NCBI GenBank assembly: GCA_050250895.1
Contig: JBFWNU010000013.1
Span: forward strand, 30,462-94,461
Length of the DNA: 64,000 nt
Reading direction: 5' to 3'
DNA from: Vulcanimicrobiota bacterium
GTDB lineage: Bacteria > Vulcanimicrobiota > Xenobia > Xenobiales > JADMJV01
The notes under the pieces: generated by a model
Databases searched by the model: none
What the model was told of the DNA's origin: nothing
What the model saw: only the letters and a program-made list of their open reading frames with translations
Shown here: one piece after another, positions 1-64,000 of the stretch
Position numbering within the stretch: the stretch's first letter is position 1
Layout: every line of letters begins with the position of its first letter
Position numbers and translations under genes: made by a program

Positions 1-2
1 GG

Positions 3-164
3 ATCGATTTGACCGCGGTGGCCTGGCATTCTCCGTATCGGCAGCACGCTGCTCGGGTGTGGCTTACCCCCGTCGCTTTCGTCGAGCGTCTTGACGCCCG
101 CCACCTGCGAGCGGCCGTGGCTGCTCATCTTGCCAAGGAGGACCCATGGAAGGGCGGGTGGTGA
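3..164 (+). CDS. Possible 3' end of an upstream gene (partial, hypothetical)
   Basis: Open frame from the window edge (IDLTAVAWHSPYRQ...KEDPWKGGW*) ending at TGA 162-164, overlapping the next gene's start region. Confidence 0.3.
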   Translation: MDLTAVAWHSPYRQHAARVWLTPVAFVERLDARHLRAAVAAHLAKEDPWKGGW

Positions 165-1270
165 AGCGGCGGCGCCAACTTGAGCGATTCTTGCTGCCGC
201 GGTTGGATGGCCAAACCTGGTCCCACTCGTTGGGCGAGCAGACTACCTTCGACGGCCACTCTATTGGCATGGCCTATGAAACGGGTTTGCTGATTGAAAT
301 CAGGGTCAAGCATCTGCGCACTCGAGCCACGGCCGAGATCGAATTCTACGAGCCAGGTTGTCGCCTTCGCTACTACGGCGATATCGTGCTCAGCAGCCGT
401 CGCGATCTCGTGCGACTCTGTCGCCTGGTGGATAGAGTCCGGGCCTTCGCTGAGACCAGACAGTGGCAGGGGTCCCCGATTAGCGACGCCGCCGATGAGC
501 AGCTTGAGCCTGCCAGCGACGAAGCTCACGAGGTCTATCGCGCTGTGCTTGAGGCCCTTTATCCCGAGTCTCCCCCTGTCTATCACCGCATCCGCTCACA
601 AGTGCTCGATTGGCCTGAACTATGGTACGACGTGCGAGCACGGCGGCTGGATCTCGACCGAGAGGCCTTTCTCGCCTGGGCTGCCGCCCCGAACCAGCGC
701 CTCGTCGGCAAAGGTCCCGAGGTGTTGGACCATTTTCCTACTCCGTTTGATTTCTACGCTCGCTTTCCTCGAGCGCCTGGGCTCGTCACCTTCAGTCCGG
801 TGGGCTTTGACTCACACCTTCAACGAGCGTGTGTCTGGCTCGAGCACGATACACTGCTCAAAGGTTTCGAGCGAGGGCCGATGACCGACAAAGCCGGGCG
901 TTACCGCTCGGTGCGGCGACTGCTCGCCCTGACACGACACGATGACTGGCGACTCGATGGCTGGATCGAAGGGCACCCTGGCGAGAACGAATGGAAGGAG
1001 TTCGAGCGGGCTCGTCTGGCGGCGCTTCTTCCGAAACACGTGGTGCTCAAGCGACTTGAGTACCACGAGGAAAGGCCAGGTAGCGCTCTACTAGAGGCAA
1101 CCTGGAAGGGTACAACCCGTCAGGTGTTGGTGGTTGACCGATGGGCCCTACCGCGCCTACTATCTGGATATCCCAGCGTTCTCGTCCCGGGCATGCCCAC
1201 GGTGATCACATACCCTCTGAGTCCCGAGGTCATTGTTGAGGGGATTCAAGCTCTACTTGACGAGGCATGA
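146..1270 (+). CDS. Hypothetical protein
   Basis: 374-aa ORF with an AAGGAGG RBS just before ATG146; no recognisable motif. Confidence 0.55.
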   Translation: MEGRVVKRRRQLERFLLPRLDGQTWSHSLGEQTTFDGHSIGMAYETGLLIEIRVKHLRTRATAEIEFYEPGCRLRYYGDIVLSSRRDLVRLCRLVDRVRAFAETRQWQGSPISDAADEQLEPASDEAHEVYRAVLEALYPESPPVYHRIRSQVLDWPELWYDVRARRLDLDREAFLAWAAAPNQRLVGKGPEVLDHFPTPFDFYARFPRAPGLVTFSPVGFDSHLQRACVWLEHDTLLKGFERGPMTDKAGRYRSVRRLLALTRHDDWRLDGWIEGHPGENEWKEFERARLAALLPKHVVLKRLEYHEERPGSALLEATWKGTTRQVLVVDRWALPRLLSGYPSVLVPGMPTVITYPLSPEVIVEGIQALLDEA

Positions 1271-1295
1271 GGTCGGGCCTGGTGAATCAAGGGGA

Positions 1296-2636
1296 GTGGA
1301 CGAGTTAGCGCGCTTTATCCTGAGCGCTCGAGGAGAGGGTCGGGCCGAGAGCGAGGGGCAACTCGAACTCGACGTCGAGAAGGCAGTGGACAAGCTCAAC
1401 CGGGCCCGTCTGCCTGGGCCGACGACCTTCTTGCTGCTGGCCACGCAAGCCCTGGTGCAGACCAACTGCGCTCCCATCAAAGCCTGGAGCTGGCGCAGAT
1501 TCAAGCTGACCGGCGGTGCGGCCCCGGAGTCCCTGCATCCCGAAGCGATCCTGGCTCGTCTGGACTCGCTCCTGACCAGCTGGACATCCCCCCTGGAACG
1601 AATGGTGGTGGCCTGGCAAAGCGCCGAGGCCCAGCCGCTGCAGTCGCTCGTCTGGTATTGGTACGATGGCCAGGAGCGTGTTCGCTTGCGCTGGGACGGG
1701 CGCAAGCGCTATCTCGAAAAACCGCGCTGGGGAGGAGTCGGCACCGCTTTCATTGCCACCCCCCGCAACTGGCAACAGTTCCACCATCGGTGCCTCCCCT
1801 TGTTTGACCAGTTCCGCTGGTCCCCAGTGCCGCTTTTTGCCGGCGGAGCCCGCAAATACGGGGCTCCCGACCACCGCGATGCGGTGGCGGTGAGTTTTCG
1901 CCAGGTGGATGAGCCGGTGCCCGAGCACAGCTTCTCTTATCTTGCCTTTCCCATGCAGCAAAACCCGTGCCTCAAGCAGTTGCTGGCCCACGTCACCCAC
2001 CAGCGCGGCGGTTCGGCCACCACCCAGATCGAGGTGGTCAAAGGCGACTTTCAGCCCAGCTATCGGGGGCCGATCCCGCTGGTCGATGAGCTCATCTGGC
2101 TCGACCCGCGCTCGGCGGGCGAGATTCGGTTTGTCCAGCACGGAGTCCACACGGCCACCTTCGAGTGGGGTCTGCCCGGCGTGGTCATGGTCAGCCACTC
2201 GCGCGACCTGGACTTTGACCTGTCGGGGTTGGTTCCCATCGACAACGACAAATTCCAGGCGCGCTTTGACGAGCTGCTCGAGAGTCTGAGCCAGCTCGTG
2301 CCGCTGGCCCTCGAGCATGTCGATAGCTATCGACAACGGGCCGACCTGCCCCTGATGGACAAGAGCTTTAAAGTTGGAGGGATGGGCCTGGCCGGAGGAG
2401 CGGTGGCCGGCGGCGCCCTGGCCTTGCTCACGGGATTGCCTTTCTTGACCGTGGGTGCGGCCACGATGGTCCTGGGTACCTGGCTGGGCGGGCGCCGAGG
2501 TCATCGCCAGGACAAAGAAAGATACGTCCAAGATGTGCGGGGCTGGCTGGAACACCTTCAGCACGCTTTGAAGGAATGGAAAGAGGCCGAAGGAAGCAGT
2601 GCGGATGAAGGTCCTGATCATCACCAAGACGGATGA
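1296..2636 (+). CDS. Hsp90/HtpG-like-fold family protein with C-terminal Gly-rich membrane hairpin
   Basis: N-terminal ESEGQLELDVEKAVDKL, mid FRWSPVPL and DLDFDLSG motifs shared with 17446-18681 and 31117-32442; hydrophobic GGMGLAGGAVAGGALALL segment. GTG1296 start chosen tentatively. Confidence 0.6.
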   Translation: MDELARFILSARGEGRAESEGQLELDVEKAVDKLNRARLPGPTTFLLLATQALVQTNCAPIKAWSWRRFKLTGGAAPESLHPEAILARLDSLLTSWTSPLERMVVAWQSAEAQPLQSLVWYWYDGQERVRLRWDGRKRYLEKPRWGGVGTAFIATPRNWQQFHHRCLPLFDQFRWSPVPLFAGGARKYGAPDHRDAVAVSFRQVDEPVPEHSFSYLAFPMQQNPCLKQLLAHVTHQRGGSATTQIEVVKGDFQPSYRGPIPLVDELIWLDPRSAGEIRFVQHGVHTATFEWGLPGVVMVSHSRDLDFDLSGLVPIDNDKFQARFDELLESLSQLVPLALEHVDSYRQRADLPLMDKSFKVGGMGLAGGAVAGGALALLTGLPFLTVGAATMVLGTWLGGRRGHRQDKERYVQDVRGWLEHLQHALKEWKEAEGSSADEGPDHHQDG

Positions 2637-3591
2637 AAACGACTCGGTTCGACTGGTAAGCGAGGCCCTGCAAGCGCGCGGGGCCAGCGTCATCCGCCTC
2701 GACACCGACCTCTACCCGCAGGATGTGCGGCTGGCCAGCACCTATGAGAACGGCAAGTCCAAGATGGTGGTCAGCAGTGGTGGCCGGCGCCTCGACCTGG
2801 GTGACGTCGAGGCCGTCTATTATCGTCGTTTCGCGGCCGGCAATCTGCTCGACCCGCGCCAGCTGGGCGATACTCACGAGGCCTGCTTCAAAGAGTCGCG
2901 GCTGACCCTGTACGGCCATATCGTCTCCATGGATTGCTTTCATCTCGACCGCCTGGCGTCGGTGCGCAAAGCCGACTATAAAGAGCTTCAATTGCGCGAG
3001 GCGCAACGGCTCGGCATCGCCTGCCCGCGCACCCTGATCACCAACGACCCTGACGCCGTGCTCGAATTTCTGACCCGCACCAAAGGCCGGGTCATCACCA
3101 AGATGCAGTCGCAGTTCGCCATCTATCGCGAGGGCGAAGAGAACGTGGTCTTCACCAACGAGCTCAAGCTCGACGACCTGTCGAGCCTCGACGGGCTGCG
3201 CTTTAGTCCGATGATGTTTCAAGAGATGGTGCCCAAGCAGCTCGAACTGCGGGTGACCACGGTGGGCCACCGGGTCTTTGCGGCCGCCATCGATTCGCAA
3301 GTCTCCGACCGTGCCAAAGTCGACTGGCGCCGCGACGGTCACGCCCTCATCGACTCGTGGCAGCCTTACGAGTTTCCGCCCGACGAGGCCGAAAAGCTGC
3401 TCAAGCTAGCCAGCTGGTTCGGGCTCAACTATTCGGCGGCCGACTACATCCTGACTCCCGACGGGCAACTGGTATTCCTCGAGATGAACGCCGCCGGAGA
3501 GTGGTTCTGGCTGCAACTGATGAGCGGCCTCAACATCGCTGAAGCCATGGCCGAGGTGCTCGTCGATCCGGCCGCCCGCCGAGTGGGTTAG
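2605..3591 (+). CDS. mvdD: ATP-grasp RiPP (graspetide) maturase, MvdD/MdnC (ester-forming) family
   Basis: Motifs RLDTDLYP, KELQL, ITKMQSQFAIY..VVFTN, GLRFSPMMFQE..LELR, DWRRDG, FGLNY, FLEMNAAGEWFWL parallel microviridin MdnC/MvdD. Confidence 0.9.
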   Translation: MKVLIITKTDENDSVRLVSEALQARGASVIRLDTDLYPQDVRLASTYENGKSKMVVSSGGRRLDLGDVEAVYYRRFAAGNLLDPRQLGDTHEACFKESRLTLYGHIVSMDCFHLDRLASVRKADYKELQLREAQRLGIACPRTLITNDPDAVLEFLTRTKGRVITKMQSQFAIYREGEENVVFTNELKLDDLSSLDGLRFSPMMFQEMVPKQLELRVTTVGHRVFAAAIDSQVSDRAKVDWRRDGHALIDSWQPYEFPPDEAEKLLKLASWFGLNYSAADYILTPDGQLVFLEMNAAGEWFWLQLMSGLNIAEAMAEVLVDPAARRVG

Positions 3592-4253
3592 CGTTCGGCG
3601 ATAAACACGCTCATGGCCGCCACCGAGCCAGGATAGAGCGGGTTGCGGTCGGGGATGTTCTTGTCGTCTCCGAAGATCTCCCAGAGCACGGGGAAGAGTC
3701 CCAGTTCCGACGGTAGCCGACCGTCAAGCTGCAGATCCCCGTCGTGTTCTCGATGGGCGGTGAGACGGTAGCGCTCGGAGTTCGCGCTGCGAATCTCGAA
3801 GTCGCCGCTGCGAGGATCGCGGTCGATGGAAAAGCTCAGACCGTGGCTCGTGAAATCGACCTGCTCGTCGCCCTCGCGGAGCTCGCGCTCGATGTGGCCC
3901 CGCACGCCTCCGCGCAGGTCTAGCTGGCGGCCCTGATCGGATCGGTCGAGCTCGAGGCGCCGGCCGTTGAGCTCGATCGTGGTGTCGCCGTCGGGCCTAC
4001 CGCGAGCGATGGTTCCTTCGAGGTGGCGCCCGCCGTAGCGGCCGGTGAGAGAATTGTAGCCCTGGGCGGCGTCGCGTCCGACGGTCAGGTCGACCCGGTC
4101 GGCGCCGATTCCGCCTTCGATATGCGCATCGCCGTCGCTCGCGCCCCGGTGAACCTCGAGTTCAACCCGGTTCGGGCCGAAAGAACCTCGAATGGACGCG
4201 CTTCCGTTGGTGGGGTGGCGGTCGATAGTGATGCGAACAGGCACGGTAGACAT
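3588..4253 (-). CDS. Hypothetical beta-rich repeat protein
   Basis: ~220-aa ORF with recurring I/L-x-G-x-x-G-x-x-R-V/L-x-L segments; lies between the ATP-grasp gene and the precursor. Confidence 0.6.
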   Translation of the reverse strand: MSTVPVRITIDRHPTNGSASIRGSFGPNRVELEVHRGASDGDAHIEGGIGADRVDLTVGRDAAQGYNSLTGRYGGRHLEGTIARGRPDGDTTIELNGRRLELDRSDQGRQLDLRGGVRGHIERELREGDEQVDFTSHGLSFSIDRDPRSGDFEIRSANSERYRLTAHREHDGDLQLDGRLPSELGLFPVLWEIFGDDKNIPDRNPLYPGSVAAMSVFIAER

Positions 4254-4288
4254 GGCCACACTCTAATCGGCCATGATCAAAACAACGT

Positions 4289-4317
4289 AAAAAAACAGGC
4301 CCGCGTTGCCGCGGGCC
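4289..4317 (-). terminator. Rho-independent terminator of the precursor gene
   Basis: Minus strand GGCCCGCG-GCAA-CGCGGGCC hairpin followed by TG and a T7 run, a few bases after the stop at 4324. Confidence 0.85.
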
Positions 4318-4323
4318 GGGGTG

Positions 4324-4923
4324 TTAGGTGGGTCGGATGCCGCCCAGGTCGTGGTCGCTATCACTGGGATAGCGCAGCGTGGAAATGACTGGCGGCTTGG
4401 GACCGATGGGACACGAGTCGTGGTCAGAATCAGAGGGGTAGGCCATCGTCGTCAAGTGGGGAGGCTTGCCGCCGTGAAAGGGGGGCTTGCCACCAATGTC
4501 ACCATCGCTATCGCTAGGGTAGCGAAGGGTCGAGATGCCCGGCGGCTTCGGACCGATCGGACACGAGTCGTGGTCAGAGTCTGAAGGGTAGGCCATGGTC
4601 GTCAATTGGGGAGGCTTGCCGGGATGGTTCGGAGGCCTGCCACCACCGTCGTGGTCTGAGTCGGACGGATAGGCCATGGTGGTCATTTGCGGAGGCTTAG
4701 GACAACCGCCGCGGTGCTGGTCTTCGAGAAAGCGCTCGAAGAAGGGGCGACTGGCTGCGTTGTGGCCTCCGCCAACGTCGTTCCAGGTGCGACCGAGCAA
4801 ACCGTTGAGAGCTTTGGCACGAATGCCGGAGCCGCTATCGACGGCGGACTCAGCCGCGGCCTGGGGGGTGAGATTATATTGAAAGGGACGAGCTTCGATG
4901 GACGTTGCACTGGTGATTCGCAT
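4324..4923 (-). CDS. Multicore microviridin-like (group 1 graspetide) precursor peptide
   Basis: GGAGG RBS before ATG4923; leader motif PFFERFL (cf. PFFARFL); five cores TTMAYPSDSDHD x3, STLRYPSDSDGD, STLRYPSDSDHD. Confidence 0.9.
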   Translation of the reverse strand: MRITSATSIEARPFQYNLTPQAAAESAVDSGSGIRAKALNGLLGRTWNDVGGGHNAASRPFFERFLEDQHRGGCPKPPQMTTMAYPSDSDHDGGGRPPNHPGKPPQLTTMAYPSDSDHDSCPIGPKPPGISTLRYPSDSDGDIGGKPPFHGGKPPHLTTMAYPSDSDHDSCPIGPKPPVISTLRYPSDSDHDLGGIRPT

Positions 4924-5060
4924 CTTAACCTCCGCGTGTGTGCTTCTATGGGTTAAATGCAACAGCACGATGTTTCCAAGTCGTGAACATCAGGTTAAAT
5001 GAAAATTAAAGACTTGCAATCTCTGGAAAAATCGGTTTTTGCCGACACTATTCAGTGTCC

Positions 5061-5912
5061 CTAGCTGAGAGCGACCAGCAGAGAGCCCAATCCCGCCAGG
5101 GCCAGGGCCGCCAACCGCCGCGGAGTCAGCCGCTCGTGCAGCACCAACCAGGCCAGCAAGATCACGAACACCGTGGAAAGCTGGTTGTAGATGGCCGCCC
5201 GCCCGGGAGTGGTGTACTTGAAGCCAGAGATCCAGAACACGGTGGCCAGGTACGGACCCAGCAGACTGAGGGGGATGGTCCATTTATAGAGGTCGGTCTG
5301 GCGAAAACCTGCCCACAAATCCTCACCGCGCCACCAGGCGTAGAGCCCCAGCACGGCCGTGGCCACCAGAAAGCGATAGCCGGCGATCCACAGGACCGAC
5401 TCGGTGCGATAGAGATCTCGCACCATCAAGATGCCGACCGCCATGACGACGTGGGCCCCGGCGGCCAGAGCTACTCCGGAGAGCAATTCACGGGGTGGGG
5501 CCTCGGAGTCAAAGCGCAGCCCCACGCCGACCAGCACGCCCGCCACCACCAGGGCGCCACCCACCACCTCCCAGCCGTTAAGACCCTCGCCGAACATCAG
5601 AAAGCCCACGAAGGCCACCGAAGGAGCGTAGATGCAATCGGCAATCGCCTGCAGACTCGCCCCCAACCGGTTGAGAGCAGCCACGAACAAAGTGTCCGCA
5701 ATGGAGATGCCCAGGATCGCGCTAATCGCCAGCCGGCCGTAGGCCACGGGCGGAAGGTCAGGCCACAGCGGCAGGCCCAGGTAAAGGATGGTCGTGTAGA
5801 AGCACACCAGGGCAACCGCACTTTTGAAGAAGGTCAGCGGAATGGGCGCCAACCGCAGCCCCGACAGCCGCAACAAGATCACGGCGACCGACCAGAGCAA
5901 AGCCGAGGCCAT
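5061..5912 (-). CDS. DMT/EamA family transporter
   Basis: ~10 hydrophobic helices, two EamA halves (LGASLQA..., ...LVLHERLT); true start may lie slightly upstream. Confidence 0.85.
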   Translation of the reverse strand: MASALLWSVAVILLRLSGLRLAPIPLTFFKSAVALVCFYTTILYLGLPLWPDLPPVAYGRLAISAILGISIADTLFVAALNRLGASLQAIADCIYAPSVAFVGFLMFGEGLNGWEVVGGALVVAGVLVGVGLRFDSEAPPRELLSGVALAAGAHVVMAVGILMVRDLYRTESVLWIAGYRFLVATAVLGLYAWWRGEDLWAGFRQTDLYKWTIPLSLLGPYLATVFWISGFKYTTPGRAAIYNQLSTVFVILLAWLVLHERLTPRRLAALALAGLGSLLVALS

Positions 5913-6013
5913 CGCCGAGAATTCGCCGTGGATGACCGGTTCGAACGCCTTTGCCAGAGTTTCTAACAGGCGCCGAGGATTCTGCCTGGCTCAGCGCCTT
6001 CCTTCGTGCCGGG

Positions 6014-7549
6014 TTAGTAAGCCACGGCGAAAAGGACCTGCTCCTTGGCGGGCTTGCCCGAGTAGACGCAGACGCCTTCGCCGCCGGGCTGGTCGAAGGG
6101 AATGCAGCGCACGGTGCCTTTGGTCTCTTCTTTGATCTTCGCCTCGGCCTCTTCGTCCTCGTTAAACCAGCAGCGAACGAAGCCTTTGCGCTCGGCCAGG
6201 GCGGCTTTGAGCTCGTCGTAGTTGTTCGCCTCGACGGTGTGCTCGTCGCGAAAGGTCGAGGCTTGCTCGAGCATGCGAGCCTGGATCTCTTCGACCTTGC
6301 CGGCCAGCCACTCGGGAGTGGCCTCGGCCAGCTCGTGAAACGACTTGCTGCGGTCCAGGCGCAGCTTGAGCACGAAGTTGCCCTTCTCGACATCGCGAGG
6401 GCCGACCTCGATGCGGAACGGCACGCCGCGCTGCTCCCAATAGAAGTGCTTCTCGACCGGCTTCTGATCGCGCAGGTCGAGCACTACCTGTTGGGCAGCC
6501 GTGTCGTCGGTGAAAACCGAGAGTTGATCGCGGTTGCCCACTCGCGACTCGGCCGCGGCCAGGCGCTTGTCTCCGCATAAGCCAGCCACGATGCGCTTGC
6601 AATACTCGAGCACCTGGGCCTTCTCTTCGTCCTTGCGGTAGATGGGCACCACGGCGGCCAGCACCGGGGCCATGCGGGGGGGCAACACCAGCCCCTCGTC
6701 GTCAGAGTGGGTCATCAGCAGGGCGCCGATGAGGCGGGTGCTGGCTCCCCATGAAGTGGTATGGCACAGGTGTTGCTGATTGTCACGACCGAGGAACTGG
6801 ATATTGAAGGCCCGGGCGAAATTCTGGCCCAGGTTGTGCGAGGTGCCGGCCTGCAAGGCCTTGCAGTCTTGCATGAGGGCCTCGATGCAATAGGTCGTGT
6901 CCGCTCCCGGAAACTTCTCGCTCTTGGTCTTGCGGCCTTTGATGACGGGCACGGCCAGAAACTCGTGAGCAAAGTCAGAATAGACGTCGAGCATCTGCAG
7001 AGTCTCGGCTTCGGCCTCTTCGTGGTTCTCGTGAGCGGTGTGGCCCTCTTGCCAGAGAAACTCGGCCGTGCGCAGAAACAGGCGAGTGCGCAGCTCCCAG
7101 CGCATGACGTTGGCCCATTGGTTGATCAGCACCGGCAGGTCGCGATAGCTCTGCACCCACTGGGCATACATGTGTCCGATGACCGTTTCAGAGGTCGGCC
7201 GCACGATCAAGGGCTCGGCCAGTTCGCCTTTGGCCACCAGCCCATCGTCGCCTTTCTCGAGGCCGCTGTGGGTGACCACTGCGCACTCCATAGCGAAGCC
7301 CTCGACGTGGTCAGCCTCTTTCTGCAGAAAGCTCACCGGAATCAGCAGCGGAAAGTAGGCGTTGACGTGACCGGTGGCTTTGAAGCGCCGGTCGAGATCA
7401 CGCTGGATCCCCTCCCAGAGGGCGTAGCCGGTAGGCCGAATGACCATGCATCCGCGCACCGGCGAATAGTCGGCCAACTCGGCCGCCTTGATGACGTCTA
7501 AATACCACTGCGAATAGTCTTCACTACGGGGTTTGATGTTTCTAGCCAT
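6014..7549 (-). CDS. proS: Proline--tRNA ligase (archaeal/eukaryote-like type)
   Basis: DYSQWY, VRGCMVIRP, RPTSET, FLRTAEFLWQEGHT, QAGTSHNLGQNF, C-terminal ...FAVAY. Confidence 0.97.
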   Translation of the reverse strand: MARNIKPRSEDYSQWYLDVIKAAELADYSPVRGCMVIRPTGYALWEGIQRDLDRRFKATGHVNAYFPLLIPVSFLQKEADHVEGFAMECAVVTHSGLEKGDDGLVAKGELAEPLIVRPTSETVIGHMYAQWVQSYRDLPVLINQWANVMRWELRTRLFLRTAEFLWQEGHTAHENHEEAEAETLQMLDVYSDFAHEFLAVPVIKGRKTKSEKFPGADTTYCIEALMQDCKALQAGTSHNLGQNFARAFNIQFLGRDNQQHLCHTTSWGASTRLIGALLMTHSDDEGLVLPPRMAPVLAAVVPIYRKDEEKAQVLEYCKRIVAGLCGDKRLAAAESRVGNRDQLSVFTDDTAAQQVVLDLRDQKPVEKHFYWEQRGVPFRIEVGPRDVEKGNFVLKLRLDRSKSFHELAEATPEWLAGKVEEIQARMLEQASTFRDEHTVEANNYDELKAALAERKGFVRCWFNEDEEAEAKIKEETKGTVRCIPFDQPGGEGVCVYSGKPAKEQVLFAVAY

Positions 7550-7701
7550 GGCGCCCCTCCTTCGCAGCCGCCCCCCCTCTAGCCTGCGCGTCGAGCCCTC
7601 AATTCGCCGTCAACACCGAAGGGGGAGGCGGGCCGCCAGAGGGCAAGAATCGCACCACCGGTCGGGGCGGGTCGGTGAAACTTTGCTCGGGCCGGCGGCC
7701 T

Positions 7702-9525
7702 TTAACCTAGCTCTACATCAGGGAAGTTATCCATCAGCCGCTCGCTGCGCATGCGTTTGGCCGTGTCGACGAAGCGATCCAGGTCGAGAGTGACCTGCTC
7801 TTTGACGCAGTAGCGGCGCCAGGTCACCTGGCGGGCCTGCTGTTCCTTCTCGCCGACGATCAGGATGTTGGGGATCTTCGAGGTCACGGCCGTGCGGATC
7901 TTCTTGTTGAAGCTGTCGTTGCCGAGATCGACCTCGGCCCGGAAGCCCAGCTTGTGCAACAGGCGCGACACTTCGACCGCGTAGTCGCCGAAGTTCTCGA
8001 CATGCACCGGCACCACCATCATCTGGGTGGGGGCCATCCAGGTAGGGAAGGCTCCCTTGAAGTGCTCGATGAGGAAAGCCAGAAAACGCTCGTGGGTGCC
8101 CAGCGGCGCGCGGTGGATGCAATAAGGAGTGTGATGCTCGCCGTCGGCGCCGACGTAGGTCAGGCCGAAACGTTCCGGCACGGCGAAATCGAGCTGATTG
8201 GTCGAGGCCGTCTCTTCGCGACCGACCACGTTCTGAATCTGGAAGTCGACTTTGGGTCCATAGAAGGCGGCCTCGCCGAAGCCGATCTCGAACTCGATGC
8301 CCGACTTCTCGAGAATCTTCTCGATGATCTTCTCCGACGATGCCCAGGCGGCCGGATTGTCGACGTATTTGGTCTTGTTGTCAGGATCGTAGACCGACAG
8401 GCGCATCCAATAACGAGCCAGCCGAAACATCTCGTAATAGTTACGATGCATCTCGAGCACGGCCGTGAATTCTTCTTCGAGCTGCTCGGCGGTGCAATAG
8501 ATATGGGCGTCGTTCATGCACATCCCACGCACCCGCAAAAGGCCCGCCAGGGCTCCTGATTGCTCGTAGCGATAACACTGGCCGTACTCGGCCAAACGCA
8601 GGGGCAACTCGCGATAAGAGCGAGGCCGGCTGCCGAAGATGAGGTGATGGAAGGGGCAGTTCATCGGCTTGAGATAATACTGCCGCTCTTCGTCGACCGT
8701 CATGGGCGGAAACATGGCGTCTTTGTAATACGGCAGATGGCCTGAAGTCTCGAACAGCTTGCCGTCGGTGACGTGGGGGGTGGCCACCCGCTGATAACCG
8801 GCCTGAAATTCGACCTCGCGGGCCAGGGCCTCGAGCTCTTCGCGCAAGACGGTGCCATTGGGCAGCCACAAGGGCAGACCCGGACCGACCTCATCGGAAA
8901 TGTGGAATAACTCGAGTTCTTTGCCCAGCTTACGATGGTCGAACTTGCGGGCTTCTTCGCGCAGCCGGATGAACTCCTTGAGTTCTTTCTTGTCCATGAA
9001 GGCCAGACCGTAGATGCGGGTCAGCATCTCGCGCTTCTCGTCACCGCGCCAGTAGGCTCCGGCCAGGTTATCGAGCTTGAAGCTGTCGGCCGGGATCTTG
9101 CCTGTGTCCTCGACGTGCGGTCCGGCACATAGGTCCTCGAAGGGCCCGTTGCGATAAAAACTGAGGGTCTCGCCGCGGTCGCCCAGTTCGCCGGCGTATT
9201 CGGCCTTGAGGTGCTCTCCCTGACCTTTGAGCATCTCGACCGCCTCGTCGGGGGACAATTCGCGATACTCGAACTCCTGGCGCTGATTGATGATCTTGCG
9301 CATCTCGTTTTCGATGGCCTTGAGGTCTTCATCCGAGATCGTCTGGGGCAGCAAGAAATCGTAATAGAACCCGTTCTCGACGGGTGGGCCGAAGCCCAGC
9401 TTGGTGCCGGGATAGAGCTTCTGAACGGCCTGGGCCATGATGTGGGCCAATGAGTGACGACGACAGTAGAGCGTGTCCTCGCTCTTGGCGGCGTGATCCA
9501 TAGTGGCGTAGGCTTTACGTGCCAT
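7702..9525 (-). CDS. thrS: Threonine--tRNA ligase (no N-terminal TGS domain)
   Basis: RHSLAHIMAQAV, DLCAGPH, DHRKLGKEL, KPMNCPFH, YRYEQSG, AAFYGPK, IHRAPLGTHERF. Confidence 0.97.
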   Translation of the reverse strand: MARKAYATMDHAAKSEDTLYCRRHSLAHIMAQAVQKLYPGTKLGFGPPVENGFYYDFLLPQTISDEDLKAIENEMRKIINQRQEFEYRELSPDEAVEMLKGQGEHLKAEYAGELGDRGETLSFYRNGPFEDLCAGPHVEDTGKIPADSFKLDNLAGAYWRGDEKREMLTRIYGLAFMDKKELKEFIRLREEARKFDHRKLGKELELFHISDEVGPGLPLWLPNGTVLREELEALAREVEFQAGYQRVATPHVTDGKLFETSGHLPYYKDAMFPPMTVDEERQYYLKPMNCPFHHLIFGSRPRSYRELPLRLAEYGQCYRYEQSGALAGLLRVRGMCMNDAHIYCTAEQLEEEFTAVLEMHRNYYEMFRLARYWMRLSVYDPDNKTKYVDNPAAWASSEKIIEKILEKSGIEFEIGFGEAAFYGPKVDFQIQNVVGREETASTNQLDFAVPERFGLTYVGADGEHHTPYCIHRAPLGTHERFLAFLIEHFKGAFPTWMAPTQMMVVPVHVENFGDYAVEVSRLLHKLGFRAEVDLGNDSFNKKIRTAVTSKIPNILIVGEKEQQARQVTWRRYCVKEQVTLDLDRFVDTAKRMRSERLMDNFPDVELG

Positions 9526-9627
9526 GACAATCTCCTTTGAAGGGGGCGCCTTCGTGTCGGGGACTGGGGGAACCTGTCATGGCCAGAAGTTCGAGGGGAC
9601 CGGGCCGAGCAAAGAGAAGTTAGCACC

Positions 9628-10380
9628 ATGGCAGTCTGGTATTGGATGACCGTCGCCGACGTGCGGCGCTGCGAGTGCCTGCCGCCCTGGCTTGCCGAAT
9701 TGCTGAAGGGCCGCCCCGACGAGCAATCGATGAGCGAGGTTTATGAGGCGGTCAGACGCCACCAGGACGAGGCGGGCTGGGCGAAACTCGACGGTCTGGT
9801 CGGAGTCGGCAGCAATCTGATCATACCGATCGCCTTTACCGGCCTGACCGTGGCCTCGTGGGGAGGCTGGGCCTATGTGGCAGGGGCCCTGGCGGCGCTT
9901 GGGTCCTATGATGATCTGGCCCAAGCCTGGACCGACCTGCGCGCGGCCCGAGTGCGCCCTCAGCAGCTGGATGGTTGGCTGCAAACGATGGGACCGCCCT
10001 GGCTAGAAGAGCGCCCCTATGGTCAACTGTCGAGGCTGTTTCCCACTTCGCCCGCTCTGCCGCGCCGCGAAGCCCACCTGGTGGATGGTCAGGCGGTCAG
10101 CCGGCTGGTCCAATTCAAAGGGGTGACCTTCAGCCAGACCGGCCCACGAATGCGGGTCGAGCGCGGCCACGAGCGGGTCGAGTTCGAGGCCACGTTCGTC
10201 GACTTCGAAGGCTTCGACGTGAGCCTGACCACGCTGGACCCGAGGTTTCTACTGGAATTGACCCGACGGGGCCAGGCTCATCTGATCGAGAGCGAAGGCC
10301 CTGGCGATCCTCTGGTTGAAGCGTCACTCTTTCCTCTCAGGAGCTCGGCCCTCCCCTTCCCGCTCGAGTGGCTTAGCTGA
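9628..10380 (+). CDS. Hypothetical membrane protein
   Basis: 250-aa ORF with a hydrophobic hairpin (LIIPIAFTGLTVASWGGWAYVAGALAAL). Confidence 0.55.
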   Translation: MAVWYWMTVADVRRCECLPPWLAELLKGRPDEQSMSEVYEAVRRHQDEAGWAKLDGLVGVGSNLIIPIAFTGLTVASWGGWAYVAGALAALGSYDDLAQAWTDLRAARVRPQQLDGWLQTMGPPWLEERPYGQLSRLFPTSPALPRREAHLVDGQAVSRLVQFKGVTFSQTGPRMRVERGHERVEFEATFVDFEGFDVSLTTLDPRFLLELTRRGQAHLIESEGPGDPLVEASLFPLRSSALPFPLEWLS

Positions 10381-10462
10381 ACCTCGCCCTGATACTGTGG
10401 TATCACCCCCCGCCATCCCGGGGCGTCTGGACGGCCCAGGCCTGCAGAGTTAGGGTGACGGT

Positions 10463-11839
10463 ATGAGTCCTCGCCTGATGCTGATCCAGATCGACGGCCT
10501 TTCCAGAGAGCGCTTCGAGCGGGCCCTGACCAACGGCTCCATGCCCTACTTGTGCCGCTTGCACGAGTCGAGCCACCACCTCCATTCCGTCTTCTCTGGT
10601 CTGCCCTCGACCACCGCCGCCTGCCAGGCCGAACTGCTCTACGGGGTTAAAGTGGCGGTCCCGGCCTTCGCCTTCTATGATCGAAACCGCCAGCGCCTGG
10701 TCTCGATGCTGGACCCGGGGGTGGCCCGCTCGGTCGAAGCCACACTGCAACGACAGCGAGGATTATTGCGCGGCGGCGTGTCGCTCTCGAACGCCTACTT
10801 TGGAGAAGCCCGCCGGGCGCTGGCCTGTGCGCCCACTCCGCCGTCCCGATACCTCCAACTGGTCCGCCCCCAATTCGTGGTCCCGGCCCTGGGCAGCGCC
10901 TGGACCGAGCTGTCGGACCTCATGCACAGCCAGCGCCGCCCCTGGTGGAAAGAACTTGGACACCTTCCCGAGCGGCTGCTCAGCTGCGGCTTGCTACAGG
11001 AGTTGATCACCCTCAACGCCCGCCTCGAGCTACAGCGCGGACGTCCCGTGGTGATGGTCAACTTTCTCGGTTACGACGAGAAAGCTCACCTCTACGGCCC
11101 GGATAGCCACACGGCCATGAAATACCTGAGCCGGCTCGACGGGTGCATCCAGCGCATCGCCGCCGCGGCTGAGGATTGCCAGCTGATGGTGTGGTCGGAC
11201 CACGGCCAGCAGGCCACAGCTCCCTACAGCCAGATCCGAGGAATGGCCCTGCGCAAAGTGATAGCCCAGGTGATGGGTGAACCGGTAGCTTCAATCCACT
11301 TTCGCTGGCCCGGGGCCCGGGTCCTCAACGCCGGGGCGCGCGTCAAACTGGCCGCTATCGGTCCGATTGGCCACCTCTACCTGCCCGAACCGAGTCGGCT
11401 CGAGTGGCTCGCCCGCGAGCTGGTCTGTCACCAGGGAGTGCCGGCGGTGTTAACGCGCGACGGAAGGGTCTATCGCCGAGACGGTTGGAGCCGGCTCGAC
11501 GAGAGCCTGCTGGGCCCGGCCCATCCCTGGCCCGAGCAGACCCTGGCTGACCTGGGCCGACTGATGGGCCATTTCCATTCGGGCGATCTCATCCTGCTGG
11601 GCTACCAGCCCGACCTTCCCCTTTCCTTTGCCGACGAACTCGGCGCCCACGGAGGACCGGGCCCGCAAGAGGTCACTGCTTTCGCGCTGTTGCCAGCTCA
11701 GTTGACGCCTCCGACTCGGCTGGGGGATCTCCGTCGCCTGGCTCTACAGGTGCTGGCGGATGACCTCTCACGAACCAGGCTCCCAGCCCGGCCAGAGCAA
11801 GCTCGGCAACTGCGCTCCACAGGCGCGCCGTCACGGTGA
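10463..11839 (+). CDS. Alkaline phosphatase superfamily (phosphodiesterase/nucleotide pyrophosphatase) protein
   Basis: IQIDGLS, PSTTAACQ, YDEKAH, WSDHGQ, GAHGG metal-binding motifs. Confidence 0.85.
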   Translation: MSPRLMLIQIDGLSRERFERALTNGSMPYLCRLHESSHHLHSVFSGLPSTTAACQAELLYGVKVAVPAFAFYDRNRQRLVSMLDPGVARSVEATLQRQRGLLRGGVSLSNAYFGEARRALACAPTPPSRYLQLVRPQFVVPALGSAWTELSDLMHSQRRPWWKELGHLPERLLSCGLLQELITLNARLELQRGRPVVMVNFLGYDEKAHLYGPDSHTAMKYLSRLDGCIQRIAAAAEDCQLMVWSDHGQQATAPYSQIRGMALRKVIAQVMGEPVASIHFRWPGARVLNAGARVKLAAIGPIGHLYLPEPSRLEWLARELVCHQGVPAVLTRDGRVYRRDGWSRLDESLLGPAHPWPEQTLADLGRLMGHFHSGDLILLGYQPDLPLSFADELGAHGGPGPQEVTAFALLPAQLTPPTRLGDLRRLALQVLADDLSRTRLPARPEQARQLRSTGAPSR

Positions 11840-12644
11840 CAGCCAGGGCCGTTCCTTTGCCGACCAGGGGCGAGAGCCCCAGGAGATAGATCGATTCTCG
11901 CACTCCCAGGCCGTCAGGGGCGAAGACTGCCAGGAAGCCGACGGTGCGGCCGAGACAACAGATGGCTAGCAGGCGAGGGTAGTCCACGAGGGCCACCGGC
12001 GAAAACCCGTGCACCAGGGCCGTGTAGCCTGCCCCAAAAATGGCCCAGGCCAGGGCACAGACCAACGCCAGACCCAACAGCTCGCAGTAGCGCAAGCCTA
12101 TTTCCAGCGGCTCTCGACCCAGCCGACGCAACACCCAATTGAGCAGGCTCGCAAAGCAGGACGGGTGGATTGCCACCATCACCATCCCGAGCACCAGTCC
12201 CACCATCCAGAGGGGCAGTTCGGGATAGAGTGTCTTGAGCCCCAGGATCGCCCCGATAGCCAACCCGCTCACCACGTTCAAAGCCGTAAACAGCGTGGTG
12301 GCGCTGATGGCCAGACTACGCCGGTAACCGCGGTCCCGATAGAATTCGAGACTGAACACCACCGGCCAAACGCCCCCGGGCAGATACTTGGCCTGGAGGG
12401 GAATAAAGGACAGAGCGACCGCTTCGAGATAGGCCACGGGTCGACCCAGCGAGGCGAGCAGGCGAGCCAGCACCCAGGGATGCAGCCCGATCCCCGCCAG
12501 CGCCAGGAGCAGGCTGGCCACCAGCCACCGCCAGTCCGGTGGGTGAAGGCGCCGGATCTGATCCCAGTGACTCCACAGCGTCCAGCCCAGGGCGGCCATG
12601 ATGGCCGCCGCCAGGGCATACTTAATCATCGACCGCAAGGCCAT
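11673..12644 (-). CDS. Lysylphosphatidylglycerol synthase TM-domain / flippase-like membrane protein (UPF0104)
   Basis: AKYLPGGVW and APDGLGVRE motifs, ~8 TM helices; start uncertain. Confidence 0.8.
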   Translation of the reverse strand: MALRSMIKYALAAAIMAALGWTLWSHWDQIRRLHPPDWRWLVASLLLALAGIGLHPWVLARLLASLGRPVAYLEAVALSFIPLQAKYLPGGVWPVVFSLEFYRDRGYRRSLAISATTLFTALNVVSGLAIGAILGLKTLYPELPLWMVGLVLGMVMVAIHPSCFASLLNWVLRRLGREPLEIGLRYCELLGLALVCALAWAIFGAGYTALVHGFSPVALVDYPRLLAICCLGRTVGFLAVFAPDGLGVRESIYLLGLSPLVGKGTALAVTVTARLWSAVAELALAGLGAWFVRGHPPAPVEPGDGDPPAESEASTELATARKQ

Positions 12645-12766
12645 AGGCAAATTATCGAGGCCGTCGAAGTGGTAGCTCAAGCCACTGGAGGATAGGTCAC
12701 CCCTCTACCAGGGTGGGCTCTAGACAAAGTCTCTACCTGAGGTATAGAGGGTGAAGGAGGGTTTCT

Positions 12767-14887
12767 GTGTCCACACTTAATGCTGCCGGTAACCAGGGTC
12801 AAACCCAAGTACGCACGGCCCGGGGTGCCACCACCACCACCACCCCCAGGCAAGCCGAGGGCCCCACGCCCAGCCGTAATGAAATGCGCGCTCAGGCCCT
12901 CTCCAATCTGCGCGAGCGCGAAGCGGCTACCCCCCAGGGCACGGGCGGCACCAAGACCCTGACCGCCCAGGCCGACCGAGCCAGTCAGGGGCGCGGGACG
13001 ACCCTCACCGACCCCGCCGCCATCATCAATCACGAACTCAAAACGGCCGGGCTCGACGACGATTTTCGACGGCTGTCTCCTCGAGGACAACAGCAGTATC
13101 TGGCTCTGGCCCGCGACCTCGTGGGCGAAGGCACCCGGGTGAATACCGGCGGCGGCCAGCCCGAGATGCCAGCCCTGGACAAGATGACTCCCGAGCAGCG
13201 CACCCAGTTCCAGGCCCAGTCAGGCGGCACGTTGGCCCGTCGCAACCTGATGAACCTGCTCGAAGCAGGTAAACTCAACGACACCGACTCCCAGGGACGC
13301 ACTCTCCTTTCCAACCTCGACCATATGCGCACCGACAAATATCCCAAGGTCGACAATAAGGCGGCCCTTCAATCCACCCTCGCCAACGTCGGCGCGCGCG
13401 GAGGCCACTTCGGTCACGGTCCTGCCGTGGCCAGCTCAAACGCCTCGGAGTACACCCGGGTGAGTCACGAACTGTGGCTCAACGGCCAGAGCAAACTGCC
13501 CAACGGTGACACCGTCAAGGTCCCCACCGACCCGCCCCAAAAAACGCAGGGCTTCGGAGGCTTCGGAGGCATAGGCATGGGCATGGCGCCGGGCTTGATG
13601 GACGTGCCCCGAGCTCTGTCCGAGTATGGCAAGACCCAGGCGGCCAAACCTGAACGTCTGGCCGAGTTTCGTGAGCGCGCCGCCGCCGGCCTCAGCGGCG
13701 ATCAGCGCACCGCCTACGATCAGCTCAGCCCGGCCCAGCGCAATCAGTTTCTGGATCTGGCCACACGCCCCGGCGACCGCGAGACGGCCGAACTGGCCCG
13801 AGCCTTTCAAACTGCTCCTGGCAATCCCATGCTCAACGAATCGGTCACCACCTTGCTGCGCGACGGCAAGTTGACCCAGAAAGACACGCAGGGTCACAGC
13901 CTGCTCGACAACCTATCGGCCATTCGCGGAGACGGCAGCAACGAGTTCCTTTACAATCAAACCACGGACGTGCTGGCCGGACGCGGCTTCCGGGCCACGG
14001 CCCGGGACTGGACTCTACCCGCCGAACAGAAGATGCGAACCGACCAGCCGGCTGAGTATGCTCGCCTGGTCCACGGCCTCACTTCGGGAGACCACTCGGT
14101 GAGGACCTCGGACGGCCAGGTGCTTAAGGGCCCGACCGGTGAAGCCGGACCGTTCGGCGGGATCATCGATCCCGGCCGCCTTTTGCCCGAAGCGATGGCC
14201 AATCGAGCCATCGAATCGGGCCAGCCGCTGACCATGGTCAATTCCAACGGCGAGACCTTCCAGGCCGAATTCAAGCACCTTCGCACCAACGACAAGGGGA
14301 ATCAGTATTACAACGTGGCCGTGGGCGACCATCGCTTCCTAACCTACTCCGAAGCGGGCAGCCAGACCACGTCAGCTCTGCTCGACCTGGCCAACTTCGA
14401 TAGTATGACTCCCAAGCACCTACGGGGCGAACTCAGCCGGGTCAACATCAGAAAAGACGCCAACCCCAGCGATGAGCACTTCGCCGAAAGATACGGAATC
14501 GAGGACTTTCACGCCGCGGCTACGGCCGGCGGTAACGTCATCAACTTCTGGAACGGCACCAGCAGCCTCAATGAACCGGTCTTCAATCACGAGATGGGAC
14601 ACCTGATCGGGGCTCGCCGCGGCTTGACCGACGGGGTATATGACAGGATGAACTTCAGCGATGATGCCGGCAACGTTCCTATCGGCTGGGGTGACCGCAT
14701 CAAGAAAGACAGCCAGTCGGTGTCCGACTATGGCGACAAAGCCATCGGTGAAGACTTCGCCGAGTCCTGGGAACACTACATGAGGGCCCGCCTCCAGGGC
14801 ACCGCCGCCGTCACCAAGTTCAAGACCGAACACCCCAATCGCTTCCAGTTGCTCGACCGCATCTATAGGGACGGAGATACCTGGTGA
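12767..14887 (+). CDS. Large protein with duplicated helical domain and C-terminal HExxH zinc metallopeptidase
   Basis: FNHEMGH plus downstream SDYG..EDFAESW; internal repeat LLEAGKLNDTDSQGRTLLSNL / LLRDGKLTQKDTQGHSLLDNL; AAGGAGG RBS. Confidence 0.75.
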   Translation: MSTLNAAGNQGQTQVRTARGATTTTTPRQAEGPTPSRNEMRAQALSNLREREAATPQGTGGTKTLTAQADRASQGRGTTLTDPAAIINHELKTAGLDDDFRRLSPRGQQQYLALARDLVGEGTRVNTGGGQPEMPALDKMTPEQRTQFQAQSGGTLARRNLMNLLEAGKLNDTDSQGRTLLSNLDHMRTDKYPKVDNKAALQSTLANVGARGGHFGHGPAVASSNASEYTRVSHELWLNGQSKLPNGDTVKVPTDPPQKTQGFGGFGGIGMGMAPGLMDVPRALSEYGKTQAAKPERLAEFRERAAAGLSGDQRTAYDQLSPAQRNQFLDLATRPGDRETAELARAFQTAPGNPMLNESVTTLLRDGKLTQKDTQGHSLLDNLSAIRGDGSNEFLYNQTTDVLAGRGFRATARDWTLPAEQKMRTDQPAEYARLVHGLTSGDHSVRTSDGQVLKGPTGEAGPFGGIIDPGRLLPEAMANRAIESGQPLTMVNSNGETFQAEFKHLRTNDKGNQYYNVAVGDHRFLTYSEAGSQTTSALLDLANFDSMTPKHLRGELSRVNIRKDANPSDEHFAERYGIEDFHAAATAGGNVINFWNGTSSLNEPVFNHEMGHLIGARRGLTDGVYDRMNFSDDAGNVPIGWGDRIKKDSQSVSDYGDKAIGEDFAESWEHYMRARLQGTAAVTKFKTEHPNRFQLLDRIYRDGDTW

Positions 14888-15606
14888 GGTCGTTCCAGCG
14901 TCTTCGTCGCGACCTGGAACAAAGCCTCAATCAACGCCCCTACACCCCACTCTATTCGCTGCTGGCGAGTCTGGACCGCTATCATCGAGGCGTCTTCTCG
15001 GAGGAAGCCCTGGTAACCGAGCTCGAGCGTAGCCACGCCGAGCTTTCCGAGTTGCAGGTGACCCACGAGCAGCCCGTGTTGCTGGAGGCAGTCGAACTCA
15101 TCGAGAACTACAACGAGATGGAGCTCGACGAGTTTCAAGCGGCCCTCGAGGCGCTCGAGCCTCGCTTGCAGGCGTTGGACCTGGCCGCCATGGGCTCGCA
15201 GGCCGAGCGCCAACGCCACCACGCTCGCCTGCAGGCATTGATGGACGAACCGGTACCCGAAGACGAACTGCTCCTGGGCTATTACAAAGAGATCGAGGAC
15301 CGCCTGGCCAGCTGGTTCGAAAGCGACGGCGAAGATCCCACTCCCCTGCTGGCCGGACACCTGGCTCGAATCCGCGCCGCCAGCGACGACTACGAAGGTA
15401 CCTATGTGGAAGAGCAAGAGTGGACCATGGAGGTGGCTCTGGCCGACGAGTTGCTGCAGCACGCCTACCAGAGCTGGGCCCACGGTCTGGGCCTCTTGCT
15501 CGAAGCCGTGCAAAGTGGCTCGCCCGAATTGGCCGAAGAAGGCCTGAGCGCCCTGCTCAGCGGCAATCACTCCTTTGTCAAAGTCGATCAGCTGGCCAGA
15601 CCTTGA
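14884..15606 (+). CDS. Hypothetical acidic all-helical protein
   Basis: 240-aa ORF, GTGA start/stop overlap with the upstream gene. Confidence 0.65.
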   Translation: MRSFQRLRRDLEQSLNQRPYTPLYSLLASLDRYHRGVFSEEALVTELERSHAELSELQVTHEQPVLLEAVELIENYNEMELDEFQAALEALEPRLQALDLAAMGSQAERQRHHARLQALMDEPVPEDELLLGYYKEIEDRLASWFESDGEDPTPLLAGHLARIRAASDDYEGTYVEEQEWTMEVALADELLQHAYQSWAHGLGLLLEAVQSGSPELAEEGLSALLSGNHSFVKVDQLARP

Positions 15607-15627
15607 CCGAAGGCTAGACGGGCCTCG

Positions 15628-16233
15628 ATGACGAAGTCGGTTCCCATGCGGTGGGTCATCCTTTTCTCCCTTGTGTTGCTTTCTCCAGCCTGGGCCGACC
15701 GGGCAAAGCTCGGTGAAGATTCCTATGTTGTCGGGGTATCGACCCAGAACTACGAGGCCTTCGCCGACCCCGACGGCCAGGGGCAGGCGCTCGAATCCAA
15801 TTGGGGCTGGGCGGCGGCCATGCAACAGATCCTCAACTTTCACGGCCTCAAGGTCCGCCAGCAGGAATTGGTAGAGAAAACGCTAGGCGCGGCCGAGAAC
15901 AAGACGGCCGATCTCGACCAGATCCTGGCGAAAGTGCCGGGCCGCTATCCCGACAGTCGAGGCCGCGACTCGACGGTTCAACTGGTCACCACCGAAGAAC
16001 TCGAGCAGGTGTGGAAAGACCTGGAAAAAGACTGGCCCGCCCTGGTCGGCATTTCCTCGCCCGGACTCGATGTGCTCGAGGCTCAGGTGTTGACCTCGGC
16101 AACCTTCGAGGCTGGCAAACTGGTGAAGGTCGGACTGCGCAACCCCGTGTCTACCGGCAAGGTAGAGATGGACGGCGACGAGTTTCGCCAACGGGCTCAG
16201 TCCATCGTCCGAGTCTACGTCGAACGGAATTAG
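15628..16233 (+). CDS. Exported C39/papain-like fold protein, apparently lacking the catalytic Cys
   Basis: Signal peptide (WVILFSLVLLSPAWA); Q-x-x-x-SNWGWAAAMQQIL resembles the NWCWAA motif. Confidence 0.6.
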   Translation: MTKSVPMRWVILFSLVLLSPAWADRAKLGEDSYVVGVSTQNYEAFADPDGQGQALESNWGWAAAMQQILNFHGLKVRQQELVEKTLGAAENKTADLDQILAKVPGRYPDSRGRDSTVQLVTTEELEQVWKDLEKDWPALVGISSPGLDVLEAQVLTSATFEAGKLVKVGLRNPVSTGKVEMDGDEFRQRAQSIVRVYVERN

Positions 16234-17453
16234 TGCGGAGGTTTCTCGAGGCCCTCGAGCTCGGCCACATCGACCGCGGCGGCTGGCAGGACGGTCGCGT
16301 CGTCGACCTGCGTAACTATTCCGGGTCCGTTTATGTAGTGGGCGACCTCCACGCCCGCCATCAGCGCATCGACGCCATCCTACAGCACGCTCGACTGCCA
16401 GCTCAGTTAGAGCGTGGTGAGGCGGTCCTGGTCTTTCTCGGCGACCTGTTCCATCCCGAGGCCGATGACGAGGCCGGAGAGATGGACACTTCGATCGCCA
16501 CTCTGAAGGCTGTGGCGGAGCTCAAGACATCCTATCCTCGCAATGTCTATGTCTTGCTGGGAAACCATGAGTTCACCCGCAGCGAGAGCACCAAGCGTGG
16601 CTATTTTCAGGGAGCCCTGTTTCGCACGGCCCTCGAGGCGCACGGCTTGAGCCAGGTGTATGACGATTTCCTACGGGGCAGCCCACTGGTCATGATCCAT
16701 CCCCGCTGGGTGGGCGTCCACGCCGGCCCCGCCGTGAGCGTGACCTCCCTCGAGGAGTTGAAAACCGTCGAGGTGGTCGACCTTCCCCCTCTGGAAATGC
16801 CGGCCGCCCTGCGCGAATTGACCTTCACCCGCCACGTCGACTGGTCACCCAACCCCACCAAATCCTACGGCGACTATGAGGTCGAGGATTTCCTCAAGCT
16901 GTGCCAAGTGCCCGAAGCTCGGCTGGTAACCGGACACACTCCCCTTGATCGCGAGACCGATTGGACCTGGGAAATCGGAGCTCACCTGACGGTCATCTTT
17001 GCCGCTGGCCGCGAACTTGGTTACTTGCGCATCGAGCCCGATGGCCACCAGCTGGTGCGGGTGGGACGCTATCATGGCTCGAGCCTGGTGGCCGATCGTA
17101 GCTCGGGCCGGGTGGCCGAAGCGGCGGGCCGGTTGGAGCCCGATGTCATCTATCGGTTCGACTATGACCAGCCGCTCCACCTGGAGGGGCCGCATCCGCT
17201 GAGCATCCGCCACTACCGCCACCTGTCGGCCTCCTCGCAAAGCTACTATGGACAGGGTTATTACCTGGTAGGAAACGAATTCCGCGGCGAGGTGCTCAAC
17301 CTCAAGAGCGAGTCGGCCCTGGTTTTGGGTGGTCCCGGCTTGTGTGGCGGAGTGCGCTTTCATTGGCCCGACCAGGAATTCGGTGTGCTCTGGCAGCGGC
17401 AACCAGGACGGTTCGAAGTGAGGGCCCTGGTGGAGGGAATACGCTTTGCTTGA
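16233..17453 (+). CDS. Calcineurin-like metallophosphoesterase with C-terminal extension
   Basis: GDLH, GDLFH, GNHE, HAG, GHT motifs; GTG16233 overlaps the upstream TAG. Confidence 0.85.
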   Translation: MRRFLEALELGHIDRGGWQDGRVVDLRNYSGSVYVVGDLHARHQRIDAILQHARLPAQLERGEAVLVFLGDLFHPEADDEAGEMDTSIATLKAVAELKTSYPRNVYVLLGNHEFTRSESTKRGYFQGALFRTALEAHGLSQVYDDFLRGSPLVMIHPRWVGVHAGPAVSVTSLEELKTVEVVDLPPLEMPAALRELTFTRHVDWSPNPTKSYGDYEVEDFLKLCQVPEARLVTGHTPLDRETDWTWEIGAHLTVIFAAGRELGYLRIEPDGHQLVRVGRYHGSSLVADRSSGRVAEAAGRLEPDVIYRFDYDQPLHLEGPHPLSIRHYRHLSASSQSYYGQGYYLVGNEFRGEVLNLKSESALVLGGPGLCGGVRFHWPDQEFGVLWQRQPGRFEVRALVEGIRFA

Positions 17454-18681
17454 AGATTATCTAGAGCAGTTTCGCGGCCAGGTGGCCGAGAGCGGCACCT
17501 TCACCGTCAACGTGTCCAAGGCCCGCATCAAGTTGCGCCAGTTTCTGCTGCGTGAGCGGCATACCTATGCCTGCCACCTGGTGGCCGCCGGCATCGCCTG
17601 GGGAGCTGACGAGGTCCGGGTCGAAAACGACGCCGACGACCTGATCGTCGAATTCGACGCACCCGGCTTCTCGGCCCATACGCTTGAGAATCCGTTCGGC
17701 CCGTTGCTCGATCCCGAGACAGCTCAGAACGCGGCCGGGCGTGAATTGGCCATCGGCCTGAACACGGCCCTGAGCTTTGACCCGCGCTGGGTAAGCGTAG
17801 AGACGCGCGGCCTGCAACTGACCCTGCACGGCGACCGTCAGGAAGTAGTGGCCACCGAGACCGGCCCCGGGGTGAGGATCCACGTCAAAGAACGCACCAG
17901 TTGGCGCACCCTTAAGAAGTATCTCTCCCGCAGTGGTCCCCCCGAAGCGGCCGCCATCCGCTGGCGCATGCGCTTCTCTCCCATTCCGATCTGGGTCAAC
18001 CAGCAGCGGGTTGACGGGCCCTGCTCACTGGACCGTTGCCTGGCCCGCCTGACCATCCACGGGGCTGCCCAGGTCGGTCCGGTGGAGGGAACCTTCGGAT
18101 TGCACCTCGAGGAAGAAGGCGAGTATTCGGCCGAGATCGCCCTGACCGACTCCGAGAGCTTCGCCAAGCTGGTTTTCAACGGCTTCGTCTACGAAGCCGG
18201 CCCGGTAGCCGGAGTGCGAGCGGTCGTGGCCGTGCCCCACCTGCCGCGCGATCTGTCGCAAGAACAGCTCCGCCACTCCCCCGCCTTGAGCGAAGTGCTG
18301 TCTTTCGTCGAACAAGCCCGCGAGCGGTTGGTCAAGCATTGCCTCGAGCACTACGAGCAGCTCGAGGCGCGCTGGCGCGCTCAGGCTCGAACTCTCGCCG
18401 TGGGGCGGTTGGACAGTCACTATGACGACGTGCAAGACCTGCCCCTCTTCGAGCTGGTCGACGGCTCCTGGACCTCGGCGCGGCGCCTGCGAGAGCTGCC
18501 TTCTCTTCGCTACTGGGCCGAGACGTGGCCGGGCCGGCCTCGCTTGAGCGAACCGGTGGTAGTGGCTGACTATCAGGTCAGACCGTTTCTGGTCCGCTGG
18601 TTCGGCGCGCGGCTGGTGGTAGCCGAAACCGAGCACAAGCAAGCGATGGCCGCGCACCTTCGCCGCCTCCGCCAAGAATAG
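17446..18681 (+). CDS. Hsp90/HtpG-like-fold family protein
   Basis: ESGTFTVNVSKARIKL, MRFSPIPIWVN, LPRDLSQEQL motifs; paralog of 1296-2636 and 31117-32442. Confidence 0.65.
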   Translation: MLEDYLEQFRGQVAESGTFTVNVSKARIKLRQFLLRERHTYACHLVAAGIAWGADEVRVENDADDLIVEFDAPGFSAHTLENPFGPLLDPETAQNAAGRELAIGLNTALSFDPRWVSVETRGLQLTLHGDRQEVVATETGPGVRIHVKERTSWRTLKKYLSRSGPPEAAAIRWRMRFSPIPIWVNQQRVDGPCSLDRCLARLTIHGAAQVGPVEGTFGLHLEEEGEYSAEIALTDSESFAKLVFNGFVYEAGPVAGVRAVVAVPHLPRDLSQEQLRHSPALSEVLSFVEQARERLVKHCLEHYEQLEARWRAQARTLAVGRLDSHYDDVQDLPLFELVDGSWTSARRLRELPSLRYWAETWPGRPRLSEPVVVADYQVRPFLVRWFGARLVVAETEHKQAMAAHLRRLRQE

Positions 18682-18699
18682 CGGTTCGTCTGGCTCGCC

Positions 18700-19900
18700 C
18701 CGGTTGCCCGCCGGGGCCAGGCTCGCCGCCCGGCCGCGGCGGTCGCGAGGAACTTGCCGGCTCTTCCAGCTGGAAGTACGCGAGTGGCCAGCGGGTTGGG
18801 GCAGCGCCACGGCTCGGCTGGTCGCCGCGGGCGGCGGCACGCGAGGCTCGGCTGGCGCACCGCCCGGCCCCGGCCCTCGTGAGGAACTAGCCGGTTCTTC
18901 CAGCTGGAAGTACGCGAGTGGCCCAGCGAGTCGGGGCAGCGCCAGGGCTCGGCTGGTCGCCGCGGGCGGCGGCACGCGAGGCTCGGCTGGCGCACCGCCC
19001 GGCCGCGGCCCTCGTGAGGAACTAGCCGGTTCTTCCAGCTGGAAGTACGCGAGTGGCCCAGCGGGTTGGGGCAGCGCCACGGCTCGGCTGGTCGCCGCGG
19101 GCGGCGGCACGCGAGGCTCGGCTGGCGCACCGCCCGGCCGCGGCCCTCGTGAGGAACTAGCCGGTTCTTCCAGCTGGAAGTACGCGAGTGGCCCAGCGGG
19201 GTCGGGCAGCGCCAGGGCTCGGCTGGTCGCCGCGGGCGGCGGCACGCGAGGCTCGGCTGGCGCACCGCCCGGCCGGGGCCCTCGTGAGGAACTAGCCGGT
19301 TCTTCCAGCTGGAAGTACGCGAGTGGCCCAGTAGGTTGGGGCAGCGCCAGCGCTCGGCTGGTCGCCGCGGGCGGCGGCACGCGAGGCTCGGCTGGCGCAC
19401 CGCCCGGCCGCGGCGGTCGCGAGGAACTAGCCGGTTCTTCCAGCTGGAAGTACGCGAGTGGCCCAGCGGGGTCGGGCAGCGCCAGGGCTCGGCTGGTCGC
19501 CGCGGGCGGCGGCACGCGAGGCTCGGCTGGCGCACCGCCCGGCCGGGGCCAACTTGGCTCGCCGCCGGGGCTCGGCTGGTCGCCGCGGCCCGGCCCGCCG
19601 GGGCCGAACTGGCTCGCCGCGCCCCCGGCCACTCGGCAGGACACACTGCCGAATCACGGTCGCCGCCGGGGCTCGGCTGGTCGCCGCGGCCCGGCCCGAA
19701 CGCTTGCACGCTCGGTTGTGCGCCGCACAGCCCGGTTTGCTCAGTGTGCGGCGCAAGTGTGCGCCGCACAGCCTGGTTTGCTGAGTGTGCGGCGCACACC
19801 CTGGGCCCCGGCCGCTAGCCCGGGCTCGGCAGCCACACACTGGGCCGAATTCGGCGGACCCCGCTGCCGAATCGCGGACGTCGGCCGGGGCTCGGCTGGT
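18700..19900. repeat. Tandem array of six ~135-bp GC-rich units plus degenerate tail
   Basis: Palindrome CTTCCAGCTGGAAG starts at 18763, 18897, 19032, 19167, 19302, 19437 (period 134-135). Confidence 0.9.
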
Positions 19901-19914
19901 TCGGAGCGTCCCAC

Positions 19915-20364
19915 CTAGTGCTCAGGAAGATTCTCCAAGTCGGCTAGGTCCTTATGGCGACCAGACGCCCGCTTGTTGGCTCGCAGGTCCTCAAGACCGA
20001 GAAAGGCGATCGGGTGGCCCTCAATGTAGGCGACTCGTCTGCGTGCATAGCAGTCGGCGAAGTTCACGCCGTCGATGTAAGTGGTGACTTCTAGCCTGGT
20101 CGGCGGCACGCCGATTCTGATGATCCCGCGCTCTCGAAGAAACAGATCGGGCGTGACTCCCTCACGGAACCCGAACTCATTGAACACCTGGACCATCTTG
20201 TGGGCCGTACCGGGAGATCTAGCAATCCAGACGTCGATGTCCCCGGTCGCTCTGGGATAGCCGTGATAGCCCACCGCATATCCACCTATGACAAGATATT
20301 CCACCTCATGGGCGTTGAGCAGTTTCAAGAACTCGAGAAAGGCCTTGGGAAACGAGGTCGCCAT
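19915..20364 (-). CDS. Nucleotidyltransferase family protein (putative TA toxin)
   Basis: YLVIGGYAVGYHGYPRATGDIDVW and NKRASGRHKDLADLE motifs of Pol-beta-like NTases. Confidence 0.85.
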   Translation of the reverse strand: MATSFPKAFLEFLKLLNAHEVEYLVIGGYAVGYHGYPRATGDIDVWIARSPGTAHKMVQVFNEFGFREGVTPDLFLRERGIIRIGVPPTRLEVTTYIDGVNFADCYARRRVAYIEGHPIAFLGLEDLRANKRASGRHKDLADLENLPEH

Positions 20365-20494
20365 AGTTTCGAACCCTGAGAGTCTCCATGATTTCCAGGC
20401 GCTGGAGCGGCGTGAGGGACCAAAAATAGAGACGATCCTCCTGGTCCGCCTGCTCAAAGCTTTCGATGACTTGAAACCCCTCGTGACCTTCCAT
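20306..20494 (-). CDS. Small protein upstream of the NTase (putative antitoxin)
   Basis: 62 aa, SFEQADQEDRLYFWSLTPLQRLEI; overlaps the NTase start in two-gene TA-like arrangement. Confidence 0.65.
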   Translation of the reverse strand: MEGHEGFQVIESFEQADQEDRLYFWSLTPLQRLEIMETLRVRNYGDLVSQGLSRVLETAQRP

Positions 20495-20564
20495 AGCTTA
20501 GAAAGTTCGCTCGGGCTTCTCCGTGACCCTGCCCGCTTGGCTCGTCGCGCCACCAAGGCAGCGA

Positions 20565-21900
20565 CGGTCGTGAGGAACTAGCCGGCTCTTCCAGTTGGAA
20601 GTACGCGAGTGGCCCGACCGAACACTTGTCCGCCATCGCCCGGCGGGTGTGCGCCGCACAAGCGGGTTTGGCCATTGTACGGCGCAAGTGTGCGCCGCAC
20701 AGCGCGGTTTGCTCAGTGTACGGCGCACAATCTGGGCCTCGACCACTGGCCCCGGCTGCATTCGGCGGCACACCCGCCGAATTCGGCGTACCACGCTGCC
20801 AAATCGCGGTCGCCCGCCCAGTCACGACTGGCTCGCCGTGGCCAGGTTGCCCGCGGTCGCTCACCGAGGCTCGGCCGGCCGCGGCGGTCGCGAGACCGGT
20901 TCTTCCAGCTGGAAGCACGCGAGTGGCCCGACCGAACACTTGTCCGCCATCGCCCGGCGGGTGTGCGCCGCACAAGCGGGTTTGGCCATTGTACGGCGCA
21001 AGTGTGCGCCGCACAGCGCGGTTTGCTCAGTGTACGGCGCACAATCTGGGCCTCGACCACTGGCCCCGGCTGCACTCGGCGGCACACCCTGCCGAATTCG
21101 GCGTACCACGCTGCCGAATCGCGGTCGCCCGCCCAGTCACGACTGGCTCACCGTGGCCAGGTTGCCCGCGGTCGCTCACCGAGGCTCGGCCGGCCGCGGC
21201 GGTCGCGAGACCGGTTCTTCCAGCTGGAAGTATGCGAGTGGCCCGACCGAACACTTGTCCGCCATCGCCCGGCGGGTGTGCGCCGCACAAGCGGGTTTGG
21301 CCATTGTACGGCGCAAGTGTGCGCCGCACAGCGCGGTCTGCTCAGTGTACGGCGCACAATCTGGGCCTCGACCACTGCCCCGGCTGCATTCGGCGGCACA
21401 CCCTGCCGAATTCGGCGTACCACGCTGCCGAATCGCGGTCGCCCGTCCAGTCATGACTGGCTCGCCGTGGCCAGGTTGCCCGCGGTCGCTCACCGAGGCT
21501 CGGCCGGCCGCGGCGGTCGCGAGACCGGTTCTTCCAGCTGGAAGCACGCGAGTGGCCCGACCGAACACTTGTCCGCCATCGCCCGGCGGGTGTGCGCCGC
21601 ACAAGCGGGTTTGGCCATTGTACGGCGCAAGTGTGCGCCGCACAGCCCGGTTTGCTCAGTGTACGGCGCACAATCTGGGCCTCGACCACTGGCCCCGGCT
21701 GCATTCGGCGGCACACCCTGCCAAATCGCGGTCGCCGCCGGGGGCTCGGCTGGTCACCGCGGGCCGGCCGAGCACTTCCTCGCTGTCCCCGGCCGGGGTC
21801 AACTTGGCTCGCCACCCGACCGCGGCCCTCGCGAGGAACTAGCCGGTTCTTCCAGCTGGAAGTACGCGAGTGGCCCAGCGGGTTGGGCAGCGCTAGTCCG
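20565..21900. repeat. Tandem array of ~315-bp units sharing modules with the 135-bp array
   Basis: CTTCCAG(C/T)TGGAAG at 20588, 20902, 21217, 21531, 21849; GTGTGCGCCGCACA-type inverted repeats in each full unit. Confidence 0.9.
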
Positions 21901-22002
21901 GCAGCCCCTCCTCGCCGGCCCCCCGGTCATTCGACAGCACACGCTGCCGAATCGCAATCGCCCGCCGCCCGCTCGCCCGGAGACGGTCCGTCAAAAACCT
22001 GC

Positions 22003-22031
22003 TTGACAAATATTACCTTTCGTGTTAGCCT
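22003..22031 (+). promoter_or_regulatory. Sigma70-type promoter of the leader/tRNA transcript
   Basis: TTGACA (22003-22008), 17-nt spacer, TG-n-TAGCCT (22023-22031). Confidence 0.75.
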
Positions 22032-22055
22032 GGGTCACGAAAGGTTCCTCCAAAG

Positions 22056-22133
22056 ATGATGTTCGCTCGGTCCTATATTCACTCGCACCTACTCGGGGCC
22101 TCGCGCTCCGAGACGGCAGAGCCGGTCGTCTAA
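22056..22133 (+). CDS. Putative leader peptide MMFARSYIHSHLLGASRSETAEPVV
   Basis: 25-codon ORF after a GAAAGG RBS, between promoter and terminator. Confidence 0.6.
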   Translation: MMFARSYIHSHLLGASRSETAEPVV

Positions 22134-22189
22134 GCGACCGCCGAGGGTAGCCAGCCAAGCACCCGCTCTGCCCGGGTGCTTTTTCTTTT
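22115..22189 (+). terminator. Attenuator-like terminator/antiterminator before the tRNAs
   Basis: Terminator AAGCACCCG-N7-CGGGTGCTT+TTTCTTTT (22157-22189); leader segment GGCAGAGCCGGT (22115-22126) is 11/12 complementary to ACCCGCTCTGCC (22161-22172). Confidence 0.7.
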
Positions 22190-22267
22190 GGCCACGTAGC
22201 CCAATTGGCAAGAGGCGCGAGTTTCAGAAGCTCGAGGTTGCTGGTTCGAGTCCAGCCGTGGTCACCA
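22190..22267 (+). tRNA. tRNA-Leu(CAG) with atypical short variable loop
   Basis: GGCCACG/CGTGGTC acceptor, CGAGT-TTCAGAA-GCTCG anticodon arm, GCTGG-TTCGAGT-CCAGC T arm, A73, encoded CCA. Confidence 0.8.
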
Positions 22268-22268
22268 T

Positions 22269-22354
22269 GGGAGTTCGCCGAAGTTGGAGAGTCGGAGGCG
22301 GCTGTAACCCGTCGCGTATATCGCCAGGGGGTTCAAATCCCTCAGCTCCCACCA
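22269..22354 (+). tRNA. tRNA-Tyr(GTA)
   Basis: GGCGG-CTGTAAC-CCGTC anticodon arm, long variable arm, TTCAAAT T loop, encoded CCA; C at position 8. Confidence 0.88.
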
Positions 22355-22359
22355 AACCT

Positions 22360-22446
22360 GGACAGTTGGCCGAGTGGTAAGGCGCCGGTCTTGAAAACCG
22401 GTGAGGGCGCAAGCCTGCGTGGGTTCGAATCCTACACTGTCCGCCA
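22360..22446 (+). tRNA. tRNA-Ser(TGA)
   Basis: GGACAGT/ACTGTCC acceptor, CCGGT-CTTGAAA-ACCGG anticodon arm, long variable arm, G73, encoded CCA. Confidence 0.93.
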
Positions 22447-22461
22447 AATTTGCCCGAGGCG

Positions 22462-23739
22462 CTACCAACGCCTGAAGTTCAGGATGTCAGCGGTGCTCGC
22501 TCCGCCGGGGGCATCGGCCAGGGCCTGATCGTAGTGGACGGAAGAAGAGGCCGCCATGATGATCTGGTCTCCCACCACCGAGCCATAAAGATCGCCACCC
22601 ACCATGGTCACATTGGTGGTGGGGCCGTAGAAGGCGAAAAACGCCTGGGTGCCGCCAGCAATGATGACCCCGCCAGGGGGACTGTTCTGGACCTGCATTT
22701 GCAACAGCCCCGGGTTGCCCGAAGTGTTGACCACGGCGTCCTGGGCCAGGGTGACTCCGCTGCGGATCTTGACCGTGGTTGCGGTGGTGGCCGACGGCTC
22801 TAGACTGACGGTCGAGCCGGCGGCGCTCACGTCGAGGGTCTCGAAGAAGTAGGTCTGACCCTGGCGAAGTTTGAGATCCCAGCCGCTGACCACCACATCT
22901 CCGTAGACTCCCGGCAGAAGATAGCCGCTGGCGTCAAATTGCGGGCCGGGCGGGCCCGAACCCACTGCGGAGGCGGCGGCCGTGTTGGTACCCTCCATAT
23001 CCACGGGAGGCAACGGCTGCGGCTGAGGCATGTATTGCAAGCTCGAGTAAGAGAGGAAAGGAGTTCCCACCACGGCCGTGGGTGGCGCGCCAGGCGGAAC
23101 CAGCACATTGCCCGTCGCCACCAGCGGCGAAAGCGGGTCGAGTTGCGAGGTGGCATCCATGACCACCGAGGCGGGGCTGGTCGAATTGACGCCAACATGA
23201 GCCTGGCCGGCTCCGATGACCCGTGAGGTGGCGTAGGAGCCGACCGACGAATCCCAGGTGTCGGTCGTGCAGTTGGCCGCCATCACCAGCCGATTGGCCG
23301 CAAAAATGGCGTTGGGATAGTTGCTCGAGGTCAGCTTGACCACGACGCCAGCGTGGCGGTCGGGGCCGTCTTTACTTCGGCCCGTCGAGAGAATGTAGAA
23401 GGTGTCGGTGGGTAGAGCGTTGGTCCAGTTGGGGGGAGTGGCCCCGGGACCGTAGACATCCACGCTATAGGTGGCCTCTACGCTGCTGCCATCGACGGTG
23501 GCCATGGCCTGGTTGGTGAGATAGGGCACGGTGGTGGCCGCTACCGTGCCGTTGGCCACATCGACAATGGTCGCGCGGGCGCCGGCGTCAGCCGCATAGA
23601 GCGAAATGGCCGACTTCTGGTCGGCATAGACCACCCGGAGGTTGTCGGAGCCCATGGTGGCCATGCCGGCGGCTATCAGCGCGAGCAGAGCCAACACCAT
23701 CAAGACCACGATAATCGCAATGCCGCGTCGGTTTCTCAT
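22462..23739 (-). CDS. PilX-like N-terminal pilin protein with C-terminal beta-helix-like domain
   Basis: MRNRRG-IAIIVVLMVLALL prepilin-like start, AADAG and STGRS PilX-type motifs, YGP..LYGSVVG..VHYDQAL tail. Confidence 0.75.
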   Translation of the reverse strand: MRNRRGIAIIVVLMVLALLALIAAGMATMGSDNLRVVYADQKSAISLYAADAGARATIVDVANGTVAATTVPYLTNQAMATVDGSSVEATYSVDVYGPGATPPNWTNALPTDTFYILSTGRSKDGPDRHAGVVVKLTSSNYPNAIFAANRLVMAANCTTDTWDSSVGSYATSRVIGAGQAHVGVNSTSPASVVMDATSQLDPLSPLVATGNVLVPPGAPPTAVVGTPFLSYSSLQYMPQPQPLPPVDMEGTNTAAASAVGSGPPGPQFDASGYLLPGVYGDVVVSGWDLKLRQGQTYFFETLDVSAAGSTVSLEPSATTATTVKIRSGVTLAQDAVVNTSGNPGLLQMQVQNSPPGGVIIAGGTQAFFAFYGPTTNVTMVGGDLYGSVVGDQIIMAASSSVHYDQALADAPGGASTADILNFRRW

Positions 23740-24356
23740 CAGTTCACGAACCTCACGATGTTCTGGAGAGTGATAGTGGTCGTCTTGTCGGAAGCGGTGT
23801 CGGTCTGACAGGTCAGTCGAATCAAAACGGCCGCGCCGGCTTCGGCGGTGAAGCTCAACCCGGTCACGTGGCTCCCTAGACTGCTGGCCCCGGGCAGGGC
23901 TTGAAAATAGGGGGCCGTTCCCGGAGGAGCCGGTGGCGTGGCTCCGACCGGCACGACTGTCGGGGTGCCCAGCGCCTCCTCCACCCGCATCAGCCGCCGC
24001 CCGGCCGCGTCGTGGTAGTAACAGACCCACTTACGCCACTCGAGGTCGCCGGCCGGGTCGTGAGTGGGCTGGCCCGCCACCGTCTGGGGTCGCTCGGCCG
24101 ACAGGAAGTAAACGTGAGGGAAGGGCGCGTTAGAGTAGCTGACGCTGTTGGTGCTGGCGTTCGCCAGCTCGTCACTGAGCTTGCGCAAGCCGACCACGGT
24201 CTCTTGCTGCACCGTCTGATAGGCCTCGCCCAGGCGGAAGTAACGCATGCCACTGTGCATCAGCAAATAGATCGAGCCCAGCAGCAAGGAAAGCAGCAGC
24301 GAGTAGACACTCAACTCGGCCAGCGAGAAACCACGGTTGGACCTAGAAACGAACAA
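23739..24356 (-). CDS. PilW/PulJ-like prepilin
   Basis: RG-FSLAEL class III signal; TTG start after GGAGGG. Confidence 0.75.
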   Translation of the reverse strand: MFVSRSNRGFSLAELSVYSLLLSLLLGSIYLLMHSGMRYFRLGEAYQTVQQETVVGLRKLSDELANASTNSVSYSNAPFPHVYFLSAERPQTVAGQPTHDPAGDLEWRKWVCYYHDAAGRRLMRVEEALGTPTVVPVGATPPAPPGTAPYFQALPGASSLGSHVTGLSFTAEAGAAVLIRLTCQTDTASDKTTTITLQNIVRFVN

Positions 24357-24750
24357 CCATGCCCTCCAATCGAACCTCGCGATGGCGGTCAGATTCATCC
24401 CAGCTGACCACCACCAGCACACCTTTGCGCTCGTTGGCCACGAACTCTTCGGTCTTGACCTCGAGCTGGAACTGGGTGTCGCTGGTGACCCCGTTGACGG
24501 TACTGGTCATGACGGGCATGGGCACGGGCGCGGCGTCGACCACGCTGCCATAGGGCAGCAACAGCTGGCGCTCAAGTTCCTGGCGGGCCAGGTTGGTGGC
24601 CGTGGCCATGTTCTTGGCCGTGACCGTCGAGCGCTGGCTGGTGGGAAAGAGTCCGAAGACGAGCAGGATGGCGACAGCCACCAGGCCGAGTCCGAAGACC
24701 GCCTCGAGCAACAGGCTCATCCCTCTTCTAGTGGTGGGTCGGACTCTCAC
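24343..24750 (-). CDS. PilV/PulI-like prepilin
   Basis: RRG-MSLLLEAVFGLGLVAVAILL N-terminus, ATNLARQELE, VVVSW. Confidence 0.75.
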   Translation of the reverse strand: MRVRPTTRRGMSLLLEAVFGLGLVAVAILLVFGLFPTSQRSTVTAKNMATATNLARQELERQLLLPYGSVVDAAPVPMPVMTSTVNGVTSDTQFQLEVKTEEFVANERKGVLVVVSWDESDRHREVRLEGMVVRF

Positions 24751-24817
24751 TCTAAAAGGGTATCAGATAGACCCAGGGTTTACCAGGCACATTGGGGTAG
24801 TATCGGGTTAGGCACTT

Positions 24818-25711
24818 ATGCAAACGGTTGAAGATGTCGTCCTTCGAGGCCACGAATTTCTCAGTCAATTGCCGAACTGGCAGCGGATCGTCGTGGCCAT
24901 TCGTGACGGCGAGCAGCTGACCGTAAGGGCCGCGACCGGCCTCGAAGAGGTGCAAGCCGACCTTCCCCTGGAGTTCTTCGAACAGGTGATGGAGAAGGGC
25001 AAAGGCACGCTGGTGCTCGACGCCTCTAAAGACCCGAAAGTGCAGTTGCCCGAGGGCATTCTCTCGGCTCTTTGCTCCCCCATCGTCGATGCGGGCGGGT
25101 CGGCGCAAGGGATTCTCTATGCCGACTCGCTGGCCCGGCCGGGGGCGTTCGCCTACGGCCACCTGTTCGCGGCCGACCAGCTCGGCCGCCAACTGGGGCC
25201 GGCCCTGGTCTCGGCGGTGCCGGCCGTACCGGTGCCGACCGAACCGGCGGCGGGTAAGCCTCCGTTGGTTCCGCTGGCTCTGTTGGGGTTAGCGCTCCTC
25301 TGGGCCTTGTTTGGCTCCTTCGCGGCCTCGGGGCGCAAGCTCGAGGTTGACAAGGTCGAGTCGACTCCAACCATCGTGACCACCACCACGGCCGAGCCGC
25401 CAGCGGTGGTGCGCAGCTTTCTGGCCTGTCTGCAGCAACGCAACTCACCCGGAGCCTATCGCTTGCTCTCGCAGAGCCACCAGCGGCGCTTGAGCGAGAA
25501 ACAGTTCTCGGCTCAGATAGAGACCTGGATGGCCAGGCCGGAAAACCCCTGGTCTTTGCCCTATCGTCGAGCGGGGCCGGCCATCAAGCTGGGCGACACC
25601 GTGGTCGAGGTCGAGATCGACCCCGGCGAGGGCAAGCCTGGCAAAACCTGGAAGTGGACGCTGGTGCTCGACGATGAAGGCTGGCGCGTCGACCGATGGG
25701 AGCTAAAATGA
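24818..25711 (+). CDS. GAF-domain membrane protein
   Basis: SALCSPI..GILYADS..GAF GAF motif, one TM helix, C-terminal NTF2-like segment (AYRLLS...WRVD). Confidence 0.7.
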   Translation: MQTVEDVVLRGHEFLSQLPNWQRIVVAIRDGEQLTVRAATGLEEVQADLPLEFFEQVMEKGKGTLVLDASKDPKVQLPEGILSALCSPIVDAGGSAQGILYADSLARPGAFAYGHLFAADQLGRQLGPALVSAVPAVPVPTEPAAGKPPLVPLALLGLALLWALFGSFAASGRKLEVDKVESTPTIVTTTTAEPPAVVRSFLACLQQRNSPGAYRLLSQSHQRRLSEKQFSAQIETWMARPENPWSLPYRRAGPAIKLGDTVVEVEIDPGEGKPGKTWKWTLVLDDEGWRVDRWELK

Positions 25712-26124
25712 ACGACATCAACTGGAACGACTTCTTTGCTGACTATGCCGCCGCCACGATGGAGGGCGAGCCGCAGGACATCGCCCGGTTCTACGGCCCC
25801 GGTTTCGTGGCGGCCAGTCCGAGCGGCTCTTACGGGGCACTGAACGATGACAGCTTTCTGACCTGGCTCAAGGGTATCCAGCAGTTCAACGCCCGGACAG
25901 GGATGAGCCACATGCGGCCAGTGGATACCAGCGAGCAAGCCCAGGTCGGGCCCCACCACTGCCTGGTGCTGGTGCGGTGGGGGGCCCGGTTTGCCTCGCT
26001 AGAGAACGAAGTGTTCTTCGAAATCAGCTATCTGTTGCATCGAAGCCAAGACGGCCCTCGCATCATCGCTTACGTCTCGCATGAGGATCAGCAGACTCGC
26101 ATGCAAGAGGAAGGGCTGCTCTAG
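25708..26124 (+). CDS. NTF2/SnoaL-like protein
   Basis: FFADYAAA..IARFY, ISYLL..PRIIAYVSHEDQ; ATGA overlap with the upstream gene. Confidence 0.7.
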   Translation: MNDINWNDFFADYAAATMEGEPQDIARFYGPGFVAASPSGSYGALNDDSFLTWLKGIQQFNARTGMSHMRPVDTSEQAQVGPHHCLVLVRWGARFASLENEVFFEISYLLHRSQDGPRIIAYVSHEDQQTRMQEEGLL

Positions 26125-27140
26125 ACTAGCGAGCTTTTCTGCTCGACCACCCGGGCCACCACGGCCAGGGCTCGTTCGATCTGCTCGGGGGTGACATCGA
26201 GGTGGGTGGCGGCACGCAAGCGTTGGCCCACCCCTCCCATCCTCACTCCGGCCTCGGCGATGGCCTCGAGAAAGCCGGGGAAGGCCCGAAAGAAGACCAG
26301 GTTGGTCTCGACCGGCTCGACCTCGAGGCCCAGTTGCCTCAGGCCTTCGGCCAGACGCGCGGCCATGGCGTGGTCTTCGGCCAGGCGCTCGACGTGGTGC
26401 TCGAGAGCATAGAGGCAACCGGCGGCCATCATGCCGGCCTGGCGTAGCGCGCCGCCCAGCAGGTGTTTGAAGCGGCGGGCCCGGTCGATGAACTCTTGCG
26501 AGCCGGTGAGTACCGCCCCCAACGGAGCTCCCAGGCCTTTGGTAAAGTCCACCCAGACCGAATCGCACAACGCCGCGAAGTCGGCCGCCGGGCGACCCGA
26601 GGCGACGGCCGCGTTGAACAGGCGGGCCCCGTCCAGGTGAACCTTGAGCCCGTGCTGGCGAGCCGTGTCGGTGACCGCCTTGAGGCGTTCGTAGGGCCAC
26701 ACCGCTCCGCCGCCCAGGTTGTGGGTCTGTTCGACGCTCAGCAAGGTCGGAATAGGATCGTAATGCGAGTTCTTCGAACTGGCCGCGACCACATCTTCGG
26801 GATCGAACATGCCGCGCTGGCTGGGCAGCTGATCGATGATGACTCCCGAAATGACGGCCGCTCCGCCGGTCTCGAAGCGGATAATATGGGCCTGGCTATC
26901 GGCCAGCACGGCCTCGCCCGGGCGGGTGTGGGTCTTGATGGCCACCGCGTTGCACATGGTGCCGCTGGGCAGAAAGAGTGCCGCTTCTTTACCCAGACGC
27001 TCGGCCACGGCGGCGGTGAGCCGGTTGACGCTGGGGTCTTCGCCCCGCTGCTCGTCGCCCACCTCGGCTGCGAAGATGGCTTTGCGCATGGCCGGAGTAG
27101 GTCTGGTGCAAGTGTCACTCGAGAGGTCGATCATGCTCAC
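26121..27140 (-). CDS. ltaE: Low-specificity L-threonine aldolase (PLP)
   Basis: DLSSDTCTRPT, GDEQRGEDP, PSGTMCN, HLDGARLFNAA, FTKGLGAPLG, GGALRQAG. Confidence 0.92.
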   Translation of the reverse strand: MSMIDLSSDTCTRPTPAMRKAIFAAEVGDEQRGEDPSVNRLTAAVAERLGKEAALFLPSGTMCNAVAIKTHTRPGEAVLADSQAHIIRFETGGAAVISGVIIDQLPSQRGMFDPEDVVAASSKNSHYDPIPTLLSVEQTHNLGGGAVWPYERLKAVTDTARQHGLKVHLDGARLFNAAVASGRPAADFAALCDSVWVDFTKGLGAPLGAVLTGSQEFIDRARRFKHLLGGALRQAGMMAAGCLYALEHHVERLAEDHAMAARLAEGLRQLGLEVEPVETNLVFFRAFPGFLEAIAEAGVRMGGVGQRLRAATHLDVTPEQIERALAVVARVVEQKSSLV

Positions 27141-27679
27141 GCATTCGCGTTTTGAGCGGGGGAGCCTGTCGGCTTGAGTTGGGCCAGTTCGCTGGCAGTG
27201 GGCGGGTCATGGACCGGGTCAGGATGGTCGCTCGGCCGCGACCATAGCTCTTTGCGCCACTCGTCGGCAAAACGCTGAGCCAACGTCTCGTGGGCGTAGT
27301 AGCGTCGGTTGCTGCGGGCCTTCGGGTCCACAATCTGCAGATGACCAAGCTCGTGGAGAAAGACGTCATAGAGCATGAAGCGGCGCACGGCCAGTTCGGG
27401 CCACTGCTGGCCGCGGCGGGCTCCGAAGGTGCGGGCCGACTGCGTTCCGCACAGAAAGCGCGTCAGGCTGACCCGAGGGGGCAGGGCGCACAACGAGATC
27501 TCGCGACGGCCGCCGGTGACGTAGCCCAGGACCCGACCGCCCCGACTGCGATCGACGAAATGAATCGCGCGCAAACGGACGTAGGTCTCGGGGGGCAGGC
27601 GCTCGAGGACGACCTCGATGTCTTCGGGGGTCAGAACATGGCGGCGGTCGGCTCCGGTAGGCTTCTCATAGAATCTCAT
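27137..27679 (-). CDS. Putative HExxH zinc metallopeptidase
   Basis: VFLHELGH motif followed by E..A..FA. Confidence 0.6.
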   Translation of the reverse strand: MRFYEKPTGADRRHVLTPEDIEVVLERLPPETYVRLRAIHFVDRSRGGRVLGYVTGGRREISLCALPPRVSLTRFLCGTQSARTFGARRGQQWPELAVRRFMLYDVFLHELGHLQIVDPKARSNRRYYAHETLAQRFADEWRKELWSRPSDHPDPVHDPPTASELAQLKPTGSPAQNANA

Positions 27680-27681
27680 GA

Positions 27682-27716
27682 GACAAATATTACCTGTACC
27701 AAAGCCCGTTTGTCAA
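27682..27716 (-). promoter_or_regulatory. Sigma70-type promoter (probably leaderless mRNA) carrying a 14-bp motif shared with the tRNA promoter
   Basis: TTGACA (27716-27711), N18, TAATAT (27692-27687), ATG 7 nt later; GACAAATATTACCT at 27682-27695. Confidence 0.6.
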
Positions 27717-27824
27717 CGCGGCCGCTTATCGGGCCAGGGCGACCACTGGTCTGCTCTCGAGCCCGTGACCACCGGAGCGGTGTAAGCTCAGATGAGCGGT
27801 CCCAGCCTCAACGGCTCTCTATCG

Positions 27825-28607
27825 CTAGCTCCGGGCTCGGGGGCGACGCATGGCTAGCGAGAAAAGGTGGGGCAATCGCACCGGAGCCGGGTAGCGCCAG
27901 CGACCCGGCTCCTCTTCTTGCATCCCCGTGAAGCAACCATAGGGCGAGTAATCGAACTCGCGAAACCGTTCCAGGGTCAGATGCCTCAGCAACGGGTCCA
28001 GGATGTCCTCCAGCGAATGGCTCCAGAAATGCTCCTCACGCTCGGCCAGGTCGCCCGCGTAGCTGCCCGTCACTGTCTCGTGATAACCGCGATGAAAGTA
28101 TTCATAGGCGAGCTGGCCGGTTTCGAAGTCGAGCATCATCAGGGCCGGATGAAACTCGACCACATAGAACAGACCCCCCGGGGCCAGGTGCCGGACCACC
28201 ACCTCGGCCCATCGGTCGAGGTCGGGCAGCCATCCGAGCACACCGTAAGAAGTGAAGACGATGTCGAAGGTTTGGCCCAGCTCGAGGGCCAGCACGTCCG
28301 ATTCGACAAACTCCGCAGCCAGGTCGAGGTCTCTGGCCATCTGCCGGGCGGCCGCGAGGGCAACCGAAGAAAAGTCCACGCCGGTGACCCGCGCTCCGCG
28401 GCGGGCCCAACCCAGAGTATCCTGGCCAAAGTGGCACTGCAGGTGCAGTAGACTCTTGCCCCGCACCGGACCCACCGCCTCGACTTCGATCGAGTTGAGC
28501 GAGCAGCGCCCGGCCCGGAAGGCCTGATTGTCATAGAACTTCGAGTGGAGGTGGACCGGCACCCGCAAATCCCAGGCGCGACGGTTGGTCAGCAGTCTTT
28601 CGTCCAT
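27825..28607 (-). CDS. Class I SAM-dependent methyltransferase
   Basis: LLHLQCHFGQDT, VTGVDFS, FDIVFTSYGVLGWLPDL, LAPGG. Confidence 0.9.
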   Translation of the reverse strand: MDERLLTNRRAWDLRVPVHLHSKFYDNQAFRAGRCSLNSIEVEAVGPVRGKSLLHLQCHFGQDTLGWARRGARVTGVDFSSVALAAARQMARDLDLAAEFVESDVLALELGQTFDIVFTSYGVLGWLPDLDRWAEVVVRHLAPGGLFYVVEFHPALMMLDFETGQLAYEYFHRGYHETVTGSYAGDLAEREEHFWSHSLEDILDPLLRHLTLERFREFDYSPYGCFTGMQEEEPGRWRYPAPVRLPHLFSLAMRRPRARS

Positions 28608-28745
28608 AGTCGGGCCTTCGACGCGCCGGGGCCTGGAGCCTCACGAAGAGGAGAGAACGCGGCTGCGGCACGAAGCCCATCCCATGCGCGATGTGGCCGA
28701 CCAACAAGAGGCGGGCTGAGCACAATTTCTCTCTCGAGACGTGCC

Positions 28746-30386
28746 ATGCTCACGGCCTTCACCCCGCTCTTGCTGATGGGGCTTGGTCTGGTCGTGTTGG
28801 CCTGGTGGACGGGGCTACGCCCGGCCGAAGAGGCTATCTTAAAAGACGCCGAACAGCATCAGCAGCGCCTGGTCGACGCGGCCTCTGAATTCGTGGAAGG
28901 ACGACGCCACCTGCTCGAAATCCTGGCGCGCCGCCCGGAACTGGCCAGGGGCACCCCCGAAAGCGCCCTGCCCATTCTGCGCCAGGAAGAGCTTGCCCTT
29001 AAGGGATTGTTCGAAGGCCTCTACTTCGACAGCCTGGATGGCACCGTGTATTCCGCCCAGGGCAAGCCCTTCTCGGTGGCCGACCGTCCCTATTTCGCAC
29101 GTGTGCTCAAAGGCCTGGCAGTCAACGAAGTGCTGGTGAGCCGGGCGACGAGACGCCCGGTTCTGCTCGAAGTGGTGCCCGTCACCTCGAACGGCAAACT
29201 GGTAGCGGCCCTGGCCGGGACCGTGGTGCTGGACGACTTTCTCGAGAAACTCTCGGCCGAATCGGGCCTGGGTGAACTCAAGCTGGGGCTGGTGACTCCC
29301 GAGCAGGTTCTTGCCGGGCCGGCCATCTTCCAGCAGTTGAAGGGAAACGGCCGCCAGGAACTCGCCACCGAAGACGGTGTCATGCTCGCCTGGTCGTCAC
29401 CGGTTCCCGAGGTGGCCTGGCGAGTCGTGGTCGCGGTTCCGCAACAGGCGCTGCTGGGCCGAGTTCGCAACCTCTGGCTGGGGTTTGTCGTCTGCGCCGC
29501 GCTGGCCTTTTTGTTGGCTGGCACCATGGCCTGGAGAATGCAGCAGGTCATGGTGGGGCCGATCGAAGAGATCACGGCTTCACTGGGAACCTACCAAGGC
29601 AAAGGCGAACTTGCCCTGCCTGAGGTGGGCCCACCCGAACTAGCCAATCTGGCGGGCACCCTCAACCAGATGTCGTCGCGGGTCGAGTCCGAGACCGCTC
29701 GCCGAGTCGAAGTCGAACATCAACTGGCCGCTCTGGCCCAACAAGAAAGTCTCGGCCGACTGGCCGGCTCGATCGCCCACGATTTCGGCAACCTGCTTTC
29801 GGGCATCCTCAATCTGGCCGGGTTAGCCCTCGAAGAGGCCCATGGCTCGGCGAGCAAAGATCTGGAAACCATCGTGACCGCTTGCGAACAGGGCGAGGCC
29901 CTGGTCAGGCAACTCAGGGAGTACGCGCGACCTCAGCCAGCTAGCGAAGAGGCTTTCGAGTTCGACCGCCTGCTGGCCGGCTGGCAACCAAACCTGGCTG
30001 CCCTGCTGCCCGACTCGGTCGAGTTCACCCTCGAGACCGGGGCCGGCCCGGCCAGGGTCAAGACCGAGCCCAACCGACTCTTTCAAGCCGTGCTCAATCT
30101 GTGCAGCAACGCCCGTGATGCCATGCCCGAAGGTGGCAAGCTCAACCTGAGGTCGAGCGCGGATCGTGAGACGGTCAGACTGAGCGTGTCGGACACAGGT
30201 CCGGGGGTCGCGGTCGAAAATCGGGAGAGAATCTTCGAGCCCTTCTTCACCACCCGGGCCAAGAAGGGCGGCACGGGCCTGGGCCTGGCCACCTGTAAGC
30301 GTATCATCACGGCCCACGGAGGAGTCATTCACGTCGAAGAAGGGCCAGGAACGACCTTTACGGTCTGTCTGCCGCGGGCGGAGTGA
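28746..30386 (+). CDS. Membrane sensor histidine kinase (Cache-like, HAMP, HisKA, HATPase)
   Basis: Two TMs, DRPYF Cache motif, AHDFGNLL H-box, NLCSNARDA, DTGPG, FEPFFTT, GTGLGL. Confidence 0.92.
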   Translation: MLTAFTPLLLMGLGLVVLAWWTGLRPAEEAILKDAEQHQQRLVDAASEFVEGRRHLLEILARRPELARGTPESALPILRQEELALKGLFEGLYFDSLDGTVYSAQGKPFSVADRPYFARVLKGLAVNEVLVSRATRRPVLLEVVPVTSNGKLVAALAGTVVLDDFLEKLSAESGLGELKLGLVTPEQVLAGPAIFQQLKGNGRQELATEDGVMLAWSSPVPEVAWRVVVAVPQQALLGRVRNLWLGFVVCAALAFLLAGTMAWRMQQVMVGPIEEITASLGTYQGKGELALPEVGPPELANLAGTLNQMSSRVESETARRVEVEHQLAALAQQESLGRLAGSIAHDFGNLLSGILNLAGLALEEAHGSASKDLETIVTACEQGEALVRQLREYARPQPASEEAFEFDRLLAGWQPNLAALLPDSVEFTLETGAGPARVKTEPNRLFQAVLNLCSNARDAMPEGGKLNLRSSADRETVRLSVSDTGPGVAVENRERIFEPFFTTRAKKGGTGLGLATCKRIITAHGGVIHVEEGPGTTFTVCLPRAE

Positions 30387-31132
30387 GCATGGATACGGTC
30401 CTGATGCTACATAGCGGTGGCCTGACTGGACGCCAATGGCGCCGGGTCGCGTCGTTTCTCGAGGGCTATCGACTGTTGACTCCCGACTTTTTGGGCTGCG
30501 GGCAAAACCCGCCCTGGCCCGCTGAGCAAGAGTTTCATTTCGAGCTGGATCTGGCCGCCCTCGAGCCTTTGCTTGACCGGCCGCTTCACCTGGTGGGCCA
30601 TTCTTACGGCGGCTTTCTGGCTCTACAGCTAGCTCGCCGCCATCCCGAACTGGGGCTGAGTCTGAGCCTGTATGATCCGGTGGCATTCGGGGTCTTGCAC
30701 AGCACGGCCGACCCCGAAGGTCTGGCCGATCTCGAGCGGGTGGCCAGCCAACCTCTTTTCGGCGACCTCGAGCGGGGTGGCGGCCCCGAGTGGCTGGAGC
30801 TGTTCGTCGACTACTGGAATGGTCCGGGCGGCTGGCAAGCCATGGCCGAGCCAGCCCGCCAGGCCTTTCTCGAGGTGGGCCGCAAGGTATTCTTCGAGGT
30901 GCGTTCCCTGTCGGCCGATCGCACCGGACTGGCCGATTATGCCAACCTGACCATGCCGGTGTTGCTCATGACGGGCGAGCAGACCCCTGCTTCGGCGCGG
31001 CGGGTGTGCGCCTTGCTGGCCGATTCTCTGCCCCGCGCTCGCCATCTGGTCATCGAGGGCGCCGGCCACATGGGCCCCATCACCCACGCCGAGGCGGTGG
31101 GCCGGGCCATCGCCAGTCAGCTGAGCGGATAG
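30383..31132 (+). CDS. Alpha/beta hydrolase
   Basis: GHSYGG nucleophile elbow, GAGHMGP catalytic His. Confidence 0.9.
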   Translation: MSMDTVLMLHSGGLTGRQWRRVASFLEGYRLLTPDFLGCGQNPPWPAEQEFHFELDLAALEPLLDRPLHLVGHSYGGFLALQLARRHPELGLSLSLYDPVAFGVLHSTADPEGLADLERVASQPLFGDLERGGGPEWLELFVDYWNGPGGWQAMAEPARQAFLEVGRKVFFEVRSLSADRTGLADYANLTMPVLLMTGEQTPASARRVCALLADSLPRARHLVIEGAGHMGPITHAEAVGRAIASQLSG

Positions 31133-32442
31133 GCTTCGAGCCACTGCTCGATCAGCTGGTCGCGACCGCGCTCCAGGGCCTTATCGATCTTGGCCAGACC
31201 GTTAGCCATCATCAGCATCGAGAATCCCCCCGCCGCTGCAGCCAAAAAGCCCAGCGGACTAAATGCTCCCACCGCCAGACCGGTCAAGGCCATTCCACCA
31301 GCCGCCTTCATCTTGGTGCGATGCCAGTCCCAGTCGATCAGGCTCAGGTCATAATCGGCCGCTCTCAATACCTGCGAGACCTGCAGGCACACAGCCTGGC
31401 GCAGGGGGTCCAGCTCGTCCTCGTTGAGGCCAAAGCCGGTCAGATCGGTGCGGATATGATCAGCGTTGGCCAGGACATTGAGCGAGACGGTAGACTTCGT
31501 TAAAGCGAATTCCTCTTGCTGGACCACGACCCCCCGACGAATCCACGACAGGCAAGAAGCCGTCGGGAAAGATTCCCAGTTGCTGTTCCTCCCGGACGAC
31601 ACCAAATCGGCGTGGGCGCTGACCAGGACCGCCGCCGTGGGCTTCATCCCATTCGGGACGGTGGTCCGAAACGATCCCGAGAGCTTCTGCAGCTCTTGCT
31701 GGGCCGGCTGGGCCACCCTCAATCCGGTCTCGGTCGCCGGAGGGATGGCCAGTGGCATCTGGCCAGGCACTTGCAACCAGTGCAGAGACAGCGGGTGATT
31801 GCGGGCCGTAAATCCGTGCGTCGCCGAGAACTGGAAGCCGTCGACGCGCCGCGAGTCCACTCGCAACTCCAGCGGCATGGTGAACAACGAAGCCCCGATC
31901 ACCTTTAGCAGCGAGGCGTTGTAGAGAGCCGCCTGAACATCGCGCAGCAGGGGCAGCCCCTTGCCCTCGCTGACGGTTCGGTGCGAGACATCGATGGTCA
32001 GTCTGGGGCCGGTGGCCCCCTCCACCCGGGCCAATCCGAATCCATCCCAGTAGAGCGCCGCCGACTGCCCCGGTAGACTCAAGCGAAAAGGGCGATGGTG
32101 GCCGATGCCCACCGACCAGAGCCCCGCTCGGAGCAGGTCCAGGCCTTCGTCGGCGCACGGTGACGGGTCGAAGAAGCTGCTCTCGAACTCGTCGTTGGTC
32201 CAGCACCGGCGGGGATCGAGGCTGATCTCGGTCTCGCTGCGCCCTTGCTTGAGGTCGAGATAGTGGCTGTCCAACACCGTGGCCGCTTGGGCCAACTTCA
32301 GGATCCAGGCCTCGGGATAGGGCAACCCGAACCGGGCAATCTTCTCGAGGGCCTTCTCGCGATGCATCGTAAAGCGGCCCGGAAAGACAGCTTCTCCCCC
32401 TTGATACTGCTGCTGCAGCAATCGCTCGAGCGGTGACGACAT
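31117..32442 (-). CDS. Hsp90/HtpG-like-fold family protein with C-terminal membrane hairpin
   Basis: GRFTMHREKALEKIARFGLP..ILKLAQAA, IRTDLTGFGL; Gly/Ala-rich hydrophobic C-terminal segment. Confidence 0.65.
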   Translation of the reverse strand: MSSPLERLLQQQYQGGEAVFPGRFTMHREKALEKIARFGLPYPEAWILKLAQAATVLDSHYLDLKQGRSETEISLDPRRCWTNDEFESSFFDPSPCADEGLDLLRAGLWSVGIGHHRPFRLSLPGQSAALYWDGFGLARVEGATGPRLTIDVSHRTVSEGKGLPLLRDVQAALYNASLLKVIGASLFTMPLELRVDSRRVDGFQFSATHGFTARNHPLSLHWLQVPGQMPLAIPPATETGLRVAQPAQQELQKLSGSFRTTVPNGMKPTAAVLVSAHADLVSSGRNSNWESFPTASCLSWIRRGVVVQQEEFALTKSTVSLNVLANADHIRTDLTGFGLNEDELDPLRQAVCLQVSQVLRAADYDLSLIDWDWHRTKMKAAGGMALTGLAVGAFSPLGFLAAAAGGFSMLMMANGLAKIDKALERGRDQLIEQWLEAYPLS

Positions 32443-32564
32443 GGTGCCGTTTTTCGCGGCCGAGGGTTTTCAGTCCCGCGACTATGCTCGGCCTCATTCT
32501 CGAACACCCTTTCGAGTCGCCCAAAATCGGCCGGAATTCCCCATAAAATCGGGCGTTCCGCTTA

Positions 32565-32594
32565 TTGCCAAGAGGCCCCGAAGTTGTCTATAAT
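32565..32594 (+). promoter_or_regulatory. Sigma70-type promoter
   Basis: TTGCCA-N18-TATAAT upstream of the acidic protein. Confidence 0.55.
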
Positions 32595-32750
32595 GATCGA
32601 GCCGGGATCTCCCGGCCGAGCCAACCGACCGCCTACTCTAGTTCCTTTTTGACCACTCAAACCGACTCCTGGCTACTGCATTGCCTGCAACCAGCCACGA
32701 CCACAACTTAGAGAACCTACTACACTGAAAAAAATTCAAGGAGAAATGGA

Positions 32751-33407
32751 TTGTCTGAAGAGCTGAACGAAGTCAACGCCAGCGACGAAGCCGAAGTGGC
32801 CGAAGCCACTGAAGAGACCGAGGTAGCCGAAGAAGTCGAGGTAGCTGAAGAAGCCGAGGCGAGTGAAGAGGCCGAGGCCGCCGAAGAGGCGGAGGCCGCA
32901 GAAGAGGTAGCCGAAGAAGCCGAGGCCACCGAAGAAGCCGAGGCCACCGAAGAAGCCGAGGCCACCGAAGAAGCCGAGGCCGCCGAAGAAGCCGAGGCCG
33001 CCGAAGAGGCGGAGGCCGCAGAAGAGGTAGCCGAAGAAGCCGAGGCCACCGAAGAAGCCGAGGCCGCCGAAGAGGCGGAGGCCGCAGAAGAGGTAGCCGA
33101 AGAAGCCGAGGCCACCGAAGAGGCGGAGGCCGCTGAAGAGGTAGCCGAAGAAGCCGAGGCCGCCGAAGAGGCGGAGGCCGCTGAAGAGGTAGCCGAAGAA
33201 GCCGAGGCCACCGAAGAGGCGGAGGCCGCTGAAGAGGTAGCCGAAGAAGCCGAGGCCACCGAAGAGGCGGAGGCCGCTGAAGAGGTAGCCGAAGAAGCCG
33301 AGGCCACCGAAGAGGCGGAGGCCGCTGAAGAGGTAGCCGAACTCGAGAAGAAACCGGCCCACGAGGTTGCCGAGGACGACGAAGGCGAAGCCGAAGAGGC
33401 TGCCTAA
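32751..33407 (+). CDS. Extremely acidic Glu/Ala low-complexity repeat protein
   Basis: AAGGAG RBS 7 nt before TTG; tandem EEAEA(T/A)/EEVA repeats. Confidence 0.7.
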   Translation: MSEELNEVNASDEAEVAEATEETEVAEEVEVAEEAEASEEAEAAEEAEAAEEVAEEAEATEEAEATEEAEATEEAEAAEEAEAAEEAEAAEEVAEEAEATEEAEAAEEAEAAEEVAEEAEATEEAEAAEEVAEEAEAAEEAEAAEEVAEEAEATEEAEAAEEVAEEAEATEEAEAAEEVAEEAEATEEAEAAEEVAELEKKPAHEVAEDDEGEAEEAA

Positions 33408-33478
33408 TCGAGGCGAGGGCGGCCGAGCCGCCCTCGTCTGGCCAGGGGCCCGGGCCCAAGTTGCGAATTCCCACGAGT

Positions 33479-33832
33479 ATGACGCTTTCATACTCGTGGG
33501 AATCGGTCGAGTATTCTGACCGTCATCCCCTTTGGGGCGGCGACCAGATCACCGTGCATTCGGATGGCCGGGTGGAAATTCTCCAGGCTCCGCCAGGCAA
33601 CGTGCAAGAGCGGCGGTTCGAGTTTCGCCTGGAGCAGCCCGTGCCGGCCCTTGAGGTCGGCAGCGGGGTGTTCATGCCAGCGCTACTCCCGCCCGACTCG
33701 ACCATCCTCCAGCTGACCTTCGTGACCGCCGACGGTCCGCAGCACACCCGATGGTATGAGCACGCGACCGACCTGCCGGGCTGGCTGGTCGAGGCCCGGC
33801 GCTGGCTCAAATCGCTGATCCCCAAGAGCTGA
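33479..33832 (+). CDS. Hypothetical protein
   Basis: ~117-aa ORF with plausible composition (ITVHSDGRV). Confidence 0.5.
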   Translation: MTLSYSWESVEYSDRHPLWGGDQITVHSDGRVEILQAPPGNVQERRFEFRLEQPVPALEVGSGVFMPALLPPDSTILQLTFVTADGPQHTRWYEHATDLPGWLVEARRWLKSLIPKS

Positions 33833-35640
33833 CCGGGTTCACCCCGCGATTCTCGGTGTGAAGTGGCCAAATCGAGGTTCACCCCGCGATTCTCGGGGTG
33901 AAGTGCCCAAATCGGGGTTCACCCCGCGATTTCTCGGTGTGAAGTGCCGAAATCGGGGTTCACCCCGCGATTCTCGGGGTGAAGCGGCCAAAAGCGGGTT
34001 CACCCCGCGATTTCTCGGTGTGAAGCGACCAAAAGCGGGTTCACCCCGCGATTCTCGGGGTGAAGTGCCCAAAAGCGGGTTCACCCCGCGACTTCTCGGT
34101 GTGAAGCGGCCAAATCGAGGTTCACCCCGCGATTCTCGGTGTGAAGGGCCCCAGCCCCGAGAAGCCCCCCGATTTCGCCGCCGAAAGCCACCGAAGCCGG
34201 GTTCGCCGCCGAGAATAAGCCCGCCCGCGGCCCGTCGCCGCTCGACCCGACTTCCGTGTGGAAGTGGGCTCCCCCCGATTTCGCCGCCGAAAGCCACCGA
34301 AGCCGGGTTCGCCGCCGAGAATAAGCCCGCCCGCGGCCGTCGCCGCTCGACCCGACTTCCGTGCGGAAGTGGGCTCACGCCGCGATTTCGCCGCCGAAAG
34401 CCACCGAAGCCGGGTTCGCCGCCGAGAATAAGCCCGCCCGCGGCCGTCGCCGCTCGACCCGACTTCCGTGTGGAAGTGGGCTCCCCCCGATTTCGCCGCC
34501 GAAAGCCACCGAAGCCGGGTTCGCCGCCGAGAATAAGCCCGCCCGCGGCCGTCGCCGCTCGACCCGACTTCCGTGCGGAAGTGGGCTCACGCCGCGATTT
34601 CGCCGCCAAGAGCGACCGAAGCCGGGTTCGACGCCGAGAATAAGCCCGCCCGCGGCCGTCGCCGCTCGACCCGACTTCCGTGCGGAAGTCGGCTCCCCCG
34701 AGATTACGCCGCCAAGAGCGACCAAAAGCGGGTTCACCCCGCGATTTCTCGGTGTGAAGCGGCCAAATCGAGGTTCACCCCGCGATTCTCGGTGTGAAGG
34801 GCCCCAGCCCCGAGAAGCCCCCCGATTTCGCCGCCGAAAGCCACCGAAGCCGGGTTCGCCGCCGAGAATAAGCCCGCCCGCGGCCGTCGCCGCTCGACCC
34901 GACTTCCGTGCGGAAGTGGGCTCACGCCGCGATTTCGCCGCCAAGAGCGACCGAAGCCGGGTTCGACGCCGAGAATAAGCCCGCCCGCGGCCGTCGCCGC
35001 TCGACCCGACGTCCGTGCGGAAGTGGGCTCACGCCGCGATTTCGCCGCTCGACCCGACGTCCGTGCGGAAGTGGGCTCACGCCGCGATTTCGCCGCTCGA
35101 CCCGACTCCCGTGCGGAAGTCGGCTCCCCCGAGATTACGCCGCCAAGAGCGACCGAAGCCGCGTTCGCGGCCGAGAATAAGCCCGCCCGCGGCCGTCGCC
35201 GCCGAGTAGTTCCAGCTGGAGACCGACGAAGTCCGACCCGTCGCCGCTCGGTCCGACTCCCGTGCGGAAGTGGGCTCCCCCGCGATCTCGCCGCCAAGAG
35301 CGACCAAAGCCGGGTTCACCCCGCGATTCTCGGTGTGAAGTGCCCAAAAGCGGGTTCACCCCGCGATTCTCGGTGTGAAGTGCCCAAATCGTGGTTCACC
35401 CCGCGATTTCTCGGGGTGAAGTGCCCAAAAGCGGGTTCACCCCGCGATTTCTCGGGGTGAAGTGCCCAAAAGCGGGTTCACCCCGCGATTCTCGGTGTGA
35501 AGTGCCTCAGCCCCGAGAAGCCCCGCGATTTCGCCGCCGAGAATAAGCCCGCCCGCGGCCCGTCGCCGCTCGACCCGACTTCCGTGCGGAAGTGGGCTCC
35601 CCCGCGAGTTCGCCGCCAAGAGCGGCCCCCCGCCGCGGGC
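33833..35640. repeat. Mosaic REP/BIME-like array: ~39-40-bp palindromic units interleaved with ~106-bp units
   Basis: TTCACCCCG-CGATT(T)CT-CGG(G/T)GTGAA hairpin units; GAGAATAAG at 34211, 34317, 34424, 34529, 34636; ACTTCCGTGCGGAAGT palindrome. Confidence 0.88.
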
Positions 35641-35731
35641 CGGTTAGCAGGATGGCCCAAAGAGCCGGGGGAAACGGCTTGGTGATGACGCTGTTTTCCG
35701 AGGCCCTCTGAGAGAGCTGTGGCCATGGCTT

Positions 35732-37381
35732 TTGGTAGTGGCCGGCGCGGCGGCGTTGCTGCTGCGGCCTTCGGCTGGTTTGCAGCCGACCCATGTGGCC
35801 CTGGCCCTGGCGGTGGTGGCCACCGATCTGGCGTTCTTGCTGGCCGGCACCCACCGCTTTTCGCGGGTTGCGCCGGGGTTGTCGCTGGCCGCGCTATACC
35901 TGGGCCCGGCGGCCGGGGCGGCGGCGTGGGTGGGATTGCTGGTGGGCAGTCTGGTGCTGCTCTTGCAGGTCGGCACCAAGGGGCTGGGCGACTGCGCCCG
36001 CGGGCTGATCCCGCCGTTGGCCGCCTTTCTGGTGGCCACCACGGCCGCTCCCGGCAAGCTGCTGGTGGCCTTCGAGGTCTATCTGGTGCTGGCTCTGCTG
36101 TTGCCCACCCACAGTCCGGTCTTTCGTAACGACTTTCTGGTCTTGCTGGCCACTCCCGGACTGGCTCTGGCGCTGGGCCCGGCCCTGGCCGAGCGCAACC
36201 CGATGATGTTGGCCATCGTGCCTTTAGCCATGGCCGCGGGATGTTTGCGAGAAGACGGCTTCGACTCGCTGCGGCGGCTGCGGGCCTCGGTGGACCGACT
36301 GCGCTCGCAACGCCAGGCTTTGCAAGAAACCCGGGGGGAGTTACGCCAGGCCAGGGCGGTGGCCCGCCAGGCCACCGTCGAACGCCAACGCCTGGAACGG
36401 CTGCTAGAAGCCGCCACCCGCATGGCCGCCGTGTTGGATGAAGGCGAGATTCGGCGGGCCTTCGAGGCCAGTTTGCCGGGCTTGCTGCCGGGGGTTCGGG
36501 TGGTCTGGGGCGGCAGCGGCGGGGTGAGTCTGGATGGCGGCAGCCTGCTGGCCGACCAATGGCCGGGCGAGTCGCGCCAGCTGGCCGATGTGCTGGCCGG
36601 GATGCTGGCCGTCAGCCTCGACAAAGCTCGCCTGCACCAACAGGTGGTCGAGGCTCTCGAAGAGACCCATCGCTCGCAGGCCCAGATGCTGGCCAACAGC
36701 CGACTGGCTGCCATCGGCCGCCTGGCGGCCGGAGTGGCCCACGAGCTGAATACTCCCCTGGCCGCCATTCGACTGGCAGCCGAGTATATCGATATGGTGG
36801 TGGATTCGCAGTCCCGCGAGAAGGTCAATCCGCGCCTGGAGTTGATCACGCGCTCGGTGGACAAGTCGCAACAGACGGTGGCTCGCTTGCGCTCCTATGC
36901 CCGCCCCGAGCAGAGCGAGCAGCCAGACCAGGAGTTCGTCGTGGCCGAGGTGATCGAAGACGCTCTGACCATGCTCGACCACCGCCGCAGCCAGGTGGGG
37001 GTCGAACTGACCACCGAACTCGATGCCGAGGCGCGCCTGGTGGGCCAGCCGGTCGAGTTCTATAGCCTGGTCAGCAACCTGGTGCTCAATGCCTGTGACG
37101 CCCTCATCGACCAACCCCGGCGCGTGGTGCGAGTCGAGCTGCGGCAGACCGGGGGCGCGCTCGAGCTGGTGGTGGAAGACAGCGGTCCGGGGGTCGAGCC
37201 CGAACTCGCGCCCCATGTGTTCGAGCCGTTCTTCACCACCAAGGCCCTGGGGGCGGGCACCGGCCTGGGCTTGTATCTCGGCCGGCAGGCCGCCGAGGCC
37301 CACGGTGGCAGCCTCGAGCTCGAACCGGGTCAACTGGGTGGAGCCCGCTTCGTGGCTCGTTGGCCTAGCTCAGAGCGATGA
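35732..37381 (+). CDS. Membrane sensor histidine kinase
   Basis: Multi-TM N-terminus, AHELNTPL H-box, NLVLNACDA, DSGPG, FEPFFTTK, GTGLGL; start uncertain. Confidence 0.9.
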   Translation: MVVAGAAALLLRPSAGLQPTHVALALAVVATDLAFLLAGTHRFSRVAPGLSLAALYLGPAAGAAAWVGLLVGSLVLLLQVGTKGLGDCARGLIPPLAAFLVATTAAPGKLLVAFEVYLVLALLLPTHSPVFRNDFLVLLATPGLALALGPALAERNPMMLAIVPLAMAAGCLREDGFDSLRRLRASVDRLRSQRQALQETRGELRQARAVARQATVERQRLERLLEAATRMAAVLDEGEIRRAFEASLPGLLPGVRVVWGGSGGVSLDGGSLLADQWPGESRQLADVLAGMLAVSLDKARLHQQVVEALEETHRSQAQMLANSRLAAIGRLAAGVAHELNTPLAAIRLAAEYIDMVVDSQSREKVNPRLELITRSVDKSQQTVARLRSYARPEQSEQPDQEFVVAEVIEDALTMLDHRRSQVGVELTTELDAEARLVGQPVEFYSLVSNLVLNACDALIDQPRRVVRVELRQTGGALELVVEDSGPGVEPELAPHVFEPFFTTKALGAGTGLGLYLGRQAAEAHGGSLELEPGQLGGARFVARWPSSER

Positions 37382-38396
37382 CCTGGTAGATCGGCAACAG
37401 ACAGGCCAGCACCACCAGACCGACGCCGCCTCCTAGAAAGAGCATCATGGCTGGCTCGACCAGGGCGATCAGGCGCTGGCTGCGCAGGCTGATCTCTTCA
37501 TCCAGGATGGAGGCTCCGGCCTGCAAGAGGCGAGGCAGACGACCGCTCTCCTGACCCACGATCATGGCCTGGGCGAACATGGGCGTGAAGCCGTCCAGGC
37601 AATTGACCAGTTCTTCGCCGTTGCGCAGACCCTGGGCCGAGCTGGCCAGCGAACTGCCCAGGCCACGATGTCCACACGAAAGGGCCACCGCCTCCAGGGC
37701 ATCCACCAGGGGAACGCCAGCCTCGCTGGCCAACGAAAGGTCTTTGCAGATTCGGGCCAGGGCATCACAGCGCAACAGCTCTCCTACCTGAGGCAGGCGG
37801 TCGAGCACGGCCTCGCGGGTCTTGATAAACGACGACGGCTCGAGGCGGGCCCAGACCAGGCCGGCCAGCACCGGAGCCAGAGCCAGGCCGACCAGGACGA
37901 AGCGACCCTGGTAAAGGCCCATCAGCAGGCGAGTCGGCCAGGGCGGGGTGACTCCGAAGCCGGTGACCACCTCGAGAATCCGCGGCAAAAAAAGCCACAC
38001 CAACAGGCCGCAGATCAGGGTCGAGACGAGGGCCACGCCGATGGGATAGCTCAGGGCGGCGCGCAACTCGCGCTGGCGCCGGTCGTTGTCTTGAGCCCGG
38101 CGGGCCAGCTGCTCGAGGGACTGCACCAGGGCTCCGGTTCGCTCGGCCAGGCGAAGATAGCCCAACGACCAGCGGTCGAACTCGTTGGGATAGGCCGAAA
38201 AGGCGGCGGCCAGGCCGAAGCCGCGCTGAAAGCGGCCGAGCAACCCCCGGGCCAGGCTCGAGAACGCCTCGCCCGATTCGCCCAGAATCTCGAGACCCTC
38301 CTGCAAAGTCAGGCCGGCTCCCACCAGCACGCTCAACTGGGTGAGAAAATCGCGCAGGGCCTCGCGGTCAAGTTGTGGAGCCTGTTCCGGTTGCAT
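37365..38396 (-). CDS. Type II secretion F / PilC family platform protein
   Basis: QLSVLVGAGL, AERTGAL, ALSYP, GQESGRL, LVEP..LLPIY. Confidence 0.9.
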   Translation of the reverse strand: MQPEQAPQLDREALRDFLTQLSVLVGAGLTLQEGLEILGESGEAFSSLARGLLGRFQRGFGLAAAFSAYPNEFDRWSLGYLRLAERTGALVQSLEQLARRAQDNDRRQRELRAALSYPIGVALVSTLICGLLVWLFLPRILEVVTGFGVTPPWPTRLLMGLYQGRFVLVGLALAPVLAGLVWARLEPSSFIKTREAVLDRLPQVGELLRCDALARICKDLSLASEAGVPLVDALEAVALSCGHRGLGSSLASSAQGLRNGEELVNCLDGFTPMFAQAMIVGQESGRLPRLLQAGASILDEEISLRSQRLIALVEPAMMLFLGGGVGLVVLACLLPIYQVIALS

Positions 38397-38410
38397 GCTA
38401 TAATTCCACC

Positions 38411-39733
38411 ATGCGTCGACGGGGTTACGTGATTGGGTTGGCTTTGATGATCGTGATGATCGCCATGTTCCTGTCCACCGCCCTGCTATCCCGTCTAGAG
38501 AGTTTGCACCGCAGCGGGGTTTTCCTGGCGGGCTCGGCCCAGGAGGGGCTGACCGCCCACGCGGCCGCCGCGGTGGTGTTGGACAACCTCAACCAGCTGG
38601 GTAGCCTGGCGGCCGTCAACTTTCCGGTGACCGGGCAGGTCGAGGGGGTCGATTATCGGGCCGAACTCGTGCCCGACCCCGACCATCCCAACATCTTCCA
38701 CCTCACCGCCCAGGTCGGGGCCAGCCGCTATCACATGGTGCTGCATCAAGAGCCCGAAGTGCAAAATCTGGCCTATTCGCGCGTGCGCACCACCGAAGAC
38801 ACTTTCTTTACCTGGGATCTCTCCAGCGGCAGCTGGGTTCCCCTCCCCGATCCGCCCTCGTTGGGTTACTCTTCGGACCAGTGGCTGTCGCTCGAGAGCA
38901 CGGCCAACTTGAGCGGCGACTATTTCGTGGTGCGCGAGGTTACGGGGCTGACCAACGCCCTGTTCCAACACCACAAGGGCGACGGTTGGAAAGAGCTGCC
39001 CATGCCCGAAGGCTGGATCCCCAACGCTCTCAGCGACGTGCTGGCCGCCGACGAAAGCAAACTTTACGCCGTGGGCGCCGACAAGGTCAACGTCTACGAC
39101 CTCGAGAGCGAGACCTGGTCCGACGCTCCGGCTCCGCCAGCCCAAATCTACAACGCCGAGGGTGAACTGGTGCCCGTCGGCTCGGTTGGTCCCACCATGA
39201 CCCGGGTCTCGTCGCGCGACGGGCGACTGCTGCTCGAGCGGTCTTACTGGGTGGCTCCCGGCGGTACCCCCGACATGCCCGCTCCTGAAATCATGATGCA
39301 GAGTCATTCGACGCTGATGGTGCTCGACGGAACCGAATGGACGATCCTGCCGGCCCTGCAAAACTCCTACGGCAAGCTGGCCCGGGCCCAGAGCCTGGCC
39401 ATGGGTCCCAAGGGCGCGGTCATGGTCACCATGGCCGACGACGGTTACAAATTGCTGGCCCTGGATGCCGACCAGTGGAGCCCGACCCCCGAGCTGCCCG
39501 AACCGCTCAAGAGTGAGGGCGGCGAGCTGTTTGTCGACGCCGAGGGCCGGCCCTGGCTGTTCGGTGGCGGCGGTGGTCCGGGCGCGGCCAGCTCGAGCAG
39601 CCTCTATCGCGGCGACCTCGAGATGCAGGATTGGAGTTCTCAACCACTGCCCCCGGGTGAAAACGAAGAAGTGGAGATCGGGGGTTTTCCCGATGAGGCC
39701 CAGTCGGCTTTCCAGGCGACCGTGGGCTATTAG
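38411..39733 (+). CDS. PilX-like protein with C-terminal beta-propeller-like domain
   Basis: MRRRG-YVIGLALMIVM prepilin-like start; repeated W-x-x-L-P motifs. Confidence 0.7.
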   Translation: MRRRGYVIGLALMIVMIAMFLSTALLSRLESLHRSGVFLAGSAQEGLTAHAAAAVVLDNLNQLGSLAAVNFPVTGQVEGVDYRAELVPDPDHPNIFHLTAQVGASRYHMVLHQEPEVQNLAYSRVRTTEDTFFTWDLSSGSWVPLPDPPSLGYSSDQWLSLESTANLSGDYFVVREVTGLTNALFQHHKGDGWKELPMPEGWIPNALSDVLAADESKLYAVGADKVNVYDLESETWSDAPAPPAQIYNAEGELVPVGSVGPTMTRVSSRDGRLLLERSYWVAPGGTPDMPAPEIMMQSHSTLMVLDGTEWTILPALQNSYGKLARAQSLAMGPKGAVMVTMADDGYKLLALDADQWSPTPELPEPLKSEGGELFVDAEGRPWLFGGGGGPGAASSSSLYRGDLEMQDWSSQPLPPGENEEVEIGGFPDEAQSAFQATVGY

Positions 39734-40076
39734 CCTGCTCGAGTTGGTGATGGCCCTGGCCTTTTGCGGCCTGGCCTTGCTGGCGGTGGTGGGATTGCAG
39801 GCGCGCTATCAACAGGCGCTGGTGAAAGACGACCTGCGCAGCCAGGCCGAAGCCGTGGCCCAGTCGTTGCTGCAACGAGCCGAAGCCAGTCTGCGCACCG
39901 ACTTCGCGGTCAGCGTCGACCAGCCGCGCCAGCTGGTGGCCCCCGGATTCGAGGCCGAGGTGGCCAGCCAGCAACCCACTCCCGGCACCAAAAAGGTCGA
40001 AGTGACCGTGTATTTTCAGGATCGACAAGGAGCGCAGACGGCCCGTCTATGGTGCATCTACAGCGACAAGGAGTAA
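39693..40076 (+). CDS. PilV-like prepilin
   Basis: A-ISLLELVMALAF, KKVEVTVYF. Confidence 0.7.
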   Translation: MRPSRLSRRPWAISLLELVMALAFCGLALLAVVGLQARYQQALVKDDLRSQAEAVAQSLLQRAEASLRTDFAVSVDQPRQLVAPGFEAEVASQQPTPGTKKVEVTVYFQDRQGAQTARLWCIYSDKE

Positions 40077-40543
40077 CCCTGGTCGAGATGATGGTGGTGG
40101 CCGCCCTGATCACCCTGGTCATGGTGTTTCTGGCCCTGTCGTTGCGCCAATCTCAGGCCGCCCACCGCCACGGCGAGCAGACCGTCGACCAGCAGATGGC
40201 GCTGAAGCTGGCCCGGGTGCGCCTGACCAACCTGCTCTCGCAGGGCCGGGTCACCGCGCCGGCCAACGTGGGCGAGGTGGCCACCGAACTCGAGGTGGCC
40301 CGCTATCGTTACGCCGGAGACCTGATCGAGGTGGATGCCCAGGGCAACCCCCAGACCGACCCTCCGGTGCGGGTCGAGCTGGTTGATGGCACCCTCACCG
40401 AACAGGGCGCTTCAGGAGCGCAGGTGCTGAGCCGATTAGGCGACGAGGGCACCTTCACGGTCGAGCGACTGGGTCCCAACCTGGTCAGCTTCTCGGTGAC
40501 CTCAGGCCACCACAGCCTCTATCTCGAACTGGTCGCTCGCTGA
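40049..40543 (+). CDS. PilW/PulJ-like prepilin
   Basis: RQG-VTLVEMMVVAAL class III signal. Confidence 0.8.
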   Translation: MVHLQRQGVTLVEMMVVAALITLVMVFLALSLRQSQAAHRHGEQTVDQQMALKLARVRLTNLLSQGRVTAPANVGEVATELEVARYRYAGDLIEVDAQGNPQTDPPVRVELVDGTLTEQGASGAQVLSRLGDEGTFTVERLGPNLVSFSVTSGHHSLYLELVAR

Positions 40544-40574
40544 GGATTTAACAACCTCTTCGGGTTTCTCCAAG

Positions 40575-40601
40575 TAAAAATCCAAGTAGCCCCTTCGATA
40601 A
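40575..40601 (+). promoter_or_regulatory. Sigma28 (FliA)-like promoter
   Basis: TAAA-N15-TTCGATAA vs consensus TAAA-N15-GCCGATAA. Confidence 0.5.
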
Positions 40602-40634
40602 TCGGGACAACAAGTTCGAGGAGGAAACCCAAGC

Positions 40635-41504
40635 ATGTTCCCGATTTCGTCTCCATCCCAGGTCCATTTCGACTATCGCTACGACGCCTGTGCGCCGGCC
40701 CCGCCGTCGCCCTCACCGGTCAACTACCACGACCAGCTCGGTTGCAGCCCCCTGGGCCAGAGGCTCAACCTTTCGGATCAGCTGGCCTGTGGCTTCGGAG
40801 GCTTCAACGGCAACGACGTGCAGCTGGGCTGGGGCGGCCCCGGCAACGACTTCATCAGCCAGTGGGGAGGCCCCGGCCACGACTTTCAGTGGGCTGGCGG
40901 CGGTCGCGGCGATGACCAGATCGCCCAGCGCGGCGGCTGGGGCAACGACTTCCAGCTGGCGCGCGGAGGCCGGGGCGACGACCACATCCTCCAGCGCGGC
41001 GGCCGGGGCAACGACACCCAGCTGGCTCGCGGAGGCCGGGGCGACGACCACATCCTCCAGCGTGGCGGTCCCGGTCACGACCTGCAGTTTGCCGGCGGCG
41101 GTCGCGGTGATGATCACATCGTGCAGCGCGGAGGCCGGGGCAACGACGTGCAGTTCGCCCGCGGCGGTCGCGGTGACGACCACATCGTGCAGCGCGGCGG
41201 CCGCGGCAACGACCTGCAGGTGGCCCGGGGCGGACGCGGCGATGACCGCATCGTGCAGCGGGGCGGGGGCGGCAACGACCGCATCAACTATCGGGCCAGC
41301 CGGGGCCAGGACAAAGCCGTCATCAATGGTGGCAAAGGCGACGACCAGGCCGTCATCCGGGCCGGCAACAAGAACATGACCGTGGTCGACGGCAAAGGCA
41401 AGGTGCTCTATCAACAGGGCGAAGGCGGCAGCGTCGTCAAGGTCAAGAACGTCGAAGACCTCAAGGTGGTCGGCAAAGGCGGCAAGACCGTTTACCAGAG
41501 CTAG
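40635..41504 (+). CDS. RTX-like GGxGxD repeat protein (11-residue period)
   Basis: GAGGAGG RBS; about 17 tandem GGxG(N/D/H)D-x5 units. Confidence 0.85.
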   Translation: MFPISSPSQVHFDYRYDACAPAPPSPSPVNYHDQLGCSPLGQRLNLSDQLACGFGGFNGNDVQLGWGGPGNDFISQWGGPGHDFQWAGGGRGDDQIAQRGGWGNDFQLARGGRGDDHILQRGGRGNDTQLARGGRGDDHILQRGGPGHDLQFAGGGRGDDHIVQRGGRGNDVQFARGGRGDDHIVQRGGRGNDLQVARGGRGDDRIVQRGGGGNDRINYRASRGQDKAVINGGKGDDQAVIRAGNKNMTVVDGKGKVLYQQGEGGSVVKVKNVEDLKVVGKGGKTVYQS

Positions 41505-41537
41505 AGGTGCTGCCGTTTCCACCTGGAACGGTTGGCC

Positions 41538-43832
41538 ATGGCGCCCAGCATTCTCGTGCTCGAAGACAATGACGAGATGCGCCGCATCATGGCCGACGTG
41601 CTCGAGGCTCAGGGCTATCAGGTCACCGCCGTAGCCCGCGGCCTCGAGGCGGTCGAGGCGGCCGCCCAGGACCACTTCGACCTGATCGTGGCCGACATCG
41701 TGCTCGACGGCATGAATGGGCTCGAGGCGGTGGAAATGACCCGCCGTCATCAGCCCGAGATCGGCACCCTCATCGTCTCTGGCTATGCCACCCCCGAGAA
41801 CCTCAGTCGGGCCCGCGCCCTCAACACGGGCGGCATCCTGCGTAAGCCGTTCGAACTCAAGCAGTTCGTGGGTCTGGTGCAAGAGCAACTGGCTCACCGT
41901 CAGCGCGAAGAGCGCAGCGAAAGTACCGGCTCGAGCGCTCGCGACGATCTGTTGTGGGCCCTCGAGGCACTGGCGAGGGCGGCCGATGAGCCGGCCCGGG
42001 CGCAGAGCGCCGCCCAGATTCGAGGCCGGACCGAGCGACTCGCGCGGGCCGCCGGCCTGTCCGAGCAGGTGGCCCACGAGTTGGGCCTGGCGGCGGTGCT
42101 GGCCACCGGACTCGAGGTGCCCCCCGAGTTCTATCAAGACCACAGCCTGTTACCGGCTTTGAAGACCGCCCTGCGCCACCTGCACCATCCCTGGGACCTC
42201 GAGCTCACTCCCCCCCTGGAGGCCCGGGTGGTAGCGGTCACCAAAATGGCGGCCGAGAGCGACTGGGCCTCGGGACCCGAACTGGCCCGCCAACATCCGG
42301 GCCGGCTCGATCCCGAGCTGTTGCGGTTGTATCAGAATCTAGCCGACGAGCCAGTGGCCTCGCGGCCCCGCCCGGCGCCGGCCCAGCGCAGTCGCAACCT
42401 GCTCTCGCTGGCCCGGGCCCTGGTCGAGGTGGGCGACCACACCAGCGCCGAGCGCGCCTATCGCGAGGTGCTGGCCAGCGGAGTCACTCGCGAGGCGGTG
42501 CTGGCCCTGCTGGGTCTGGCCCGGCTAGGTCAGGCCGACGCCTCCGAGGCGGTGGCCCTGGCCCGCAAACTGGGCCCCGTACTCTTCGCCGAGACCTTGC
42601 TAGAAAGCGGCTTGCTGCTCTTTTCCCAGGGCCAGACCGAAGCCGCCGAGCGCTTACGCCAGGCCGCCACCGAACTCGACCGGCTCGGCCTTGAAGGCGG
42701 CCTGGCCCGGGCCGCGGTGGCCCTTTTGCGCCTGGGCGAGTCGCTGGCCAACCAGCGTCTCGGTGCCATTCTCGCAGCCCTGACCGACCCCCGCTACGCC
42801 GACGAGATCGGCGCCTCGGCCCACTGGCTGGTGGGCGAGGCCTTGCAGCTCTTGCCCTCGCTACCCCTCGAATGCCAGGCCCCGATCGCTCGCCTGGCCA
42901 GCCACTATCCCGACTACAGCCTGCAGGCTCTCGACCAGCTGCCCGGCCCTGCCAAACTGGCCCTGATAGCCCAATTCGAGCAGTACGCACCGCCCGAGCT
43001 GCTCGAACGCCTGGGCCGCGACCCCGACCCCGAAGTGCGACAGCAAGCCGCCCGACTGCACCAGACGACCGCTCCCACTCCGCTCATTCGGGTGCGCTCG
43101 TTTGGACTGTTCGAGGTCTTCGTGGGCGAAGAGCCCATCACCGAAAAGCAATGGAAGACCAAGAAGACCAAGTTCTTTCTGGCCTTTCTGGCCAGCCAGT
43201 GGGGTCGTCCCGTCTCGGAAGACCAGGTCATGGATGCCTTCTGGCCAGGCGACCGCAACAAGGGCAAGCAGAATCTCTATTGGGCCACTTCGGTGGCCCG
43301 CCGTTGCCTGCGGGTCGAGCCGGGTCCCGAGCTGCTCGAGCGGCGCCACGAGACGCTGCTGCTCAACCCCGAGGTGCCCCACTTTCACGACCTCGACGAG
43401 TTCGAGGCCGCCTATCAGGCCGGGCGCGAAGCCCAGTCGCAGGGCCGCGTTAGCCAGGCGCGGGCGGCTTATCGTCGCATGGGAGGCTACTACACGGCCA
43501 CCTACCTCGAAGGCTATTACCAGGATTGGGCCGTGCGCCGGCGCGACCAGGTCGAGCAGACGGCCCTCGACGGCTTCTGTCGCCTGGCCGAATGCAGCCT
43601 GGCCGAACAAGACCCGCGCGAGGCCTTAGAAGCCGCCTCGCGCGCCCTGGACCTTGACGCCTGTCGCCAGGAGGCTCATCTCTTAGCCATGCAGGCGTAT
43701 CTCGCGCTGGGCCAGCCCGAGGCCGCCATCGACCAGTTTCGGACCTGCGAACGGGCCCTGCGCGAAGAGTATGACATCGAGCCCAACACCTCGCTGCTCG
43801 AGGCCTATCAGCGGGCTCGCCTGCACTCTTAG
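41538..43832 (+). CDS. Response regulator: REC + TPR-like helical region + wHTH/BTAD (SARP-type) output
   Basis: ILVLEDN, LIVADIVLDGMNG, KPF; RVRSFGLFEV, DLDEFE, YLEGYYQDW, C-terminal ...EYDIEP. Confidence 0.88.
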   Translation: MAPSILVLEDNDEMRRIMADVLEAQGYQVTAVARGLEAVEAAAQDHFDLIVADIVLDGMNGLEAVEMTRRHQPEIGTLIVSGYATPENLSRARALNTGGILRKPFELKQFVGLVQEQLAHRQREERSESTGSSARDDLLWALEALARAADEPARAQSAAQIRGRTERLARAAGLSEQVAHELGLAAVLATGLEVPPEFYQDHSLLPALKTALRHLHHPWDLELTPPLEARVVAVTKMAAESDWASGPELARQHPGRLDPELLRLYQNLADEPVASRPRPAPAQRSRNLLSLARALVEVGDHTSAERAYREVLASGVTREAVLALLGLARLGQADASEAVALARKLGPVLFAETLLESGLLLFSQGQTEAAERLRQAATELDRLGLEGGLARAAVALLRLGESLANQRLGAILAALTDPRYADEIGASAHWLVGEALQLLPSLPLECQAPIARLASHYPDYSLQALDQLPGPAKLALIAQFEQYAPPELLERLGRDPDPEVRQQAARLHQTTAPTPLIRVRSFGLFEVFVGEEPITEKQWKTKKTKFFLAFLASQWGRPVSEDQVMDAFWPGDRNKGKQNLYWATSVARRCLRVEPGPELLERRHETLLLNPEVPHFHDLDEFEAAYQAGREAQSQGRVSQARAAYRRMGGYYTATYLEGYYQDWAVRRRDQVEQTALDGFCRLAECSLAEQDPREALEAASRALDLDACRQEAHLLAMQAYLALGQPEAAIDQFRTCERALREEYDIEPNTSLLEAYQRARLHS

Positions 43833-44611
43833 TGATGCCAGCGGCGCAGGTTCTTGGCCGCCTCGGCCGACAGCCCCAGGAGCGGAATGTCGTGTTCTAG
43901 CTGCTGAGCATCGCCGTGGCCGCCCAGATAGCCGTTGACCCGGGTCACCGCCGTCGAGTTGATGAAGTCGCGCAAGTTGGGATAAAGCCGCGTATACTCG
44001 CGGGCCACCTGGGGAGTCTGGCGCAGGTAATACTTCTGATGATAATCCTCGGCCAGGTGAAAGGTCATGGGCACCACCTCGACGGTCACCTTCTGGCCCA
44101 GCCGCGCCTCTATCGCCTGCTTGCTGGCCAGGGCCGCATCACGCTGGGCAGCAGTGTGATAGAGGATGAGGTTGGCGTACTGGCGCGAGTAGGGAGTCTC
44201 GGTCGGATCGACCTGGCTCCAGAAGAGTTCGAGCAACTCTTGATAGCTGACCACCTGGGGATCGAAATCGAGCTGGACCGACTCGGTGTGATCTTCGAGG
44301 TCGTGATAGGTCGGATGCTTGGCCCGACCGCCACCATAGCCGACGCGGGTTCTGAGCACTCCGGGGACACTCCCGAACCGGGAGTCAGGGCCCCAGAATC
44401 AGCCCAGGGCAAAGGTGGCTGTCTGAAAGTCGACGGGCGCGGCCTGGTCGATCTTGGGCAAGTCGTCGAGGGTGAACGAGCCGCTCAGCCCCTGAGGCGG
44501 ACGGCACACGCCCTCGGCGCAATCGTCGGGCTCGGCCCGGGCCAGGCGCCAGCCCACCGTAGCGGCCAGCACCAGCACCATGAGAAGAAGAGTCTTGGAA
44601 GTCGTGGTCAC
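43829..44611 (-). CDS. msrA: Peptide-methionine (S)-S-oxide reductase MsrA, selenocysteine-containing, with N-terminal signal
   Basis: In-frame ATFALG-TGA(44401-44399)-FWG matches GCFWG; TRVGYGGG, DHTESVQ, FHLAEDYHQKY; joins ORFs 44399-44683 and 43829-44359. Confidence 0.88.
44363..44394 (-). promoter_or_regulatory. Bacterial SECIS-like hairpin
   Basis: ACTCCCG-GTT-CGGGAGT stem-loop, apical G 20 nt 3' of the UGA, with GGGG/CCCC lower stem. Confidence 0.75.
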
Positions 44612-44624
44612 ATCACTGTAACGG

Positions 44625-45170
44625 TCAGACGCGGGCGGAAGTTCCCGGGATGGTATAACGCAGCTCGACCACGCCGTTCTCATAGGCGGTCACGTCTTTG
44701 AGATGCAGCGGCTGCTCGCGCGCGCCCCCGCCCAGCAGCGACACGCCGTCGCCCAGGGCGACCGGCAAGACCGACACGCGTAGCTCGTCAGCCAGCCCCA
44801 GCCGCAGAAACTCGCCGGCCACCTGAGCGCCGCCCACCACCCAGATGTTCTGACAACGCTCGCGCAGGTCGCTGGTGAACGCGCCCAGCTCGCCCCCATA
44901 GAAGCTGACGGTCGGACGGTGCTGGGGCAGCTCACGCCGGGTGAGCACGACCGTCGGGGTGTCGCCATAGACCCAGCCCAGCTTCAAGGCCAGCTCGTAG
45001 GTGTGCGAGCCCATCACATAGCTGTCGATGGTAGCCAGAAAGCCCTCGACATCGCCATAGCCCACGCCCTTTTCATAGCGGTCCGAGGTCTCGAACCAGT
45101 CGGTGGTGCCGTCGTGCTTGGCGATGAAGCCGTCGAGGCTCATGGCCATATGGATGGTGACCGTACTCAT
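44625..45170 (-). CDS. Dihydrofolate reductase family (RibD C-terminal) protein
   Basis: AMSLDGFIA, VMGSHTY, IWVVGG, DELRVSVLPVALGDG, GVVELRY. Confidence 0.9.
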   Translation of the reverse strand: MSTVTIHMAMSLDGFIAKHDGTTDWFETSDRYEKGVGYGDVEGFLATIDSYVMGSHTYELALKLGWVYGDTPTVVLTRRELPQHRPTVSFYGGELGAFTSDLRERCQNIWVVGGAQVAGEFLRLGLADELRVSVLPVALGDGVSLLGGGAREQPLHLKDVTAYENGVVELRYTIPGTSARV

Positions 45171-45308
45171 CGACCACCCTTCGGTCGGGGCCGCTCGCCT
45201 CCTACGCGGACTGACGAAAGCTATTTACAGTTTGTACACCAAACGGCAACAATCGGGGTCGGTTTTTCCAAGGATCTATTTTGTCGCCTCGGATAGAGTG
45301 GTGGCAAG

Positions 45309-45719
45309 ATGCAGGACACCAACGGACTACAATTTCGTCGCGATGTGCGGCTGCAAAAGCGCACCCGCTGCAAATGGCGCCCCAAAGACAGCCCCGTCTT
45401 CTCGGGCCAGGTTCGCCTCTGGGACGTGAGCCAGAGCGGCGCCTGCCTGCTGGTGGAGGGCGCGGTCGAAGTGGGCAGCCAGGCCGACCTGCTCTTGAAC
45501 GTCGGCTCGGGCTATGTCGGCACCCGTCTGGTGGTGCGCTGGAGCGTGCCCCACCCCGACGGCTTTCTGACCGGCGTCGAGTTTCTCTCGGTGTGCCAGC
45601 CCACCCAGCTCAAGCGCTGGCTCGACTCCGACCCCCGCTCGCAGCGCTGCGAAGACCCCTGCCCCAGCGACGACCTGCGCCGCTCGCTAGCCCGCTTTCT
45701 CACCGGCGCCGCCGCTTAG
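45309..45719 (+). CDS. PilZ domain protein
   Basis: RxxxR (RRDVR) and DVSQSGA c-di-GMP motifs, VVRW, GVEF. Confidence 0.8.
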   Translation: MQDTNGLQFRRDVRLQKRTRCKWRPKDSPVFSGQVRLWDVSQSGACLLVEGAVEVGSQADLLLNVGSGYVGTRLVVRWSVPHPDGFLTGVEFLSVCQPTQLKRWLDSDPRSQRCEDPCPSDDLRRSLARFLTGAAA

Positions 45720-45913
45720 CGTCGACACTTCCAGCTGGAAGATGGCCGCTTGGCACCGACTCGAGGACGAGGATTGGTTGAAGCCACCCTGTCAATTCGA
45801 CGGGCCCGATTTGCTCCTGCCGAACGCTTGTCTCGATTTTCGCGGCCAGGACCCACGGAGGGACCTCACCTGGGGTGGAGAACGGGAGGGAAAGTCCCGA
45901 AAGGAAGCCTCGT

Positions 45914-47149
45914 ATGCGACGCCTTCTAGCCCTACTTACCCTCGTGCTCTTCATCGGGTGCGGCAGCGACTTTGAGGACTTCCCAGCAGGCACTGGGGGA
46001 CCCACCGGTCCTCAAGCGGCCAACGACGCCTACCAGGCGCTGACCAGCGCCCCCATTACAGTGACGACCGGCCAGGGTGTGCTGCGTAACGACCCGATTC
46101 CGGCGCCCGTGACCGGCTTCACCAACCCCACCCAGGGCGGTACTGTTCAGGTCAACACCGATGGCTCGTTCAACTACACTCCCCTGGCCGGCTTTCAGGG
46201 AGCGGACACCTTCACCTACACGATCACCAACGGTGGCGGCCAGTCGACCGCCACGGTCACGGTGAACGTGGCCGGGACCGTGCGCTTCGTCGACAACACT
46301 GCCGCGCCGGGAGGCAACGGCGGGCTGAACAGTCGCTTTGACTCTCTGGCCGTGGCGCTGCTGGCTTCTGGGCCTGGCGACACGATTTTCATCTTTCGGG
46401 GTGACGGCACGAACAACAAGTATGCCGGCCCGGTGAACCTTCAGAACGGCCAGCGGTTGATCGGCGAGGGTAGCGGCCTGTTGCTGCGGACTGACGTGCT
46501 GGCCCAGACCGTCATTCCCCAGGGCGCCTTCCCGGTGTTGACCGGTCCGGTCACCATGGCGGATGGCTGCACGGTGCAGGGGCTTCGCATCGAGAACTCG
46601 CCTGGCGATGCCGTGACCGCCTCAGGCAGTGACGGTGGGTCGATTCTTGACTGTCAACTGGTAAACTCCGGCGACAACGGTATCGATATCGACCCGATCT
46701 TTGGTAACTGGTTCATCGAGCGGAATCTGATCAACCTAACCGGACCGCTCGGACAAGGCATCCTAGCAACGACTCGGTCAACACTACCGGCCGGATCCGA
46801 GGCGCGACTCGTGATAGCTGAAAACACCATTACCAACTGCACTGGTGAGGCTATTGCTCTAGCCGGCGAAGGCAACAACTCCTTCACCATACAGGCTCGA
46901 GACAATATGATGAGTGGGAATTTCGTCGGCGCAACGTTTGTCTGTGATGCTGGCGACCCTTCCGTCGTTTGTCTGGATATCTTTGGGAACGTCAACGACG
47001 ACGTCTACGAACTAACTCGAGTGAATACGGCAACGATCTTTCGAGTGGAGCAGCTTTCAATGTTCGAAGCTCTCAACTCAGGCGTCAGGACAACAAATCC
47101 TGGAGGGGTCCCGCCCACTGAAGCGCCTGAAGGGTTCTGCGGCTTCTAG
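45914..47149 (+). CDS. Lipoprotein with Ig-like (Big_9/cadherin-like) and right-handed beta-helix domains
   Basis: Lipobox FIGC; ANDAY..GVLRND..DGSFNYTP..DTFTYT; GDTIFI..GQRLIGEG. Confidence 0.8.
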   Translation: MRRLLALLTLVLFIGCGSDFEDFPAGTGGPTGPQAANDAYQALTSAPITVTTGQGVLRNDPIPAPVTGFTNPTQGGTVQVNTDGSFNYTPLAGFQGADTFTYTITNGGGQSTATVTVNVAGTVRFVDNTAAPGGNGGLNSRFDSLAVALLASGPGDTIFIFRGDGTNNKYAGPVNLQNGQRLIGEGSGLLLRTDVLAQTVIPQGAFPVLTGPVTMADGCTVQGLRIENSPGDAVTASGSDGGSILDCQLVNSGDNGIDIDPIFGNWFIERNLINLTGPLGQGILATTRSTLPAGSEARLVIAENTITNCTGEAIALAGEGNNSFTIQARDNMMSGNFVGATFVCDAGDPSVVCLDIFGNVNDDVYELTRVNTATIFRVEQLSMFEALNSGVRTTNPGGVPPTEAPEGFCGF

Positions 47150-48654
47150 CGCCATACTACGAGACGTGCCTGATCGGCGTTCCCGAGAATCTCATTCAAA
47201 TCTAGACGGAATATCACCCCGCTCTCTGCGTCAATCCGGCCCATGACGATCGCACGCCAGCTATTTCCAAGCAATTCGGCTCGTTCCCTTAGCCACGGCG
47301 GGACGTCGTTGGGAAGTGCGTCCCAATTATACACCCCTCCCCCTGCGCGCACTCGTATAGCGGCCGGGTTCCAGGCGTAGAGTCCATTCGAGTCTCGAAA
47401 GTCCTCCACGGACGAGGGCTGAATCAGTTCGAGGTCTAACCGTGCCAGGTCTTCCTGTTCCCGAGGCCTCAACGGCGGAATGCTAGGCCGCGTCGCCGTA
47501 ACCTCGAAGCTTGTAGCTTCGGGCAATTGGACGACGGTGGCGTCGGTCAGGCGCACGCTGGATGACGCGCCGTTGGCGATGAAGGCTCCCACGACTTCCA
47601 CCTGGTCGGCCACGAAGTCGCCCTCGGTGTACACGAGGCCCTGGAAGCGGCCACCCTCCATCCGAACATCCCCCCCAGCGACCAGAGCGGTCAGCTCGCC
47701 ACGCAGGTCCGTCGCTCCGTCGACAACCGTCACGTTACCGGTGCAGACGACGGCACCGTGGCCGGTCACGCCGCCGTGGATCTCCAGGTCGCCGTCGACG
47801 TAGAGCAGCGAGTCGTGCAGCTCCAGCCCCCGACGCAAAATCAAGTTCTGGCCGCGATAGACGGCGCGGGTCGAGTCGAGTGAGAGGCGCTCGGCGTGCG
47901 AGCTACCGGTGATGGGCTGAGGATAGTCGTTGGGTCCGGGCTCGTAGCTGGTGACCGAAACTCGGGGGATGTTGTCGAGGGTCGTGTGCTCCTCGGTCCG
48001 GCCCCGAACCACGCCGCCGGCCCATTGGATAGAGCCCACCGCGCGCAGGTCGCCCGTCACCAGGGTGTCAGGTCCTACGGTCACGTCGTTGCCGGATAGG
48101 AGGTTGCCGGGCAGTAGGTCGTCCACCGAAACGCCCTGAGAGACACTAGTGAGGTCCTCCACCGAGCCCACCGTGGTGCCCGATACTTCAACCGCGCCCG
48201 AGCAAGCCAGCGCGAAAGGGAAGGGCGGGAAGTGAATGTAGGCCTCGCGCTGGACCACGCTATTGGCGCAGCGTCCGACGGCGACCAGGTGCACCGTCTT
48301 GGAAGGCACAGCGCTGTGCCCATAACCCAACGTCGACCCGGCGGCGCGCACGTTGTTGGTCGAGTATGGCGCGTCGCCCACCTGGAAAGTCAGGTGTCCC
48401 TCCAGGTCTTCGCTCCGGGTGGGCTGGTAGTGGATATCTCCCGTGAACTCGGGATCGCGCTTGAGTTCGGCGATGGCTTCATAGATGGCCGAGTCGGCGC
48501 AGAGTTCGGCCTGAGCGCGATTGCCGTCGGCCGTGACCAGGCGCAAGTCGGTGGTCATGCCGGCCACCAGGGTCAGCAGCATGGTCGAAAGGACGAGGGT
48601 GAACAAGATCACCCCCAGGAGTGAGTTTCCGGCTTTGGCTTGGGAGGTTCGCAT
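47146..48654 (-). CDS. PilX-like N-terminal protein with beta-helix-like body
   Basis: AG-NSLLGVILFTLVL, A..ADSAI; LYVDGDL..GAVVCTGNV, FQGLVYTEG. Confidence 0.7.
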   Translation of the reverse strand: MRTSQAKAGNSLLGVILFTLVLSTMLLTLVAGMTTDLRLVTADGNRAQAELCADSAIYEAIAELKRDPEFTGDIHYQPTRSEDLEGHLTFQVGDAPYSTNNVRAAGSTLGYGHSAVPSKTVHLVAVGRCANSVVQREAYIHFPPFPFALACSGAVEVSGTTVGSVEDLTSVSQGVSVDDLLPGNLLSGNDVTVGPDTLVTGDLRAVGSIQWAGGVVRGRTEEHTTLDNIPRVSVTSYEPGPNDYPQPITGSSHAERLSLDSTRAVYRGQNLILRRGLELHDSLLYVDGDLEIHGGVTGHGAVVCTGNVTVVDGATDLRGELTALVAGGDVRMEGGRFQGLVYTEGDFVADQVEVVGAFIANGASSSVRLTDATVVQLPEATSFEVTATRPSIPPLRPREQEDLARLDLELIQPSSVEDFRDSNGLYAWNPAAIRVRAGGGVYNWDALPNDVPPWLRERAELLGNSWRAIVMGRIDAESGVIFRLDLNEILGNADQARLVVWR

Positions 48655-48759
48655 AGGCCGAGTCTAGCCGATTGGCGCGGGCAGTTCGGTGACCATGGAC
48701 AACCTTTGGCGGCAACGGTCGTCACCGACTTCCCGACGAGACCCGACTAGAATGGACCC

Positions 48760-50178
48760 ATGTTACGCTCAAGACCGGACCTCGCTTTGATGTTTGTCTC
48801 GCTACTTGCGTGCGCGGCTTGCGTATTCGGACTGTTGACGCGCCCGGCCGACTCGAGGGCCACGTCTCGTCAGGCCCGAGCCGACGAGATCACTTTCTAC
48901 ACGCAGCCAACCGGCGCCCGGGTGCTGCGCGAACTGCCGCGGGGCGAAGCCGAACGGTTCGAGACCCTGGGGGTGAGTGGCAAGCCCATCCCCCTGGCCA
49001 CCTGGGCTGACCCGTCAGGACGTTTGCCCGCCCAGGTCGAGGTCTTTTTCGAACTCGAGGGGCACTGGATCGCCCATCGAACCATTCCGGCAGCCGAGTT
49101 GCACACCGGCGTGTGGCCGGGCCCTTCCGAGGAAGTCGTGAGGCTCGAGCCCAGTTCAGCCTACCAGGCTGTCTATTGGGCTGTGCGCGGGCGTCCGGTG
49201 CTGACTCTACTGGCGATGACCAGCCTCTTACTGACGGCGGTCTTCGCTTGGCGCACTTCGCTGGCGCGCCGCCGCGGGGCGGCCCTCGAGGCTCTAGTGG
49301 TAGACGCGGGTAGCGGCCTGACTGGCAAGGTCCTGGGCGAGTTTCGTCTAGCCGAGAAGATCGGTTCGGGAGGCTGGGGCGAGGTATACCGGGCCGTGCC
49401 CGACCACAGTCTCGACCCTGCGAAGTCGGTGGCCATCAAGGTGCTCTGGCCTGACCGCATCGACGCCGAGTCTCTGCAGCGGGTCGAGCGCGAGCTGCGG
49501 CTCTCGAGCAGCCTGGCGCATCCGAATATCGTTCGGGTCTTCGAGCACGGCCAGCTCGGCCGGCTTACCTATATCGTGATGGAGTATCTGCCCGGCCGCA
49601 CCCTCGACGCCTTGATCCCCGACCACGGTCTGCCGGCGACGGAGGCTTTGCGGTATCTCGAGGGTGTCGCCCAGGGGCTAATTCACGCCCATGGGCAGCG
49701 GGTGGTCCACCGCGATGTCAAGCCCGAAAATGTGATGGTGAGTGGCGACAGGGTCAAGCTGCTCGACTTTGGCCTGGCCAAGCGCGAGGGTCACGCCAAC
49801 CTGACCGCGACCCACGCGATGCTGGGCACTCCGGCCTACATCGCCCCCGAGCAGATTCGCTGCACTCGCGATGTCGACGCTCGAGCCGACCAGTACGCCT
49901 TCGCCTGCCTGGCCTACGAGCTTCTGTGCGGCCACCCGCCTCACGTCAGTCATGACGCCATCGAGCTGCTGACGCATCACCAGGCCAAGCCTGCTCCCCT
50001 GCTGGGCGACCAGCGACCGGAGTATGCGGGTGCGGTCTCGTCGGTGCTGGCAAAGATGCTCGAACGCGACCCGTCCCTTCGCTATCCCAACTTGGCCCAG
50101 GCCTTTGCCGAGCTAAGAGCGGCACTCGAGAGCACGAAGATCGAGATGGTATCGACCGGGGTCGGCCTGGTTCAATAG
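48760..50178 (+). CDS. Membrane Ser/Thr protein kinase (Hanks type)
   Basis: IGSGGWGEVY, VAIKVL, HRDVKPEN, DFGLA, GTPAYIAPE; two N-terminal TM segments. Confidence 0.93.
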   Translation: MLRSRPDLALMFVSLLACAACVFGLLTRPADSRATSRQARADEITFYTQPTGARVLRELPRGEAERFETLGVSGKPIPLATWADPSGRLPAQVEVFFELEGHWIAHRTIPAAELHTGVWPGPSEEVVRLEPSSAYQAVYWAVRGRPVLTLLAMTSLLLTAVFAWRTSLARRRGAALEALVVDAGSGLTGKVLGEFRLAEKIGSGGWGEVYRAVPDHSLDPAKSVAIKVLWPDRIDAESLQRVERELRLSSSLAHPNIVRVFEHGQLGRLTYIVMEYLPGRTLDALIPDHGLPATEALRYLEGVAQGLIHAHGQRVVHRDVKPENVMVSGDRVKLLDFGLAKREGHANLTATHAMLGTPAYIAPEQIRCTRDVDARADQYAFACLAYELLCGHPPHVSHDAIELLTHHQAKPAPLLGDQRPEYAGAVSSVLAKMLERDPSLRYPNLAQAFAELRAALESTKIEMVSTGVGLVQ

Positions 50179-53100
50179 GGCCAGCTTGTCTCGAAGCTGG
50201 AAGGCCTGCGATGTCCTCGAAGCATGGCGCGCGCTTGAGATGGCTTCAATAGGGCCAGCTCGTCACCGAGCTGGATGGCATCGAGGACATCAAGGACTTC
50301 TACGGTGAGCACGTTGCTTCAATAGGGCCAGCTCGTCACCGAGCTGGATGGTGAGCACGCTCAGCCCCTCCGTGCGGGCTCGGTAAGTCTGGCTTCAATA
50401 GGGCCAGCTCGTCACCGAGCTGGATGGTCCGTCTCTGACAATTCGAGCAGCCAGGTCAAGTAGGGGCTTCAATAGGGCCAGCTCGTCACCGAGCTGGATG
50501 GCCCCACCGCGGCTGGCGGCCCCCGTCCGCGACCATGCGCTTCAATAGGGCCAGCTCGTCACCGAGCTGGATGGATGGTAACACCCCAACAGCCCCAGAC
50601 TTTCATCGAACTGGCTTCAATAGGGCCAGCTCGTCACCGAGCTGGATGGCGGCGGCCTCGACAAACTATTACGCCTATCACAACAAGCTTCAATAGGGCC
50701 AGCTCGTCACCGAGCTGGATGGCTTGACCTTCTGGACGACGACGGCTGGGACGACCAATAGCTTCAATAGGGCCAGCTCGTCACCGAGCTGGATGGCCGG
50801 CAACTGCAGATCGCCGACCTTCCCCCGCAGTATGAGCTTCAATAGGGCCAGCTCGTCATCGAGCTGGATGGCTCGAGCGCCTGATTGAGGACCTGAAGGC
50901 CAGCGTCGGGGCTTCAATAGGGCCAGCTCGTCATCGAGCTGGATGGATGGATGACTTGTCGGTGGGGATCACGTTCATACGGTCGCGCTTCAATAGGGCC
51001 AGCTCGTCATCGAGCTGGATGGCCGTCGTGGGCTGGGATGGTAACCTGCGTGATGCTGGCGCTTCAATAGGGCCAGCTCGTCATCGAGCTGGATGGTGCA
51101 TCACGGGGAGGAGATCGCAAACTATGAATTCGATTGGCTTCAATAGGGCCAGCTCGTCATCGAGCTGGATGGCCGGAACAGATCCGCCGGATGGCATTTG
51201 GGTTGCCCGCGCTTCAATAGGGCCAGCTCGTCATCGAGCTGGATGGACCGCCGACATAGAAGCGAATCGCCTGCGCGAACGAGTGCTTCAATAGGGCCAG
51301 CTCGTCATCGAGCTGGATGGGAATCTCCGGACCATTCTGGATCGCCCGGCAGAAAATACGCTTCAATAGGGCCAGCTCGTCATCGAGCTGGATGGGCCGC
51401 CCAGATTATCCGTGATGACGCCGTTCGAGCTATGCTTCAATAGGGCCAGCTCGTCATCGAGCTGGATGGTCCGTGACGGTGGGTTCGCGCACGGCTTCCA
51501 CGTCGTAGCTTCAATAGGGCCAGCTCGTCATCGAGCTGGATGGAACCGGTTGGCGAACGCGAATGGTTCCTCTCAGTCGCTTCAATAGGGCCAGCTCGTC
51601 ATCGAGCTGGATGGACGACCCCCTGGAGATCGCCTGGCTCGACAGCGTAGCGGGGCTTCAATAGGGCCAGCTCGTCATCGAGCTGGATGGGGTGCCGGAA
51701 TTGACTCCGCTTCAACCTCGGGAGCAAAGCTTCAATAGGGCCAGCTCGTCATCGAGCTGGATGGATCTGACCAGGTGATACTGGCCACCTGGCCGGAGGG
51801 GGCTTCAATAGGGCCAGCTCGTCATCGAGCTGGATGGATAGGAGGCCGTGGAACGCAGCGTCCGCTCGGCATCCTCGCTTCAATAGGGCCAGCTCGTCAT
51901 CGAGCTGGATGGTTCTCGGAAGCCCTTCCGATAGACGCCTACTTTGGCGGCGCTTCAATAGGGCCAGCTCGTCATCGAGCTGGATGGCGATTGCGCCAGG
52001 ATCGCACTGGCCGACCAATACGACGAGCTTCAATAGGGCCAGCTCGTCATCGAGCTGGATGGAAGTAGTAAGGGACTGTAGTGGGCGAACTCCAACCAGG
52101 AAGCTTCAATAGGGCCAGCTCGTCATCGAGCTGGATGGGTTTGTTGCAGACGGTGCAGGTCATCTCGACCCCCGTTGCTTCAATAGGGCCAGCTCGTCAT
52201 CGAGCTGGATGGCCCGAGACTCGGGGGCCAGGTCGGAGGCTAGCAGCGAGCTTCAATAGGGCCAGCTCGTCATCGAGCTGGATGGACATCCAACAGAAAC
52301 CCACCATCAGGGACCCGGTGACCGGGCTTCAATAGGGCCAGCTCGTCATCGAGCTGGATGGCCCACAAGCACCCTCAAGGGAGTAAGCCTCAGCGTAATA
52401 GCTTCAATAGGGCCAGCTCGTCATCGAGCTGGATGGCCCGATCCACACCAGCTCAGCACGAGAGAAGTCACAGGGCTTCAATAGGGCCAGCTCGTCATCG
52501 AGCTGGATGGTGAGCCCAGGCCATTTCCGGGAGACCGTAGGGGTCGGGGCTTCAATAGGGCCAGCTCGTCATCGAGCTGGATGGTTCGCGGTCAGGTCCT
52601 CCTGATACTCCGCGATGACGGTGCTTCAATAGGGCCAGCTCGTCATCGAGCTGGATGGCGAATTCCTTTCAATGTGTTGTTCAGGTCTTGCTCGAGCTTC
52701 AATAGGGCCAGCTCGTCATCGAGCTGGATGGTTCTCGTGATGAGCATACCGCTCGGGCATGGTCTCGAGTGCTTCAATAGGGCCAGCTCGTCATCGAGCT
52801 GGATGGCAGTCCGGTCCGGCCGACGCCCGGCGCGGTCCGGCGAGCGCTTCAATAGGGCCAGCTCGTCATCGAGCTGGATGGCACCCCCGTCCGAGACTCT
52901 TAAGGAGGCGCTATGTCGCGGCTTCAATAGGGCCAGCTCGTCATCGAGCTGGATGGCCCGCAGCCGGTCCCGAATCTCGGTGGCCGCGAGGTCGCTTCAA
53001 TAGGGCCAGCTCGTCATCGAGCTGGATGGAACGGCCGCCAACGTGGCCGCCTGGGAGCGCGCCAGCGCTTCAATAGGGCCAGCTCGTCATCGAGCTGGAT

Positions 53101-56100
53101 GGGTAGACCGCCAGTTCCAGGTCGGCCCCGGTAAGGCCCTCGCTTCAATAGGGCCAGCTCGTCATCGAGCTGGATGGTAATCACACGTCGGAACCCCGGC
53201 GGTGTCCAGCCAAGACGCTTCAATAGGGCCAGCTCGTCATCGAGCTGGATGGAGCGCCAACCAGCAACAGGCACGAATCCTGAGCAGACCTGCTTCAATA
53301 GGGCCAGCTCGTCATCGAGCTGGATGGGTGGGGGGGGATACTACAGGTCAAATCTCAATCGAAAGGCTTCAATAGGGCCAGCTCGTCATCGAGCTGGATG
53401 GGTGAACACACCAAAGGCAAAAGCAAAAACAAAGACCAATGCGCTTCAATAGGGCCAGCTCGTCATCGAGCTGGATGGATGCACCGCCCGTCCCTCACGA
53501 CTACCACCGCCAGGACGTGCTTCAATAGGGCCAGCTCGTCATCGAGCTGGATGGCTGGACCGCCGGTGATGCCCGTCACTGACCCAGGCCAGGGCGCTTC
53601 AATAGGGCCAGCTCGTCATCGAGCTGGATGGTTCGCGTCCGCGTGCACCTGGGTGCACCGGTAGCGCTCGCTTCAATAGGGCCAGCTCGTCATCGAGCTG
53701 GATGGCCTGAGAGGTAAGTGTTGGCGATCAACGGCGAACCAGCTCGCTTCAATAGGGCCAGCTCGTCATCGAGCTGGATGGGTCTTATGGAGCCCGACTG
53801 GGCAAGCCAGTTCGCAGCTTCAATAGGGCCAGCTCGTCATCGAGCTGGATGGAGAAATATGGCCGATTTTCACCTAGTTTCCTAGTGAAGCTTCAATAGG
53901 GCCAGCTCGTCATCGAGCTGGATGGCTGGCCAAGCGCCAGGACCCCTCGCTCTACATTCTCAATTCGCTTCAATAGGGCCAGCTCGTCATCGAGCTGGAT
54001 GGAACGTCAACCTCGCGTTCGAGGCGGCCGGCGTCCGCGAGCTTCAATAGGGCCAGCTCGTCATCGAGCTGGATGGCCAGGACGGACAGGCATCATTGTG
54101 ATAGGTGGAGTCTGCGCTTCAATAGGGCCAGCTCGTCATCGAGCTGGATGGGGGGCCTACACCGTGTGCCATGTTGTTGATGCTACAAGCGCTTCAATAG
54201 GGCCAGCTCGTCATCGAGCTGGATGGACGTATGGCAAACAGGGAGGTGGCGACAATGTCTAGCAAGCTTCAATAGGGCCAGCTCGTCATCGAGCTGGATG
54301 GCCGACTAGAATCTTACCTATGAGCAACACCGACACCCCTGCTTCAATAGGGCCAGCTCGTCATCGAGCTGGATGGTTCAGGCCGCGTGTCTGTCAGCCG
54401 GGGCTGTGAGTGGGGCTTCAATAGGGCCAGCTCGTCATCGAGCTGGATGGTTTGTCCCAAACTTCGCGAAGTTCTCAGCGATGGTGTCGCTTCAATAGGG
54501 CCAGCTCGTCATCGAGCTGGATGGACCCGAAGATGGTCGGGCTCGCGATGGACACCGACCCGCTTCAATAGGGCCAGCTCGTCATCGAGCTGGATGGTAT
54601 GGGGGGATCGATGGGTCGGCCCACGATGCCACGCGCTTCAATAGGGCCAGCTCGTCATCGAGCTGGATGGCGGTCGTAGATCGGGCGGAGAACTTCCACC
54701 CTCCCCCGGCTTCAATAGGGCCAGCTCGTCATCGAGCTGGATGGCGTTTCAGCCAGGCCGTACAGCGTCTGCACTTCCTCGAGGCTTCAATAGGGCCAGC
54801 TCGTCATCGAGCTGGATGGTCATTGCCGAGCGGGAGCCGTGGAGAACACGGTGCCTGCTTCAATAGGGCCAGCTCGTCATCGAGCTGGATGGCACCTGCG
54901 AAGCCAAGACTGGTTCGTTTCGTTTGCTCCGCTTCAATAGGGCCAGCTCGTCATCGAGCTGGATGGTGGTGACCAGGAAACGCGTAAGGGCGCGCGCACC
55001 GACGCGCTTCAATAGGGCCAGCTCGTCATCGAGCTGGATGGCGGGTGTCAGGTAGACCGCGAGATCGCTGAGTGTATGCGCGCTTCAATAGGGCCAGCTC
55101 GTCATCGAGCTGGATGGCTCTAGCATACAGCTCATCGCCACACCCTCCCGTCCACCTCGCTTCAATAGGGCCAGCTCGTCATCGAGCTGGATGGCTGGGG
55201 AAATGGCAAGTGGGGAGACTTCACATGGGGAGCCAGCTTCAATAGGGCCAGCTCGTCATCGAGCTGGATGGCCGGTCGGTATGTAGTAGAGCATCTGACG
55301 CCCATAATCGGCTTCAATAGGGCCAGCTCGTCATCGAGCTGGATGGCGTTCGACGACAAGTTCATGCAGGAGGAGGCGTACTGGCTTCAATAGGGCCAGC
55401 TCGTCATCGAGCTGGATGGGCCGATGGGTTCCCCACCTACGGGGTAGACGGCGTAGCTTCAATAGGGCCAGCTCGTCATCGAGCTGGATGGCGCTTCCTG
55501 CTCTTCATTCATTGGCCGTGCAGAACCTCGCTTCAATAGGGCCAGCTCGTCATCGAGCTGGATGGGTCCAGCTCCCAAACAAACACCTAGGAGGACAATT
55601 TGAGCTTCAATAGGGCCAGCTCGTCATCGAGCTGGATGGTTCGTCGAGGTGGTGGAGAAAGTGGTCGCGCACCTGAAGCTTCAATAGGGCCAGCTCGTCA
55701 TCGAGCTGGATGGGAAGCCTGCAGACAAAGGCCCCAAGCCAGAGGACAAACCGCTTCAATAGGGCCAGCTCGTCATCGAGCTGGATGGGCGGAGGAGACC
55801 GTTTCTGGCGTTTGGCCGGCAACGAAGCTTCAATAGGGCCAGCTCGTCATCGAGCTGGATGGAGGAAAAAAAGGCATTGGTGGTCCGCCAGGAAGCGGCT
55901 GCTTCAATAGGGCCAGCTCGTCATCGAGCTGGATGGGAGTCTTCATCTCGGCCAGGCGAGCGCCCAGTGCCTCATGCTTCAATAGGGCCAGCTCGTCATC
56001 GAGCTGGATGGTTCGATATTCGTACCTGGACGACGCGAACTTCCCGCGAGCTTCAATAGGGCCAGCTCGTCATCGAGCTGGATGGGTCCGAAGCCTGGTT

Positions 56101-59100
56101 GCACGAGCAGCGGGGACAGGAATTGCTTCAATAGGGCCAGCTCGTCATCGAGCTGGATGGCTGGCAGAAAAAACGCCGCCCGGCTATCGGCCTGGGCGTA
56201 GCTTCAATAGGGCCAGCTCGTCATCGAGCTGGATGGTTCCCCTCGAGCTGTACAAACCAGGCGAAGGCCCTCTGGCTTCAATAGGGCCAGCTCGTCATCG
56301 AGCTGGATGGCTCGGCCTTCTCGGCCAGCGCCTTCCACTCGCTGGTCTGGTGGCTTCAATAGGGCCAGCTCGTCATCGAGCTGGATGGCTGCCCGGCGGG
56401 GGCGTTCCTCTTGGTGCCTTTTGAAGGCAGCTTCAATAGGGCCAGCTCGTCATCGAGCTGGATGGAGCTGGGCCTGACTGTCGCGGAGGCTGCCAGAAGG
56501 GCGGGCTTCAATAGGGCCAGCTCGTCATCGAGCTGGATGGCAGCCAATACGCCGTGTTCAAGACCACCGGAGAGGATGCTTCAATAGGGCCAGCTCGTCA
56601 TCGAGCTGGATGGGGCGACTCGAGGCCGTTCGGAGGGAGCGGGAAATTCGCCGCTTCAATAGGGCCAGCTCGTCATCGAGCTGGATGGCGGCTTGTCGGC
56701 GGGCGCATACTTGGCTCCCCAAACCGCTTCAATAGGGCCAGCTCGTCATCGAGCTGGATGGGTTGGAACGTCGGGGTAGATTATCAGGTAGCGGTTGTGC
56801 TTCAATAGGGCCAGCTCGTCATCGAGCTGGATGGTTCGTGGCCGGCAAGGTGCGCACCAACCAGCGCCACCGCTTCAATAGGGCCAGCTCGTCATCGAGC
56901 TGGATGGGACGCCAGCGAGAATTCGCTCAACGACTTCGGGAGGTGGCTTCAATAGGGCCAGCTCGTCATCGAGCTGGATGGGCTGACTCCGAGAAGATCT
57001 GGTCGTAGAGATAGGCGAGGCTTCAATAGGGCCAGCTCGTCATCGAGCTGGATGGCCGGCGGGGCTCGAGTCGTCTCCGGGATGTGCGTCGGTCTGGCTT
57101 CAATAGGGCCAGCTCGTCATCGAGCTGGATGGTGCTTCGCGGCGCCTGCGCAACCCCTCCTCGGCTGGGGTGCTTCAATAGGGCCAGCTCGTCATCGAGC
57201 TGGATGGTTAGCCCCTTCCCTGGCTTGGCACGTCCAGAGCAGGGCGCTTCAATAGGGCCAGCTCGTCATCGAGCTGGATGGTGATCAAGCCATAAAGGCA
57301 AGCCTGCCAAAGCAGAACAGCTTCAATAGGGCCAGCTCGTCATCGAGCTGGATGGCTCGAGAATGGCTCTATCAAGTTCCTTCACCTTTAGCGAGCTTCA
57401 ATAGGGCCAGCTCGTCATCGAGCTGGATGGGAAGCCCTCATTAGGGCTTTGAGAGAGGGCAAGTAGGTCGCTTCAATAGGGCCAGCTCGTCATCGAGCTG
57501 GATGGAAGCCCCCTCACCTGCGCAGGACGCTCAGCAAACCAAGAGCTTCAATAGGGCCAGCTCGTCATCGAGCTGGATGGCGCGCCCGGCTTGGCGCCCA
57601 CCTCTCCTGTCTTTTCCCGCTTCAATAGGGCCAGCTCGTCATCGAGCTGGATGGTGATGAACATCCTCATCAGGCAATCATCGAGGTTGACGCTTCAATA
57701 GGGCCAGCTCGTCATCGAGCTGGATGGTAGGATTTCATTGAGGTTATCTCCCTCCGGGTTTTCGCTTCAATAGGGCCAGCTCGTCATCGAGCTGGATGGA
57801 TCGTTGATCGTTGGAGCGATCTCGATGAGATTGCTTGCTTCAATAGGGCCAGCTCGTCATCGAGCTGGATGGGACTAGCTCGACCATCAGCGCACCACCT
57901 TCAGTTCGTAGCTTCAATAGGGCCAGCTCGTCATCGAGCTGGATGGAAGACGAGGACGATCACGGCGCCAGACGACCAAAAGGGGCTTCAATAGGGCCAG
58001 CTCGTCATCGAGCTGGATGGGACCCTGAACGAAGAAAGTTCCTGTCGCCCGACGCGAAGCTTCAATAGGGCCAGCTCGTCATCGAGCTGGATGGAACGGT
58101 GGCCTGTCTCATGCACAGATTGCCACCGACGTGCTTCAATAGGGCCAGCTCGTCATCGAGCTGGATGGCGGCGAGCACGATGAGCTGCTCGAGCACGGCT
58201 GGTCGGCTTCAATAGGGCCAGCTCGTCATCGAGCTGGATGGCCGCGACCAACTGTTGCTGCGAGCCCCGTTCGGTGATGGTTGCTTCAATAGGGCCAGCT
58301 CGTCATCGAGCTGGATGGGTCACGATGCAGGAGACACCAGAAGGGAAGCACCTGGATGCTTCAATAGGGCCAGCTCGTCATCGAGCTGGATGGTTAGCGG
58401 CACCCATTGTGGGTAGGTCCGCTGGTTGGTGCTTCAATAGGGCCAGCTCGTCATCGAGCTGGATGGCGCAGGGGCGCCAGTTCCAGTTTCCGGTACAGGG
58501 CTCGGGCTTCAATAGGGCCAGCTCGTCATCGAGCTGGATGGAGCCTGCAATGAAAGGAAAGCCTGTCGTCACCCATGTCGCTTCAATAGGGCCAGCTCGT
58601 CATCGAGCTGGATGGGACTTCTAGGAGGCCTTAGTGTCCGCTGAACTCATTAGAGCTTCAATAGGGCCAGCTCGTCATCGAGCTGGATGGCACACCTACT
58701 GGGTAGGCCCGGGTGAGGTCAGGCGACGCGCTTCAATAGGGCCAGCTCGTCATCGAGCTGGATGGAACAACAACAACAGCGTTTGTCAATAGCAAATTGT
58801 TAAGCTTCAATAGGGCCAGCTCGTCATCGAGCTGGATGGTGGTCACGGGTGCGCCAGTGCTCGTCAATCCTTCGCAGGCTTCAATAGGGCCAGCTCGTCA
58901 TCGAGCTGGATGGTCCCTGAAGGCCTTTGGTGTTCAGCCAGGCCAGGATCCCGCTTCAATAGGGCCAGCTCGTCATCGAGCTGGATGGGCCTGCGACCAC
59001 GTTTGGGCAGTCCATCGCCGAGATGGGCTTCAATAGGGCCAGCTCGTCATCGAGCTGGATGGTTCGCGGAGGACGCACCAGAGTCAGGCAGGATGTCCAC

Positions 59101-62100
59101 GCTTCAATAGGGCCAGCTCGTCATCGAGCTGGATGGTTCGCAATTTGCGATCATGATCGTGTCGCATGGCCATCCAGCTTCAATAGGGCCAGCTCGTCAT
59201 CGAGCTGGATGGCTCACTGGGCTGCGCCGCATTGAACAGTTCTCGCTCACGCCGCTTCAATAGGGCCAGCTCGTCATCGAGCTGGATGGTGGGCTTGCCA
59301 TCGTGTCTCCTTAGAGTGGAATGTCGGCGCTTCAATAGGGCCAGCTCGTCATCGAGCTGGATGGTCGACAGACCGAGCGCATCAATCTCGACCAAGACGC
59401 CTGGCTTCAATAGGGCCAGCTCGTCATCGAGCTGGATGGCGCTGGCAGACTTCACCTCATTCAGCCTGCAGCGTGAAGCTTCAATAGGGCCAGCTCGTCA
59501 TCGAGCTGGATGGAAGTGATTCCGGCCGTTAGCAGGGTCTGGCAGCTTGAGCTTCAATAGGGCCAGCTCGTCATCGAGCTGGATGGTGCCCACCCAGACG
59601 GGTGGGATATTCGTCGTGCGAGTGCTTCAATAGGGCCAGCTCGTCATCGAGCTGGATGGCTCGACTCCTCTGACCCCAGATTGACCCCACCCGGGGTTAG
59701 CTTCAATAGGGCCAGCTCGTCATCGAGCTGGATGGGATGAGGGCCGCCCACCATCCAGCGGGGGCCCAAGAAGCTTCAATAGGGCCAGCTCGTCATCGAG
59801 CTGGATGGCAGGACCTTGACGGAGACCTCTCCCGCCAGCAAATCCGCGCTTCAATAGGGCCAGCTCGTCATCGAGCTGGATGGAGGTTAGGTCGTTCGCC
59901 TTCTGGATTGCCTCGAGCTTGGGCTTCAATAGGGCCAGCTCGTCATCGAGCTGGATGGCGCTCTATCTCGACGCGCGGCGCAAGGTTCTCCGAACCGCTT
60001 CAATAGGGCCAGCTCGTCATCGAGCTGGATGGCACCCGGACGTCAAGCGGCTCAAGAACTGGGTCTGGGAGCTTCAATAGGGCCAGCTCGTCATCGAGCT
60101 GGATGGCGTTGAACGCGTCGCGAACTTCCCGTGACTCAGAGGCCCAGCTTCAATAGGGCCAGCTCGTCATCGAGCTGGATGGCAAAGCGAGTTAGTCAAA
60201 GCTTTCGGTGCCATTGACGCGCTTCAATAGGGCCAGCTCGTCATCGAGCTGGATGGGGCTTAGCCCTTCCCTGGCCGTTACCGTCGCGAAATGAGCTTCA
60301 ATAGGGCCAGCTCGTCATCGAGCTGGATGGCCCAGGGCAGCAGGCCTTGCGAGGTATACGCACGTTGAGCTTCAATAGGGCCAGCTCGTCATCGAGCTGG
60401 ATGGCGCGGACCGACTCGGGCCGGCCCGTCCAGTTGGTGCCGCTTCAATAGGGCCAGCTCGTCATCGAGCTGGATGGTACGCCGTCCACGAGGGATTGTC
60501 GCCGGACTATATCGAGGCTTCAATAGGGCCAGCTCGTCATCGAGCTGGATGGTAGTCTGCCTGATGATACGTCTGGATGTTGGGATTGAGCAGCTTCAAT
60601 AGGGCCAGCTCGTCATCGAGCTGGATGGAGGCCAGACTACAGGAATTTGGAAGACGGAATTATTCCGCTTCAATAGGGCCAGCTCGTCATCGAGCTGGAT
60701 GGGCCGCGCGCGCGGAATGGAAAGCCCAGCGAGGCAATCTGGTGCTTCAATAGGGCCAGCTCGTCATCGAGCTGGATGGGGCTTAGCCCTTCCCTGGCCG
60801 TTACCGTCGCGAAATGAGCTTCAATAGGGCCAGCTCGTCATCGAGCTGGATGGAGGTAGTTGAGCGCGCGAAACCCGTCCCCAATGTCCGGAGCTTCAAT
60901 AGGGCCAGCTCGTCATCGAGCTGGATGGGACTTCATCCTCAACGACGACCTCATCACTATCGACCCTGCTTCAATAGGGCCAGCTCGTCATCGAGCTGGA
61001 TGGGCTCAAACCTCCCCTACGCTCGCATCCACCAACTTGGCGGCTTCAATAGGGCCAGCTCGTCATCGAGCTGGATGGCGCTTGCGTGAGGAGGTCGCGC
61101 CTCCCTTCAGCGGTCTTGCTTCAATAGGGCCAGCTCGTCATCGAGCTGGATGGGCCTGCTCCTCGTTGGCGTCGATGAGGAATTCCTCAATGCTTCAATA
61201 GGGCCAGCTCGTCATCGAGCTGGATGGGAAGACACTCGAGCGGCGACAGCGACTCAAGGCTGAAGAGCTTCAATAGGGCCAGCTCGTCATCGAGCTGGAT
61301 GGGTCAAGGTCATCCTGGGGGTTCTGCAAGCGGGAAAGCAATAGCTTCAATAGGGCCAGCTCGTCATCGAGCTGGATGGGACTCCGACATCGCTTCAGGG
61401 CCTAAGCTGACAGAGGGCGCTTCAATAGGGCCAGCTCGTCATCGAGCTGGATGGGGCGAACGACTTCGTTGCCTACAGGGTTGGAGAGCCCGGCTTCAAT
61501 AGGGCCAGCTCGTCATCGAGCTGGATGGATCTGGGTTTCCTCTTTCAGCCCCTGTGGGGCGGTTGCTTCAATAGGGCCAGCTCGTCATCGAGCTGGATGG
61601 GGGCCGTCTTCCTGGCCGTAAGCCCAGGCGATAGCATAAGCTTCAATAGGGCCAGCTCGTCATCGAGCTGGATGGTTTGCTTGAAGACATACTTTCTTTG
61701 TGGGTATAATACCGCTTCAATAGGGCCAGCTCGTCATCGAGCTGGATGGCGCCGGAATCCGTCGAAGAACCGTCCGCAGAATCGCTTCAATAGGGCCAGC
61801 TCGTCATCGAGCTGGATGGACCGCCTGAAAGCCGAGATTGAAGCGGCCCGGAAGTGGCTTCAATAGGGCCAGCTCGTCATCGAGCTGGATGGTCCCCGAG
61901 CTGCCGAACAGCCTCCGCGTCGCGCAGCTGCTTCAATAGGGCCAGCTCGTCATCGAGCTGGATGGGAGTAATGTGATTATGGAGTTTCATCGTCCTCAAG
62001 AAGCTTCAATAGGGCCAGCTCGTCATCGAGCTGGATGGAGCTCCAGGCGCGCCCATCGTCTGTCCCATAGCCGACTCGCTTCAATAGGGCCAGCTCGTCA

Positions 62101-64000
62101 TCGAGCTGGATGGCCGGCGTCGCCGAGAAGCTCCTGGCGGCCGGCGCCATACCCGCTTCAATAGGGCCAGCTCGTCATCGAGCTGGATGGGTCCTTGATG
62201 TCCTCGATGCGAGCATTGACATCCGTGATGCTTCAATAGGGCCAGCTCGTCATCGAGCTGGATGGAACGCTTTGAGCTTCGCCGACCGTCGACTGGTCGA
62301 ACTGGCTTCAATAGGGCCAGCTCGTCATCGAGCTGGATGGCCCGGCATATCCGGCAATGGCATCTATGCCAATACGGTCAACTAGCTTCAATAGGGCCAG
62401 CTCGTCATCGAGCTGGATGGATGATGGCAACGAAATATTCGTTGCCCATCTCGTCGATGGCTTCAATAGGGCCAGCTCGTCATCGAGCTGGATGGACGCG
62501 ACCTCCTTTCGAAGTCTGCGCAGGAGCTGCGCGATGCTTCAATAGGGCCAGCTCGTCATCGAGCTGGATGGCAGTCCCGGGTCTGGGCGAGGAGCGTCTG
62601 CCAGACCTCGCTTCAATAGGGCCAGCTCGTCATCGAGCTGGATGGTCGCTTTGGGGATGCTGGTGCCGTCGTAGGTCGGCGCGCTTCAATAGGGCCAGCT
62701 CGTCATCGAGCTGGATGGTGCAGACGTGGCCAACGGTCTCGGCCAGTTTGCTAATCGCCGCTTCAATAGGGCCAGCTCGTCATCGAGCTGGATGGCCCCT
62801 GTCCCCTCATTCAGGACGCGACCACAGCTAAAGCTTCAATAGGGCCAGCTCGTCATCGAGCTGGATGGGCCCCATCCCCTGGGGCCGCCCTTCCCACTAT
62901 CGAAAGGCTTCAATAGGGCCAGCTCGTCATCGAGCTGGATGGTCGTCCTGCTCCTCAGGGCTTAGGTAGGCGTGCTGAGACATGCTTCAATAGGGCCAGC
63001 TCGTCATCGAGCTGGATGGTTTGCTTGGTGTTTGATTCTGAGGAGGCGGCAGAGGACTGGGCTTCAATAGGGCCAGCTCGTCATCGAGCTGGATGGACAG
63101 CATCGAACGACTTGCCGACTCGTAAGGGCAGCCAAGCTTCAATAGGGCCAGCTCGTCATCGAGCTGGATGGTCCGCAAAGCGGTCAAGCGCGGCCGTCTC
63201 ACCCACCACAGGCTTCAATAGGGCCAGCTCGTCATCGAGCTGGATGGAAGCGGACCTCCCCGTTCCATGTCGCTCGGCTATCCATCGTGCTTCAATAGGG
63301 CCAGCTCGTCATCGAGCTGGATGGCTCGAGACACGCATCGACCCCTACCCCTCGGGGCTGGCCGCTTCAATAGGGCCAGCTCGTCATCGAGCTGGATGGG
63401 CCGTCCCTCAAGCTTTTTTTTGCGCCACAGGTTGAAGGCTTCAATAGGGCCAGCTCGTCATCGAGCTGGATGGGCCGAACTCCCCAACGACCCGGAATTC
63501 CGTCAGCGGTGGGCTTCAATAGGGCCAGCTCGTCATCGAGCTGGATGGGAAGGACTTCGCTGCTTGAAAGAGTTCCGAGGCAAGGCTTCAATAGGGCCAG
63601 CTCGTCATCGAGCTGGATGGCGGTAGTTCGGTCCTCCGGGCAGCACCGGCAGAAATGAGCTTCAATAGGGCCAGCTCGTCATCGAGCTGGATGGGCGGGC
63701 TTCGACAGTGACCCCTTCAAGGTCTTGAAGGTGCTTCAATAGGGCCAGCTCGTCATCGAGCTGGATGGCTCGCAGCTCAGAAGGCCGAGTTCTACCGCGT
63801 GATTGAAGCTTCAATAGGGCCAGCTCGTCATCGAGCTGGATGGGTCGAGAGAACCAAGCCCTCTCGCAGGCGTATCCACCCGCTTCAATAGGGCCAGCTC
63901 GTCATCGAGCTGGATGGGCTGGAACTTCGGGACCTCTTCGCAATTCGCCAAGCAGTTAGCTTCAATAGGGCCAGCTCGTCATCGAGCTGGATGGCTCGCC
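50169..64000 (-). CRISPR. Large CRISPR array (about 185 repeats in window, continues past the edge), type I-G/I-U-like repeat
   Basis: 36-bp repeat GCTTCAATAGGGCCAGCTCGTCATCGAGCTGGATGG with ~35-42-nt spacers; reverse complement ends ATTGAAGC; degenerate terminal repeat at 50169-50204 marks the trailer; count estimated from the ~74-bp period. Confidence 0.98.

Follow-up and report, generated by a model that had tools for sequence, protein, structure and literature searches.

A probable multi-core, marinostatin-type graspetide locus with a single MvdD/MdnC-type ligase in an Eremiobacterota/Xenobia bacterium

Marinostatin is described as having a microviridin-like lactone ring architecture without the lactam ring (PMC13039773), and the published account of its inhibition gives its P4-P4′ stretch as Phe-Ala-Thr-Met4-Arg-Tyr-Pro-Ser and its Ki on subtilisin as 1.5 nM (PMC9623506). 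Marinostatin E (ATMRYPSDSDEDGFN), produced in E. coli from an Algicola sagamiensis cluster, is reported to be bicyclic, and chryseoviridin is reported in the same description as a multi-ring product that inhibits serine proteases despite missing the lactam (PMC10125368). According to the 2017 classification, class II precursors contain one leader and up to five tandem cores (PMC13039773). As far as these sources describe them, multi-core (class II) precursors and clusters without a lactam ligase are both already published. Here, we report a locus in the genome (9.5 Mb, completeness 99.64%) of a bacterium from Eremiobacterota/Xenobia, a group that has received little study. We interpret this locus, with a probability of about 80%, as belonging to the microviridin graspetide family and as being of the marinostatin type, i.e., lactone-only, with a multi-core precursor.

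Organization of the locus

The window, i.e., the whole 64,000-nt stretch of DNA that was analysed, contains one ligase gene and one five-core precursor gene in convergent orientation. The features of the locus were as follows:

2605..3591, plus strand: predicted ATP-grasp peptide maturase of the MvdD/MdnC (ester-forming) type, 328 aa (PF21068, TIGR04184, 5ig9_A, trees)
4298..4317, minus strand: terminator-like hairpin, 8 G-C pairs then T7, directly 3′ of the precursor stop codon (consensus scan only; the region gave 2 sites vs 1.9 expected)
4324..4923, minus strand: five-core precursor gene of the microviridin/marinostatin family, 199 aa (PF12559, NF033738, homologues)
4348..4380, minus strand: core 5, TLRYPSDSDHD, residues 182-192
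4417..4449, minus strand: core 4, TMAYPSDSDHD, residues 159-169
4498..4530, minus strand: core 3, TLRYPSDSDGD, residues 132-142
4567..4599, minus strand: core 2, TMAYPSDSDHD, residues 109-119
4648..4680, minus strand: core 1, TMAYPSDSDHD, residues 82-92
4717..4749, minus strand: leader recognition motif RPFFERFLEDQ, residues 59-69 (PFFARFL-type helix motif)

The precursor frame extends from the ATG at 4923 to the stop at 4324, with a ribosome-binding site rated as strong (GGAGG, 4929-4933) located 5 nt ahead of the ATG. Its product matched the profiles of the microviridin/marinostatin precursors (graspetide group 1), with 40.8 bits for PF12559 (Inhibitor_I10; cut-off 21) and 61.5 bits for NF033738 (named "microviridin/marinostatin family"; cut-off 26). 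Two close homologues, P0002 (82% identity) and P0003 (76%), begin with the same residues and keep the same leader and cores; considering these homologues and the HMM E-values (2.6e-10 and 9.7e-17), the locus is more than a chance resemblance. Across 7 aligned precursors, the leader residues P60, F61, F62, F65, L66, E67, and Q69 are invariant. Thr1, Pro5, Ser6, Asp7, and an acid at position 9 are present in all five cores, so that both ester pairs are available. A preliminary description of this DNA had recorded the PFFERFL leader, the five cores, and one convergent MvdD/MdnC-like ligase, whose coordinates and content we confirmed, and had stated that both lactam partners are lost in every core; indeed, Lys3 occurs in 0/5 cores, while position 10 is His or Gly and never an acid. 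Gly-Gly is found at residues 72, 93, 144, 151, and 194 of the precursor, and does not occur in SCPIGPKPP, the linker that joins the Met core and the Leu core of each pair. The resulting two-core unit bounded by Gly-Gly is a new feature, and it is conserved, including its Cys, in P0002 and P0003. When the precursor was compared with proteins of 30-108 aa in search of single-core relatives, 6 candidates were obtained, none at E <= 0.01, and no named marinostatin precursor was retrieved.

The ligase gene, with its ATG at 2605 and its stop at 3591, encodes a protein that covers the full PF21068 profile ("MvdD pre-ATP grasp", 1-121) with 103.8 bits (cut-off 27). TIGR04184 (MvdD) was its best-scoring family, with 393.6 bits against 249.5 bits for TIGR04185 (MvdC), the former value lying below the TIGR04184 equivalog cut-off of 475 bits. 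Its best solved relative was MdnC (5ig9_A, 293.9 bits, residues 1-325), followed by CdnC (7mgv, 244.2 bits), and 5ig8 scored 212.2 bits. In MdnC, Gln207 and Glu215 are catalytic, and Glu191 and Asp192 touch the leader (PMC12848669). By manual count on the MdnC alignment, the catalytic pair corresponds to the identical Gln206 and Glu214 of our ligase, both invariant across 9 ligases, and the leader contacts to Asp190 and Asp191, which are conservative changes. The trees (FastTree, 114 rows; IQ-TREE quick search, 55 rows; the characterised Algicola ligase was not among the rows) placed the ligase in the D-type clade, from which the IQ-TREE search separated the C-type rows with a support of 100. 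The family scores, the solved relative, and the phylogeny support the MvdD type suggested in the preliminary description, and point to an ester-forming enzyme. Nevertheless, a place in this clade is by itself no proof of ester-only chemistry: the MvdD-clade enzyme MyxD1 has been demonstrated to form lactams on KxxE motifs (PMC12848669).

Regarding the surroundings of these genes, a 223-codon ORF (ORF223; 3588-4259, minus strand) is situated between the ligase and the precursor. Neither this ORF nor the terminator-like hairpin had been mentioned previously. The convergent orientation, the unrelated ORF in between, and the hairpin after the precursor leave the latter without co-transcription with the ligase, a point against the marinostatin-type reading. 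In the relatives inspected, the precursor, wherever found beside the ligase, was directly upstream of it on the same strand. No leader peptidase, Gly-Gly peptidase, or exporter was found among the genes of the window, and the genome yielded just one C39 peptidase, a 226-aa stand-alone protein encoded on contig C7. ORF223, the upstream ORFs of 467 and 374 aa, and an EamA transporter gave no tblastn match in the related loci searched, and these neighbours were therefore rejected as members of a conserved cluster. ORF223 has one paralogue, on contig C1 (32% identity); its nearest feature-based look-alikes are unannotated except for one labelled "polymer-forming cytoskeletal", which serves as a lead only. 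The 467-aa ORF overlaps the ligase start, and a weak paralogue of it (BLASTP E = 3e-8) lies about 2.2 kb from a 7-core precursor elsewhere in the genome; since this family has 27 matches in the genome, itself included, such proximity is probably due to chance. Among sequencing runs, none of RNA was listed as containing this DNA, and six DNA runs contained no more than 0.05-0.11 of the sampled words each.

Lysine, acid, and ligase number in the genome and in related loci

A whole-genome six-frame scan revealed, beyond the locus, two new Lys-less precursors, one of 7 cores and one of 4. Both are unlinked to the locus, are encoded on contig C1, and match PF12559, and neither has a ligase nearby. 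The genome thus bears a total of 16 Lys-less cores (Lys3 in 0/16). The leaders of the C1 precursors retain the invariant W...G...PFFxxFLExQ residues, and the residue after Thr is Gln, Met, or Leu. The single ligase of the window probably also matures both of them. A complex model of this ligase with residues 33-95 of the 4-core precursor scored 0.61 against 0.00 for the best control; 116 of 157 solved complexes attained this mark, compared with 2 of 215 mismatched pairs. Three runs agreed in at least 73% of contacts, the partner pLDDT was at least 50, and the modelled interface includes the PFF..FLEGQ residues together with the PSDSDSD of the first core. Because the complex of MdnC with its leader (5IG9) is already solved, this result may reflect likeness to that structure only.

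Profile and ligase-protein searches detected no second MvdD/MvdC-type ATP-grasp in the window or in the 99.64%-complete genome, where PF21068 had 1 match in all 9.5 Mb; the lack of mvdC noted previously for the window therefore extends to the genome. The ligase-protein search gave a single distant extra match on another contig (G000:C2:878733-879623), with 29% identity to the ligase. This C2 ATP-grasp scored best on TIGR04187 (149.6 bits), reached 115.7 bits on TIGR04185 (MvdC) against a cut-off of 425, and adjoins its own Lys/Glu-rich repeat protein.

For comparison, 76 related loci were obtained by scanning a genome collection with an alignment of 9 ligases; an earlier scan with the single ligase as the query had confirmed nothing. 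Among the 40 loci with two ligases, 30 had only Lys cores, 2 were mixed, none was Lys-less, and 8 had no precursor found, while the 35 loci with one ligase, some of which stop at a contig edge, comprised 14 Lys-less, 4 mixed, and 1 all-Lys locus, and 16 with no precursor found; the remaining locus had a partial ligase only. Consequently, 14/14 loci with exclusively Lys-less cores carry one ligase and 30/31 with exclusively Lys cores carry two; these locus counts depend on a regular expression requiring P5, S/T6, D7, and D/E9, and the loci belong to related genomes and cannot be taken as independent. Position 10 was acidic (Asp/Glu) in 215/215 Lys cores vs 17/70 Lys-less cores (all Asp, never Glu), and the 70 Lys-less cores had Arg (53) or Ala (17) at position 3. 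Across related loci, the second ligase was lost together with Lys3 and the position-10 acid, and the tree test rejected a single origin for the Lys-less ligases (AU p = 5.6e-8). This natural experiment supports the accepted view of how the two microviridin ligases divide their labour. Since the loss of Lys3 and of the position-10 acid goes with one ligase, the ester-only reading of our locus is well supported. Public data contain at least 15 further clusters with Lys-less multi-core precursors, and varied loci of the microviridin family abound in Eremiobacterota/Xenobia genomes.

Proposed maturation and competing readings

In the proposed mechanism, the precursor would be translated with one leader, whose PFFERFL helix would dock on the single MvdD/MdnC-type ligase. 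With ATP, the enzyme would form two side-chain esters per core, Thr1-Asp7 and Ser6-Asp9, positions taken from marinostatin, with the loss of 10 waters in total over the five cores. No lactam would be expected at any core because every core is devoid of Lys3 and of the position-10 acid and the genome is devoid of an MvdC-type ligase. The same enzyme would likely act on the 7 + 4 cores of the C1 precursors as well. The products would be serine-protease inhibitors of the canonical mechanism, with subtilisin-, chymotrypsin-, or elastase-like enzymes as expected targets and with the residue after Thr as P1. The earlier proposal of Met/Leu as the specificity residue in the window cores is reasonable in this respect, the residue after Thr being P1 in marinostatin (Met4). 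Both the number of exactly two lactone rings and the inhibition of serine proteases are assigned to the cores purely by analogy. As for release, Gly-Gly flanks core 1 and each two-core unit, and cleavage at these sites would yield one single-headed and two double-headed peptides. With one ligase, three natural precursors, and 16 cores varying at P1 (Met, Leu, Gln) and P1′ (Ala, Arg), the locus provides a compact set for the production of marinostatin-like serine-protease inhibitors.

The release step is where a different outcome has the most in its favour, namely that the final products are multi-headed, either as the whole five-core chain or as two-core units cut at Gly-Gly, with the ester chemistry unchanged. 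The positions of Gly-Gly (72, 93, 144, 151, and 194, with none in the linker within pairs), the two-core unit kept with its Cys in P0002 and P0003, and the locus being without a dedicated peptidase are consistent with such products, as is plesiocin, whose potency is described as growing with the number of cyclised motifs (PMC13097080). On the other hand, the marinostatins and microviridins characterised in the cited sources are single-core peptides, and class II precursors are described as thought to be cut into single cores (PMC13039773). We consider multi-headed products possible, though on the unlikely side. Alternatively, the locus could be a decaying or rearranged remnant in which the ligase is inactive on a precursor from which an inversion or insertion has separated it. 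The convergent genes with an unrelated ORF between them, where relatives with an adjacent precursor have it upstream on the same strand, would fit this scenario. However, both frames are intact and of full length, the ribosome-binding site of the precursor is strong, every ring-forming residue is kept in 5/5 cores, and the leader motif is undamaged. In addition, conservation extends to close homologues with 76-82% identity, and the genome contains two more intact precursors. A remnant appears very improbable.

Each core might also carry a further cross-link beyond the two esters, i.e., a Ser8-Asp11 lactone or a lactam of a linker Lys installed by the ligase or by the C2 ATP-grasp. Ser8 and Asp11, spaced i to i+3 like the Ser6-Asp9 pair, are present in 16/16 genome cores, Lys-Pro-Pro precedes each window core, at least one MvdD-clade enzyme is able to form lactams (PMC12848669), and the C2 protein represents a second RiPP-type ATP-grasp in the genome. 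Against this, marinostatin E shares the SDSDED stretch and is reported as bicyclic (PMC10125368), Asp11 is retained in relatives whose position 8 is Ala or Asn (e.g., TMAYPSDADAD and THRYPSDNDAD), and Lys-less cores from Archangium are without Asp11. Furthermore, the basic residue ahead of the core is Arg, Glu, or Asn in relatives, its distance is not fixed in the C1 precursors, and the C2 enzyme is a distant protein with a different best family and a repeat protein of its own. A third ester or a linker-Lys lactam was thus mostly rejected on account of the bicyclic marinostatin E, the residue changes in relatives, and the distant C2 enzyme, and we regard any further cross-link as quite improbable. 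In the case of the Ser8-Asp11 lactone, the outcome would be an all-ester tricyclic cage with a lactone replacing the microviridin lactam, a topology of which we know no described example in the microviridin/marinostatin family and which appears very improbable.

Comparison with known systems

Our locus resembles the tricyclic microviridins (MdnA with MdnC/MvdD and MdnB/MvdC) in its leader motif, its TxxYPSDx(D/E) cores, its ligase of the ester-forming type, and its presumed role in protease inhibition; in contrast, the Lys3-to-acid lactam that defines those microviridins and their second ligase are both absent here. Class II systems such as AMdnA/AMdnC of Anabaena PCC 7120 resemble it in having one leader, tandem cores with Gly-Gly between them, and an MdnC-type ligase that processes each core, whereas their cores, as described, include the lactam Lys and are accompanied by a second ligase (AMdnB, PDB 7m4s), neither of which occurs in our locus. 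They are also described as frequently, although not obligatorily, associated with a C39-peptidase transporter, and none was found in the window. Chryseoviridin (CdnA3 and CdnC from Chryseobacterium) is likewise described as an ester-only product of one ATP-grasp ligase without a lactam (PMC10125368), but it differs in its precursor layout and in having four additional esters that lie outside the bicyclic core of microviridin, and MdnC (293.9 bits) is a closer relative of the window ligase than CdnC (244.2 bits).

The closest match is marinostatin. Marinostatin and marinostatin E present T-M-R-Y-P-S-D-S-D with no Lys, no lactam, and Met after Thr as P1; the window cores are likewise Lys-less and are identical to marinostatin E at 9/11 positions, and the leader of marinostatin carries a PFFARFL-type motif as in our precursor. 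The preliminary description, in which marinostatin was not named, had proposed a bicyclic ester-only subclass. The ester-only part agrees with the co-variation of ligase number and Lys, but the claim of a new subclass fails because marinostatin is already bicyclic, without a lactam, and with Met at P1; the locus does not open a new class of chemistry. The differences concern the number of cores, the residues around the rings, the gene arrangement, and the host. Marinostatin's own precursor has a single core, while that of the window has five and is complemented by two more precursors elsewhere in the genome. P1′ is Ala instead of Arg in 3/5 window cores, and position 10 is His/Gly where marinostatin E has Glu. 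The window precursor is convergent to its ligase, in contrast to the marinostatin precursor, which lies beside its ligase. Finally, marinostatin comes from a marine gammaproteobacterium (Alteromonas/Algicola sagamiensis), and Eremiobacterota/Xenobia is a new host for a marinostatin-type locus; our literature search found no paper tying graspetides or microviridins to this phylum. Given cores almost identical to those of marinostatin, the locus is best regarded as a probable new multi-copy member of a known inhibitor family.

The ligase and the five-core precursor

The preliminary description of one MvdD/MdnC-like ATP-grasp ligase beside a five-core precursor proved correct, since both genes are intact, match their families (PF21068 for the ligase, PF12559 and NF033738 for the precursor), and the precursor has the leader and all five cores. 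The features of the region are the following:

2605–3591 (+), ATP-grasp peptide maturase (the window ligase), intact, 328 codons
4324–4923 (−), five-core precursor gene, intact, 199 codons
4317–4298 (−), terminator-like hairpin after the precursor stop codon
3588–4259 (−), ORF223, 223 codons, between ligase and precursor, missed in the preliminary description
146–1270 (+), ORF upstream of the ligase
1233–2636 (+), 467-aa ORF overlapping the ligase start
5061–5912 (−), EamA transporter

The ligase N-terminus covers the full PF21068 profile ('MvdD pre-ATP grasp'; 103.8 bits, cut-off 27), and among NCBIfam models the protein ranked highest with TIGR04184 MvdD (393.6 bits, below the equivalog cut-off of 475), followed by TIGR04185 MvdC (249.5 bits) and the general RiPP maturase TIGR04187 (230.1 bits). 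Its best solved-structure match was 5ig9_A (293.9 bits, residues 1–325), with further matches to CdnC 7mgv (244.2 bits), 5ig8 (212.2 bits), and AMdnB 7m4s (177.6 bits). Structure 5IG9 is described as the lactone-forming ligase MdnC (PMC7823629). Counted on the 5ig9_A alignment, Gln206 and Glu214 align with MdnC Gln207 and Glu215, and Asp190 and Asp191 with MdnC Glu191 and Asp192; these MdnC positions are named as catalytic and leader-contact residues (PMC12848669).

The precursor scored 40.8 bits against PF12559 Inhibitor_I10 (cut-off 21) and 61.5 bits against NF033738 'microviridin/marinostatin family' (cut-off 26), and a GGAGG lies 5 nt ahead of its ATG. The leader motif RPFFERFLEDQ (residues 59–69) is accompanied by the cores TMAYPSDSDHD (three copies), TLRYPSDSDGD, and TLRYPSDSDHD (one copy each). 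Most likely, the leader helix would dock on the window ligase, which would form the Thr1–Asp7 and Ser6–Asp9 esters in every core; this predicted ester-only chemistry, already proposed in the preliminary description, is well supported by comparison with related loci. Each core also offers the residues for a third lactone, Ser8–Asp11, which is nevertheless unlikely, because marinostatin E has the same residues yet is reported as bicyclic (PMC10125368) and relatives retain Asp11 without Ser8. As for release of the ester-only products, Gly-Gly sites border core 1 and each pair formed by a Met-core, the segment SCPIGPKPP, and a Leu-core, and this pair, Cys included, is kept in two close homologues (82% and 76% identity), an arrangement that makes two-headed products possible. 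The only C39 peptidase found in the genome is a stand-alone 226-aa protein on contig C7, at C7:270740–271156, adjoining an M29 aminopeptidase.

In relatives with the precursor adjoining the ligase, the precursor is located directly upstream on the same strand, and the convergent layout in the window is a local rearrangement. ORF223, the two upstream ORFs, and the EamA transporter were rejected as parts of the system because none had a counterpart in the related loci compared (tblastn, E ≤ 1e-3). ORF223 had no Pfam or NCBIfam match and one paralogue on contig C1 (32% identity), and its feature-based look-alikes either had no annotation or bore the label 'polymer-forming cytoskeletal' (0.90). 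The family of the 467-aa ORF is expanded in Vulcanimicrobiota and counts 27 matches in the window's genome, the ORF itself included; the predicted model of this ORF resembles HSP90/GHKL-type ATPases (TM 0.53–0.59), which may serve as a lead only. The other long window ORFs (36 ORFs scanned) yielded neither another ATP-grasp nor an acetyltransferase, a C39 transporter, or a protease; ProRS and ThrRS were read from the translations. The window also contains two tRNA genes, at 22190–22264 (+) and 22360–22443 (+), and one very large CRISPR array at 50370–64000 (+), which the repeat search followed to the window end (173 copies listed, shared part of about 37 nt, period 73–76 nt). No ORF above 190 aa occurs within this 50.3–64 kb stretch, and no cas genes were seen among the ORFs scanned upstream of the array.

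Core lysines, ligase number, and ligase phylogeny

The window ligase had a match at E ≤ 1e-10 in 22 of the 61 genomes searched (the window's own counted), with the closest loci coming from Vulcanimicrobiota, 'Candidatus Eremiobacteraeota', and 'Candidatus Xenobia' MAGs. We classified 76 loci, namely the window, seven taken by genome, and 68 from the genome collection, duplicates left out, by counting full-length ligase matches and finding cores with a regular expression that demands Pro5, Ser/Thr6, Asp7, and Asp/Glu9. In this set of related, not independent, genomes, where some loci stop at contig edges, the 40 two-ligase loci comprised 30 with only Lys3 cores, two mixed, none Lys-less, and eight without a precursor found, and the 35 one-ligase loci comprised 14 Lys-less (the window counted), four mixed, one all-Lys, and 16 without a precursor found; one of the 76 had a partial ligase only. 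Position 10, the partner of Lys3 in the microviridin lactam, was always acidic in the 31 all-Lys loci (215 cores; 165 Asp, 50 Glu). In the 14 Lys-less loci (70 cores), position 3 held Arg (53) or Ala (17), and only 17 cores had Asp at position 10. Lys or mixed cores with one ligase in the stretch examined were present at L038 (G009:C232), L068, L077, and L087; the single ligase of L038 is of the C type (MvdC/MdnB).

Some loci scored as lacking a precursor carry other core types beside a single ligase, such as TQA(V/I/L)GEGD and T(E/H)M(Q/C)PETPDGGP. Precursors with PFFGRFL-type leaders were observed beside single MvdD-type ligases at L035 (4179–4997), L036 (4251–4988), L037 (3575–4264), and L032 (5005–5625), with repeated cores of these two types or S(M/H/Q)AKHETDRDE, and may represent undescribed core types of the microviridin/marinostatin family.

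The ATP-grasp phylogeny proposed as a check in the preliminary description placed the window ligase with the D-type (MvdD/MdnC) enzymes. In a FastTree of 114 ligases it grouped with the D-type sequences (73 rows) and was separated from the C-type ones (41 rows). An IQ-TREE quick search used 55 rows, the 50 D-type ligases with a classified precursor and five C-type ligases; the 23 D-type rows lacking a precursor and the 36 other C-type rows were left out. In that tree the C-type rows fell on one side (support 100) and the window ligase was sister to that of the Vulcanimicrobiota locus L039 (support 99). The Lys-less label required five changes on the ligase tree, at least three of them forced by well-supported branches, and monophyly of the 14 Lys-less ligases, a group chosen after the first tree was seen, was rejected (AU test, p = 5.6e-8). 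There seem to have been several losses of the lactam, including ones in Xenobia and in Archangium.

Further precursors and ATP-grasp genes in the genome

The preliminary description had noted the absence of an MvdC-type ligase from the window, and this also held across the window's genome (9.5 Mb, 17 contigs, 99.64% complete), which has one PF21068 match. A search with the window ligase protein gave one extra match, at C2:878733–879623 (29% identity, E = 5e-20), which scored best on TIGR04187 (149.6 bits) and reached 115.7 bits on MvdC (cut-off 425). We read this ATP-grasp as part of a distinct graspetide locus that has its own substrate, likely the adjoining 319-aa protein, which is built of Lys/Glu-rich repeats (each about 31 residues long); a degenerate ATP-grasp-like ORF also lies beside it. 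Scanning the whole genome in six frames for the core and leader motifs revealed two precursors with no ligase nearby. These loci are:

C2:872000–886000, 6716–9463 (−), graspetide-like locus L014: ATP-grasp maturase, degenerate ATP-grasp-like ORF, 319-aa repeat protein
C1:3003599–3004462 (−), unlinked precursor (L107/L108 pair), seven cores T(Q/M)AYPSDSD(H/T)D, matches PF12559
C1:2826513–2827157 (−), unlinked precursor (L107/L108 pair), four cores TLRYPSDSDSD, matches PF12559

All 16 cores of the genome are without Lys3, and Thr is followed by Met in five, Leu in six, and Gln in five. An invariant Trp, a Gly, and PFFxxFLExQ are common to the three leaders. A weak paralogue of the 467-aa ORF lies about 2.2 kb from the seven-core precursor. 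When the window ligase was modelled in complex with residues 33–95 of the four-core precursor, the model passed, scoring 0.61 versus 0.00 for the best control, a mark that 116 of 157 solved complexes attain, as do 2 of 215 mismatched pairs; contact agreement across runs was at least 73% and partner pLDDT at least 50. The modelled interface takes in the first core as well as the leader motif. Because a like complex (5IG9) is solved, this result shows likeness rather than proof of binding.

Comparison with known graspetides

When 1.84 billion representative proteins were searched in full with HMMER, 48 reached E ≤ 0.001, which the core expression divided into 15 multi-core all Lys-less, 19 multi-core all Lys, 11 mixed, and three without a core; from a word-indexed search, only three relatives of similar length emerged beyond the window's own precursor. 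One set holds more than 20,000 predicted graspetides, according to a 2026 paper (PMC13097080), and Lys-less multi-core precursors may already be listed in the Ahmed 2017, Ramesh 2021, or Zhao 2021 data sets. Our literature search found no publication naming both graspetides and Eremiobacterota, and among the 15 listed of 88 matches to a broader search, none joined graspetides or microviridins with Eremiobacterota, Xenobia, or Vulcanimicrobiota.

The new lactam-less subclass put forward in the preliminary description is already known in kind, given marinostatin, the class II multi-core precursors, and chryseoviridin. Marinostatin is described as a 12-residue inhibitor (P4–P4′ Phe-Ala-Thr-Met4-Arg-Tyr-Pro-Ser) with a Ki of 1.5 nM on subtilisin (PMC9623506, Table 3), and as having microviridin-type lactone rings but no lactam (PMC13039773). 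A PFFARFL motif is present in its leader, and a missing MdnB is said to be normal and likely to result in marinostatin (PMC7823629, citing Ahmed 2017). The Algicola sagamiensis marinostatin cluster is reported to yield bicyclic marinostatin E, ATMRYPSDSDEDGFN, in E. coli (PMC10125368, citing Unno 2021), identical to the window cores at 9 of 11 positions. Class II precursors of the 2017 classification are given up to five tandem cores, and the window precursor has five; chryseoviridin, a multi-ring ester-only product of one ligase, is likewise on record (PMC10125368). New in the window's system are the joining of many marinostatin-type cores in a single precursor, the presence of three precursors for one ligase, and the host phylum.

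What the first reader, a model, noticed from the sequence alone, without database searches (positions are those of the whole stretch)
22003..22446. tRNA cluster controlled by a leader peptide and terminator/antiterminator switch
Seen: promoter, 25-aa leader ORF, strong intrinsic terminator, then tRNA-Leu/Tyr/Ser starting right after the T-tract. The leader's last codons (22115-22126) are 11/12 complementary to the terminator 5' arm and loop; alternative hairpins occur at 22092-22112 and 22123-22140. The leader has 4 Ser, 2 Leu and 1 Tyr codons. Known: this geometry is that of ribosome-mediated attenuation, normally used for biosynthesis or resistance genes. Inference: a ribosome reaching the stop allows termination, while early stalling (tRNA loss, toxins, antibiotics) switches on back-up tRNAs.
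Basis: partly seen in the sequence, partly recalled or inferred. Interest (0 to 1): 0.85.

Follow-up and report, generated by a model that had tools for sequence, protein, structure and literature searches.

The report
Spare tRNA genes behind a switchable terminator
Three spare tRNA genes sit behind a normal tRNA promoter, but a 150-base leader with a stop signal, a competing RNA fold and a tiny gene lies in between, so they may be switched on only when protein synthesis falters; no experiment or related genome yet shows this.

Summary
The promoter is credible: the same motif lies upstream of 28 of 45 tRNA clusters in this genome, against 26 of 4000 random 250-mers. Usually it ends 8-39 nt before the tRNA; here it ends 158 nt before.

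The leader carries a good intrinsic terminator 8 nt before tRNA-Leu. An upstream 8-mer, GGCAGAGC (22115-22122), out-competes it. The predicted terminator probability in naked RNA is 0.03-0.10. Only 4.5% of 400 shuffles and 6 of 206 native terminator-like sites fall that low.

A modelled ribosome on codons 1-13 of the 25-codon ORF keeps the terminator off (0.11 or less). On codons 17 to stop it turns the terminator on (0.96 or more).

All three tRNAs are divergent second copies of housekeeping genes. The "Leu" tRNA belongs to a short-variable-arm family typical of phage and mobile tRNA arrays.

Against the model:
- No leader homologue was found in 40 genomes of the order, or at the one congener's cluster.
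- There is no strong Shine-Dalgarno sequence.
- The leader codons barely match the tRNAs.
- No expression data exist.

Ribosome-mediated attenuation is the best single reading, at about 0.4.

The parts
22003..22031 (+). Sigma-70-type promoter: -35 TTGACA (22003-08), 17-nt spacer, extended -10 TGT-TAGCCT (22023-31). The inferred transcription start is near 22037-22038.
   Evidence: Read. The motif TTGACA (at most 1 mismatch)-N16-18-TAnnnT is found within 250 nt upstream of 28 of 45 tRNA clusters of this genome, against 26 of 4000 random 250-mers. The start site is inferred, not measured.
22016..22046 (.). Perfect 10-bp inverted repeat ACCTTTCGTG-N11-CACGAAAGGT spanning the -10 box and the inferred start site. 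It is a possible repressor operator.
   Evidence: Read. It is the only such pair in the genome at up to 2 mismatches per half-site that is perfect (11 loose hits). In 40 genomes of the order there are 3 loose matches, against 7 matches of the reversed control pattern. Its function is not tested.
22038..22189 (+). Inferred 5' leader of the tRNA transcript, about 152 nt.
   Evidence: Follows from the promoter position and the tRNA start. No Rfam family matches it at E up to 1.
22056..22133 (+). Leader ORF, 25 codons plus TAA. The rarest codons are CTA (codon 12; 4% of Leu codons) and GCA (codon 21; 3% of Ala codons).
   Evidence: An ORF with this geometry arises in 3.5% of 3000 shuffles. Translation is not shown.
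22085..22090 (+). GCACCT, which pairs with the terminator 3' arm (22174-22179) in the read-through fold.
   Evidence: Minimum-free-energy structure.
22092..22112 (+). Local 8-bp hairpin CTCGGGGC/GCTCCGAG inside the ORF.
22115..22122 (+). GGCAGAGC, the critical anti-terminator strand. It pairs with 22165-22172, which is the last base of the terminator 5' arm plus the whole loop. It lies in codons 20-23 of the ORF.
   Evidence: RNAs that begin at 22016-22113 give a terminator probability of 0.15 or less. RNAs that begin at 22123 or later give 0.996 or more.
22123..22140 (+). 7-bp hairpin with the stop codon TAA (22131-22133) in its loop.
22145..22164 (+). Second anti-terminator helix: GGGT.GC (22145-22151) pairs with GC.ACCC (22159-22164), sequestering the terminator 5' arm.
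22157..22189 (+). Intrinsic terminator: stem-loop 22157-22181 plus a T-tract running to 22189.
   Evidence: 9 pairs, 6 G-C, 7-nt loop; -13.9 kcal/mol.
22190..22267 (+). tRNA with anticodon CAG (Leu). It is 78 nt with CCA encoded, has a short variable arm and a Leu-type D-loop, and carries A73 and A37.
   Evidence: (56.9 bits). It belongs to the short tRNA-Leu family.
22269..22354 (+). tRNA-Tyr(GTA), 86 nt with a long variable arm. It has C8 G9 in place of the usual U8 and a weak score.
   Evidence: (31.1 bits, cut-off 29).
22360..22446 (+). tRNA-Ser(TGA), 87 nt.
   Evidence: 63.7 bits. It is 95% identical over 101 aligned bases to the copy in the congener G001.

Best explanation
This is a small accessory tRNA operon: a short-arm tRNA-Leu(CAG), tRNA-Tyr and tRNA-Ser(UGA), all redundant with housekeeping genes. 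It is driven by a normal tRNA-type promoter but gated by a ribosome-mediated transcription attenuator in a leader of about 152 nt.

Proposed mechanism:
1. RNA polymerase starts near 22038.
2. If a ribosome translates the 25-codon ORF through its last ten codons or sits at the stop (22131-22133), it covers GGCAGAGC (22115-22122) and the helix at 22145-22151. The terminator 22157-22181 then folds, transcription ends in the T-tract, and the tRNAs stay off.
3. If no ribosome loads, or one is held within codons 1-13, GGCAGAGC pairs with the terminator loop and GCACCT (22085-90) pairs with the 3' arm. The terminator cannot form and the three tRNAs are transcribed, then released by RNase P.

The circuit would therefore report general translation capacity rather than the supply of one amino acid.

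Shown: the sequence elements, their statistical rarity, the computed thermodynamic switch, the redundancy of the tRNAs and the validity of the promoter type.

Inferred: the start site, translation of the ORF, real termination, and the trigger.
For: 1. Promoter. The motif is that of this genome's tRNA genes (28 of 45 clusters, against 26 of 4000 random 250-mers). In 24 of the other 27 clusters it ends 8-39 nt before the tRNA, and the largest other distance is 73 nt. Here it ends 158 nt before, so the leader is an insertion between a normal promoter and its tRNAs.

2. Terminator. A good intrinsic terminator ends 8 nt before the first tRNA. No room remains for another promoter.

3. Competing fold.
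- The leader's minimum-free-energy fold (-57.0 kcal/mol) lacks the terminator. Forcing the terminator costs 2.8 kcal/mol. The terminator probability is 0.10.
- The probability stays at 0.15 or less for any 5' end from 22016 to 22113, at 25-37 C.
- Prefix folds show the 5' arm and loop already sequestered at 22172, before the 3' arm is made.

4. Rarity. 2.5% and 4.5% of 400 shuffles reach this level, as do 6 of 206 native terminator-like sites. One of the other five lies in an L10_leader match, E=0.0039, below the gathering score.

5. ORF geometry. An ORF of this placement arises in 3.5% of 3000 shuffles. The ribosome-mask scan gives a terminator probability of 0.11 or less for A-site codons 1-13, and 0.96 or more for codons 17-26.

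6. Redundancy. The genome has housekeeping Leu(CAG), Tyr(GTA) and Ser(TGA) genes elsewhere, and the window copies are strongly divergent from them.

7. Precedent for the logic. The supernumerary tRNA array of Anabaena is silent and is induced by translational stress (PMC8421152: abstract and section 22). There, however, the agent is a repressor (PMC10272220: abstract and section 7).
Against: - No homologue of the leader was found in any of 40 genomes of the order; only chance-level matches of 20-48 nt appeared, all at E of 0.0026 or more.
- The only congener (G001) has a related cluster at a different locus, behind a 65-aa ORF. Its hairpin is stable (probability 0.95-1.0), has a poor T-tract, and has no competing fold.
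- Two metagenome scans with tRNA patterns found nothing.
- The ORF has no GGAG/GAGG upstream. This genome uses such motifs only modestly, however (25% of 3283 first-ATG starts against 11% background).
- Ser+Leu+Tyr enrichment is not significant (P=0.19). Neither Leu codon is CTG.
- The overall fold stability of the leader is ordinary (z=-1.27).
- tRNA-Tyr is barely above the Rfam cut-off, which would fit a decaying cluster.
- The five other low-probability terminator sites are a mixed bag: one lies inside a coding ORF and one is a tandem terminator.
- The statistical thresholds were chosen after seeing the data.
- All folding figures are equilibrium predictions, not kinetics.
Confidence: 0.4

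Rival explanations
1. The leader always reads through, and control sits at the promoter. The ORF is not translated, the upstream sequence permanently neutralises the terminator, and the leader is simply trimmed off by RNase P. Any regulation comes from a repressor bound to the perfect palindrome over the -10 box and start site, as TrcR does for the Anabaena tRNA array.
For: - Naked RNA is predicted to read through (terminator probability 0.03-0.10).
- A perfect 10-bp inverted repeat with an 11-bp spacer spans the -10 box and the inferred start.
- The one studied inducible tRNA array is controlled by operator repeats at exactly that position (PMC8421152 section 22; PMC10272220 section 7).
- There is no strong Shine-Dalgarno sequence.
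Against: - The palindrome occurs nowhere else in the genome or the order beyond chance.
- No regulator gene was recognised nearby.
- This reading does not explain why a terminator with a full T-tract is kept, nor why an ORF ends exactly on the anti-terminator (3.5% of shuffles).
Confidence: 0.25
2. The promoter, ORF and terminator form a separate small gene (a small RNA or a 25-aa peptide). The tRNAs behind it are a decaying relic of a mobile tRNA array that gets only leak-through. The competing fold and the ORF position are chance.
For: - The leader is unique to this genome.
- The region is rearranged and repeat-rich, with 135-bp x6 and 314-bp x3.6 tandem arrays just upstream.
- tRNA-Tyr is weak, at 31.1 bits with C8.
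- Terminator-like hairpins 4-30 nt before the first tRNA occur in 10 of 442 tRNA clusters in other genomes and viral contigs. Nine of those ten are stable, with a terminator probability of 1.00.
- The fold z-score is ordinary.
Against: - The promoter is of the type and strength used for tRNA genes here.
- The joint rarity of terminator suppression (about 3-4.5%) and ORF placement (3.5%) is hard to get by chance.
- tRNA-Leu and tRNA-Ser score well and fold as cloverleaves.
- tRNA-Ser is kept at 95% identity in the congener.
Confidence: 0.2
3. The leader is a conditional terminator read by something other than the ribosome. A protein, a small RNA or a tRNA binds 22115-22151 and frees the terminator, or stabilises the anti-terminator.
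For: The evidence for mutually exclusive folds is the same, and translation of the ORF is unproven.
Against: - No Rfam family matches the leader.
- No UGGN motif that could pair with a tRNA 3' end occurs in the leader (read from the RNA sequence printed).
- No repeated protein-binding motif was seen.
- No conservation is available to point to a ligand pocket.
Confidence: 0.12

Closest known systems
Ribosome-mediated transcription attenuators of amino-acid operons (trp, his, leu, phe, thr leaders; described from my own knowledge; PMC3082878 and PMC6614838 seen only as search listings)
   Same: Promoter-proximal short ORF, an intrinsic terminator just before the regulated genes, mutually exclusive anti-terminator pairing, and a ribosome position that decides which fold forms.
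   Different: - The regulated genes are tRNAs, not biosynthetic enzymes.
- There is no run of regulatory codons.
- Untranslated RNA is predicted to read through, whereas the untranslated trp leader terminates (recalled).
- It is not conserved beyond one genome.
Antibiotic-responsive leader-peptide attenuators of resistance genes (recalled class; PMC6851288 and PMC13689557 seen only as search listings)
   Same: Slowed or stalled translation of a leader ORF opens an anti-terminator and induces genes that relieve the translation problem.
   Different: - No known stalling peptide motif was identified.
- The output is tRNA rather than a resistance protein.
- No antibiotic link has been tested.
Inducible long tRNA gene array (trn operon) of Anabaena sp. 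PCC 7120 and its repressor TrcR (PMC8421152, PMC10272220)
   Same: - Supernumerary tRNA genes that duplicate housekeeping isoacceptors and are of horizontally spread type.
- The proposed role is a reserve set for translational stress.
- A repeat element overlaps the -10 box and the start site.
   Different: - Three genes here, against 26.
- The Anabaena array is controlled by a ribbon-helix-helix repressor on direct 9-nt repeats. The words attenuat-, terminator and leader do not occur in PMC8421152.
- The TrcR motif printed is not present in 22000-22050 (read).
- Here the repeat is an inverted one, and a terminator switch is added.
Phage and plasmid tRNA arrays proposed as counter-defence against tRNA-cleaving nucleases (PMC10264068, passage seen; PMC12803027, passages seen)
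   Same: The first tRNA belongs to a short-arm tRNA-Leu family abundant in viral contigs and mobile arrays. The window copies differ from the housekeeping copies throughout, including position 37 of tRNA-Leu.
   Different: The cluster lies in an ordinary chromosomal neighbourhood, with no phage or plasmid genes recognised. No nuclease partner was identified.
T-box riboswitch
   Same: A leader with terminator and anti-terminator alternatives, linked to tRNA biology.
   Different: - No Rfam match.
- No UGGN bulge sequence.
- The leader is about half the usual T-box length (recalled).
- T-boxes regulate synthetase and amino-acid genes rather than tRNAs (recalled).

Membership tests
Ribosome-mediated transcription attenuator | Intrinsic terminator between the promoter and the regulated genes | tested here: met
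   Hairpin 22157-22181 (-13.9 kcal/mol) plus a T-tract, 8 nt before the first tRNA. The promoter lies 158 nt upstream.
Ribosome-mediated transcription attenuator | Mutually exclusive anti-terminator structure | tested here: met
   The minimum-free-energy fold excludes the terminator. Terminator probability is 0.03-0.10. This is rarer than in 95.5% of shuffles and in 200 of 206 native sites.
Ribosome-mediated transcription attenuator | Short leader ORF placed so that ribosome position selects the fold | tested here: met
   Mask scan: codons 1-13 give 0.11 or less; codons 17 to stop give 0.96 or more. This is a model only, assuming a footprint of -15 to +14 nt (recalled value).
Ribosome-mediated transcription attenuator | The leader ORF is translated | not testable with these tools
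   No RNA or ribosome data (none listed). Only AAGG lies 11 nt before the ATG. Shine-Dalgarno use is modest in this genome.
Ribosome-mediated transcription attenuator | Enrichment of codons for the sensed amino acid or tRNA | tested here: not met
   Ser+Leu+Tyr make up 7 of 24 codons, P=0.19. There are no tandem runs and no CTG codon.
Ribosome-mediated transcription attenuator | Conservation or covariation of the leader in relatives | tested here: not met
   No homologue in 40 genomes of the order, nor in G001. Metagenome scans were empty.
Horizontally spread long tRNA arrays (L-arrays) | Long array (tens of tRNA genes) | tested here: not met
   Three genes only.
Horizontally spread long tRNA arrays (L-arrays) | Supernumerary genes, redundant with and divergent from housekeeping tRNAs | tested here: met
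Horizontally spread long tRNA arrays (L-arrays) | tRNA types shared with mobile or viral arrays | tested here: met
   - The short tRNA-Leu D-arm pattern gave 73 of 81 matches in short tRNA-Leu genes across 80 genome loci.
- 37 of 120 genome loci hold 10 or more tRNAs.
- 110 of 123 matches in 120 viral loci fall in short tRNA-Leu genes.
- No near-identical donor was found; the best match is 81% identical.
TrcR regulon (Anabaena) | TrcR-type direct repeats over the -10 box and start site | tested here: not met
   The motif quoted is absent from 22000-22050. An unrelated inverted repeat is present instead.
T-box riboswitch | Match to the T-box covariance model and a tRNA-end-binding bulge | tested here: not met
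   No Rfam hit at E up to 1. There is no UGGN in the leader sequence.
Short-variable-arm tRNA-Leu family | Leu anticodon, length 74-79 nt, and the D-arm GTAGCCCAAYTGGCA(N)GAGGCG | tested here: met
   Aminoacylation with leucine is not tested. A73 and the Leu-like D-loop are suggestive from recalled identity rules.

The most novel reading that the evidence does not exclude
The leader is a sensor of translation capacity that switches on spare tRNAs. While ribosomes keep up with RNA polymerase, they uncover the terminator and the spare tRNAs stay silent. When ribosomes fail to load or stall early, the default anti-terminator fold lets through a set of phage-type tRNAs that differ from the housekeeping copies. 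Such failure could follow tRNA cleavage by a toxin or phage defence, antibiotics, or starvation. The spare set includes a short-arm tRNA-Leu with A37. This would be the first leader-peptide attenuator known to control tRNA genes. It would also be a second, independent way of building an inducible reserve tRNA set, beside the TrcR repressor of cyanobacteria.
Probability: 0.3. Interest if true: 0.8.

Novelty: new variant of a known kind. Interest (0 to 1): 0.55.

Why it matters
tRNA genes are usually regarded as controlled only at the promoter, by growth rate and stringent control. A terminator switch read by the ribosome would let a cell use translation itself as the signal for calling up reserve tRNAs.

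This bears on two open questions:
- What supernumerary, mobile-type tRNA genes are for. Suggestions in print are a translational-stress reserve, counter-defence against tRNA nucleases, or codon supply.
- How such genes are wired into host regulation.

The case is small enough (about 450 bp) to test directly with reporters.

Separately, the work shows that short-variable-arm tRNA-Leu genes form a coherent family across many phyla and viral contigs. My searches of the held library listed no paper describing it.

Tried and rejected
- Rfam scan of 20000-24000 at E up to 1. Only tRNAs and a weak YrlA overlap came up (22.2 bits against a gathering score of 69), which I read as T-arm likeness and rejected.
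- Leader homologues. None in 41 relatives, none in 40 genomes of the order, and none by blastn against the G001 locus.
- Two metagenome pattern scans, one with tRNA-Leu and one with tRNA-Ser stretches. Both gave 0 hits.
- RNA-seq holders. None was listed.
- A regulon for the palindrome. It is not found elsewhere in the genome or in the order beyond the control.
- A regulator or phage gene near the cluster. None was recognised by Pfam or NCBIfam.
- An analogous switch at the G001 cluster. Its hairpin is stable and has no competitor, and no promoter motif lies within 600 nt.
- Analogous switches before other arrays. 10 of 442 clusters have a terminator-like hairpin within 40 nt. Nine of the ten have a terminator probability of 1.00 and one has 0.54. 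An earlier, looser scan found 6 of 101 short-Leu clusters and 2 of 45 clusters in this genome, this one included.
- A donor of the tRNAs among 240 fetched loci. The best identities are 81% (Leu), 78% (Tyr) and 75% (Ser).
- The other five low-probability terminator sites are heterogeneous and give no regulon.
- A T-box reading and a Y-RNA reading were both rejected.
- Prior print. Literature searches listed no paper on leader-peptide attenuation of tRNA genes or on the short-arm tRNA-Leu family. The library is partial and supplements were closed. The supplementary figures and tables of PMC8421152 and PMC10264068 may describe array tRNA structures that I could not see.
- Tools not used: protein-homology searches, structure prediction and complex prediction. 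No protein question was decisive here.
Full report
**What is there.** The window lies in a 9.5-Mb genome of 17 contigs, about 62% G+C around the site. At 22003-22031 stands TTGACA, a 17-nt spacer, then TGT-TAGCCT. A 25-codon ATG ORF runs from 22056 to 22133. A 9-bp hairpin with 6 G-C pairs sits at 22157-22181, and its T-run TTTTTCTTTT extends to 22189; the hairpin alone folds at -13.9 kcal/mol. ARAGORN finds tRNA-Leu(CAG) at 22190-22267, tRNA-Tyr(GTA) at 22269-22354 and tRNA-Ser(TGA) at 22360-22446, the only tRNAs in the window. The 11/12 complementarity of 22115-22126 to 22161-22172 is real, and so are the hairpins at 22092-22112 and 22123-22140.

**The promoter is real for this organism, and the leader is the anomaly.** The generic promoter scan found nothing. 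I therefore asked what precedes the genome's own tRNA genes. TTGACA (at most 1 mismatch)-N16-18-TAnnnT occurs within 250 nt upstream of 28 of 45 tRNA clusters, against 26 of 4000 random 250-mers. In 24 of the other 27 clusters the -10 box ends 8-39 nt before the mature 5' end, and the remaining three are at 44 nt or more, with a maximum of 73 nt. In the window cluster it ends 158 nt before. The cluster thus has a normal tRNA promoter but an inserted leader of about 152 nt. The terminator ends 8 nt before the first tRNA, so no second promoter fits in between.

**The tRNAs are spare copies of a mobile type.** A whole-genome ARAGORN run gives 64 calls. It includes an 87-nt Leu(CAG), an 87-nt Tyr(GTA) and a 90-nt Ser(TGA) elsewhere, and the window copies differ from them along their whole length.
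- The window 'Leu' is 78 nt with a short variable arm, a Leu-like D-loop, A73, and A37 where the housekeeping copy has G37.
- In the first 80 of those loci, 73 of 81 matches lie in tRNA genes of 74-78 nt with Leu anticodons, and 8 lie in no called tRNA.
- Over all 120 loci, 193 of 200 tRNA-Leu calls are 79 nt or shorter. 37 loci carry 10 or more tRNA genes, and 33 carry a single one.
- The loci come from Planctomycetota, Cyanobacteria, Actinomycetota, Acidobacteriota, Bacteroidota and others.
- The same motif hit at least 120 viral stretches. There, 110 of 123 matches are short tRNA-Leu genes, and 72 of 120 loci hold 5 or more tRNAs.
- tRNA-Tyr is weak, at 31.1 bits against a cut-off of 29, with C8.
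- All three tRNAs fold as cloverleaves.
- No phage or plasmid gene was recognised within about 10 kb.

**The leader contains a competing fold.**
- For 22038-22189 the minimum-free-energy structure (-57.0 kcal/mol) has no terminator.
- GGCAGAGC (22115-22122) pairs with 22165-22172. GGGT.GC (22145-51) pairs with 22159-64. GCACCT (22085-90) pairs with the 3' arm.
- Forcing the terminator gives -54.2 kcal/mol, and its ensemble probability is 0.10.
- The prefix ending at 22172 already has the 5' arm sequestered.
- The result holds for 5' ends from 22016 to 22113 and for 25-37 C (0.15 or less). It flips to 0.996 or more once 22113-22122 is removed.
- With the terminator held fixed, 2.5% (by energy) and 4.5% (by probability) of 400 dinucleotide shuffles of the upstream 119 nt do as well. 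The median shuffle leaves the terminator at 0.997.
- Of 206 terminator-like sites found genome-wide with my own simple rule, 6 (this one included) have a probability of 0.10 or less with their native upstream sequence.
- One of the other five sits in an L10_leader match (E=0.0039, below gathering). The rest are mixed: a gene-end terminator, a tandem terminator, a site inside an ORF, and one possible leader.
- The overall stability of the leader is unremarkable (z=-1.27).

**The ORF sits where a ribosome would decide.** I masked 30 nt (A-site -15 to +14, a recalled footprint) at each codon. The terminator probability is 0.11 or less for codons 1-13, rises through codons 14-16, and is 0.96 or more for codons 17-26, including the stop. 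An ATG ORF of at least 15 codons ending at 22110-22145 arises in 3.5% of 3000 shuffles, or 8.5% if GTG and TTG starts are allowed. The model therefore predicts the following:
- Full translation gives termination.
- No translation, or an early stall, gives read-through.

**What speaks against it.**
- The leader has no homologue in 40 genomes of the order or in 41 relatives.
- The single congener has a related cluster (short Leu-TAA, short Leu-GAG, Ser-TGA at 95% identity, short Leu-CAG, Gly-GCC) at another locus. It lies behind a 65-aa ORF and a stable hairpin with a poor T-tract, with no competing fold and no promoter motif within 600 nt.
- Ser+Leu+Tyr content is not significant (P=0.19; Ser alone 0.047). 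The Leu codons are CTA and CTC, not CTG. Only TAT and the two TCG codons are readable by the downstream tRNAs (with wobble rules from my own knowledge).
- No GGAG/GAGG precedes the ATG. Only 25% of 3283 long ORFs show one before their first ATG, against 11% background.
- No RNA run was listed.
- The thresholds of my tests were set after seeing the locus, and equilibrium folding ignores kinetics.

**Alternatives.** A perfect inverted repeat, ACCTTTCGTG-N11-CACGAAAGGT, spans the -10 box and the inferred start site. This is the position of the TrcR operator repeats in Anabaena. A repressor could therefore act here, alone or on top of the attenuator. However, the palindrome is unique, and no regulator gene was seen nearby. 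The leader could also be a separate small gene ahead of a decaying tRNA relic, or a switch read by an unknown factor. My odds are:
- 0.40 for ribosome-mediated attenuation.
- 0.25 for constitutive read-through with promoter-level control.
- 0.20 for a separate gene, a relic or chance.
- 0.12 for factor-dependent attenuation.

**Comparison with what is known.** In how it works, the locus most resembles leader-peptide attenuators. It meets the structural criteria (terminator, exclusive anti-terminator, ORF placement). It fails the codon-enrichment and conservation criteria, and translation is untestable here. In function it resembles the inducible supernumerary tRNA array of Anabaena (PMC8421152; PMC10272220). 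It differs from that array in size (3 genes against 26) and in mechanism. In the main text of PMC8421152 the words attenuat-, terminator and leader do not occur. My six literature searches listed no report of a leader-peptide attenuator before tRNA genes. The library is partial and supplements were closed.

**Verdict.** If true, it would be a new variant of a known kind: attenuation applied to reserve tRNA genes. I score interest at 0.55.

Noticed in passing
window 22190-22267; loci L021-L140 and L151-L270: Short-variable-arm tRNA-Leu genes (74-79 nt, all five Leu anticodons) share the D-arm GTAGCCCAAYTGGCA(N)GAGGCG. They form a coherent family across many bacterial phyla and viral contigs, often inside arrays of 10-34 tRNA genes. 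33 of 120 genome loci hold a single one, mostly in Actinomycetota. My searches listed no description of the family.
   Followed up: partly
window 22222-22228, compared with G000:C1:876191-876277: The accessory tRNA-Leu(CAG) has A at position 37, where the housekeeping copy has G. From memory, G37 is the site of the m1G modification. The two CUN-reading short Leu tRNAs of G001 also have A37, and its UAA one has G37 (read).
   Followed up: no
window 22016-22046: A perfect 10-bp inverted repeat with an 11-bp spacer is centred on the -10 box of the tRNA promoter. It is unique in the genome and in 40 genomes of the order. It may be an operator with no known binder.
   Followed up: partly
window 18726-19550 and 20582-21726: Two high-G+C (70-75%) non-coding tandem arrays, 135 bp x6.1 and 314 bp x3.6, flank a weak DUF6036-like ORF (19915-20556, minus strand). 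They share a core holding the palindrome CTTCCAGCTGGAAG, with one more copy at 21805-21887, about 120 nt before the promoter. Parts of the 314-bp unit recur in 33 distinct 5-kb bins of the genome; the 135-bp unit is local. The long ORFs listed over them show no codon-position G+C signal.
   Followed up: partly
L002 (G001:C33) 1351-1760, minus strand: The congener carries a five-gene accessory cluster with three short tRNA-Leu (TAA, GAG, CAG), Ser(TGA) and Gly(GCC). It lies between an FKBP-like gene with a 65-aa ORF on one side and a 250-aa ORF that looks TsaA/TrmO-like on the other. Both gene names are my reading of the translations and were not tested. The locus differs from the window's.
   Followed up: partly
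G000, 27 tRNA clusters outside the window: The housekeeping tRNA promoters of this genome share a clear consensus, TTGACn-N17-(TG)cTAnnAT, placed so that pre-tRNA 5' leaders must be only a few nucleotides long.
   Followed up: yes
window 22269-22354: The accessory tRNA-Tyr has C8 G9 instead of the near-universal U8 and scores 31.1 bits, against 57.1 bits for the housekeeping copy. It may be decaying or structurally unusual.
   Followed up: partly
G000:C1:111910-112045 (L271 411-546): A sub-threshold match to the ribosomal protein L10 leader (35.6 bits, gathering 44, E=0.0039) contains a terminator-like hairpin whose native upstream sequence suppresses it (probability 0.00). This fits a real attenuator.
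   Followed up: no
L048, L088, L123, L138, L151, L185, L187, L188, L240: In a few other genomes and viral contigs a stable terminator-like hairpin ends 4-14 nt before the first tRNA of a cluster. How those tRNAs are transcribed is unclear. In the Saprospiraceae cases the T-rich tail might double as a promoter element; this is recalled and not tested.
   Followed up: no
window 22462-24422, minus strand: Two ORFs with pseudopilin-type N-termini (PilX_N, DUF7305, a weak N_methyl hit and a weak GspK hit) converge on the tRNA cluster. The nearer one ends 16 nt after tRNA-Ser.
   Followed up: no
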